Shown piece after piece: positions 1 to 54,408 of a stretch of DNA of 54,408 nt; the first letter of the stretch is position 1; each line of letters starts with the position of its first letter. Source of the DNA: Catajapyx aquilonaris (lineage: Eukaryota); contig JYFJ02002587.1 of the NCBI GenBank assembly GCA_000934665.2, positions 1 through 54,408 of the forward strand. The letters are read 5' to 3'. Position numbers and translations under genes: made by a program. The notes beneath the pieces were generated by a model. That model had not been told where the DNA came from and did no database searches. It worked only from the letters and a program-made list of their open reading frames with translations.

Positions 1-761
1 AGACTCTATCTCACCGGACGGTGTTGTTGACAGCAGTCTCCCAGGCGACGGTGTATTGGCCATGATGGAGCAGGAACACCCAGAACTTGCGACTGTTAGC
101 GCTCCGCAAAAACTAAAAATATCATGCACAGGCGACGTACCGTGCCCGGCAGGGCCACAACAATGTACAGTACTGTTGCGGTTACAAAAAGCCATACAGC
201 ATCACCCAGACAAAGGGCTATTCCATGCTATAATCACCTCAAAATCTGTACCGATCTGTATTAATTTAGAAGAGGCTATTCGTAACCTAGCAACTTACGA
301 TTCGAACTGAGACATAACAATTAGGATGACAATGACACCATCTGTATTCTGGTCCAACTTGAGGAATTAATTGCGGGGTCCCTGGTCACTTCCCGGACTT
401 CAACCCCAGAAGCAAAACAACGATTCAAAGGGTCAGCAAGCCGCAGGTACTGTTTCCAAATTGATTCGGGGAATGTACCGTATACTTGACTTCAGCCCCA
501 AAGGACCCTCCACGGCTCTCGAGTTCACGGGGAGAAGAACAAGCTTGTCCCCCCACGACAAGATGGGTAGCAGCGGAGGGTATATCTTCCTGTCATGTTC
601 AGCATCATTATCAGTGCGTACTGTGGTGTGTATTGTATAGAGCAGAGTGTAAGCTTGTAGTGGCAATAAATTTCTGGCAAATAATTTGCTTTTCGTCGTT
701 GTTTTTTATTCACAGGTCTTCTACGTGTTTTGTCATCAATTTTTAAACCAACGAGAGTATA

Positions 762-1530
762 CAGGGTGGGCGAAAAGTCCCAGGACACCTGGCTTTTTTT
801 GCCTGCAAAACAAATCTGTGCATGGAAAATGTGTCGGGGATGCTGGTGTGACATCATCTGGACACTGACGGAACTGTTCGATGAGGGGAGACATCTGAGG
901 ACCCCCAACAACACCCACAGTAAGTTAACCCTGATAACAGTGCAAGATGGCGGATACGAGAGGGTTCACTGTGGAGGAGAGACTTGTGGCTACTGTGTGG
1001 GTCCACGAGAGGCCTCATACGGGAAAGAACATAACGCACACCATGCAGGATTATCAGGGCTCGTTTTGGTAAGGCTCCACCGAGAAGAAGTAACTTGTTC
1101 CAGTGGGAGAAAAAAGCATTCAGCATGGGAAATGTGAAAGACGGGAAGTGTGAAAGACACTTCCCTTGCTAAATGCTTTTTTTCTCCCACTTGAACAAGT
1201 TATTACTTCTCGGTGGTGCCTTACCAAAACGAGCCCTGACATCCTGCATGGTGTGCGTTATGTTATTTCCCGTATGAGGCCTCTCGTGGACCCACACAGT
1301 AGCCACAAGTCTCTCCTCCACAGTGAACCCTCTCGTATCCGCCATCTTGCACTGTTATCAGGGTTAACTTACTGTGGGTGTTGTTGGGGGTCCTCAGATG
1401 TCTCCCCTCATCGAACAGTTCCGTCAGTGTCCAGATGATGTCACACCAGCATCCCCGACACATTTTCCATGCACAGATTTGTTTTGCAGGCAAAAAAAGC
1501 CAGGTGTCCTGGGACTTTTCGCCCACCCTG
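762..1530. mobile_element. Young fully palindromic Tc1/mariner-type MITE
   Basis: TA|CAGGGTGGGCGAAAAGTCCC...GGGACTTTTCGCCCACCCTG|TA; ~370-bp near-identical inverted arms; TA TSD. Confidence 0.92.
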
Positions 1531-1868
1531 TACTAGTACTTATGACTTATTTCCAACCACTGGGGCTTTTTATTGCCATATTTCCGGCACTGCTTCAGTG
1601 ACCTACCGTATTGTACGATACAGAATTGAGTTTGGCTGTCGACTCCGCCAGATGGCAGGTCAGTCAATTGGAGACATGGTGCTATGATACCAGCTATTTT
1701 TTCCACTCTTTCTAGTAACATTCGTATAATTCGTTCTAGTAACTACATTTTCAACTTGTTTTGTGTCAACGAGTATGCTGACTGCTGGCTGATCTAGTTA
1801 AAATACACCCTGTAAAGAGGATGCTAGGCTTACCTGGGTAAACACAATGCAGCCTTCCTCCCACTATA

Positions 1869-2214
1869 CAGGGTGTTTCTTACTAGTATGGCCAACAACC
1901 ATCAGCGTATTCCTTGGGCCAAAGCAAGTCGAAAATGTAGGGGGGAGAAATGTCAAGGGACCAACTGTTAATGAGACAGACGACCAGAAACATTGGCCGG
2001 TGATAATCACTTATGTGAAAGAGGCGATCTGACAAATCCCAACAGTCACGATTTTCATGCTGCTATCCTGCTCCTTAGGCAACCCAAGCCAATGTTTCTG
2101 ATCGTCTTAATGGTTGGTCCCTCATCATTTCTTCCCTCTACATTTTCGACTTGTTTTGGCCCAAGGAATATGTTGATGGGCGTTAGCCATACTACTGTAA
2201 TTAGGAACACCCTG
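1869..2214. mobile_element. CAGGGTG-terminated palindromic MITE (Tc1/mariner type)
   Basis: TA|CAGGGTGTTTCTTACTAGTATGGC...GAACACCCTG; ~130-bp degenerate inverted arms; related copies at ~8507-9005 and ~30965-31983. Confidence 0.8.
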
Positions 2215-2400
2215 CATGATAAAGTCTTAATTACTGTAGTATCAATAAATATTAGTTCTTATTAATACTAGGCTTCTAACTTGTGCCTAGTTTTGGCCCT
2301 TCACACATGGCATTATTGTAGGCACTTAAAGAGCGTTAAAATCAAAATTATGTGAGGGAGAAGCAAAAAGTAATTCACAACTTTTTTAATTACGTAGTTT

Positions 2401-2894
2401 CACTACAGAAACTGAAACTGGCTTACAATGTGACAGGGCAAGTTTTTCTCTAATTTTAGACAGTCACCACACATTTTGGTGCACTTGTCCCAGAGGGACA
2501 CTAGTTTTCCATGGCACTGCAGAAAAAAGTGTCTGGCTGGCAGGGAAGCCAGTGGAGGACATCCTCTTTCTCTTCCTCAATGTCGCTGAGATCTTGCAAA
2601 GCCAATGCTTCTTTTTTTTTATCGGAAGAGATGGCAGACCATAGTTAAGACCACCATTTCCTACCAATGAAGAAGCACCTGGCAGGTCAGCACTTTCAGC
2701 AACAACGAGGAAGTGAGAGGCCATTCGCCACTGGCTTCCCAGCCAACCTGATGCTTTATTCTGCAGTGGCATGGTAAAGCTAGCAACCTGGTGGGACAAG
2801 TGCACCAAAATGTATGGTGAGTTGGTGACTATGTCTAAATTTAGAGAAAGACTTGCCCTGTCATATGTACATGTCAGTTTCTGTTTCTGTAATG
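2401..2894. mobile_element. Old fold-back element made from the 3' end of a mariner transposase gene
   Basis: Inverted arms of ~190 bp; right arm translates FSNNEEV...GMVKLATWWDKCTKMYG..DYV, resembling the mariner C-terminal GIxKLxxRWxKC...GDYV motif. Confidence 0.7.
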
Positions 2895-4000
2895 AAGCTT
2901 TCCATCTTTTAAGGGCTGGTTGCATATTAGAGCCCGGGCTTCAACTCCTGGTTGTAGCCACCAGCCAGTGCCGGCCTGTAGCGGGGTCAGGGGCGAAAGT
3001 TAGACGCGGGGCCCTCCCAAAACTGGGTGGGATTCAGGTGTCCCACCGAGATCCTATATATTATTAGCTCGAGCCTCTCCTGTGTGGACCATATATGATG
3101 TGGTCCACACACACACAAAATGCTTCCATTCCTTCTCCCAAGAAAGTCTTTTTCCTGTTTCAGTGCCATCAAGAATGGTTTCTTCCTGGCTATTGTCAAG
3201 AGGCAGGTCCTGATTTCATGAATTTTCTGTTAGGCTTTGAGAAGTTACACATAATGTCATCTTCATGTCATGGATGCAGTCGACAGGTTGTTGTAGGGAC
3301 CACCTTTTGGGTCAGCTCTGACCATTTTTAAATTGATGGTCGCTGGTCCTTTCCTTGATTTTGCAACACATTTTTCTCAGCTCTCGGTTTTTCCTTGCTG
3401 CCATTGCCTAGTGACGTCCATAATAAGGTTTTTCTGGATGGCTCTTGTAGTTTTGATACCTCATGTGATTCCCCCTTACCATGGAGCATGGCACATGCCC
3501 TTCTTGTCCAACCACATACGCAGACTTTCCTTCTTCCTAGCTCTTCCATATCACCTTGCATACCTCTGGAGGAATGGGCTTACCACCTCCTATGATTGTT
3601 ATTTTCAGACACAGAGTGCAATGAGTCATGACATTATGGCGGAGGCCTAGAGACATGCACTTTTTTTTCATCTGACACAACCACATCAGTCTGTATTTTA
3701 ACAGTGAGCGATCTGTGTGGTGCGTTTAGCGCTCTGGGCGAACTCTATTGCCCACGCTGCGCTAAATACTGTCCTATTCTTCTTGTTCCACTGATAAATG
3801 CATTGATATCTCGCCCCAACCTTCCTCTTTCATGTGGCTCATTAGCATAAAAGTTGTGTGATTAAAACATGATTTTACTCAAATAATTCGTATTTGTAAC
3901 ATCGACATGCAGATGATTTTTGAGCTGGGCAAACTTCATTGGTGTTGGGCAAGTACAATACAAATATCCATGAAGTCCTTTATATCCAGAGTCGACTGTA

Positions 4001-4127
4001 CAGTAGTGGAAATTATTGACCATATCCACAAGTATAGCCGCCTGGCGGAGAATTTCCTTTGCTTCATGTAGAGTAAAAACTCCGCCAGGTGGCAATACTT
4101 GTGGATACCCATTAATTTCCACCACTG
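4001..4127. mobile_element. Short palindromic MITE with CAGT termini and TA TSD
   Basis: TA|CAGTAGTGGAAATT...AATTTCCACCACTG|TA; family members at ~4280-4633, 4850-5232 and 28807-29312. Confidence 0.8.
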
Positions 4128-4290
4128 TACACTTTAAATCGTAGAGCACTAAAAGATCATCACTACTGAGTCTCCCATGGAGCAACACATGATTTTTAAT
4201 GCTCTTGTAATGCCTTTGTTGTTGCCACAAAGCATTAGAAGAGCGTTAAAAATGTGATGCTCCATGTAAGACTTAGTACCATGGTGTAAA

Positions 4291-4519
4291 TCTATATAAA
4301 TAAAGCCGTTTGCGGTCTGTCTGTCTGCCTGTAACGCCAAACGTCATTTGCCTGCCATCTGTGGTCTGATTCCTACCCCTCCAACCTCTCCCGTCCTTCC
4401 AACCCGGCCTTCTTAAAAGTGTCATGGCTGCTCTCTGTGCTTGAAATTTTTGAGGGGGTACAGGTAGGTGTTTTCCCTTCATTCATTTCTTCCCAGGCAA
4501 TGCCGGGTGCCGCAGCTAG
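4291..4519 (+). mobile_element. Non-autonomous Helitron
   Basis: 5' TC (TCTATATAAATAAA), (CTGT)n near the 5' end, 3' hairpin CCCAGGCAATGCCGGG, terminal CTAG; sits between A4290 and T4520 without TSD. Removal restores the host MITE sequence GGTGTAAA|TTAATGGATA. Confidence 0.85.
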
Positions 4520-4892
4520 TTAATGGATAAGCACAAGTATCGCGACCTGGCAGTGCTTTTCCTTTGCTTCATATAAAGAAAAAGCTCCACCAGGCGGCGA
4601 TACTTGTGGATATCCATTAATTTCCCCCACTTTGTAAACTGCAAAGCATTAAAAAAGCATCACTACTTCATCTCCCATGGAGCATCGCATGAGGACAGTA
4701 TGGAACATTATAAACTGTCAACAAGGAGCATTAAGTGAGGTCGTTTTAAATGCTCCATGTTGACAGCAGTTTATGATATTCCATAAGGTCCTCATGCAAT
4801 ACTCCATGGGAGACGAAGTAGTGATGCTTTTTTAATGCTTTGCGGTTTACAAAGTGGTGGAAATTAATGGATATCCACAAGTATTGCCGCCT

Positions 4893-5150
4893 TACCAAAG
4901 CAGGCTGGTGTAGTGGATAAGGAGCCAGACTGGTAAATCGGGTGGTCCTGGGTTCGAATCCCAGGGCCGGCAACCCTGACCATGGTGTTCTGTGGTTTTC
5001 CATGGTCCCCCCCAGGACAATTCCGGGGTAGTTTCCGTAAAAATAGGCCACAGCCGCTTCCTTCCTTCCCTATCCCTGGTCCCATCCAATGGTGGTAATC
5101 CACCCCCCTAAGGGAGCCAAAGGCTCTAGCACAGGGTATAATAAAGAAAT
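4893..5150 (+). mobile_element. tRNA-derived SINE, family 1
   Basis: A box TGGTGTAGTGG, B box GGTTCGAATCCC, core GGCCACAGCCGCTTCCTTCC, A-rich tail; 14-bp TSD AAGTATTGCCGCCT (4879) / AAGTATCGCCGTCT (5151). Confidence 0.88.
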
Positions 5151-5433
5151 AAGTATCGCCGTCTGGAGCATTTCCTTTATATGAAGCAAAAGAAAAAGCT
5201 CTGCCAGGCGGCGATACTTGTGCTTATCCATTCTCTTGCATTTCTCTTGCATTTCAGTGTACTTATTATGCTTACTGCTCAACCTTATTGATTCCAATAT
5301 TCCACATCATAATATATTTGTGCTGTTCCACATCGTCACCTCCCGCAACTTTCGCCCCCATAAATCTATTCGTATAATGGTCGAACGTCACGTTCCAGTG
5401 TCCATAGTGAAAATCGGCTCATGTCTTTGTGTC

Positions 5434-5464
<31 letters not shown>

Positions 5465-6456
5465 CNTCCCCGGACTATACAGCCAGACAGGTAGGGGGGT
5501 GTGCGAGGATGTCCTTACCCGGTCTGGCCGATGCCGTACTGAAGCCCCGTCTGGTGCCCCGTGGCCTGGAAGCCAAGCAGATGAACTCCCGATGGCTGTG
5601 ATAATAATAATCAGACCCGCAGTGTGGGCGGTGTGGTTGCCGAACGCCACAGGAACTAAAGAGTTACCAAGCCGGCGCCATGTTGGAAACCTTCCGATCC
5701 TGCTCTGCACACGATGCGGTAAATTCCCCCTTCGCCAGGCTCCCAACTTAAAGTCAAGTCAACGGGTTTAAACATTGCACATTATTATTTAAAAGGATAG
5801 CCGCGAGGAGCTGTGGTAAACTGAGCGGCCACTTGGGGATGGCTTGAATGAGTTGTCTTTGAATTTCAGTGGCGGGAAGACGGATTTTTGTGAAAATCAC
5901 ACTGTGCGATGCTCCTAATTTATTACCAAGCAGTGGCGTGGCCAGGGTATATAAACGCACCTGTAGCGGCACTGCAGGAATGGCTGGGGCATCAGTATTC
6001 AACAATGTCGGGGGAGGGGGGGGGGGCGCCATTGAAAATTAATCAAGGTAAAAGGGCTTACCAAGCATGGATTTGGTCAGTTCAAAAACAAAATATTACC
6101 GCCACCTCAGTAAAATAAAGAGCACAGCATATTTGTACCAATAAAACATTATGTTCCATTTTAATAGCATGCAAACTGTTACCAGCTACCCCAATAAAGC
6201 TTACTTGTGAGAAGGAAGCAAATGTGCAAACAAACAGCATTGGGCATTCCTACCATGTATGGCACGACCTATAGTTAAAGTGCCAACATACGTAGTAGGT
6301 GTGATGCGTCCGATGTTAACGTTTCTGCCACTTTGAATGGGAATAGTGCACCGAGTGATTGCAGATATGAGGTGAGGTAATTAGTAAAAAAGGAAGTGCT
6401 CCATTATAGCATATAGCTTCACATAGTTGTGGTTATCTATAATTATAAATATACCA

Positions 6457-6503
<47 letters not shown>

Positions 6504-6530
6504 TATTATTATTATTATTAATGGCCTTGA

Positions 6531-7064
6531 ACCGAAGCAGCAGTAGGTGAGGGGATATGGTATCCGGCTACGAATCGGGAGGTCCAGGGATCAAATCCCC
6601 GGGCCGGCAACTCTGACCGTGGTATTCTGTGGTTTTCCACGGTCCCTCCAGGTGAATACCAGAGTTGTTTCTGTAATTAATAGGCCACAGCCGTTTCCTT
6701 CCTTCCCTGTCGTTGTCCTGTCCTTGAGGAGGTGCGGTGTCGGTGGGGGTTTCTGACCCGCACCTAGGGGAGGGTCTTTCAGCTTGGGCCCCTGGGGGAC
6801 TGCACAGAGCCCTGAAGTTGAGACAATGCACTTGCACCCAGCATCCCCCCCTCATTATCCTTATCCTGTCCCTGCACCGGTGAGAAAAAAGTGAAGAAAA
6901 AGATGAGTCGTCGTCGTCCCCCCTCCTGAACAATAAGTTTGTAGGGGGGTGGTTGAAGAGGGGGGGGGGGGGNTGATCCCATTAAGGGGTGGCCAGCGAT
7001 GACCAGATACATGCAACTGGTCATCTCATTCGACTGATACAAGGAATACAACAACAACAACAAC

Positions 7065-7065
<1 letters not shown>
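6531..7065 (+). mobile_element. tRNA-derived SINE, family 1 head with a different, longer 3' module
   Basis: ACCGAAGCAG start and the same head/core as the other family-1 copies; the 3' half shares CCTGGGGGACTGCAC with the 35962 SINE. 3' boundary approximate. Confidence 0.7.
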
Positions 7066-7126
<61 letters not shown>

Positions 7127-7127
7127 T

Positions 7128-7413
7128 TGATACCCCATTATCAGCCTACGGGCTTTCCTAGGGGGGGATTTCGCCCAATTTTTTGTCTGGAACTCTTCCA
7201 ATTTTTACTATTTTTCTCATCACCGGAATGAAGCAGGGAAAGGGAAGGAAGGAGGCGGCTGTGGCCTATATTACGGTAACGACCCCGGAATTATCCTGCA
7301 AGGACCATGGGAAACCACAGAAAACCATGGTCAGGGTCGCCGGCCTCCGGGATTCGAACCCAGGACCTCCCGATTAGCAGTCGGACACCATACCACTACA
7401 CCACTACTGCTTC

Positions 7414-7416
<3 letters not shown>
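7128..7416 (-). mobile_element. tRNA-derived SINE, family 1
   Basis: Reverse complement reads ACCGAAGCAGTAGTGGTGTAGTGG...CCGACTGCTAATCGGGAGGTCCTGGGTTCGAATCCC...GGGGTATCAA, then (ATT)n. Confidence 0.88.
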
Positions 7417-7468
<52 letters not shown>

Positions 7469-8506
7469 TGGTTATTTCTTATAATCTAAGATGAAATGAG
7501 AATAATGTGTCTAATACTTCCCCCCTTTGCAAATACCTGCTCAGTGCTGCAGGGGTTCCATTAGATAAGGTGATCATATGGGATGAGAGAGAATGCAACA
7601 AGCAATTCTTGCAGTTCTTCAATATCGCTGGCAAACCCTTTCATTATGGACAATGTGCGATGCAAGTTATATTAATGAACTTAATGAATTATGATAATAA
7701 TGCTAGTAAATGTAGATTTTATTTCAAAACTGGATACTACATTCTTTCACTCAACAACAGGTACAAATCAGGTACCTATCTTAATTATTGTACCACCCTG
7801 GCATTCTCAGTGCTGCATAGAATGTAATGACATAATATGAATAACTGGATTATTTATCCTGGAGTAACACTTCCGTATATTGACAAGATACGAACTCATG
7901 ACTACAGATGACAGTCTCAATCCTGTAGCACACAATGGCTGTACAGTATGATAGTTTGTAATAATAATTATAAACTTGATAATATAAATTGGCACAATCC
8001 CTACTGAAAAATCGTCGTTAGTCTGACAAAAGGACAAATTTGACATTTGTACTAAAATCAGATTATGTCCTCTTCCAGCACCATCAAGTGTTGCGTAACA
8101 TTATGGCAAAACGGCAAACACGTGGGACAAGTGGTGTCAGAGTTATAACGAAAAATCAAAAGGCCATCCTACGTTTTTGTCTCGTGGTTTGCAGGTTTCT
8201 TTTGGCTCTCCTGTAAAATTAGGAAAAGGTTGAATTTGTCCTTTTGTCAGATTAACAACAAAATCTTTGCAAAAAGTATAACGTGGAGCGTTTGCATTGC
8301 CTTCGTCAATGTAAGGATGAATGGAGCATGGACAAACATCATGGATACCACGTAGAAATTTAAATGACACGAAAGGAACTAATGTGCAGCAGCTGTGAAG
8401 GAAAATATCAAGACATTATCATTTAGCACTAGTTCCGTACCTCAAGTATTTTTTGATAATAACGCACTACTACAGCTGCTTCATGTTTAATGACACATCT
8501 CATATC

Positions 8507-9005
8507 CAAGGTGTATCTTACTACAAGATCAACCAGCAGGCAGTGTATTCCTTGGCCCAAACCACTTCTAAAATTTAGAGGGGAGAGAAATCAATGGACC
8601 AACCTGTTACGAGGTGGACGACCACATACATTGCCTACCCCAAGACACATGCGGCAACACAAACCACATCTCTTTGTAGGGAGATCCCTGTCAGGTGGAC
8701 CCGCCCACCTTACAGTGGTTGCTTAGGGAGCAGGATGTGAGCATTATAATCATGGCTGCGAAAGAGGGGATCTCTCAAAATCCGAAAAATAATGATTACC
8801 ATGCTCATATCCTGCTCCCTGAGCAACCACTGTAAGGTGGCCCGGTTAATCTGTTAATCGAAATGCCCTTCCTTGGAAACGCTGGTGTCCTGTTAAGCCA
8901 CCTATACCCTGCCGCTACCCATTTCCATTTGTGAAACAGCTTTACAGTACCTGCAGGTTCTCTAAACTATAGGGACATGAAGAACCTTATCAGAAAACAC
9001 CCCAG
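8507..9005. mobile_element. Degenerate longer member of the 1869-2214 MITE family
   Basis: Left arm shares GTATTCCTTGGCCCAAA...GGACCAAC with 1907-1965; internal hairpin ~8700-8845; ends AAAACACCCC. Confidence 0.6.
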
Positions 9006-9206
9006 TAATGGTGACATATCCTTAATCAATCTTCGCAATTTTAGTCTTGGTCCCATACAGCTTCAAGATCCCAAATGAACCTTTCTTTCTGAATTAAAGC
9101 ATAGAACCAGAAACCTCGTAATGTTACTCAAGGTGAAAGAGCTAACAAAGTGTTGCATTATGGAGCAGAATTAACACTTAAAGGATGAGCATTACATGTG
9201 CTAATA

Positions 9207-9935
9207 TGAGGGCCCTATGAAAAACATTTAAAATTCACAGAAGATAGACACGTTCTTAAGCTATTTCTGAACGTAGTCACCTTCCCTACTGAGGCACTTG
9301 TCATAACGTGGCATCATCTTTTGTGTGCCTAATGCGATCAATGCCCCTGCCAATGAGGTTTGCTCTGTAATTAGATTTCTCCAAGCTGAAGGACACAACA
9401 CAGCCAAAATTCACAGAGATTGCGTAATGTGTATGAAGAAAAGTGTACAAGTGACAGTGCTGTGCTGAAATGGTGTTGGAATTTTCAACGACAAATTGAT
9501 GTTCATGACGAGGAAAGACAGGGGAAAACATCTATGGTGACTGACGATGTTGTTGAACAAGTAGAAAAAGTGGTCTGATAGTACTGCTGGTTTACAATTT
9601 TTGACATGTCTGCTGATCCTCCCCAAATATTTTTGTCAGCTCTTTATGACACTGTGACAAGAAAACTGGGCTGTCACAAGTTTTGTGCACAGTGGATTCA
9701 ACAACACAGACCTGTGAAAGTGTGTGATAAGGCGGCCTAGTACCCGCAGGGGGCAACCTTCTATGGGGAAGGCATGCAAAACCTGGTGCCATATTATGAC
9801 ATGTGACCCAATTGGGAAGGTGATGATGTGAAGAAGTAGCATACAACTTTGTCTAACTTTTGTCATTATGATTTTTTTTCCATCACTTTTATTTTCCTTT
9901 CACAGCTCATGGGAACTAATAAAAAAAAGCCCTTG
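9207..9935 (+). mobile_element. Internally deleted mariner element (transposase pseudogene)
   Basis: TA|TGAGGGC...GCCCTTG|TA; translates INAPANEVCSVIRFLQAEGHNTAKIHR...DVHDEERQGKTS...KLGCHKFCAQWI (N-terminal HTH up to the WVP-like motif), then jumps to FYGEGMQNLVPYYD...GDDVKK*. Frameshifts and stops; catalytic domain missing. Confidence 0.88.
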
Positions 9936-10209
9936 TATACCAGCAAAAAAAAAAAATACATGTACTGGTACAGGAAGTCCCCGGTCTAAGGTCTGAGAAC
10001 ATCTAAGGCAGATTTGTATGCAACTCGGATCCCTGAAGATGAGCAGCACCTACGTGGGGCATTCATGAAGTTCTTACCTTTGGGTTGGAGAGAAAGGGTT
10101 CAAACTGCACACATGTATTAATCCTTCTCTACACATGAACCCTGCAGAGCCACACATTAATTCTTACCAGCAATGCATGACCTGTAGGTCACCATTATTG
10201 TATCAGTTG

Positions 10210-10557
10210 GGGGAGGTGGAGCAATGCTGCCGTAACGTATGCGCCCACGGATGTAAGGGTCCCAAGCTCAATCCCAAGCCTGGGCATTCCCCCCCTTCAT
10301 CTCGTGCAGAATTGGGTCGTCTCTGGCTTCGTTTCGGGTGGGATTCCTTGAGACTAACCACCCAGGGGAGTTCACAAAATGTACTGTTACAGACATTGCA
10401 CTTGCACTCTGCACATCCCCTCCCAGTCACTCTGCCCTTGGACCAGGGCATTTCGTAAAAAGGTTCCGAAAGTACAGATTGTACACAATGGTTAATAATG
10501 GTCTGTGCGATATACCCCTACAGGGGTGAAAGTACTACCTGGATAATTATTATTATT
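10210..10557 (+). mobile_element. tRNA-derived SINE, family 3 (older copy)
   Basis: Colinear with the reverse complement of 22725-23092 (GTAACGTATGCGCCCACGGATGT...CTTCATCTCGTGCAGA); (ATT)n tail. Confidence 0.8.
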
Positions 10558-11005
10558 TAATTACTACTACTATTGCTACTACTAGTACACTGTACTCCCA
10601 ATATTATCCCGTGCGGATTATCCATGCATCACCAAAAATTTAATTTAAAATTAAAGTCCGGAAAAATGTGTCGAATTTTCATTCCATTGCTCGATACTGC
10701 TAACTTAGCAGTACCAGGGCCAAAAGTGGTACTGTTAAGTTATCAGGAACTAGCGTGGGATGAAAATTCCATCCACTGTCAATATGTCTCATCAACGAAG
10801 AAATATAACGTTTTTCTAGGAGACAAAGTCAAATTCTATGGTAAGTTTTATTACTTTGATTCAACCAAGCAGCATAGTATCTATACAGCATTACATTTAA
10901 AACCTGTGAATAGCTCATTTTTTTACGATGCCTAGGACCATTTCCCGATTTTCCAGCAACACCTGTGCAGTCATTAGCACAGATATTCGGGAGTAGAGTG
11001 TATTA

Positions 11006-11245
11006 TTGTTGTATAAGTTGACACTTGTGCTAGAAAAAAGTTTTCAACCTCTGTCGTCTGTGGTGGTGGGAGCTTGTGTTATTCCCATGACCCCGAAGAG
11101 CTATGCCGACTGTTGCTTCATCTACTGGCAGAGTCTCCCAAGCCGGACAGGTCTTTGCAGCCATGGGAAAAACACAAGCCCCCACCAGCACAGACAACAG
11201 AGGTTGACAACACTTTTCAAGCACAGAGTCTCAACTTCTACAATG
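11006..11245. repeat. Inverted repeat containing an RTE-LINE-like 5' fragment
   Basis: Arms ~11006-11089 and ~11161-11245; GTGGTGGGAGCTTGTGT...GAGCTATGCC...GTCTCCCAAGCCGGACAGGTC resembles RTE-clade 5' UTRs as recalled, not searched. Confidence 0.55.
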
Positions 11246-11319
11246 ATGGTGTCCTACAAGTCATGCATCACTGGTAAAAATGTGTGGCTGTGCTGGGTTT
11301 ATATGTAGAGAAGGACTAA

Positions 11320-11540
11320 AGGTGCATTCACATATCAGCGACTGCGACTTCGTGCCCGAGCGACATCGCGGCCATGGTGTCGCCCAGCTGCTGGAGGCCC
11401 GGTAGCAGAGCTCTTTGGGGCACTACATTGTGACAGCATCCACTGGACGGGAACTCCGTCGCTAGGGGAAACGGCGTCGTGGATCAACGGGGCACAGAAT
11501 CGGTCGCTGGGCACGGAATCGCAGATATGTGAATGCACCT
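11320..11540. mobile_element. PIF/Harbinger-type MITE
   Basis: TAA|AGGTGCATTCACATATC...GATATGTGAATGCACCT|TAA: 17-bp perfect TIR, 3-bp TAA TSD, CpG-rich. Confidence 0.85.
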
Positions 11541-11780
11541 TAATACATGTGTGCAATTTCAATTGTTTTTCTCTTTTACTTCAACCCAAAGGTATGAACT
11601 TTACGAATGCCCCTTGTACATGGTAATAATAGCTGCTAGTGTAAAGATGCTGTACCAACGAACCATCTACACCATGCATGTGTGTTTACATGCATGTAAG
11701 AAAGTAGTCGCCAAATTATTAACTTTTAATATTTTAAACTATTAACTGCTTGAGAGAGTGAGCATCTTTGTGAGAAATTA

Positions 11781-11975
11781 ATATTGCATGTGCTCTTCAA
11801 GGTCGTTTGTTTGGAATGCATTAGCAGATGCTGGTGAAATGGCTTCATGTACTATATCGCTCAAAAAGATAGAGACGATTGGCATTTGATTCAAGTGCAA
11901 GTTGCACTTGAGTCAAATGCAAAATCGTCTCTATCTTTTTGGGCGATATAGTACTTGAATGCCTTCCCACAGTAT
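11781..11975 (-). pseudogene. Degenerate duplicate of part of gene B's last zinc-finger exon, split by a MITE
   Basis: With 11852-11953 removed, the minus strand reads CGKAFKYMKPFHQHLLMHSKQTTLKSTCN versus CGKVFKSTKPFHRHLLMHSKQKTLKSTCN at ~13093-13180. Confidence 0.75.
11852..11951. mobile_element. 100-bp hairpin MITE with TA TSD
   Basis: TA|CTATATCGCTCAAAAAGATAGAGACGATT...AATCGTCTCTATCTTTTTGGGCGATATAG|TA; the empty site is shown by the paralogous exon. Confidence 0.85.
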
Positions 11976-12084
11976 TCATGTTGCACTTGGTGGTGGTCAA
12001 CATATACAGATGGAGAGCCTTGGAAAACTGTAAGTATGGGTCACCATAAGTCAGGTTGTTCATAAACTGGGAACTTCCTGCATA

Positions 12085-12331
12085 CAGGGTGTTCCAAGTT
12101 CGTGGGCCGTTTTACTTATCACTAATATTGCCTGAAGTGGTTATTTTTGTGTAGCTTGTTATGCCCCGACCCAGTTGCCCCATTACTCTCAGGTGGTCAA
12201 ATATAGCAGTAGCTATAGAATAGAGAGCACCGGGATTGGGGCTCATCAAGCTACACAAAAATAACAACTTCGGGCGATATTAGTGTTTAAAAAAAAAAAA
12301 AAAAAACCACCCACAAACGTGGAAGATTCTG
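12085..12331. mobile_element. CAGGGTG-type palindromic MITE
   Basis: TA|CAGGGTGTTCCA...TGGAAGATTCTG|TA with inverted CACTAATATTGCCTGAAGTGGTTATTTTTGTGTAGCTTG arms. Confidence 0.7.
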
Positions 12332-12868
12332 TACACAAAATGTGGTGTACCAACACACAAAGTAATATGGTTTCTGTCTTACCTTGTCAGTTACCTTCAT
12401 GAGGTAAAATCGTAATTTTGCAAGTGCAAAAATCACAATCAAAAATCAGTCCAACCATGAGCATTTTTTGCATTGTGCACTTTAAAAAAAATCCCTCCAA
12501 AAAACTACTGATAACCTCTTCCAGTGCTTTTGGAAACTTGCTCAAAACTGTGCAGCAGCCCTTGAAAACCACTTTTACAATGACACTCTTTTACAAAATC
12601 AGCTTCAATCACGTATCGCGAAACGAAAACAAACACTTTTTGACGGAAACTTGCCATTTCATCAAATATCTTGGCACAAAATGAATGAAACCATATTCAC
12701 ACCATCAAGTTGAAAAGTACTGCTTAAACGCCAAAATAACTCTCAGAATCTAAACAATATATTACAATGAGCGCAAGTCCAATGTACCCAACACTTGGCT
12801 CCATGGCCTTGACAAATTAACTTTCAATTTTATTCATGGTTATTGATTCCTTTCAGTTTTAATCACAA

Positions 12869-15800
12869 TCACTCCACAGAGTGTACAGCCGTGTGCCTGC
12901 GAAGCTGAGAACGACTCTCATACATCCTTTCGCAAGTCTTGCAAGTAAACGATTTTCCATCCTCGTGAGCAAGCATGTGTTGTTCAAAGAGCATTTTTAC
13001 CCTGTATTGCTTGCTGCATATGTCACACCTAAAATACGGCTTGGGAGTGGGAGCATCTCTGTAATCCTGAACTATCTGTGAGGAGACATTGACATTGCAT
13101 GTGCTCTTCAAGGTCTTCTGTTTGGAATGCATTAGCAGATGCCTGTGAAATGGCTTCGTGGACTTGAATACCTTCCCACATATTTTGCATTCTAGTGTCT
13201 TGTTGTTGGAATGCTTTAGCAAATGTTTGTGCAATGACTTCCTGTGCTTGAATGTCTGCCCACATAGCAGGCATTCTCGTCTCTCCTTCTTGGAATGATC
13301 CCGAACCTAGAAGCATTAAAGGGAACTTACTGTTAGTTACTTCCAGAACTATGGACAACAATCCTAGATCATCCCTGAGGGCTTCACTAAAATGCAAGTG
13401 TGAAAATATGTCGCACTTTCTCAATAAACATAATGAGTCCCAACGAAGTAGCCTTACGTGTGCATTTAACATGATTATGGCATATGATACAAGAAGTTGA
13501 GCCAAAATGGCTTATTAGGCACTCCACCCATACTATTAAAATCCTTCTTGTGGTGTTTGACCGACCCACCCCATTGGCTCCAGTTCTGCAACCACCCAAG
13601 GGAAGGAGCCATGACATTAGTAGCGTGAGGCAATGCTTTCACTAAATGTGGACTCATAAGAGTAGCAGCAGGCCTAGTAAAATGCAAGCAAAGAAAGGGT
13701 TTTAACCGCGTTACATCCTAGTTTCAATTCAATCGCAAAAGACTGTCGGCAGCAGTACCGATTCTTCCGGTTTTTGACCATTTGAGTAAATTTCCAAATT
13801 TTTATTATTTTTCTCTTTTCTTTCAATGGAAGGGCTAGATCAGTGATGGTTGCAATCCCCAACTTGGCTCAACACTATCGCCTTGGTGATGGTCTTCTTC
13901 AAGCTCTTTCTAAGTTGTTTACAAATATTTTTTTACGCGGTATGATTGTGGGTGTATACAGGGTGATCAAACTTTTTTGTCGTTTTAGTTATTGACAAAT
14001 TCGGCCTTAGCTGCTTATATTGCAGCCGTGGCTAGCAACCAGTTGTTGAAATCAGAAATAGGAAATAACAACAGTTTATATTAGGGATTAAATATTAGGG
14101 AAATGAGTGTACGTTTTGTGTATATGTGTTCATATCATTTATATCATATTCATCCTTTTCATTAACCCTCTGCGTGGCCTGACCATCCACCAGAGTGTCA
14201 TTTTGTAGGTCATACGAGGGGGACAGGGGCAACCTGTACTCCGCTGGCTACCCCTCTATGGGATTATTTTGCCGTGAAGTAAATGATGATGATGAAACAA
14301 CACAAAACAAATGAAGATAGATTTGAACGTGATTCGAACAAATTCGAATGCCATTCTTCATTTGTTTCGTGTTGTTTAATCCCTAGATAATATCAACTGT
14401 TGTTATTTCCGATTTCTGATTTCAACAACTGCTTGCTAGCCACGGCTACAATATAAGCAGCTAAGGCCGAATTTGTCAATAACTAAAACGACAAAAAAGT
14501 TTGATCACCCTGTATGTGATCCTGTCATTGTTATCATCTTCATCACCTTCATTAACACACTGTGTGGCTTGACCAGCCACCAGAGGTGTCATAATGTCTG
14601 TCTTAACGAGGTGGTCAGGTAATGCCTGGACATCCCACTCTTCTATGGGAACTAATGCCGTGAAGAAAATAATGTATGCATGTAGGTATGTACTGTACAT
14701 TAAGAGCGCGCTCTGGGCTACGCTATCCATTGTTGCGGGGAGCCCGTCGCGGGCCGGCCCGTGAGTTTGACACTTCTTCCTCTCGCTGTCACGGCCGCAA
14801 ATATGGAGGTATCGGCATGAAACTGGAGTATATGGACGCGAAAGAGTTGCACTTTGCGCTGGTGCACTTACTTTTCTCCTGGGGCGATATTTGAGGCCGC
14901 CGCGGCCAGGTACAGTTTTTTATTTTGACCCGCAATCACTCCTTTCCATGTCGGTACCAGTGAGATTCGAGACCATCACGAGGTTTTTACGCCGAATTAC
15001 CGTAAGTGTGTGAAAGGGCACGAGTGTGGCCGTCTTGGTTTAGCCAAACTTTGGGATCGAAAATACCCCCCTCCATGAACAATAACAACTCGCACGAAAA
15101 AAGCGACAATCTGGCAGCGCCGCGCTGACTGCCAGTTCGGTAACCACGGCGACATCGTATGTTTACACAAAGAGTTCTGCTATATTATATATACACCTAG
15201 AGGAGGTACTCGGCCTGAAATGTGAGGCAGGCAACAATGCAGGCAACAATATGACCTCCAACAAGATGGCGGACGCCTGACATTATTTGAACTAATTGTC
15301 GCCCAGTTGTCATTATTGGTTGTTGTCCCAGTTGCTAGACAACTGTTAGAACAACAATATGACCTCCAACAAGATGGCGGCTACCTCAGCCTGTCTAATG
15401 GAAAAGGATAGGGAGTACCTCCTCTAGGTATTATATTATATAATAGCAGAACTCTTTGTGTTTACATCGTTCTAATAATTTATTAGCCTCTACCTTATCC
15501 CCGTCACCGTGGTTACGAAACTGGCAGTCAGCGCGGCGCTGCCAGATTGTCGCGTTCTTCGTGAGAGTTGTTATTGTTCATGGAGGGGGGTATTTTCGAT
15601 CCCAAAGTTTGGCCAAACCAAGACTGCCACACTCGTGCCCTTTCACACACTTACGGTAATTCGGCGTAAAAACCTCGTGATGGTCTCGAATCTCACTGGT
15701 ACCAACATGGAAAGGAGTGATTGCGGGTCAAAATAAAAAACTGTACCTGGCCGTGGCGGCCGCAAATATCGCCCCAGGAGAAAAATATGCGCACCATCTC

Positions 15801-18800
15801 AAAGTGCAACTCTTTCGCGTCCATATACTCCAGTTTCATGCCGATACCTCCATATTTGCGGCCGTGACAGCGAGAGGAAGAAGTGTCAAACTCACGGGCC
15901 AGCCCGCGACGGGCTCCCCGCAACAATGGATAGCGTAGCCTAGAGCGCGCTCTTAAGTAATATTTCCTTCTAGTATTGCATTTGTAAGTTAATATTCACA
16001 TGTCCCTCATTGCTCTGTGTTGTGTTCTGTTACACAGTCACTTGACAGATCATGTGGAATTTCATATAAAAAACCCAAAATTGTAGTGTGCGATTTCATC
16101 ATTACATTGATCCCTTTTTGTAGGACAGGGGAGGTCCTCACGTTGCACCCAATACATCCTGAATCAGTATCCAAATGCAGTGCAGATCTAATAACAACAG
16201 GTCCATTCATTTAGTGATTTAAGGGGTCGAGTATGTGGAATCAGCTTGGAACGCTGAGTGCAGGGCTGGTGTGTCTGGTGTAAATCATTCATGCATCACA
16301 TACGGCCTTGCACAGTTGCACTCGCCAATCAGAGCATGTACCGGAGCCTCCACCAAAATAAATTAATGCAATGCAGCTAAGACATGCCCCCTGCATTTAC
16401 CTGTGAACTTCCATTAACTGAAGCAATGCTACACCAGGCCATAAATGAATACACCAAACAACACTGAGGTTGTAATAATTATATTCACATGTCACAGAAA
16501 AAGCAGCAATTGGAATCAGATACTAAATTAAGACTGACTGCCTTGTTTCATGGGTGAAAAATATTGATTCAATTCTTGAAGCATGCTGTACTTGCACCAC
16601 TTCAGAAACCAGGGTTGTGAACCGAACCGAACCCTTGCTTTGTGAACCCGATGACAGCGGAGCCACTCCGGAGCAGTAAAGCCGGGTCCGGAGTGAGCGT
16701 CGGAGCTTGCCAGCTTGCTCCACAGTTTGGTTCGGGCCAACGGCTCTGGAGCTGAACCTGGTTCCGGAGGGAGTTTGGAGCGGTTCAGAGCTAGGTTAGG
16801 TCCAACATACCAACACAACGGGGGGAGAGGCAGAAAACCCGCTGGATTTACTCCAGCGTATGCGTCATGTTTTCATGGTGGCAGAATAGCATTTCCAAGC
16901 ACCTGCAATACAGGGTGTACTGCAAATGTCACATTTTTGTCATACTCATTTTTGTATGCCACATTTTTATGTCATACGCAATTTTGTACGGTACAATATG
17001 TCATACACATTTCTTGTAAGTACTCCGGAGTGGCTCCGCTGTTATCGGGTTCACGGAGCAAGGGTTCGGTTCAGTTCACAACCCTGTCAGAAACTGTCAA
17101 ATTTAATTATAGTTTGCGCAAATTAAATTGCAATTGATGCACATACCAATGTCTTCTTTTCAGGATGTTCAGTTGCCATGTGGCGCTTCAAATCCTCTTT
17201 TTCCACAAATGGATCTCCACATTTGGGGCAGGAGAGAAGTCTACGAAGCAAAACGCGTAGTTCCTTGCTCTGAAATAATTTAAAATAGTCAATAACAATA
17301 GGTCAATTAAGCATTTATTATTCTGCTTTGTTCTAATACATGATAAAGATATGCATTTACCCAACTACTGAAATAGTTAATTTAAATTCCTCAGGGTGTC
17401 CATACATTACCATTTCATACACCTGATAGCATATACAGTAAAATCTCGATATAACACCTCCACATATACAGGGTGGCCTAAATTAAAACTGGCAGCACTC
17501 CGAGCATCTGTAGTCCGTTATGACAACTGGAATGGCGCCAAATTTGGTAGGGGGACTTATGAAGACATGAGAAGAAGGATTCCATGATAAAAACAGTGGT
17601 TTCAAAGGTCACCCATAGGGGTAAATGTGGCCTTTTGCAATGTAAAAAGAGTTCATATGGACAGACAAATGAATAACAGACGAAACTGAACTGAAACAGC
17701 CTTTTTTCAGCGGAAGTGGACCTGTTTCAATGTGGACACCATTCTCATATGGACCAGGAATTGCATCCTGTGCACAACATTCTCTACAGCCGAACGTTAT
17801 AACTTGTCTGAAGGAACATTCACCACAGCCCATGGTGCACATGTTCAATGGCACTGGATATTGGAGTGTCGTTTAAAAATCCTCCCACTCCTTTACAACT
17901 CTTTCCAATATTGCACAGCACCACATTTCCTCCTATAGGCGACCTTTAGAACTACTGCTTTTTATTGCAAATTCTTTTTCACATGTCTTCTTCATTATTT
18001 GGTGCAATTCCAGTTGTTAGAAAGAGCTACAGATGTCTCTCAGTACTGTCAGTTTAATTTTGTCCACCCTGTACGAAGCTTTCCCAATCCCTTGATCAAG
18101 CCCCATAAGACCCAATGGTAAATTAACCCGCTTACGTATAGCGCTTCCTGCATAAACCGCTCTGTTTCCCTAGTCCCCAGACACTTATCCCGCATATAAT
18201 GTCAAAAGCACAAAAGGCATATCATGTGTACGTACAGAGCTTGAATTTCACCCTGCTGGCTGAGATTTGGTTGGGCGAGTGATCCGGCAAAGGTGGGGAG
18301 ACTCTGCGGAGCAGATAGGCTTGCTGAGTCCTTGCAGGATGTGGCCTGAGACCCAAGGGGGAAGGGTCAAGGGGAGTCGAAAGCAAGCTGGCAGTATGGG
18401 AGCGATGAGCAATTGACAACAACCGACGAATAGCAGGGCATTTTTTCCCATGCACCTTTGAGGTGTGAAGGCCAGTGTGGGATGGTGTACAGTATGGATG
18501 TGGGCCTTGTCGGCAAGTGTTAAACCCGTCAACGTTGCATAGAGGCTGCTTATGTGAACTATGACCCTGGTTAGTCACTATTGCTTCGGGTGCTTCAGGG
18601 GATATTTTCGGAGTCTATGTGGTACAGCACCTCGGCAGGTCAGTTCAGGTTACTCTCGTTTATTAGGATCCATATGCATAGCAACAGCTAAGGCAGTCAT
18701 TTCCTGAGAAAATAGTGAATTAAATTCCATGTCCTGCATATATTGAATTCCCGCTTATAACGCTACTTTTGGATGGTCCCTTGAAGAGCATTATATCAAT

Positions 18801-21800
18801 ATTTTACGGGACTTTTCCATTTGCTGATACCCACTAATGGACATTTTCTGGAATATCTCTCTCCTTTATGACAGTCAACAATCCCACCTTTTGCATTTCC
18901 ATGGAGATGCCATCAATTAGTAAAAAAAGTACACAGTGTCCACAATGGAACAATTCCATAAGCTCATATTCGGGCAAACAATATAAACAAACTTGTTTAT
19001 ATACTAATCTTCGTTTGGGGCCATTGGTACCATTCCAATTTCGAACGTGACTCATGCGCACATAACTTGAATTCATTTGGGTTAATTGCAGCCGATCGCA
19101 CACTCACCATTCCACATCTCCTCACCAGGTATGATCCCTTTTCTTCCACTTTCATACCCACAAAAACTTACAGGCCATTATTCAGTTAGGAAATAGTACC
19201 AGCTGTTTATTGACCCTTTGTATAACATCGTGAGTTTTAAAAATTCGACAGGAGCCTGACGATGCAAACCAAGGCACTGGAGGCTGAAAATGACGCCACT
19301 GAAAGGTGGGTGGGAGGATGGATGAGTCCCCCTGGACCTCACCTTTGAGTTGGTGATGCTGTAGGCCTTTATGTTACTGCAACAGTACTGTGCAGTGGAC
19401 CACTGCCACCATCAGGGAACATGATGGACAGAGGCAGTGATTCCTCCTGAGTCCCAGACATAAACACGTCTATTCCATTCTACGCTTTATTCTAGACTGA
19501 CTCCATGTAACTATGTACACGCTTTACACTCGGCCGAGTTCTCATTGCTGCAACAATGAACAAGGTGGCCAGAAGGGCCACTACAACTATCCTTTGTTTT
19601 GGCTAGGCACGGTTCGTCGCCCTGCAGGGTGATTTTAGTTCAATGCAGGAGAGAGCGAGCTAGGCACTTATTGTGGGTTTTGAATCCACCAACAATGCGG
19701 TCATCATTGTGCGCCGCAGGCCGACATTGGCATAGCCACAATAACATTTGTTGCCTAGCTCGCGATCGCTCGCATTGAGCTAAAAACACCCTGCAAGGTG
19801 ACGAACCATGCCTGGCAGGGCCACAACAAAGGACAGTACTGTTGCGGTAACATAAGGCCATACAGAATCACCAACACAAGGGGCAACTCCATCCTGACCG
19901 GATCAGAAGCGCACAAAATATGGCTGATTACCCAATATGGCCCCCTACATTCACCTGGAACAGGGAGCCAATCAGCGCCTGCCACCCTCCACTGTTGCCA
20001 GAATGCGCACAAGGCCCACTCGCATCTCTGGAAATGATGCGAAATGGATGCGACTCTCACCCTAGCACCTTAGCATAATAAGTCCTAGCGGGGTACAGCT
20101 TCACTAACATAAGAGAGTGCCCTATTGTTGACACTGTTTACTCCTCCATGGAGTAACAAAGGAGAGGGCTATTCCAGAAAATGTCCATAGTGGGTATCAG
20201 CATATGGAAAAGTACCGATTTTACTGTAATGGGATACCTCATGATAGGCAGTTGACAGTTTAACATGGAGGCAACTCATCAAAATTCTTTCCACAACATA
20301 AAATTCTCCAACCAATTTTCAATTTGAAATAATGACTTCACAGTAGGGATGGCATGGCCTGAACCCGCCTGAACCAAAGGGTGTAACAACTTTGTGGAAC
20401 CAGTGTATAGGGTCCCTGTGGATTCGGCCTGGAACCAGGATTAGAACCAGCTTGGATCAAGAGATCACAGGCCTGCCCCTTTCTCCTTATACTGATAAAA
20501 AAAAGTCGAACACTAAAGTGGGAATTACAATGATTAGATTAGACACACACCATGTAATTTGGATTCCCTTCATCTATGATTTGCAGCAGTCTGACTGGTT
20601 CCAGTAAAAGGGCAACTTTGAGTTGCTCTCCAGAATCTCAGGACCTTGGTCCAGAGCAAATTCTCACTCTAATAGATGCACCCAAATTGAAAAATCATGT
20701 AGTGTAGAATTGGCTTGAGTCTGTGCCTCTGTCCAGGGTGAGTCATCGTCACCACTCGGCTAGGTTCACGGTCTCAGAAGAATAAGTTGGGATGCTCACC
20801 GCCATCTTGTGTACCGTTAACCCTTCCCACATTGGCGCTAGTATATCTGCAATGGAATCATGCTGTGGAACTCGCAGCAACATAGCGACAGCGACCCTGA
20901 TGGTGCAACTCTGCATCTTTGTGTATCGCTATCAGTAGCCAGGTGTTAATGCATAGCTGTACCGTAACGGTCACTAGTTGCTATGATGCTGTGAGTTCCG
21001 CAGCATGATTCCGTTGCAGATATACTAGTGCCAATGCGGGAAGAGATAATGGCACAGCTTTTTCTATTGGGCTGGGATATAAGTGTCCGGGGGCTGGCTA
21101 GGTTCAAGTAGTACTACACCTTTCATGACCCTGGGAGTGGCAGTCGTGTGCAGAGAGGGAGGATGAGCCAACTAAGTGAAAGATATGATACTACGTGGAC
21201 AATCAGGGCCGGGTAGTTCTGCCCAGTTTCGGCAAAGGGTTAACTAGTGTGTACCTAATCTAAAGGTGTAATACCTGCTGAAGGTCCTGCCGCACATGCC
21301 AATTTTCATGAGCATTGCTCTTCCCCAATGCCAAAGTGAGAAATAAATAAACAGTGAAGGGAATGCCACATGGCCATGCATTGGGGGTGCCCAATGCATG
21401 GCCATGTGGTTGCATTTCCCCTCTTGCTCATCCCCTTCTCTGACACCCAATTGAAATGAAGTTCAGAAAATCAGCTGATGATTATTATTGAAGTGTAACC
21501 TCATTTATAAATAAAGTGTGACAGTGTGCAAACAGAAGCGATTTCATTTTTTACCTTCACTGGTATGTGACAGATAGAGTTTCCACGACGTTTTTTGGAC
21601 CCATTGTAGTCATTCAGAATGGATAGGAAAGACTTGGACTTCTTTGGTGACTTGCATTTAGATGTGTTTGATTTGACAGTGCACTTTGGGACCTCATCTA
21701 AGACTCCATATAATCCACCATCCTCCTCCTCTTCCATCGTTAGACAGTCAGATTCACTTCCACTCTCCTCCTGAAAGGAAGTGCAGTTGAACCATGGATC

Positions 21801-22718
21801 TGAAAGCATGTCCTATATTACATTGTAAATGACTATGCAGCTATGCATATCTTGCTTTACACCTCTCTGTAGAGGGTTTGCATGTAACAGTAAATGAATT
21901 TATGATGCTAGTGGATCCAAGATGTAACATTCATAATATTGGCAGTTGGCCACCTCTGGCTGTATTTCAGATGCTCAAGTGCTGGTGAAATTGGGTGCAT
22001 GTTTGAGGGTATTACTGTATATTGTGAGTATTTTACAGTATCATACCAATTCGCCCAATGCACATATGCCTGATGCATGTTCACCTGATGACAACGTACC
22101 CAACAAAAATTCGCATGATGCAAACTCGCCCGATGCATGTGCACTCTTCATGGATTCCAGTCTTTCCTATCTTCTTTTTTCCTCTTCGTTTCTCCCTCCA
22201 TCTGTCCCATCTTTGCGTCTTCTTACAGCCAGATAGCCATAGTTGCTTTGGCTGCTTCCAAATAAACCAAACCAAACCCTGTCATTCCATATTATGGCAG
22301 TACGAGCTGCTACTGCATCGTGCATTGGGCGAACATCTATCAGGCAAATTCTCATCGGGCAACCGTCCATCGAGCGAACATGCATCGAGTGAACTGTGAT
22401 GGAACCATATTTTACATTACCAAAATTATGATTAGCGAAATTATGACGATGATATGAAAGAATTACATTTCACAGTAGGGTGGAGGGAAAAAAAAACGAA
22501 AGTTGTCTGATTAAATCGCACTGGGTGTCAAATGTTGTGCATTGACAATTGCAACACCGGTGAATTTTTTTAGAATTTTTGTACTTCATCTACATTTGTC
22601 GCCAGAGCCTTCGAGTTTCGCAATTTTGGCGAGAATGACACATATTACATTATGCAACACGATTTTTGTCCATGGAAATTCATCGCAATTTCCATGTTGG
22701 TTAGGTCACTGGTAACTC

Positions 22719-22771
<53 letters not shown>

Positions 22772-25700
22772 CCGGGTAGTGCTTGACCTCATCTGAGGTA
22801 TATAGCACGGACCTTTATTTATTAAGTACATCGGAACCTTTATACGTAACGCCCGGGCCCACGGGCAGGATGACAGGAGGGGATGTGCAAGGTGCAGTGC
22901 AATGTCTTTATGTGGCCATTTTTAGTGAACTCCCCCGGGTGGTTTAGTCTGTGGAGATACCACCCGAGACGAAGCCAGAGGTGACCCAATGAACTCTGCA
23001 CGAGATGAAGGGGATGTCCCCGGGCTGGGATCGAACCCGGGACCTTAACATCCGTGGGCGCATACGTTACCGCAGCGCCACTCCGCCTCCCAGGTAACTC
23101 ATAATATTGAGCATTCATTTTGCCTGGGATTTGTTTTTGACCTTGGGGCAGTTGCAGTCAAAAAACCAAATTCCTCGAAATAGTGCATAATATGGGTCAT
23201 TCCGAATCAAGCAGGCCGAAATGTTGCTAGACCATCTCGGAATTTGCTGAAAAATATCACAGCTGTACATGACTATGCCATAACACGTCATGTCAAGTTT
23301 CAGCCAAATTACGCAATACCATTGGGAGGAAAAAAAAATCGCGAAATTGAGAAAAATAGTGAAAATCAGGCCCTTTTGGATAATTTTTTCGGTTCGTGGA
23401 AGTGGTCAAACCCCAATAAGAAATACATCAAATGAAAGAGGATTACGAAGGGAATGCATCTAAGCAATTAGTTTTCCTCTAAAGTGTAACCAGAAAAATG
23501 TGCGTGGCATTCCATCGGTCACGTGCTCGGTCACATGTCCAAGAATTTTGAAATATTCTGGTTACATTTGAGAGGGGAACTAATTCGATAGACACATTCC
23601 CCTCGTGATCCTCTTTCATTTAATGTATTGCTTATTGGTGTGTAAACACTTCCACCAACCGAAAAAATTATCCAAAAGGGCCTGATATTCACTATTTTCC
23701 TCAATTTCGCGATTTTTTCCCTCCCAACGGTATTGGGTAATTTCGCTGAAACTTGACATGACTTGTTATGGCATTGTCATGTACATCGGTGATATTTTTC
23801 AGCAAATTGCGAGATGGTCTAGCAACATTTCGGCCTACTTCTTTCGGAATGACCCGTATGCACTATTTCGAGGAATTTGGTTTTTTGAGTGCAACTGCTC
23901 CAAGGTCAAAAACATATCCCAGACAGAATGAATGGTCAATATATTCTGAGTTACCAGTGACCTAAGCAACATGGAAATAGCGATGAATTTCCATGGACAA
24001 AAATCGTGTTGCATAATGTAATATGTGTTGTTATCGCAAAAATTGCGAAACTTGAAAGCTCTGGCGACAAATGAAAATGAAGTACAAAAATTCTTTAAAA
24101 AATCACTATTGTGATACTTGTCCATACACAACTTTTGACACCCCATGCGATTTAATCGGACAACTTTCATTTATTTTTCGCTCCACCATATTGCACAGTA
24201 TTGGTTGCTTTTGTCCATTGCGACACCCAACCAAGATGTCTCAATTCTGTTTGGAAATGTATTAAGAACTCTCAAATCTGCCATCAGTCTCTCTATTCCT
24301 TTACTGCAATCCCTTAAGGATGCGAATGCGATAGCCTAAGGTACGGTAAACGAGAGAACCATCTGATGTGATAGTTTCTTCCATTGTTGCTTTTTGTTGA
24401 CACTGTTTACTCATATTGTTCTGTGAGAATACAGTCGAATCCCTCTATAACGAAACTGAAGGGAACCAAATTTTCTTTCGTTACATGCGAAATTCGTTAT
24501 ATAAAAAATGCGTTTAAACCTCACTTTTTCCGATATTTAGGCGTTATATTAAGCCCTGCTAGCGGGAAAATAGTTTAAAAAATTCTTCCGCACTAAATTA
24601 GATTATCTCACAAAGCAAGGTGCAAAGGCGACAACAATACGCTACAGCAATTCAGCCGATCAGCTAACCCGCCGCACCCCGCCGCACCGGCCTGCCATAA
24701 TCTCCAGCAAGTAGTAGACCCAAGGGGGGAAAGAGGAAATGGTGGGGAAAGATGATAGATAAGGAAAGGTCAGGCTCTTATCTCCCGTGAATATTCCCAG
24801 GTTTTAACCACCTGCCTCCTTTCCCCCCCTCCCCCCCCAGGGGGGGGGGGGGGGCACATGCTAGCAATAAATCCAGTGGGTAGCTTTGAGTCACAGAGCG
24901 ACAGCCCTCCCCCCTCCCAGAGAATCCTTTCCCTTCCATTAGGACCTCAAATTATCAATGTTTGGACGGAATGTGTGAAAAAAGGTTGAATTCCGAACAC
25001 ACAGATGGTGATTTATGGCCCACTTTGCTAACTTCCGCCCTTTTTCGGCAGAGAGGTGGGACTGGCGGAGCGAAATTTTTTCGTTATATGCGAACTGAAA
25101 CCGAAAATCCTTTCTTTAAAGGAGATATTTTTAACATGGGTTTATATGGGCCTCTGACGGTCACAAATTTTCTTTCGTTATAAGCGGATTTTCGTTATAT
25201 CCGGATCCGACTGTATTTCCATGGAAACTTCGATGACGTCAGATAGTTCTCTCATTTTCCATACATTATGTAGTCCAGCATCAATGAAAACAGCTTTTGA
25301 TGGAAACTGCTTGATGCAATAGAATTGTTCACCTAGCACAAAAGGTTCATGAATGGATCATGATCAACACTTAATAACAATTAAGAACATAACAATGGCT
25401 CAATTACAGTAAAACTTCTATAAGTCGAACTTCCCTAAGTCGAAGTTCTCTATAAGTCAAAGAAAATGATGAGCTTGGTTGGTCACAATGTAAAATAATA
25501 GGAAGGCAATTCCACGAAAGGCGGCCATATTGTCCGTACGTAACGCAGGTTTTGCAGACATGTACTAGCGTATTTTATTGTAACAATACCCACACATTAC
25601 ATGAAAGGGATTAAGCATGCAGTGCATGCATCCTGGCATTGTTATAATAAAATACTCTCGTGCACGTAGGCAACACTTGCGTTACGTACGGACGGCTGCG

Positions 25701-28700
25701 CCATGGAATTGCCCAGGAATTAAACTTCCCTAACTCGAAGTTCTCCATAACTCAAAGTGCTGGCAGGGCCTTACGATGGGATATCAATGCATTTTCAGTC
25801 TCTCTAACAGTAAGTCGAAGTTCACGTTGGCGAGTGCAGAAAATTTTCTAATTTCCTAGTCGAAGGGTCGAGAGTAGGCCACATGTATGGAAAGGCTCAA
25901 TTTCCTGACCTCCGTCTACCAGATGTACCGAAAGAAGTGTCTGACTCGATTGTGACAATTGAATCCTTGAATATAAGAGTAGGCAAATGTCCATAACAGA
26001 GTTTTTTAAAACATCAAAACAATGAGGAACTTTGTAAGTGTGATGGTGACAGTAATTTTTAAGTTTTGAACACCTTTTGTCACTGGATATAAAGGTAGGC
26101 TTCCTTATTGAGTTATATGCTTCAAAAAAGCCAAACTTCTCTAACTCGAATCTTCTATAACTCGAAGTTTTTTCCCGATCCCATGGAGATTCGACTTATA
26201 GAAGTTTTACTGTATTAATAACAATAAAAAACAGACATTTTGAAACACAAAACTTTTTTGTCATGTGAATGACCTTAAAAATATTCAAAAATCTAACAGG
26301 ACTTCTGCACATTCACTCTGAATTGGCTTACCTCATAATAGTACTCCATTGCAGCTTTCAAGACTTTCAGCTTCTTCCGTGTTGTTGTGAAGTCATGATT
26401 ATACCATCCATGAAATGCTTTCTGGAGTGAAACACAATTCAGTTATTCCAGGGGTGACTTAGGATAAAAATTACCAAATCATTTCAAGAAAACTTCATTC
26501 AAGCTAATATTCCAACTAACATGCTGAAAACCAACCAAATCCCTTCCAAACATAGATCAAGCTGAGTTTGAGCTCAATTAAAAGTCAGTAATATAGTTAT
26601 AGATGATATTGTTTATTATTAATACAATTACTGACTAGATAATATCACAGCATGAATGGCTATAATGACGTGCATTTTAAATGCTTCAAAAAATGATAAG
26701 CAGGTGATTTCAAGTTATGAGTGAAATTAAGAGTGCTGATCAGATAATGGGGCAAGGAAACAAGCACCCTCCAAGCCAGTTGCCCCCAGACGATGGTTCC
26801 CTTGTAAGTTTCAATGCTTGCAATGTAAATGCACAGGAAGTGAAACATTTCAATTTGCACCAAAACCATGCCGGTCTAAGGGCTTGGTGTCAGGTCACCA
26901 ATACTTGCACTTTACTTTGTTTGAATTCACAAGGTCAGAGGGCCCAAAAATGGTACCTTCATATTTTTCTTGTTTTGCCTGTCAGTGGCCTTGGAGCAGC
27001 CTGGCTTGGGTGATGGAAGTTCTTCAGCACTCAAATTGGGCACTTGGTCAGGCAACCCAGGTTCCTCTGTGGTGGTGGATCTCTGAGATGTGATGATCAT
27101 TTTGTTGTCAGAAACATCACATCCACCTCCTTTCAAAGCAAGACAGAGATTTTCTTTGTCTTCTGATTTTCCTGTCACATAAGTTGAGCAAAATTTTTCT
27201 TCTGGCTGTAAATAACAAAGTATAAAAGATCCAAATGTTGATGAGGCTCAATCATCTTGCAAGAAAATGGTGTCAAATGATAAAATTAGTTTCCTGACAA
27301 GATCTTTGAAAAAGACAACTACATTACCCAATTGAATCCAACAGATGGATGCCGGACATGTCTCTGAAGTTTGGAGAGCATCTATCATTAGATATTTCAT
27401 AGCCTTGCTAAAATAGAAACGGCAAACAACATACGGTATGGACATGAGGGTCACTACCACTATTGAACTGGCCACGTCAAGTTGCATTTTATTATAGCGG
27501 AGTGAAACCTGTGTACAGCTGCATAGCATGGGACATTAAAAATTTTCTGCATGTACAAGTTTCCGCTGTATTTGACATCATATTTTCTGTGAATTCTTTA
27601 CTGAGATTTTTTCCCCAGTGAGAAAGAGGAAAGGGAAAGGCAGGCCAACTAGCACATTATGGGTGACAATTTTCTGTGTCCCAAACAAGCCGTATCTCCA
27701 TTTCCCAGCCAATAATAATGCCCTTTTCTCACCAACCTGTCTTCAAGGTCATGGGGCCAAAGGCAATGCCAGCAATTATGAGACACACTGTGTCTAAAAG
27801 TTCACAACTGGAGCTTCTATTTTCGTGCCAGTGGCTGGCAGAAGACGTGAACATTTTCATCTCTTTTATCAGGAATTTTCTGTTACGGGAGACAAAACCC
27901 CTTTCTGTTTCCACATTGGGCAGGTTCCACTACACCTGTCAAAAATACATCATTGCATGACCCATGCATGCGCTTGTTTCCAGAAAATAATCTGCAACGG
28001 GCAGGTTTCCACTATACTCAGGGTCCGTTATGGTCAGGTTTCACTGTAATAACTTGCATCAGAACTACAGAACTATGCTTAAGCACTTCTAAAATGTCCT
28101 AATTAATATCTTGTTGAGCATTTTGTGGGCTAACAATGCCAATAAGTTGCTATACAGGACGTTGCCAAACTCAGGTTCTGCTGCAGCAAGGGCAGTGGTT
28201 AAGCGCATTGTTTTTGATTTATTCAACACTGGTTGCTAGGTGAAGTGACTTTCGCATAGGGCGCCTTGTTCGATTTTGCCAGGCGAACGGCGGCCATCTT
28301 GGAATAGCGGAACTAAGCAGCGAAAACATTGTTAAACTCAGCAAAGGTTGACCAATCAGCAAGCTCAGCAGTGCTGACAGCGGCTGAGTTTACAACGTCC
28401 TCATAGAAAACAATAACATTACCTTTACATCAATCTCATCTGCAGTGACCTTCAGGCCTCGTGAATGAGCAGATTGAAGCTCTTGCGAGAGATCCAACAT
28501 TCGTGCTCTAGCAGATGAGCGAGGTTCCTCTGCAGTACTTGGTTTCTTGGATATGATCAAAACTTCCTGATGACAGTGTTCAGGTGTGTGGCATTCAGCT
28601 CTTCCAGTTGGATAAACATATGTCCCTCTGCCCTCCAATTCTTCTGTCATATGAGTTGATGAAGTGGGGCTTTCTACCTGAAATTAAAATTTATGAAAAC

Positions 28701-30610
28701 AAATTGTTAAAAAGAGCCTAATTTTACAGTATAAATTTTTACACTGATATTGACACTGATTACAAAACCAGCAGTGGTTGCAGTAGTGGGGGGCAATAGT
28801 ACAGTACAATGTCGGAAATTAATGGTTATGCACAAGCGTACCCCCGCCTGATGGAGCTCTTCCATTGCTTCATGTGGTACCTCTGTATTATTATTATTTG
28901 CAGCAGGCGCCATTCAAGTTTCCATGGAGATGCCCTCATGCAACAATATGAGTAAACATGCCAACAAAAGAACACTGTCAACTTCTACTGTTGCGTGAGG
29001 CCATCTCCATTTAAATAGGAAAAGTGGGAGGTTCCAGGCGTGGTTCCATTGCCTAGGAGTAGGTAAGCGAAATGATTATGTCAATGGCAAGGCATGGTGG
29101 GCCGCCTATACATAATTGGCAGACAGCTCATCCGTGTCACTCTTTCAATTCAATGACCGCAATGATCCAGTAGCAGCTCGATCTGCCTTTTTGCCAATTT
29201 GAAGTAGTGCCTGCTGCAAAAAAAAGAAAATCACACAGGGGTACCACATGAAGCAATGGAAGAGCTACACCAGGAGGCAATACTTGTGAGTAACCATTAA
29301 TTTCCACCACTGTACAGTGTTGGACATTAATCAAGGCATATTGCTAGTGACATTTTCCGAAGCGGCACAACAAGGAATCTTGCTCGCACGGCTTGCAGTA
29401 TCCTCATCTTCGATGCCTTCTTCTGCCACTTTGGAAAATGCCGCTAGCAACATGCCTCGATTAATGTCCAACACTGTGCGCTCATACAATACTAACGAAA
29501 CCATCCACTTTGCTTCCAATCTTTGTCCCAGTGCCAAGAATTAGCACATTTCAAAAGTACATTCCAACTGTGTGCTCAATTGTCCAAAGTATTTATATTG
29601 CAATATGACCATCACAACTTGCATCAATTCACAACTGTGTTATTGCTGTGTTATTGCTCAGGTGGTGTTATTCTCAGCAAGTCCAAATTATTTTGTCCCA
29701 TTTTTCTCTCACTAAACTACAATGTTTTATTTATTTATGTATACCCCATTGGGAGAATCAGTGCTCCATTATGGGGGTGGAGTACCACCATTGGATGGGG
29801 CCAAGGATCGGGAAGGAAGCCTCTGAGGCCTATTATACGGAAACAACCCCGGAATTATCCTTTGGGGACCGTGGAAAACCACAGAAAACCACAGTCAGGG
29901 TTACCGGCCCCGGGATTCGAACCCAGGACCTCCCGATTAGCAGTCGGGCTCCTTAACCACCACACCAACTTGCTTCGGTACTAAACTACAATGTTATGTT
30001 ACTAGTGCTGTCAAGTGAAATGGCAATGTGAGAACATCGACAAAAACTGACAGAATGATTGGTTAAAAGACCCACCACGATCACCATTGGCTCTGATGAG
30101 TGCTGAAGCCCATATAATTTCAATAGCCAGATACATAACCCCTTGGCCCGATAGCCACAGTTGTTTCGGTTCTTCTCACACAAACCTTCCTTTTAAAAAT
30201 TCTGCCTGCATTCGTTAAATCTACTGTGAGAAATTTTTATAGTTGGATGAAATGGAGAACCACCCCTCTCCCATCCCCCCAAAAAATCCACATGCAAGCA
30301 CATTGAAAACCTATCAAATGACTTTCTTTATAAGAAATTCCTTGGTTCCACCTGGGGATTGGGATGGAAGGTAGTGGCAAACACCCCAATGCCACCCAGG
30401 TTACTTTAAACACCCATAACAATAGAAAAAATTTGACAGACTTTCATGGGTCAATCACTTGCGTTCTTATGAGCAGAAAGTGACATATTTTAAATACAAA
30501 CACATAATACAAACCTGGAAAACTGGTAGATTCCCCACCCATTCTCTGATTGGCAATACTCGGAAGACAGAACTTCCGAATTCTTCACCTCTGTAGGACA
30601 AGAAGGCCAT
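12869..30610 (-). CDS. Gene B: 7-coding-exon C2H2 zinc-finger protein (~488 aa, 5 fingers near the C-terminus)
   Basis: Phase-0 GT-AG exons: 30610-30515 (MAFLSYRGEEF...PVFQ), 28677-28423, 27205-26957, 26421-26332 (KAFHGWYNHDF...MEYYYE), 21770-21555, 17269-17147 (SCPKCGDPFVEKEDLKRHMATEH; absent from ORF track), 13306-12869 (4 fingers, TGA). Sum 1467 nt, open frame. The 5' exons are less certain than the finger exons. Confidence 0.7.
13959..14512. mobile_element. CAGGGTG-type MITE with ~130-bp near-perfect TIRs and an internal insertion
   Basis: TA|CAGGGTGATCAAACTTTTTTGTCG...CGACAAAAAAGTTTGATCACCCTG|TA; inner hairpin ~14295-14377. Confidence 0.9.
14704..15952. mobile_element. Long palindromic non-autonomous element with TTAA TSD, Kolobok-like termini
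   Basis: TTAA|GAGCGCGCTCT...AGAGCGCGCTC|TTAA; ~445-bp high-identity CpG-rich arms; RR...YY termini fit Kolobok rather than piggyBac. Confidence 0.8.
15168..15458. mobile_element. P-superfamily-like MITE nested in the Kolobok-like element
   Basis: TGTTTACA|CAAAGAGTTCTGC...GCAGAACTCTTTG|TGTTTACA: perfect 8-bp TSD, CANRG terminus. Confidence 0.8.
16610..17086. mobile_element. hAT-type MITE
   Basis: TCAGAAAC|CAGGGTTGTGAAC...GTTCACAACCCTG|TCAGAAAC: perfect 8-bp TSD, ~64-bp inverted ends with GAACC repeats. Confidence 0.88.
17469..18071. mobile_element. CAGGGTG-type palindromic MITE (nested)
   Basis: TA|CAGGGTGGCCTAAATTAAAACTG...CAGTTTAATTTTGTCCACCCTG|TA with extended degenerate arms. Confidence 0.82.
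18808..20216. mobile_element. TIR element with GG...CC termini and 8-bp TSD (Merlin-like)
   Basis: TATTTTAC|GGGACTTTTCCATTTGCTGATACCCACTA...TAGTGGGTATCAGCATATGGAAAAGTACC|GATTTTAC; ~60-bp TIRs; TSD matches 7/8. Confidence 0.65.
19342..19882. mobile_element. Palindromic repeat with interrupted left arm; second partial copy at ~130-215
   Basis: 19342-19391 and ~19591-19646 are inverted against ~19772-19882; GGCAGGGCCACAACAA...ACAGTACTGTTGCGGT recurs at ~147-182. Confidence 0.65.
20821..21045. mobile_element. Palindromic MITE, possibly piggyBac-type
   Basis: TTAA|CCCTTCCC...GGGAAGAG|ATAA with ~100-bp arms; symmetry extends slightly beyond TTAA, so the class is uncertain. Confidence 0.55.
22037..22406. 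mobile_element. MULE/foldback-type element with tandem ~15-bp subterminal repeats
   Basis: Repeats like TTCGCCCGATGCA on the left, inverted copies on the right; 9-bp TSD GTATTTTAC/ATATTTTAC. Confidence 0.65.
22476..24190. mobile_element. Giant palindromic element (~650-bp arms) in a gene B intron
   Basis: TAGGGTGGAG...CTCCACCATA; continuous inverted similarity to a centre near 23500-23560; SINE in the left arm; superfamily unassigned. Confidence 0.85.
22725..23092 (-). mobile_element. tRNA-derived SINE, family 3
   Basis: B box GGTTCGATCCC on the minus strand, (ATT)n tail, 14-bp TSD GGTAACTCATAATA at 22711 and 23093. Confidence 0.9.
24432..25213. mobile_element. pogo/Tigger-like MITE
   Basis: TA|CAGTCGAATCC...GGATCCGACTG|TA with repeated TTCGTTATA subterminal motifs; inserted in an older inverted repeat (~24341-25264). 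Confidence 0.85.
25407..26212. mobile_element. pogo/Tigger-like MITE
   Basis: TA|CAGTAAAACTTCTATAAGTCGAA...TTCGACTTATAGAAGTTTTACTG|TA, perfect 23-bp TIR; repeated TAA(C/G)TCGAA motifs. Confidence 0.9.
25505..25713. mobile_element. Nested palindromic MITE, unclassified
   Basis: GGCAATTCCA...TGGAATTGCC; possible 6-bp TSD TAGGAA/CAGGAA. Confidence 0.65.
28807..29312. mobile_element. Longer member of the 4001-4127 MITE family
   Basis: GGAAATTAATGG...CCATTAATTTCCACCACTG|TA with ~110-bp inverted arms. Confidence 0.7.
29315..29476. mobile_element. CAGTGTTGGACATTAATC hairpin MITE, copy 1
   Basis: TA|CAGTGTTGGACATTAATC...GATTAATGTCCAACACTG; abuts the previous MITE through one shared TA. Confidence 0.85.
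29727..29979 (-). mobile_element. tRNA-derived SINE, family 1
   Basis: B box GGTTCGAATCCC on the minus strand; perfect 16-bp TSD ACTAAACTACAATGTT at 29711 and 29980. Confidence 0.92.
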
Positions 30611-30964
30611 TTCCCAATTCTTTCAAGGAGCTTGCTTCTGTAACTGAAAGCAATAAGATAATTCAGCATGTAAAAGTCTTGCTAACTGAACTAAATGCTG
30701 CGAGACCAGGGACCCTGCAAAAATGCTGCAGTTTTGAAATATCACAAAAATTTGGTGTTTCGTACCACAGGGCGTCTGGTAAGTATGGACCCATAGGATA
30801 CATACCTGACTCTCGTGAGACTGTCAATAACAAGTTCAACTAATCAGTCACTATGTTACTATGGTTAAAAGTGTTGCATTGTTACATAGGGATTACACAG
30901 TAACCATATTGTGGTACACTGTAATATGAGAAACTCATATGGGTCCCAACTTATGGCACACCCT

Positions 30965-31983
30965 GTAGTAAGGCCATCATCAGTCAGCATATTTCTTGTT
31001 TCAAAACAAGTAACATTGACAATGTAGATGACAATGGAGATTTGGGTACCCCCAGGCCTAGGACAAAATGCATCCACACAGCCAGCAACTTTTCTGTGGG
31101 GAAGGCAGCAAACCCCATACTCCAGCTAGTGAAATGGTTGTCTAAGTGTCAGGGTATGATCCGGATATTGATGGCTGGGAAAAGAAGTGACCTTGCCATA
31201 TCCTGTTACTTATCCCACCTAGACTGAAATGAATGCATCTCTGGACCAACTAAATGGATGAGGAGGCATTGAAGTTCAGTGAAAGCTGCATTAGTTTGAC
31301 TCTTGACTACCTCCAGAGCATTGGGGAAGGGGAAGGTCAGGCCACGTGCTCTAAACATTACAGCAATGGCGAGATAGTCTATTTCAACATTGTCATCACT
31401 CACAAGCAATTGCAATGTACAAGTAATGCCACAACAAAGATTTCCAGGCAGAGAGCAAGAGAGACAGTAGGCTACCTGCTTGAAAAAAAAAAAAAAATGC
31501 CCTACTTTGAGCACCTAAAGTTAAAAGCAATTTAATGTTAATCAAGACTTGAACGTACTAGCCCTATTGAAACATGTGCTGCACACACAGTCAGAACAGT
31601 GATGACTCGTACTCATATTCAAATTTTGCCCAGAGGTGCATAGCATCATTTCAGTCTGCATGGGATGATCTAATGAGATCTGGCAAGGTCACTTCTTTAC
31701 CCGGCTATCCACATTGGGATCACATCCTGCCATGTAGGCAACCACTGCACTAGCCATATCATCAGCCAGAGTATGGCAGTTTGCTGCTTTCCCTATAGAT
31801 GAGCTGTTGGTTGGGTAGATGCAGGTGAAAGAATTTGTCTCAGGGGAACCCTTAATCTCTGTCGTCATCTATGTATGTCGACAAATGTTGCGCTCTCGAC
31901 ATTTATCATCCTTACATTTTTGACTGTCTCAGGCCAAACAACATACAGACTGTCGATGGCCATACTAGTAAAAAAACACCCTG
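30965..31983. mobile_element. Old long-arm member of the 1869 MITE family
   Basis: Right end GGCCATACTAGTAAAAAAACACCCTG|TA; degenerate arms ~30965-31205 versus ~31676-31983 (AAGTGACCTTGCCA/TGGCAAGGTCACTT). Confidence 0.6.
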
Positions 31984-32689
31984 TATAACAAGGCTCTGAG
32001 TTACATAAAATTTAACATGCATAAGATTGTGGACACAAACCCACAATAACATGCTTGCTTATTAGGAAATGTGTGAAAGTGTGACTGGCAGGACCACATG
32101 ACAGGCAATAATAGTGCAGGCACCTCAAAGCACAAATGATGCACTATGGCAAATATGAAGACTTTATTCATCAATCTTCCACATCCCAATGTGGATGTAA
32201 CAGGTCTCTGCATCATCATAAGCAGGAGTACAGTAACACATAGGAATTGCATCATCAATCTTCAGGATATCCCCTCCCCTACCCCATACTTCTCGATTTT
32301 AGCAAGATGCATGCAGCACAGCACAATGCGCACCTGCAACACTGCCTTTCCGTAGCATATGACACTATCAGTCCTATCATAAATCCCTCATCACTTACCA
32401 CCCCCCACCTTTCTCCCCCTATCCCTCCTGAACAGACCTGCAGAAAAATGGCCCAGGCTTGTGTAACTGACTCATGGTCAGAGAAGTGTTTTTGTATATG
32501 TATAACTTACTTGTAAAAGTGCTCTTCCTAGCAGACTGTTCAAATGTATTTTCATATTACATCATGAATATGACTATTTAGCCAAATTTCTCGAGTAAAA
32601 CAGCTTGGACACAAGGAGTACAGTACTCGTGCACCCTGCAAAAATGGTTCATAATAAAGGCATGTTATGAGGAGTGCAATGTCGCCTAA

Positions 32690-33560
32690 ACTGGTCGCAA
32701 AATCGTCTGCAGTCTAAGCAGGGTTATCTTCCTCGATAATGAACAATTACCTGAAATTACCCAGCAGACTCAAGTAACGGGACTAGCTGCGCCCTCCCTT
32801 CCGAACCTCCCCCACGCCCGTGAACCATGCCGTTTCCACGAAAAACACGGCCTTCTGGACGTACTGTTTGTAAACATTACGTAATGGTCCGTGCCCTGCT
32901 TCATATGGGGTCCGCCACTATCCGATTTATTATCACGACTTGTCGTAACGACGCACAAAGAACCCCAATCAGCGAGGAAGGCGAGATTACACCTCTGCAA
33001 TGATACATGCATCGTCTTATACCAATATTCCCCTGAGCCAGTGACAGCTCCGGCCCCGAGGCTCCAGCTGACCTCACCAAGGAGCTCTTACCAGACTACT
33101 CAGGACGCTCGCGAGGGGCTAGCCCAGCCTCCCGAGCCCTCAAGCTGCCACCTGCCAGCGGCCTGCCAGTCCACCTGGCGTCTGGAGATGACCAGTTGAG
33201 TGGCGTCCGAACCGGAAGAAGCGCTGGTACCCGGCAAAACGCGGCAGGCACCCCCACGAACAAAAGGAACGTTCAAGATACGACATGACAGCACGGCCGC
33301 ATCCGAATTACAACCACGTGCTATCGGACGGGCGCGTCCGATATTTTGCACGCAAAAATACAGTACTGTACGTGCATGCTGTCGCCAAGTACGATCCATG
33401 GAGTAGGGAACTGTTATAATACACACTTAACAATAGTTCCCACCTGCATGACTTATTGTGACCACTGTCTGTGACCATGGCAGGTGTAGCACGTGCACCT
33501 GACCGCACCTGACCTACCCTCCTGGTATGCTCGTTCAGACTAGCGCTCCTGGCGGCGGGG
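32690..33560 (-). promoter_or_regulatory. Putative CpG-rich promoter / non-coding first exon of gene B
   Basis: GC/CpG-rich island upstream of the 30610 ATG exon; minus-strand donor CAG|GTAATT at 32751/32750; CCGGAAG at ~33212. Confidence 0.45.
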
Positions 33561-34081
33561 AGTAAAAGCTGCTCCTAAAATCTCAATGGCGTTCATTACT
33601 GCTGTACAGTAATGGAAATTCAATAAATATGCGCAATGTGTTGGTGGAAATGGCCTCATTTTATTACTTAAAAATAACGCGAATAATTATGTACACATCA
33701 TATACGTTGTAAGATCAGCTCCGAGTGACCAAAAAAAATTGGAGCCATAAATTCCACAATTTTGTGGTAACTTTAATAAATTGGGGTGGGGTGACTGAAA
33801 TGAAGAAATTTTAAGAATTTTGAAGTCATAATCCCTTCATTTACAAGTGATCTCATTTGTCCCTGTGGATCAAGACTTATCCAGACAACTTATCTATAAA
33901 TTTGATATGCTGTAAATAGAGAAGGCTAATCAACAGAAAAGTGTGGATGCAATAATTGTTTTGGACGTGTGGCTGATGAGTGCATAGATAGACAGTTGCT
34001 TTGGTTCCTTCCCAATCAAACTAACCAACAATAATTGCTGTTTTAACTGGCACTGATGAAGTGGTTATTTTTCAACATGTA

Positions 34082-35274
34082 TGAGGCGCATCCAGAAAGT
34101 AAGTTCTTTTTTTAAAAAATAGAAAAACTACAAAGCACCTCCAGAATTAATATTATGCACATCAGTAAGGTGCAACTGAACCGAAGCAGTTTGGAGGAGG
34201 GGATATGGTGTCCGACTGCTAATCGGGAGGTCCTGGGATCAAATCCCGGGGCCGGCAACTCTGACCGTGGCTTTCTGTGGTTTCCCACGGTCCTTCCAGG
34301 AAAATTCCGGAGCTGCTTCCTTCCATCCCTACCCTATCCCAAAGAGCACAGTAAAATGAAAAGCAAAGAGTTCTAGGCAAAACAAACTTCCCCCCTAAAG
34401 CGCCGATGGCTGATAACGGGGTATGAATTATTATTATTATTATTATTAGTAAGGTGCAACTGTCTACTTTTTTTCTACATAGTTTCCAGCTGAATCTAGG
34501 CATTTGTCATAGAGTTACATGCATACATCATAGGAGTTTGCTGCCAGCCATTTCCTTGCTGCACTGCAACTCCTATCATCGTCATTGCTAAACCTCTGCT
34601 TTGCATGCCATCTCTTCATGTTCATGGACAGGTGGTAATCACTAGACTCTAAATCCCTGCTCTAAGGAGGGTGATAGAACAATTCTCACTTGAATTGTCG
34701 TGGCAGGGTTGCAGTACACAAGGCAGTATGCGGGCGGGCATTGTCGTGAAAGAAAAACACCTGGAATTCAACATGCCACTACGTTTCTTTTGAATGGCCA
34801 TCCTTAACCTCTGTAATGTCTCACAGTAAACCTTTCGGTTGAACAAATCCCACGGCATGTTGAATTCCGAAATGTTTTTCTTGCACGACAATGCCTGCCC
34901 GCTTACTGCCTTGCTTACTGGAACCCTGCCACAATCATTAAAGTGAGAATTGTTCGATCACCCTCCTTAGAGCAGGGATTTAGAGTCTAGTGATTACCAC
35001 CTGTCCATGAACATGAAGAAATGGCATGCAAATCAGAGGTTTGACAATGACGAGGCGTTGCAGTCCAGTGGGGAAATGGCTGGCAGCAAACTCCTATGAT
35101 GTACGCACACAAAATATTCTGTAACTCTATGACAAATGCCTATAGATTTCTCTGGAAACTATGTTGAAAAAAAGTAGACAGTTGAACCTTTCAGATGTGC
35201 ATAATATTAATTCTGGCAGTGCTTTGTAGTTTTTTCTAATTAAAAAATAGAACTTACTCTCTGGATGCGCATCG
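34082..35274. mobile_element. Fold-back mariner derivative: two inverted 3' halves of the transposase gene
   Basis: TA|TGAGGCGCATCCAGAAAGTAAG...CTTACTCTCTGGATGCGCATCG|TA; right arm reads HDNACPLTA...*ELFDHPP*SRDLESSDYHL (HDNARPH and YSPDLAPSD motifs); the minus strand carries the mirror copy plus YCETLQRLRMAIQKKRSGML. Confidence 0.92.
34179..34447 (+). mobile_element. tRNA-derived SINE, family 1 (short variant)
   Basis: ACCGAAGCAG head, (ATT)n tail, perfect 15-bp TSD AGTAAGGTGCAACTG at 34164 and 34448. Confidence 0.92.
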
Positions 35275-35313
35275 TAACTGGTGTGTAATGTATAACTCAT
35301 TGCTACAATTGTA

Positions 35314-35470
35314 CAGTGTTGGACATTAATCGAGGCATGCTGCTAGCGACATTTTCCGAAGCAGCAGAAGAAGGAATCAAAGATAAGGATAATGTGGGTG
35401 AGCAAGATTACTTCTTCTGCCGCTTCGGAAAATGTCGCTAGCAGCATGCCTCGATTAATGTCCAACACTG
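35314..35470. mobile_element. CAGTGTTGGACATTAATC hairpin MITE, copy 2
   Basis: TA TSD both sides; ~55-bp near-perfect TIRs; same family as 29315-29476. Confidence 0.9.
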
Positions 35471-35662
35471 TAGATAGTTAAGAAACAGGTATGATTGGAA
35501 ATGAGTATCTGAGATTTTCACCATTACAGATGTGAGCTGCATTCTGAGACATATGGATATGTTACATGTCAGGTCAAAACTACTTTCCTTGGCATAAAAT
35601 ACATATTGCAGAAGCTCTTCAGAGGTGATCAAATTCATCTTTCCCACTAAATATGCTCCGTA

Positions 35663-36324
35663 CTACAGATTATCTGTACATCCTGCGACAGATCCTCCTG
35701 GGCAGTTATTCATTGGAGCTCTTAAGTTGTAAGGCGATTTGGAAGAATGACTCCTGATCCTTATCTTGTCAGCAGCATAAGCTTCCTGCAAAAACAAAAA
35801 CTGTTTCAGCACAGTATATTATGAATTCTTGATGGTGTAATGTTCACTTGTTAGTTGACTAGTGATTGCCAAAGCCTGGCATAAGTAGGCCTACCAGAAG
35901 TGATTTATACAGTAAACTGTATGTACTTGTGACAACATAATGTCAGATAATCCAACCATGGGGGAAGCACGGTGGCCGAGATGGTAACGTCTCGGCTTGC
36001 TATGCGAAAGGTCCCGGGTTCTAATTCCCGCCCGGGAACAAACCTTTCGCTTGCGTCAATGGGTCGTGATCCGCGCCTGAGGAGGTGTCTTGGCAACCTG
36101 GCCTCCTGGGGGACTGCACCTGGCCCACCGCTGGACAATGCACCTGCACCTGTGTCCCCTCCCCAAAAATCCCCAACCCTTACCCCATTTCCTAGTAATC
36201 CTTGCACCGAAGTTCGAAGAAAAGTAGAAAACTGAAAACCGAATGGTGGTAGGCCACCCCCCGAAAGGCCCATAGAGGGCCATCAAGGGGTACGGAAAAA
36301 AATAAATAAAATAAAATAAAATAA

Positions 36325-36390
<66 letters not shown>

Positions 36391-39300
36391 CCAACCATGG
36401 TCTACCCAAAGAGCTTATACTAGGTATTAAGCTAGCCTAGTATTAAGCTCTTTGGGTCTACCTATCAGCATGGCACATTTTATGGGTGTCTCCCACATAA
36501 ATAATAGACATAGACTGAATATTACATTAATAAAATTTCAAAAATTTCAAATAGTTGCATGGCAATCAGTCCTCCATGCATCCTACAGAAAAAAAGGCTA
36601 TTTTATTACCAGGTTGTCATCTGAATTGTTGCTTTCCATTCTCTTTCGTGACCTCATGGGAGTGGATCTGCCTCTTGTGTGCAATCTCATGTGATTCTGC
36701 AGGGTTTCTTCCCTGGAAAAATGCTTATCACATTTTTCACACAGATATTTCTTCTGCAAATGAAGATGGTTTTCCATTCTGTGTTGTGCCATATGAAACT
36801 CTAGGCTCCTCTTCAGATAAAAAGCAGCGCTGCACTGATCACACTCAAATTCTGCTGATTGTGGTTGTGCTTGTTTGAGCCTCACAAACTGAGATTTCTT
36901 GCTAAACTTCACATTGCAGTCTGTTGAAGCCAATGTACCCGGATGCTCCACTTGCATGTGTGAATGCAAGGAAAATTTATCGGGACACTTGGAGCTGCAA
37001 AGACAACAGAACACTGTCTTTGTTTTGGTGCCACCTTTATCATCTGGTGTCTTGTTGCCATCTCGATGCTGAAGCAAATGTGTTCTCAGCAGTTTCCAAC
37101 TTGCTAAACATTGGTGGCACACACTGCATCTGAATTTTTTGCTCTTCTTGTGTGAAGACTGGAAGTGCCACTCAAGAGTGGGTTCACAAGCATAGCTTGC
37201 AAAACAGAGCTTGCATTTGAAAGGCTTTTCCTTAGGGTGTGACGTTATGTGAGCATTAAGAGTTCCCCAGTCACTGAATCTCTCTCCACACCACTTGTAA
37301 CGGCATGGAAGATGTCCTGCTGTTTTGCTTGCTGGGATGGGGTTTGGGGCAATCTCATCTCCTATCTGGAAATGCAAGGTAGGCTTTATTTTATGCTTAT
37401 TATTGAAATTTTAATGCATAGTATGTAATTTTAAAATGAAATCTGGTCTATAAAATGAAGTCCTACTTCACTTGCTAGTAACCTTCACATTTGTCTTACC
37501 TACTCAAAAAGCAAGAAATAAAATTTCAGAAACTAGATTCAGCTTCTTGATCTTGAAAATGATTTTTTATTCACACTGCACTGGTTGATTTAGAATTTCG
37601 TAAGTTGCTTGTTAATATTATATCATCAATTGCATTTTAACCTTATTTTATTAGGTCACGCATCTGCATTTTAGTTCATCGTTAGGGTTAACTTACGTCA
37701 CCTTTATCACTGACTAGTGACTATCCCCTCACAAGAATAATGTCATGATCACGAATGAATTAATGAATCCATGGATTTGGATCATATTTTGTGAGATGTT
37801 TACCATAGCTCTGGTTTATTACTAACAATTAATTTCATTGGAAAATGTGAAAACATTGTTATAAAATCCATGACCATTAAAAAAAAATAAATGAGAGTGG
37901 CATACCTCTTTTCCATCACTCTCCAAGCTGTAAAGAGTATTTCCAGAAGGGTCACATGTATCATCTCTTCTCAGTTCACTTGGAACTTGGCCAACAATCC
38001 TGCTTTGACCATCATGACTTTTCATGTGAACCTTCATGTAAAACTTTGAGCCAAAGCTCTTCATGCAAATTTCGCATTTGTGTTGCCTCTTCACACTTTT
38101 TGGATTTAATTGATGAACATTTTGTTTGGAATTTTCAACACCTTCAGAATTGGCCTTTTCATTCCCACCACGACCAGTGCCTGTGGAGTGCTCTACCCTC
38201 ACATGATTCTTCAGTTGAAGTGTGCTTGAAAATCTCACTTCACAATATCTGCATGCAAATGGCTTGTCGGCAGAGTTTTCCAGCCATTTAGTGCTCATGT
38301 TTCCTTCATGGTGAACCAGTGAATGCCGCATCATTGATTTTTTGTATTTGAATGCCTTGAAGCACCAGGGACATGCATAGCTTTTAGCATCCAACTTTGG
38401 TTTTAATATTCCATCTTCCTAGAACCAGAAAACTGAGAATTAGTGCACTGAATTGTGAGTGGTAGCAATGGGGTCATTGAACATTAGAATCGTAACTTAT
38501 TAGGCTTTGTGACTGTAACGTATTTGAAGGGAAAATTGAAGATTAGATGCGATAAATACCAGCCCCATACATGTTATGAATACCTCCTCATAATTCGAGT
38601 TGCCCTTGTGTTCATGACCCCTTAGCGCCCTTGTCTGCCTTGTGTAAGAATGTACCAGTCCCAGAGTATGGGCAAACACAGTGTGTCATCCCCAAATTTT
38701 GTATGGTGCAATGCACTGAGGGGAGCAAGGCAGAAAGTGAAATAAAGTGATTTTGATAAATGCTAAAGTAAAATCAATTTCCATCGAGTCTGTGATGCAA
38801 AATTGTACAGAATCAAGCTTGAGAAGTTGACTCTCAGTTGACTAGGCATCCTCTCATAGCAGACCCTATCGGGTTGTTTTTGTATGTATGTAGAAAAACC
38901 GTCTGACATTTCTGCATATTTACAATGGCATACTCTCACTCATGTGAGAAGACAGCACCAAAGCTGATGGAAATATCTTTTAAGAATTAATTAATGCAGT
39001 TTATAATTTAAAAACTTACTGAAATTTTTCAATGCAGCATTATGCAAGAGTTACACTATGTTGTCCAAAAACTTGATATCTCCCTTACAAAACAAATAAA
39101 CTGGACTAAATATTACCTCCGTAGAATGTGTATCCTTGTGAATATTCAACTGGTCCAAATGAGAATTCTTACACACCTTAAATAAGATTTCCTTGTCATC
39201 TGGTATTCCTCTCCAATCCCACATGTCTTCTTCATCTTCATCATGCCATGTCATGTGTGTCTCATAACCTTCCCTGTACTTGAACTTAGCATGGCAAACT

Positions 39301-40925
39301 CTACACTCAAATGCTCTCTCTGTAATTTCCTTATTCCTTGAAGGAAAAATGAATGGATCCAGCTGTTGCAAATGATAGAAATGGACATATGAATATGACA
39401 TTATTTGTTAGCTAGAGATAAAAGCTTACTCTGCAGTGATGAGGGTTGTCTTGTGCCTCCCCAAAGTGAGTCTTCAAATGATGAAGGTGAGAATATTTCA
39501 CTTGGGAAATGTGGCAAGTAAAATCCTTTTCAGTCATTGCCTTGCACTGATTTTTGGGCTCAGCCTGAAATGCATGAAGTAATTTCAATTAGTAAATTTG
39601 TGTGGTTCACATTTTCAATTTTGCAATTTCATGCTAGAACATTGTGCAATACAAGTAGTCTCTAACTACATTACAGGTGTTGAGTGGTGAATATCTCAAT
39701 AATACAAGGATGGATCTGTACAGTAAGCTGCCCCATTTAATTCTATGAATATGGTGACATAGGCTACGGTACGTAAAATGTGAATAATTCAACATGACCA
39801 TGGAACAGCCTGTTAAACGAAAGAACAATCTGACATCATCATTTTGTTTACCGACTCCTAGTTTACAGAGATCTGCCAAACGCACCTCTGGAACGTTCTA
39901 CTTTTCCTGTTCCCATGGATATATATGCTCTCACACAACAATATGAGCAAACATTGTTCATTTTTTGTTGACAATGTTTACTCCTATTGTTGTGTGAGGG
40001 CATCTCCATGGTAACTGGAAGGGTGGACGGTCAATTTTGCCGTTAGTAGTACATAGGATCACAACGAAAATATGTTGGGAATCACAGCTATCCTCCAAGT
40101 TAGAAGCTGATGGTCTCGCTGACTGGCCTGTTTTAAATCATTTTACAACTTACAACACAAATACCTCAGTCCACAAATTCCCAGTTCACAGGAGCAATTT
40201 ACAGTGAACGCCTGATCCAGAAATCCCTTTATTCACTTGGAAAAGATTTCCTGCTGAAACTTTATCACTCAAGGGAGGTGGCAGAATTTATACTATATTA
40301 GCAAGCAGCCGGAGGTCGAAAGACACATTTGCAATTATTTATGGCACTTGTTAGCATGTGTTTACTTTATATGGGGTTTGTATTTGTGACTACTTCCCCC
40401 ACAAGACTTACATTAACCCTCTTAACATGTTTGAAATAATTTTGTTCCCAGGCCCATCCCTACACACAAATGATGAACACAGGAACAAAAATTTGGAGAC
40501 ATATCTAATGCAGCTTAAATGCTTCTTCCTAAATCAGTAATATATTACTGATCAACAGAAACATGTTCAATACAGAAAAACTTTTGGGAATGGAGTGGGT
40601 CTGCTAAAAAGTGGTTTCACTGCATTTGTAAATGATAAATAGGTTACCTTGCTGATTACATTCTGATATGCTTCCTTCACACCTTCAGTGCATGTGGATG
40701 AATTCAGCTCTGAAGCACTAGAACAGCTGAAACTCTGAAGTACTCCAAGAAGAGCTTCAGAATAATAGTCTGCGGAATCATCTGCAACACCTAACTTAGG
40801 CATTTCTGATATAATTTCCCTTGCACCTTGGCAGCTCTCTCTTTTCATATCTAGAATTACAAGGTTCACCTCACTCGGCTCAACCATAGTTGCAGTCTGC
40901 ATCATTTGCTGCCGCTTTGTTGCAT
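35663..40925 (-). CDS. Unit A': multi-C2H2 zinc-finger coding exons (~10 intact fingers); long isoform of gene A or separate tandem paralog
   Basis: Exons 40925-40648 (phase-1 acceptor, in-frame ATG at 40905), 39564-39430 (degenerate finger), 39362-39117 (FECRVCHAKFKYREGYETHMTWH), 38418-37906 (3 fingers), 37365-36610 (6 fingers), putative terminal exon 35785-35663 (TAG). Internal junctions are phase 0 with GT-AG. The terminal exon is less certain; the ORF could instead stop at 36598. Confidence 0.75.
35962..36385 (+). mobile_element. tRNA-derived SINE, family 2
   Basis: A box TGGCCGAGATGG, B-box-like GGTTCTAATTCC, (AAAAT)n(AAT)n tail, 15-bp TSD ATAATCCAACCATGG at 35947 and 36386. Confidence 0.88.
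36407..36454. mobile_element. 48-bp P-like mini-MITE
   Basis: GGTCTACC|CAAAGAGCTTA...TAAGCTCTTTG|GGTCTACC: perfect 8-bp TSD; same CAAAGAG terminus as 15168. Confidence 0.75.
39891..40032. repeat. Hairpin repeat (CCATGG...CAACAATATGAG family)
   Basis: Palindrome; related sequences at ~28922-29010 and ~24392-24428. Confidence 0.65.
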
Positions 40926-43307
40926 CTGTGGGGAAGAAAACTCACTGTCAGTTAATTATGGTGAAAAAATGTACAGCTGATTGCATCAGGTTGGATACGT
41001 TAAGAAAGGGAAAACATCGCACTAAACTCATATATGACAATGCCGTGAAATAAATAAAAATTAAGCCAGCCTTTTCTGAGACTCTTTTGATACAGTACAG
41101 TATGCAACATATTTAATGGCACGTGGAAGTTGATATTTTAAACATTCAACTTATTGCAACCTGCCCCTAGTAGTGCAAAAATTACATGAATTACACAGTG
41201 CCACCATGTGCTACAATAAGGTTTGAAACATCAGCTGGCTGGTGTACGTGGCTTTAGTGCAGTCTGGAGGTAGCCAAACTGATGACATCAACACACTGCA
41301 AAACAGTCACAATTGCACAGCTGGTATTCTCTGGCAGGTCTGAATCAGTCCTTATCATTTACGCACTTGCCTAGTACTTGCCAAGGACGTATCTATGCAT
41401 ATGATGCTGGAGACAGCTGAAGGCAGCTCAAAGTACTCGGAAATATACCACTTCAGGAGGACGCCATTTTCACTTGGCAAGTTTCAGGGTGCTCTCTACA
41501 TCTGCGCAGAATGTGCGCCAAGGCTTTCATGTGCGCAGAAGGGGGAAACATGGGGCGATTGTAACATAGGTTACCCTGAACGTGGGGGGAAGTTTGAATA
41601 GGGAAATCGTCGTAATTATCACTGATTAAGCTCTCAAGAACCACAACACCTGACTCTCTTATCAACAACTGCATGGCCACCGGATTGGATGCATCCATAA
41701 TCAATTATGAGACTTCTAATACTTTATTGCAAACAAAAAAAGAATCCGCAAGTTACTACCATCATTCCTCAGTACAGTGATAATAACAATAATAATGATA
41801 TCAGCCATGACCATGATAACATAAAAAAACCTCAAGATGATTTGCAACTTCTTTGATACTGCAGGTTAATTGCAACTGCTGGTTACAGACGTTCCGTATA
41901 TCTTGAAAAACCACAAATTCCTTAGTTGGTAATGCCACTTGCATAATCAGGCAGTAACTTTTGTCAGGTGATCACATGATGCATGAGCAGGCTCTAATGA
42001 TTCCTTACAGGAAATGACTGCATCTAATGATGAGTAATCATGATCGGGTGTGCACTGGAAACAGGAGTGGACAGTGACATTGGCACTCACTTACAAGTCT
42101 CAGATTTGCTACATGACAATTATTATACATCTCTGGTCCCAGAGCACAAGAGCCTTCAAGGGCATTGTGACTCTAGGCAAAATCCTGTATGAGTATAATG
42201 TAAAAGGTACACAACAAGAAAATTATGAATGGAAGTCTAACAATTTCAGATGGTTAGCAATGCAGTGATCGATACCAATTTTGAGACGTTTCGTTTGTGA
42301 ATGTTTGAAAAATCCAGTAACTCTTAATTTGTTTGCCACTGTTTTGACTCAATGATAGTTACGCCACCTATGGGAGTGACAGGGAAAATAACCATTCCTG
42401 AGCATGCAACAAAATTCCATAAATGAAACAGACTGTTTGGACGTCGAGAAAATCAAAATATTCCTGCACATTCACCGTGACACTATTGAATTCGCATTCA
42501 TATCAGCAAAAATGTTGCACATGCTCATAAGTTACGTTGGCCCCCTAACTGCAACAGGGGAGTTACATGTGGGGAATAAAATTTTGGTTCTCTTGGCCAA
42601 CATGTCATTGGAGGGGCCTAGGAACTCAGGAACACCAGCGTTATGCAGGACAGTCAGTGAAATTCACTGAAACGAATGTGAACTCAATTATGAGAAGTAT
42701 ATAAGTTTAAATAAATAACAAATACTTTCAAGTGAACCTGCACTTCCAACAAAAGCAGTGCCACTGATGAACTGTTGGGCCTAAAAAGATGAAGACAATC
42801 CATCGTACAAGGCTCTAGCAGGATCACTGGAATACAGATAGATGTCCTTCTTCTGTACTATTACAGGCCTCAAGCATACATTATCGTCTGACATATGGCA
42901 CTGTTTCTTCACTTTGGAATAAAGACATTCCAGTTTTCCAGTGGAATGGAGCCATGCACTAAGAATCATTGGGCGGAATTTTTGTCCTACACTCGTACTG
43001 CTGTGTCAGCAGTAACTAGCAGTGGGACAAAAATTCCTCCCATATTCATTTTTTCAGCCTTGACAGTACAGGTTTATTGACCATCTAAAACAAAGATAAT
43101 AAAAACAAATCAGCTTTTCACCTGAAGCCAGCAGAACTGGTTGCAAATCCCCTTGACTCATATACATAAATGCAGCAAAATACAACACTTGCACTACACA
43201 TCACATGTCACCAGTCACATTCACAACAACATATTTTCCAAGTCGATCTTGTTCAGCAGTACACGTAACTGTGTATGTCATAATTTTATATTTTCTGCCT
43301 CCCTCTC

Positions 43308-46300
43308 TTATGTAGTAGTTTGTCCAGCATGCGAGGGCAAGCGCTCAAGCACTGCTGTAAGGTCTCTCCTCAGTCCTTTGACCTCATTGTACATGTCCTT
43401 GAAACTCTTCACATTCTGTTCAAACTCCTGGAAGTAATGCCTCATCTGTTGCCTGGCCACCTTAATTTCATGCGTGCCTTTCTCCATTGCAGATGCTATC
43501 CGATCCAGGTTTGGCCTCCGTTCCCCTTCTCCCCCCATGCGCAAGGATGCACCTGCATTCCAGTGGGTCCCATTCATCTCTTCCGTGTCGCCTGAAATGA
43601 GCAAGTGGGGATGCACATGATCAAGATGAAGTCAGATGCAGATGGGAAAAGGTTGCTGAGCCAAGGCACTTCCAAGTCACTCAATATGCCTAATCAACAC
43701 TGAAAGTCAAATATGTGATAGACATACCTACACATGTATTTGCTAGAATAAACAAACAACAGAAAAACATGTTGCCTTGTGAAAATTATGTACCAAATAT
43801 GAGCCAGAAAGCTATTTGAAAAGAGCACTAACGTAATGATTTACAAATTTTACACGGTTATAACTTCTTCCATCCCTCACCGTATGTCATTGCAATAAGG
43901 TCATAATAAGGATTGTAAGTTACTCACATCCACACATTTTGCATACCCAGACACTGCAAACACTGTCTATAAGGAACAAATGTGTATCCCTAAAACAGCG
44001 TCCATTAACTTATATTATGATAATCAAAAATTACTGTATTACGTCCCTTGGGCCCTCAAAAATTTGGCCTTGGTGAATCAGAAAAATGAATAGTTCTGGA
44101 CCCTTGGTATAATTTCCTATGACCCACTCTTGAGGGTGCATATGCTACAGGTTGGGAGCTGCTACAAAAACTTTCCACTAGGCATGGTGTTACTAATATA
44201 TCAGTTGTTTTTGTTATTTAAAATGTGCCATTTAAATCTATAACGTCAACCTTTAGAGCTGTTTATCCTCTATCAAAATAATGCTTCCATACCAGTAGGT
44301 ATGCACACAGTTATGTGGTCATATAATTAGGTTTGATTTGAAGCCTACATGCAGCACGTTCTTTTAAAAATTTGCACCCAGAAACAACAACGAAAAAAAA
44401 AAAAAAAGCCTTTCGCTTACTAGAAGGACTGTATGTGGCTTCGACTGGAATCTCTTCCGTGTCTGACATCTCTGAAGTGCCANTCTCTTCCGTGTCTGAC
44501 ATCTCTGAAGTGCCAGGAGAAGAAGCACTGCAAGCCTGAAGACAAAGGAGAGGATTTCATATTTAATATTCACTCTCTTGAACTCCCGTGAACATGAATG
44601 AATCTATACTTTGTTTAGAAAATTTTTGAAACTGTCAACTTGCCAATATAATTCTGTCACAACACTTATCAGTCATCTTCTTTGTCTCTCTTGACCTTGC
44701 CTACTCACCCTTACGACTCAATTTTTGAGACCTTGGGGCAAATTAGTAAATACATTAACAATAATAAAAACTACAAATCCTAGCTTACTTGAACGTGTCA
44801 GCCTTGAAGATAAACTTGCAGAGTGGTGCACTGCCTAACACCAAATTGTATTATTCATAGTAATTACAAAACGAGCCGTTGATCCACATTTTACATTGTT
44901 GTTAACATTTGGAACAATGCATATCAAGGATCAAACACTTCTTCAAGATTGACTGTCAATCATAAAACCCACCCTAAGTCAACAGTCCAACAGTGGTGGC
45001 AGGAAGGAATTTCGCCAGTAAAGACCTATTTTGCGGAATTTTTAAAGCAAGGAGTACAAAAAAGCTGAAATCTGCAAAAATTTTCGCTCAAATACAGTAG
45101 AACACCGTTTATCTGCCCTCAGATTATCCGACCGTCCCACTCCAGCAATAAATGTATGTTTTCTCATCAAATACTGTAATGCACGCATACTAATCATTTG
45201 TTTTTTATTGCCTTAGTTAAATTTTAAACCGCAGAGTGTGTATGTACAAGATAAATACTTTACCATTTCTCAGAAAAGCATAATATTGTACATTATTTCA
45301 TGTTTTTAATGCTTTTTGTTGTGTTTCCCTTCGCTCCTTGGATTATCCTATCTTTTCTGCTATCCGACAATGCCCCAGTCCTTTGGGTGACGGATAATTA
45401 ATTGGGGTTCTACTGTATTTGCAGTACTATTAACCGCAAAAGGAATGTCGCCCTGTTACGTGATGCCGTCTGCGACTTTTTGTTTATCCGCCTACCTGAG
45501 GGGGCACTGCCAGGTGCTGTGCGACATTACTTTTGTGGTTAACAGTACATAAAGTGTGATTCTTGCTAATGAAATGTGAAAACTCTACACAGTATCCACA
45601 TATTTTGTAGTAGACAACAGTAGAGCAGCTGAAAAGACTGCTTCCAAGATGTAAAATGCCACTTGCCCCAGTACAAAAGCAAGAATCATGACAAATATGG
45701 CCCTAATTGCTGCTTCCAATTGGTTACTACTCTTTAGCTTGGGTTAACAATCCACAACTTATTTACCCACCCTCTTCTTGAGCTGGGGACTTGGTCAGTG
45801 CACCATCCTGAAATAAGCTATATTACAATATTGTACTAGGGTTAAAGCGGAAGGGCTCAACTGCAGGAATCTGGGGGCATGAGCAACTGGGTTGGTGGTA
45901 TGGCAGATTGACTGCCATCAGCCGACACAGTTCAATATGCTCCCTGCTTCTTTGGACCCCACAATTGAGAATAGCTTGCATTTTCCAGATCCATGCAAAG
46001 TGGTAAGGAAAGAGAGAAAAAGAGGAAATTCGCATATTGTGCAGTGCCTGGGCAAGATAGTTACAGATGGTTGATCACATGCCAACAAAAAGTATTGCCA
46101 TGATTTTAGGTTGGTCACAAGGATCGTGGCATGGAATGCTTGGCAAGGTTGGCAGGCATTGTTTAGATTGATTGCGTTGCATGCTATACTGCCCCGCCCT
46201 GTTCACTATCACTCAAATGCAGTGAAACCTGTGTCTAGAGGAGTTGCACTACTGCACAAAAATTTTCTGCACTGAACAAGTTTAATGTATATGCAATGGA

Positions 46301-48969
46301 CCTCGGAAATCCTACTTAGGATAAGTTCTGTAATGAGCACATTTCCACTAAATGCAGTCTGTTATGCACAGGTTCATTCTCAACACATTCACAGTTCATT
46401 CTAAAAAGGGGCACTAACTGCTATGAATACTGCTATGAATATGTTTGCTTTTTTCCACGAAGAAAAAATGCTACACACCATGATTGTGTAAAATCTTCTG
46501 GCCAGCAACTCCATACCTTACAACACAGATGTGACTCTAAGCACTTAAATACTGTACTAGTGAATCCACATATTGCAGGATGGTCGAATTTGTGTATGTA
46601 CAAGTTAGTAACATCACACAATGTTAAGTAGAATGTTTAACTCATACCGCATTACTTAATTCTACCTAAAGCGACCCACCTTTCTGCCTGCAAGTCTGCT
46701 TGTCTTCCGCAGCTCCTCATCAGTCCACTTCATCAGCTTCATCATCCGCTCTTCCAGTGGCCACAATGAAATGGTCTTGTCATCCAGGTAGGCAGCAGCT
46801 CTAATCATTGTTGACCTCTTGAACTCATTCCAGACCTGTGGAGTTGGAAACATTGTAAAATAACCCTCTCAGTCTACTAGTGGTTTACACAAAATCATAC
46901 CTGTTGCCACTGTTCCGGGTTTCTCTTGGGACCTTCAGCATCATTGAGCTTCTCAGCTGCATCTGCCCACAAGTTATGCATGTCTGTTGCCAACATGTGG
47001 CCAACATGGCCAAGTGCCAGCATCGGGTTGGACTCCATGAAGCACACCATTGCCTCAAATTGGGCAGGAGAGGTCTGAACTGATTTGGCAGACTGTAGTG
47101 ATAGACCAGAAATTATTTATTGAGTTCCCGGGTAATTTTGGTACAACGTAGCAATGAATCTACGTGCAACAAAATGTCAAGAAAACATGAGATACGTTAA
47201 AATTATCTGTCACAGATGACATGAGTGTGTCCTCGCCTTATTTTTATGACTTATATTTTCTATTATTTCATTAACCATTAACGCTTTGGCCCCCAGCCAC
47301 CTAGAATCTATGCGATGAGAACTCGATACCTCAGTACCAGCTACTGTATACCGGCCATCGCCTAGTTTTCCGCTTACGCGTGCCTACTACTACTACTACT
47401 ACTACTACTACTGGACTGACCTTGACCCCATGAACTCTCATGTGTTGTTCCAGATGTTTTTGGAACATGAATTTCCTGGGACACACTTCACAGGAGAAGG
47501 GTTTGTCACTGGAAGAACTTGCTCCACCACCAGAACGGCCAACGTCGTCATGCCACGTCATGTGGGTATCATAGCCTTCTCTGTATCGGAACTTAGCATC
47601 ACATACGCCACACACAAACTTCATCTTGCTTGGCTTTCGGGGCCTTAGGGGGTCATAGTCAGGATCATTTGGATCCATGTATGTACCCGCATCGGGGTAC
47701 CTCTCTTCTAGACTGCGCTTTCTGCGGGAAGACTGATTAACAACATTAACCACTTGTTGACTGAAGTCAAAATATGACAAATATTTCCCAAAAGAGAGCA
47801 ACATTAACTAAATGATTTAATAAGTACATAATGATTAATTATGTTTACATAGAAAAGGCCATAACTAACCCCTCGAGGCGGCTGCTGCTTCAGCACCTGT
47901 GATGATGCACCAAGCTCAGTGGAGTGATGGGCATTCTTCATGTGCATCTTGAGGTAGTGGGAATTGGGGAAACGTTTAGCACAAGTTGGGCAACAGAAGG
48001 GTCGCTCTGAAGAGTGTGTCGACATGTGGATGTTCAGTCCCTGCTTGCTTTGGTACTCCTTTGCACAGGTGGGACACGAGTATGTGACTCTTGCAGGTGG
48101 GTTTGGGGTGAGTGACGGGGGAATTGGGACTCCAGCATGCATGTTTTGCATGTGTTTCTCCATGGCCTTCTGGTACTTAAAAGTCTTCCCACACACCGGG
48201 CATGCTCCAACAATCTCGCTAGCTGAGCGGCTCTTACGTGGTTTTTTTTCCATTTGACCAAACTGGAATAGGGAAGAAAAGCTAGGATATAAACTAATCA
48301 AACAAAATCTTCCCACATCATAGTGCAATTTATTAAATTGATTACTAATAAATTTAACATATAATGAAGTTAATACCTCATAGGCAGCACCACATTAATG
48401 TGTCATTGATCTCTAACGCTACCTTGTATCCCAGTTCTGTACGTGACATATTTTGCACTACTGCCCCCTTCATATAGCTATTTTAGTGTCTGAGATACAT
48501 ATTTGCAACTTAAGACTGTGCCATTATTTATTGGTTCTAAAGGGTTGGTTCAGGTACTGAGCCATCAACAGGTGTAGCGGTATGTAATTTTTTATCATAC
48601 ATTGCTTCCCAAATATCGATGACATACCTCATTTCTTTGCTCCAGGATATGGACATCCTCCTCTCCTTCCGAGGAGAGCTCTTCTGTATCGGAAGCTTCA
48701 CTTCGGCTATTGGCTGAAGCATATTTCATCACCTCCGACACAGCCCGTGAATAGAATCCAACTGACTGAATCTCTTCCACTTCATTGTCATCGTCTTCCT
48801 CCAACTTGGTCACATCCTTATCCGAAGTGTCTGATTCATCGTCAGTCAATTCCATCTGGTGCCCGATGTAATTTACTTCAGCACTGGCAGCACCTAGATG
48901 GTTCAGCTGCGCTACCGTCACAGATGTTCCGCTCGGCATGGCCAAAGTACTCTTGCTTGCGTCTGCCAT
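43308..48969 (-). CDS. Gene A: multi-exon C2H2 zinc-finger protein with Myb/SANT-like (MSANTD-type) DNA-binding domain and C-terminal coiled coil, ~590 aa
   Basis: Phase-consistent GT-AG exons: 48969-48628 (ATG, acidic MADASK...QRNE), 48262-47870 (3 fingers, CPVC/CPTC/CPTC), 47732-47421 (2 fingers), 47092-46901 (SAKSVQTSPAQFEAMVCFMESNPMLALG...LWADAAEKLNDAEGPKRNPEQWQQ; absent from ORF track), 46835-46680 (VWNEFKRST...LWPLEERMMKL), 44535-44421, 43591-43308 (LDRIASAME...stop). Exon lengths sum to 1794 nt, in frame. Confidence 0.8.
45095..45415. mobile_element. pogo/Tigger-like MITE
   Basis: TA|CAGTAGAACACC...GGGGTTCTACTG|TA with TATCCG subterminal motifs. Confidence 0.8.
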
Positions 48970-49199
48970 TTTTCTGTATAATGAAATGTCCATACAGTGT
49001 GCTATAATGACAAAATTGTCATTTTGAACCAATTGCATACGAACGGAACTTCAGCTTAGTATTATATCAGGCCTCTATTTCTTATCTGGTGCATTCCCTA
49101 CCATGCTCAATTACTTCTTACACTCATTGTATGTATGTCTGTTGTTTTAACCAGTCTGTCACCAACGGACAACACAGTTTAACCCCAAATTACCAACAA

Positions 49200-50200
49200 T
49201 CGTGCATCCCACTTGCATCTGATTAGCTTTCTCCAACTGTGAACCTCGAATTTTTTAAAGGAATAATTATAAAGGATGACTAACCCCGCCCCAAAAAGTG
49301 AGACCCACCCGTCTCAAACGATGGCCGAAAATTGATTCACATACTGCCGATTTTTTTTTATACATAAAATCCTGGATGCAGCGGAATCCATACCTCTTCA
49401 AACGAGGGGCGGGCGGACACGGGGCAGGTCGGGCAACCTGGTGCACTCCTGGGCACTCGAGCCAGCGCACAACTTTAAAGCCGTTATATCGCCATTTTTA
49501 TAATGCAAAATTTTAATGAACAAAACCGACGCTCAATATGGACGACTGGTCGCGTCCGAATAGACAAGGATGCACACGTGGCCTACGCAGTCTGCTCTCT
49601 TTCCGCAAGTTCCACCGCTTATAAGTAGTCAACATCTATCAACATTAATTCACCACAATTTAATTGATTACATTAGCAAAATATTTAAGACACTATTGAA
49701 CGTTTAACTGGGGTAAAGCATGGCGACTTAGTAGTTAGCAAGTGCGGACACAGCCGGATTAATATGTTGGCACTTTAATGAATCAAAATTGTCATTTTAA
49801 ATATCATAATTAATTATATCAATTTAATTTACTGTCCATGAGGTTATAGACACCGTGATTGACTGGTGTCAAGCATGTCAACTTCACATATGCGGAAGCG
49901 GCGTCTCATTAGCACTTGAGAACTTGACAGCTCAAACCCGGTTCAAACTGAAACTGGGAGAGAAAATTCCAATTAAATGTTGCGTTAGACGTATTCGTCC
50001 CAAATGGAATATTACGTGATGCACTGCAACTATAAAAATTGATGTAATTATCGGCCGAATGACGACACATTCCTTCCAGAATGTCCGACGTGGACGGCGT
50101 GCGCAATTGGAGTTAATTTTATTTCATGCGAGTGCGGCGCGTCATGTTCTTCAAATCATCTGAATTTTCTTGACATTTAAATTGGCAGTTCATGCAAGGT
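49200..50200. promoter_or_regulatory. Putative bidirectional promoter / 5' UTR region between genes A and C
   Basis: Lies between divergent ATGs (48969 minus, 50471 plus), both just after splice acceptors, so non-coding first exons should lie here. Visibly CpG-enriched versus the gene bodies; no recognisable repeats; CGGAAG at ~49893 and ATGGCG at ~49720. Confidence 0.6.
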
Positions 50201-50470
50201 TCATGTGTGATTTATATTACGATAGTTGATCACCAAATGACTGCAGCATCTGTCTTCTGAAGGTGCACTTGCTTACAGGCCCTGGAGAGGTTCGTATATG
50301 TACTGTATTGAATGATTGAGACTTCACACTAAGTTATATATGGAAAAGGAGGTGGAATGTAAAAAAAAAAGAGTGTCAATTTCTCATATTTGGTCCACTG
50401 CAACTACCTGTAACTTAAGTACAAATGTGGGTAATCCTGAAACCGTTGACAATTGGTCTTCCCTCAGCAG

Positions 50471-52490
50471 ATGAGCCTGTTCAAAATTGAGGTTGTGGAG
50501 GAAGCTGAAGAAGAGACAAGCACATTTGAGGACTGCAATGACAATGCGGTTGTTAAGCAGGTGGTCTGGGATGCTGACTCCATGCAGGAAATGATGGGGT
50601 CTGAGGTGGCGGAGAACGATCAGTACCCAGTGGAGGACATGCAGAGCTCCCCGCTTGGCAGTGTCCCATGCGGAGATGTGGACGGCATACTTAGGACTAG
50701 GGCGAAGGTATTCGATCTCTTATGCGGCACCCTGAAACTGGGATTAACACCAGTGCCTGTCTGGATTAGGTTCCAAAAGTCAGCTTGACGAATGGCAGGA
50801 GCATCCAGTCATCTATGCGAGCACTGGCCAGCAGATCTGGTAGAAAGACATTTCCATGTACGCACTGTGGAGATGTGTTCCTGACAGAAGGCGTGCTCAG
50901 CATGCATCTCTCCAGCCACAACCAGAAGCTTGTTTGCAAGAGGAGATGGGAGGAGAGCGAGAAAGGAAGCTCAGATGATGGGCAGGCCTCCTCTGGACTT
51001 GTGGATGATGGAAAGGTTTCACCAAAATGTGTGCCAATGCCAAGAGGTATGAGAGGGTGATTTTGTGATGTTATAGTCCGCATGCAGGAAGTTTCTAAAT
51101 TTAAAGAAATTGTGATTTATCCCCCCTCCTCTAGGGATGAAGCCATTTCGTTCTCGACGTCCAAACTGGGGCTCCGATGAGATTGAAGCCCTTCTTTCAA
51201 TGATGGAGTTAAACTTACCTTTGACTACAGGAAACCTATCTCAGCATCTGCCCACCCCTGCAGCAATGCGCAAGGCCTGGGAAAAAGTGGCCATGGGAGT
51301 TAACATGGTCTCACGTCATGGGAGGAGTGGAAATGAAGCGAGGGACAAATGGGTCAATCTCAAAAGCTCTGTAGGTCCATGCTTTCTGGACGTGACTTTT
51401 CAAAATGTGGCGATTAAAAATTGTGTCAAATACACAGATAATGCATGCTATTTGTGAACATGGGTGCATTAGTATTTTCTATTGAATTCATATGAAGTCA
51501 AGCTAGAGGCATTTTCAGAAGATGTTTTGTATGAACTAATTAGTAGCCATTTCTGGCAGAGTAAAATTAAGGCGTCAGCAATGAAGCTGGGTGGTGGGTG
51601 CAAATCCAGTCAGGCTCTGACTCCAACCGAAGAGAGAGTGCTGTCCATCTTAGGGATGGAGATGAATGAACCTGAGGCAATCCCAAGTGAGGATGGTACT
51701 GAATCAGAAGAGGTGAACATTACTTCCAATGTGTCAGAAGATACCAGCAGGACAACAGATGCAATGTAAGTTGACAGAAACCTATACTTATATGAGGTGC
51801 AGTATGTAATGAATAATGCACAAGGATTTCAAAGAGGATGTGACAAATATTATTCCTCCACAGGGCTTCTAAAGCAAGAAAAGAAGCCCCAAGTGTTGTA
51901 CAACCTGCAAGACAAACAAATCATAGCGGTAGGCACACAAATGTTATCACATTCAAAAGCAATGAATTTAGTTTTCAAGTCTTTCATGCACAATATTCTT
52001 GCCAGATATGATGAATGATACCTCATATCTTGCAGGCCTAAAGGAAACGAGGCATCTAAAGAGAGAGCGATTGTTTCCTGGATGCCGGCAGATGCCAAAG
52101 GTAAATTTCCCATTTTTTGTACCCTTCAGCTGTGATTTACAATGCTTTTTGCTTATCTTATTCATACATGTAGAGGAAGTACAGTACATTTATTTAGCTG
52201 ACATGATGGTTATTAGTTACATAAGTATTGTAAAAATATGAATTTATAATGAAACTGAATACTCCTGCTAGGCAGTGCGTCACATTCTGGCCACCCGTCG
52301 CAGCATGGCAACAGTTGCTGAATTGCTGCGTAACCAGTCTCAGGAGATCAAGAGGATTCGGGAGATTGGGGAGCAGCTGCTGGAAGTGAGCCAGGCCAAG
52401 CTGGAAATGGACAGGAGGAGGTTGGCCATTGAGGAAGAGAAGATGGAGATGGACAAGGCAGCCATAAGGGCAAAGTTTTTAATGATGTGA
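50471..52490 (+). CDS. Gene C: C2H2 finger + Myb/SANT-like DNA-binding domain + coiled-coil protein (MSANTD/NAIF1-like architecture), ~411 aa
   Basis: Exons 50471-50707, 50770-51046 (FPCTHCGDVFLTEGVLSMHLSSH), 51135-51370 (RRPNWGSDEIEALL...RKAWEKVAMGVN...RSGNEARDKWVNLKSS), 51560-51765 (LTPTEERVLSILG), 52036-52100, 52276-52490 (LEMDRRRLAIEEEKMEMDK, TGA). Phases 0,1,0,2,1 are consistent; total 1236 nt. Confidence 0.82.
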
Positions 52491-52856
52491 TGAGACATGT
52501 AATTGTGTGTGGTATGAATTTCAGCTGATAAATGAAGACCATTTTAAACTACTGCATTTAACCAGCTGGCATTTAGTGTTGAGTAATATATCTTGCAGTT
52601 AGTGTTTCCTATTATGGATAATTTCTGAGCCAGAAGAAATCTCAGCCCAAGGCTGCACCGCTTGTGGGGTTATAAAATGAATTGTGGATCTCATAAAAGT
52701 GATGGGGGGGAAAAAAGAGTTACTTTGTGCACAGTACATGACTGTTGTGATAGCCTTTCAAGTCATTAAATGCTTGTTCAAAGAGGATATTCACAAGTTG
52801 TGTTTTAGTCACTTCCTCGACCTGGCTAGATTAGTGTTATCCTGCATTCTTCAATA

Positions 52857-53740
52857 CTAGTAGTGAACCTGTTGCCAAATTTTGGCAATACTGACTGTCT
52901 CCCCCCACTTGGACATAGTACGATAGGATAGGCCACTACCAGTTGGTGCATAGACATTCCCTCTGCACACTAGTGCTGCTGTGGCACTCTCAGGGGGAAT
53001 GTAGTACTACATGCACATTGGTGATGAGTCACAGCATGGACGAAGCTCACCAGGGCAGTCTTGCCTCCGTTGAAGTGTGTCCCAAGTTGGTACACACTTG
53101 GTTGGAACTCCGTCTGCCATAGAGAGTGAGTCTGTTGTGTCGTGCCATTATTGAACGGGGAAAGTGATAACCATAAAACCATGTGAGAACTATGGTAACT
53201 AACAACTAAGTGCACCTAGGAGCTAGGACATAGGTGACAAGTCAACACTCTTAGAGACGGAGTCGCATCTAGCAAATTCTGAACATGATGCAGAGGATCA
53301 TTCTGCTAGGTAAATTATCAGCCATGAGAAGGATTAAACCCCTAGGTGAATTATTATTAGCCACGAGTAAAATTAATCTATTTGGTGAATAAATTATTAT
53401 CTATGAGGAGGACTCTCTCTCTGGGATTAATCTGCTAGGTGAATTATTCTCCACTAGTAGCAGAGCCATTGCCAAATTTTGGCAACACTACTTGGCCCAC
53501 CCCCCAACTTGGACATAGTAAAATAGGACACTGCCAGTTGGCGCATAGGCTCTCCCTCTGCACACTCCTGCCCCTCTCAGGGAGAAAGTAGTACTGCATG
53601 CACGTTGGTAATGAGTCAGTGCAGTGTGCCCAAGTCCACCAGGGCCCTATACTACTTTCTCCATTAACAATTAAAGGACAGAAGTTAAATCTATGGTAAC
53701 TACTATCTACGCAATGAGTAAACTTATTTACAGTGTGGAG
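52857..53740 (-). mobile_element. Two diverged tandem Helitron-like copies
   Basis: Direct repeats starting at CTAG 52857 and 53454, each followed ~15 nt later by the palindrome TTGCCAAATTTTGGCAA (a minus-strand hairpin + CTAG 3' end); ~200 bp of shared sequence; 5' ends undefined. Confidence 0.6.
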
Positions 53741-54264
53741 TCACACATCAATTCTGTATAATATTTAAGGGGCGATAGCCCCTTAGTAAGACCGTAGCAT
53801 AGATTTCAACAATGAATTTCTTCAACATCTTCTTCTTGTTGTTACGCTTTTTTTATTCGCCCTAACTCAAGTTCTGCTGTAGGTAGAGCTTCCAAATTTT
53901 GAACACAGATGCCCACCGTCGTGAAGTGCATTCCTACCATTTACAGCTGAACTCAATTCCTCTTCAAAAGGCCGCAAAAAAAATGAAAAAGACGTTTCTA
54001 TTTATTTGCTCAATAACTATTCGGAATTTGGTTTCTTCATCAAAGGGCCGAATGCGCAGTAGGATGGTGCGGATTTATGTTCAAAACCTCGCACTTCCAC
54101 CTGCTGCAGGATTGAAGTTATGATTTTTTTTACGTCAAATACTTCATTTGTTCGCGATTCCATCGCCTAGCAATGTCAATTCCTATTTACACCTCGCCAT
54201 ATTGTTAGGGAAATGTTACCCTGCTTCTCTGAAGTGAACGATTAGCTCTTGATTGTACTTATTA

Positions 54265-54408
54265 CAGTTGAATCCGGATATAACAGCCTCGGATATAACA
54301 TACTTGGCTACAAAGGCCGTCCCGGCATGCTTCCATTAGGCACTGTGTATTTGCACTCCTGATGTAACAGACTCATTTTCACCTCACCTCCGGTATAACA
54401 GACCATTT
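54265..54408. mobile_element. Left end of a pogo/Tigger-like element, truncated by the window
   Basis: TA|CAGTTGAATCCGGATATAAC with repeated GATATAACA motifs. Confidence 0.65.

Follow-up and report, generated by a model that had tools for sequence, protein, structure and literature searches.

In Drosophila, proteins that combine C2H2 zinc fingers with Myb/SANT-like (MADF) domains and are encoded in gene clusters have already been described (PMC11229372, PMC12774644). One of them, Mzfp1 (CG1603), with cluster neighbours CG1602 and CG1605, carries an acidic and a basic MADF domain; the acidic one is proposed to serve protein contacts and the finger array to bind DNA. Heterodimers of this family form mostly within clusters, via a lone finger, and the CGx-hydrophobic family of the Mzfp1 type is described there as confined to Diptera (PMC11229372, PMC12774644). 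In KRABINER-type fusions, a DNA transposon inserted in a zinc-finger gene has its coding part spliced to upstream host exons; the words Harbinger, PIF and Myb are absent from the main text of that paper (10.1101/2020.05.07.082677). So far, the fullest record of capture by splicing concerns vertebrate transposases. In vertebrates, NAIF1 and MSANTD1-4 are domesticated Harbinger Myb genes, and MYPOP, ZSCAN20, PRDM11 and TSNARE1 are putative ones (PMC9392472).

We analysed a window of 54,408 nucleotides (positions 1 to 54,408 of contig JYFJ02002587.1 of Catajapyx aquilonaris), where an original prediction had placed two head-to-head genes, each fusing C2H2 fingers to a Harbinger-type Myb/SANT-like domain and a coiled coil. 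The pair is real: genes A (minus strand) and C (plus strand) are divergent neighbours with spliced, in-frame models in which all introns are GT-AG. Both are intact and single-copy, with next genome matches at 35% (A) and 42% (C), and both are expressed as spliced transcripts in one public RNA run (X1). All RNA evidence comes from this run, of unrecorded type and analysed as contigs; its joint table lists at least 15 joints, and two joints were dropped at repeats. Each gene probably joins zinc fingers to a DNA-binding module from a Harbinger element, by captures that were probably two and separate. The case is a new local example of an already known route for building regulators, and, of known systems, host-transposon fusions and the C2H2-MADF proteins of the Mzfp1 type in Drosophila come closest, rather than the ZAD/KRAB families.

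As Mzfp1 and its relatives are described, A and C resemble them in joining fingers and a Myb/SANT-like domain in one protein, in the clustering of the genes and in the contrast between acidic and basic domains. However, A and C carry PF13873, not the MADF family PF10545 (no hit in either), and one Myb domain per protein; their fingers are N-terminal and precede the Myb domain, unlike the MADF domain before a C-terminal finger cluster, a putative coiled-coil tail lies at the C-terminus, and the acidic and basic domains stand on two divergent genes. They thus parallel the fly architecture with different parts. We also considered a CGx-hydrophobic dimerising finger in C and rejected it, since none of the six A/C fingers has the strand in its 12 preceding residues. 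In KRABINER-type fusions, as reported, the transposase was captured, mostly behind KRAB and in tetrapods, whereas here the Myb partner gene would have been captured and the fingers kept. The locus would extend transposon capture by splicing to the Harbinger Myb partner gene, in an invertebrate-type zinc-finger cluster.

Like the listed vertebrate genes, A and C are probably Harbinger-derived Myb/SANT-like host genes without a neighbouring nuclease, but those do not form a divergent pair and the best database matches of A and C reach just 35-46%. ZSCAN20 also bears C2H2 fingers. The co-domesticated insect pair DPLG7-DPM7 likewise shows a PIF/Harbinger Myb-like gene turned arthropod host gene; as described, this type pairs a nuclease with a Myb gene, whereas A and C are both Myb-derived with no nuclease near, and the terms zinc finger, C2H2 and fusion are absent from the main text of that paper (PMC9710019). 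The ZAD, KRAB and FiNZ families share with A and C lineage-specific clustered finger genes and an acidic first exon, but are described with an N-terminal effector and hundreds of members, against a C-terminal module and only three finger-Myb genes or candidates here (PMC10547256). The proposed analogy to ZAD or KRAB systems therefore fits poorly, since the Myb-coiled-coil part lies at the C-terminus and a single further finger-Myb candidate among 59 other Myb stretches means no expanded effector family. For fusions of C2H2, PF13873 and coiled coil in a divergent pair, no report was found among the open-access texts searched.

Gene A encodes 597 aa with no internal stop and gene C 434 aa, each from seven coding exons (Table 1), and the predicted common domain order was confirmed. 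LWPLEER lies at residue 437 of A and LTPTEER at residue 270 of C. These LxPxEER motifs and the coiled coils do not tie A to C: LxPxEE-type motifs and C-terminal coiled coils are also found in other PF13873 proteins and are thus family traits. In a crude heptad test, 1 of 200 shuffles scored as high as the tail of A and 50 of 200 as high as that of C, which is not above shuffles. The test supports the coiled coil of A and not that of C, whose charged helical tail is a probable coiled coil. To the tail of A the atlas assigned no family (recognition 1734). The idea of added zinc-finger specificity suits A, with five fingers, but poorly to C, whose one finger is weak (zf-C2H2_4, E=0.0032, 18.5 bits, under the 27-bit cut-off).

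Table 1. Features of genes A and C and of the interval between them (positions in the window)
Feature	Position	Strand	Evidence or remark
Gene A coding exons	48969-48628, 48262-47870, 47732-47421, 47092-46901, 46835-46680, 44535-44421, 43591-43308	-	GT-AG
Gene A 5' UTR exon, may reach further upstream	49394..49485	-	RNA joint 48973-49394, CT..AC
Gene A exon 1 with start codon (ATG at 48969), acidic N-terminus	48628..48973	-	25% D+E; RNA joint
Gene A exon 2, C2H2 fingers 1-3	47870..48262	-	zf-C2H2 E=6.3e-14; exon 1-2 RNA joint; donor predicted
Gene A exon 3, fingers 4-5	47421..47732	-	zf-C2H2 E=1.4e-8; acceptor chosen for phase
Gene A exon 4, Myb/SANT-like domain up to the first part of helix 3	46901..47092	-	acidic, without basic N-terminal arm
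Gene A exon 5, rest of helix 3, LWPLEER motif	46680..46835	-	exon 4-5 RNA joint
Gene A exon 6, acidic linker, probably alternative	44421..44535	-	phase fits; skip joint in RNA
Gene A exon 7, coiled coil, stop	43308..43591	-	heptad test; start of record 3 (43591)
Gene A 3' UTR, covered part	41804..43307	-	record 3 spans 43591-41804, zero differences
CpG-rich interval, candidate bidirectional promoter	49486..50086	.	CpG o/e and contig ends
Gene C coding exons	50471-50707, 50770-51046, 51135-51370, 51560-51765, 51864-51928, 52036-52100, 52272-52490	+	GT-AG
Gene C 5' UTR exon	50087..50289	+	GT..AG joint to 50471; start inferred from 203-letter side and bin depth
Gene C exon 1, acidic N-terminus	50471..50707	+	24% D+E; RNA; donor predicted only
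Gene C exon 2, single C2H2 finger	50770..51046	+	joined to exon 3, 170 letters this side; acceptor predicted only
Gene C exon 3, complete basic Myb/SANT-like domain	51135..51370	+	PF13873; RNA joints both sides
Gene C exon 4, LTPTEER motif and acidic linker	51560..51765	+	model and RNA joint
Gene C exon 5	51864..51928	+	model and RNA joint
Gene C exon 6	52036..52100	+	model and RNA joint
Gene C exon 7, charged helical tail	52272..52787	+	stop at 52490; 3' UTR to at least 52787 (record 6)

The genes do diverge from a spacer of about 1.5 kb (1501 nt from ATG to ATG), as had been stated, but this spacer is not empty: it holds two spliced 5' UTR exons, and the contig 5' ends, at 49485 (A) and about 50087 (C), lie about 600 nt apart, an upper bound under 1 kb. 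The 5' UTR exon of A is covered by 92 letters of record 5, with a bin depth that fits 92 x 9.73, and that of C contains no in-frame upstream ATG. CpG o/e is 1.23 over 49300-50200 vs 0.52 for the whole window and 0.45 and 0.38 in the gene bodies. With the spacing of the 5' ends, this makes co-regulation of A and C plausible.

Both domains were assigned to the Harbinger-type Myb family as predicted, C by Pfam and A by weaker scores. C exon 3 matches PF13873 with E=1.4e-7 (31.8 bits, cut-off 21.7). In A, where a Myb hit had been expected over 47092-46680, exons 4 and 5 scanned separately against Pfam gave none; exon 47092-46901 alone escapes detection because an intron splits helix 3. Other approaches point to it: the atlas assigns Myb_DNA-bind_5 to exon 4 (0.93), and an own-genome Myb profile scores it weakly, at 9.8 bits vs 6.1 for the best of 500 shuffles. 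The three nearest Myb relatives of A pass the PF13873 cut-off. A model of the domain, built on an alignment of Myb relatives, has a pLDDT of 79.8, and its fold search places the Zeste DNA-binding domain first, as a weak match that an unrelated chain equals (E=0.86, Z=5.6; rmsd 3.5 across 60 residues). The two domains contrast in charge: the pI of A exon 4 is 5.0 vs 10.7-11.5 in its three nearest relatives, and that of C exon 3 is 10.5. Net-negative Myb domains number 4 of 77.

The account that we favour, with moderate confidence as a whole, is that A and C are expressed chimaeras of host exons and Harbinger Myb genes, arisen by two captures and dividing the labour between them. The host part of each would be the acidic start and the C2H2 finger exons, spliced onto the element's Myb-linker-coiled-coil gene. 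Most likely, two different PIF/Harbinger elements would have inserted into one zinc-finger cluster, their nucleases and terminal repeats having since been lost, and one short CpG-rich promoter region would drive A and C outwards. Both proteins would act as chromatin-binding regulators, most likely with opposite assignments: C would bind DNA by its intact basic Myb domain and use the lone finger as a contact module, and A would bind DNA by its finger array, with its acidified Myb domain given over to protein contacts, in the manner of Mzfp1's MADF1 in Drosophila. Splicing of exon 6 would yield A with or without the coiled coil.

A and C fall into different Myb subfamilies. Ten own-genome rows group with C (support 83/79), A groups with L095, L107 and L079 (93/96), and the two genes are joined in just 4% of 200 bootstrap trees. 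The tree excluded P0001, a repeat protein and top database match, as well as Myb hits below 30 bits or 50 residues; L107 entered by hand. The Myb intron differs as well, with each position common to different genomic relatives: in A, L095, L107 and L079 a GT lies at the same position inside helix 3, and in C and nine inspected relatives after helix 3. These different subfamilies and intron positions suggest two captures. These differences, together with N-termini that cannot be aligned and a fusion phase of 0 in A vs 1 in C, make it unlikely that a single finger-Myb fusion underwent an old inverted duplication, leaving A and C as diverged paralogues with a shared ancestral promoter. Such a history would fit the identical domain order, the head-to-head layout and the 22% similarity between A and C (153 columns, E=7e-6), and sisterhood was not rejected by an AU test on 78 columns (p=0.144). 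Should the two captures be independent, the same protein layout would have arisen twice within 5 kb, pointing to a favoured route.

Finger exons had been predicted to be joined to Myb exons in RNA. For C this holds directly, by joint 51046-51135 on a 1260-nt contig reaching the 3' UTR, and host and transposon domains thus lie on separate exons within one transcript; at least 6 of 7 predicted C joints are among the joints listed, exon 1-2 being absent. For A, at least 3 of 7 are among them (5' UTR-exon 1, exon 1-2 and exon 4-5), and joints 2-3, 3-4, 5-6 and 6-7 are absent; we infer the finger-to-Myb joint (exon 3-4). The depth of the exon 4-5 bin is fully explained without overlaps at the exon 4 acceptor, which is expected, indirectly, if the contig continues into an upstream exon. 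Mean depth counts against this joint, with 4.35 over exon 3 vs 7.7 over exons 4-5. It could be read, like the end of record 5 exactly at the exon 1 donor as at a branch point, as a sign that locus A comprises two units or alternative transcripts, namely a gene with fingers alone, made of exons 1-3 and perhaps running on into gene B, and a Myb gene to which exon 1 skips, with C as the sole true fusion. Phase 0 is shared by the donors of exons 1, 2 and 3 and the acceptor of exon 4, and gene B has no CpG-rich promoter of its own, as this reading would want. We nevertheless hold it to be quite improbable: exons 1-2 are joined in RNA, exon 3 is stop-free up to its donor, 328 nt from the in-phase exon 4 acceptor, and this donor lies 3 nt from a repeat where joints were dropped.

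One unpredicted A joint, from exon 5 to exon 7, skips exon 6 and gives a form of 470 aa without the coiled coil. It is the sole listed joint into exon 7 and leaves the coiled coil out of frame, which is in frame only when exon 6 is included. Depth remainders near 4.2 in three bins point to such inclusion. Exon 6 contains a 33-nt duplication around an N (repeat D1). No RNA cover was seen in X1 at 41470-41803, a hole that proves nothing.

The genome holds 61 PF13873 and at least 153 PF13359 matches. As predicted, no nuclease was found in the window: none of the PF13359 matches lies on the locus contig (C1244; DDE_Tnp_4, 150 of 214 candidates scored), and local DDE profiles found no nuclease gene there. 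An initial profile built on 5 seeds proved too narrow, recognising 2 of 60 stretches; of the 9 positive with its widened version, 8 had served as seeds, drawn from the PF13359 matches. No high-identity inverted repeat encloses either Myb cassette. In the C group, 3 of 10 rows (L069, L074, L075) have a DDE gene in convergent orientation no more than 3 kb away, and copies of L074 show 98.6% and 91.5% DNA identity. For the three nearest relatives of A, the 10 kb fetched contained no DDE gene, so that the transposon origin proposed for A is one by family only. A close described ortholog was not found, in line with the original prediction, the best matches being 35-46% over about 73 residues; word-based homologue searches gave no match for the C Myb exon among 20 candidates or for the A finger 4 region among 8, and an alignment search one 145-aa PF13873 protein among 8000 candidates, all weak negatives. 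That the Myb domains came by exon shuffling from long-domesticated host factors of the Zeste/MYPOP/NAIF1 type, with no direct element capture here, is very unlikely: it would suit a window without terminal repeats or nuclease, annotated millipede and scorpion host proteins among C's best database relatives (40-46%) and the 51 of 60 fetched stretches without a DDE gene, but a young multicopy family with a convergent nuclease belongs to the C group, and no ortholog-level match was found.

Beyond the favoured account of two captures at this locus, a wider and decidedly speculative reading is that finger arrays of this lineage captured Harbinger Myb genes repeatedly, A and C being two such captures and a co-transcribed two-part factor, in which A would supply fingers and a protein-contact Myb domain, C the DNA-binding Myb domain, and tail pairing would be switched off by exon 6 skipping. 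A complex prediction of the A and C tail exons scored 0.01 (mark 0.34; controls not folded), which counts neither for nor against such pairing. If repeated capture were true, each step of the route would be represented in the genome: L073, L074 and L078 would be a young element family, L069 a complete element within an array, L072 and L090 Myb genes that lack a nuclease and follow array start exons, and L082, A and C finger-Myb fusions. How MADF/Myb-finger regulators arose has so far been argued mainly from similarity; as the genome seems to hold intermediate stages, the question would be directly testable here. Myb genes do lie behind zinc-finger-family start exons in arrays at L069, L072 and L090. 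Myb loci adjoin zinc fingers in 7 of 59 cases vs 0 of 28 controls (28 fetched of 40 planned), which is not significant (p=0.09). Homology of the acidic first exons of A and C to the genome's array start exons was rejected, with no match to a start-exon profile, and no Pfam domain was found in either first exon. Finger 4 of A is a copy of a finger in the adjacent zinc-finger gene B (63% identity to 39237-39326), its sole other match in the genome among 34 candidates.

The minus-strand gene A and the plus-strand gene C, a divergent pair, are real and expressed, C as a finger-Myb chimaera and A as a probable one. Each is single-copy in an assembly of 285.6 Mb (20,583 contigs), of which the window is one entire contig. 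The models comprise seven coding exons each, with GT-AG introns and no internal stops, and encode 597 aa with five fingers (A) and 434 aa with one finger (C). They belong to a C2H2 cluster, with the ten-finger gene B directly downstream of A and further fingers at 12869-13306. Of the domains originally predicted, Pfam detected the fingers of A (E=6.3e-14 and 1.4e-8) and the Myb_DNA-bind_5 domain (PF13873) of C (E=1.4e-7), but neither the Myb exons of A, scanned one by one, nor the lone finger of C, which scores below the cut-off. The spacer of about 1.5 kb measures 1501 nt from ATG to ATG, but it contains one 5′ UTR exon and an intron for each gene, and the 5′ contig ends, at 49485 (A) and about 50087 (C), are separated by about 600 nt. 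CpG o/e reaches 1.23 between these ends, compared to 0.52 window-wide and coding-exon values of 0.45 and 0.38. A CpG-rich interval amid CpG-poor genes is what an unmethylated promoter flanked by methylated gene bodies would be expected to show.

Expression was examined with spliced contigs from one RNA run of unrecorded type, giving a list of at least 15 joints that excludes two at repeats. Among the joints listed, six of seven predicted for C are present, and a single 1260-nt contig that begins within its finger exon crosses the Myb exon and reaches the 3′ UTR. Joining of finger and Myb exons in RNA was thus observed for C, but for A no such joint is among those listed; the donor concerned is only 3 nt away from a repeat left out of the listing. 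Three of seven joints of A are listed (UTR-exon 1, exons 1-2 and exons 4-5). The depth of the exon 4-5 bin is fully explained without assuming that contigs overlap at the acceptor of exon 4; this would follow if the contig continues to an upstream exon, which we infer. Mean depth is 4.35 in exon 3 versus 7.7 in exons 4-5. An extra joint links exon 5 to exon 7; skipping of exon 6 shifts the frame, giving a 470-aa protein that lacks the coiled coil. For exons 5, 6 and 7, the contig-depth remainders per bin (4.17, 4.15 and 3.1-5.2) are those expected for a second transcript path through exon 6, and suggest its existence. Exon 6 would then control the tail of A.

The Myb-like nature of A exon 47092-46901 is supported by several approaches. 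Its first four atlas matches are PF13873 clusters (0.91-0.93, recognition 3259), and in tblastn three PF13873 loci match the exon with E values between 9e-5 and 0.03. Spliced A scores 9.8 bits on helices 2-3 with a profile made from 22 other loci of the same genome (best of 500 shuffles, 6.1). A structural model derived from aligned Myb relatives (pLDDT 79.8) has the Zeste DNA-binding domain as top, weak match in two fold searches (E=0.86; Z=5.6).

Genome-wide, we obtained 61 PF13873 matches (89 candidates scored) and at least 153 matches to PF13359, the PIF/Harbinger DDE nuclease family (150 of 214 candidates scored). None of the PF13359 matches listed is on the window contig, in agreement with the earlier remark that no HARBI1-like nuclease is visible. 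The 60 other PF13873 matches fall in 59 of the 60 stretches, each 10 kb at most, that we examined. A DDE gene is present in 9/60 (eight being seeds from the PF13359 search) versus 0/28 control stretches.

Two separate Myb captures are favoured over other readings, as the best, still unproven, account. In a tree of 77 Myb domains (78 columns), A clusters with three own-genome relatives, L095, L107 and L079 (support 93/96). The group of C (83/79) comprises ten own-genome rows plus six database proteins. A and, as predicted donors, its three relatives carry a GT at the same point within helix 3; in C and, as predicted donors, nine relatives inspected, it follows helix 3. A convergent nuclease lies less than 3 kb away in 3/10 own-genome rows grouped with C, one of which, L074, exists in further copies with DNA identities of 98.6% and 91.5%; none of A's three nearest Myb relatives faces a nuclease. 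A union of A and C appears in 4% of 200 bootstrap trees and is left unrejected by the AU test (p=0.144). The LxPxEE-type motif (LWPLEER in A, LTPTEER in C) and coiled-coil tail, predicted as common to both, recur in Myb relatives and database matches, and therefore do not link A to C. In a crude heptad test the coiled coil passes for A (1/200 shuffles as high) but fails for C (50/200). No terminal repeats enclose either Myb cassette. Finger 4 of A is 63% identical to a gene B finger, its only other match among 34 candidates, which makes the host part of A local cluster material.

C2H2 fingers occur near 7/59 Myb stretches versus 0/28 controls (p=0.09). In L069, a Harbinger Myb gene with a convergent nuclease sits inside a tandem finger array, flanked by an acidic start exon on one side and the following finger exon on the other, possibly a capture intermediate. 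Two nuclease-free Myb genes, L072 (G000:C290) and L090 (G000:C8243), stand behind exons matching the array acidic start exon, and L072 DNA is 68-77% identical to the young L074 element family. L082, whose Myb subfamily differs from those of A and C, is by sequence a candidate third finger-Myb fusion. Neither A nor C has a first exon that fits the array start-exon profile.

With a pI of 10.5 and an arginine-rich arm, the Myb domain of C is basic; the base-contacting positions of the lone C finger are T, G, V and M. Exon 4 of A has a pI of 5.0 (4 basic, 8 acidic residues), and its three nearest relatives 10.7-11.5; 4/77 Myb domains are net negative, two of these being truncated rows. Fingers 2 and 3 of A are closely linked. 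For Drosophila Mzfp1, the finger cluster is described as sufficient for specific binding, with the acidic MADF proposed to recruit complexes (PMC11229372), and the Harbinger3_DR Myb protein as binding a subterminal motif and its transposase (PMC9710019). From this charge contrast and these precedents, DNA binding would be directed by the fingers in A and by the Myb domain in C.

A and C represent a variant of two kinds already described, host-transposon fusions and C2H2-MADF factors, and their finger-Myb layouts are probably convergent. For vertebrate transposases, transposon exons are reported spliced into finger genes (10.1101/2020.05.07.082677); ZSCAN20 is a putative Harbinger Myb derivative (PMC9392472), and MADF genes are regarded as likely PIF-derived (PMC10027918). 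Fly C2H2-MADF genes are clustered, heterodimers forming chiefly within clusters (PMC12774644); A and C share clusters and fingers with this family but lack the upstream strand that defines it. The proposed ZAD/KRAB-type analogy is a poor fit to A and C: in the KRAB and FiNZ families, whose members number in the hundreds, the effector exon is N-terminal (PMC10547256). A full-library search with the C Myb exon returned 17 proteins (35-46% identity, none above 304 aa) and no ortholog; of ten looked up, three are named proteins, from a millipede, scorpions and mussels.

For gene B, RNA shows 4/7 joints among those listed. Its predicted ATG is 106 nt beyond the point where the contig of the A 3′ UTR ends. 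Upstream of gene B there is no CpG-rich promoter, o/e being 0.28-0.45 at 40-43 kb, and the gene may therefore be transcribed from the A promoter.

Coordinates of neighbouring features in the window and of Myb-holding stretches elsewhere in the genome
Position	Strand	Feature	Description
12869-13306	-	Additional zinc-finger exon	Four fingers
21501-21812, 26927-27247, 28390-28683		Acidic frames	Possible upstream exons of at least one gene, going with finger exon 12869-13306; no Pfam match
41698-35400	-	Gene B	705 aa, ten C2H2 fingers
42970-43042		Short hairpin repeat, A 3′ UTR	21-nt arms, 31-nt loop; matched by many unrelated contigs
44451-44515		Tandem copies, A exon 6	Exact 32-nt copies flanking an N; looks like an assembly overlap; repeat of 33 nt, frame kept either way
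45089-45421		MITE-like insertion, A intron 5	23-nt inverted ends, CpG-rich relative to surroundings
52843-53645		Diverged tandem duplication	About 590 nt, downstream of C
G000:C170:8100-18099		L069	Myb gene in finger array
G000:C170:58700-68699		L056	Myb gene antisense between two finger exons of opposite strand
L082:3846-5990 (G000:C1209)		L082	Acidic one-finger exon, phase-compatible PF13873 exon, coiled-coil-like tail
L107:4817-6000 (G000:C4238)		L107	A-related Myb domain right behind, on the same strand as, a gene presumed from its translation to be histone H4, in a histone cluster
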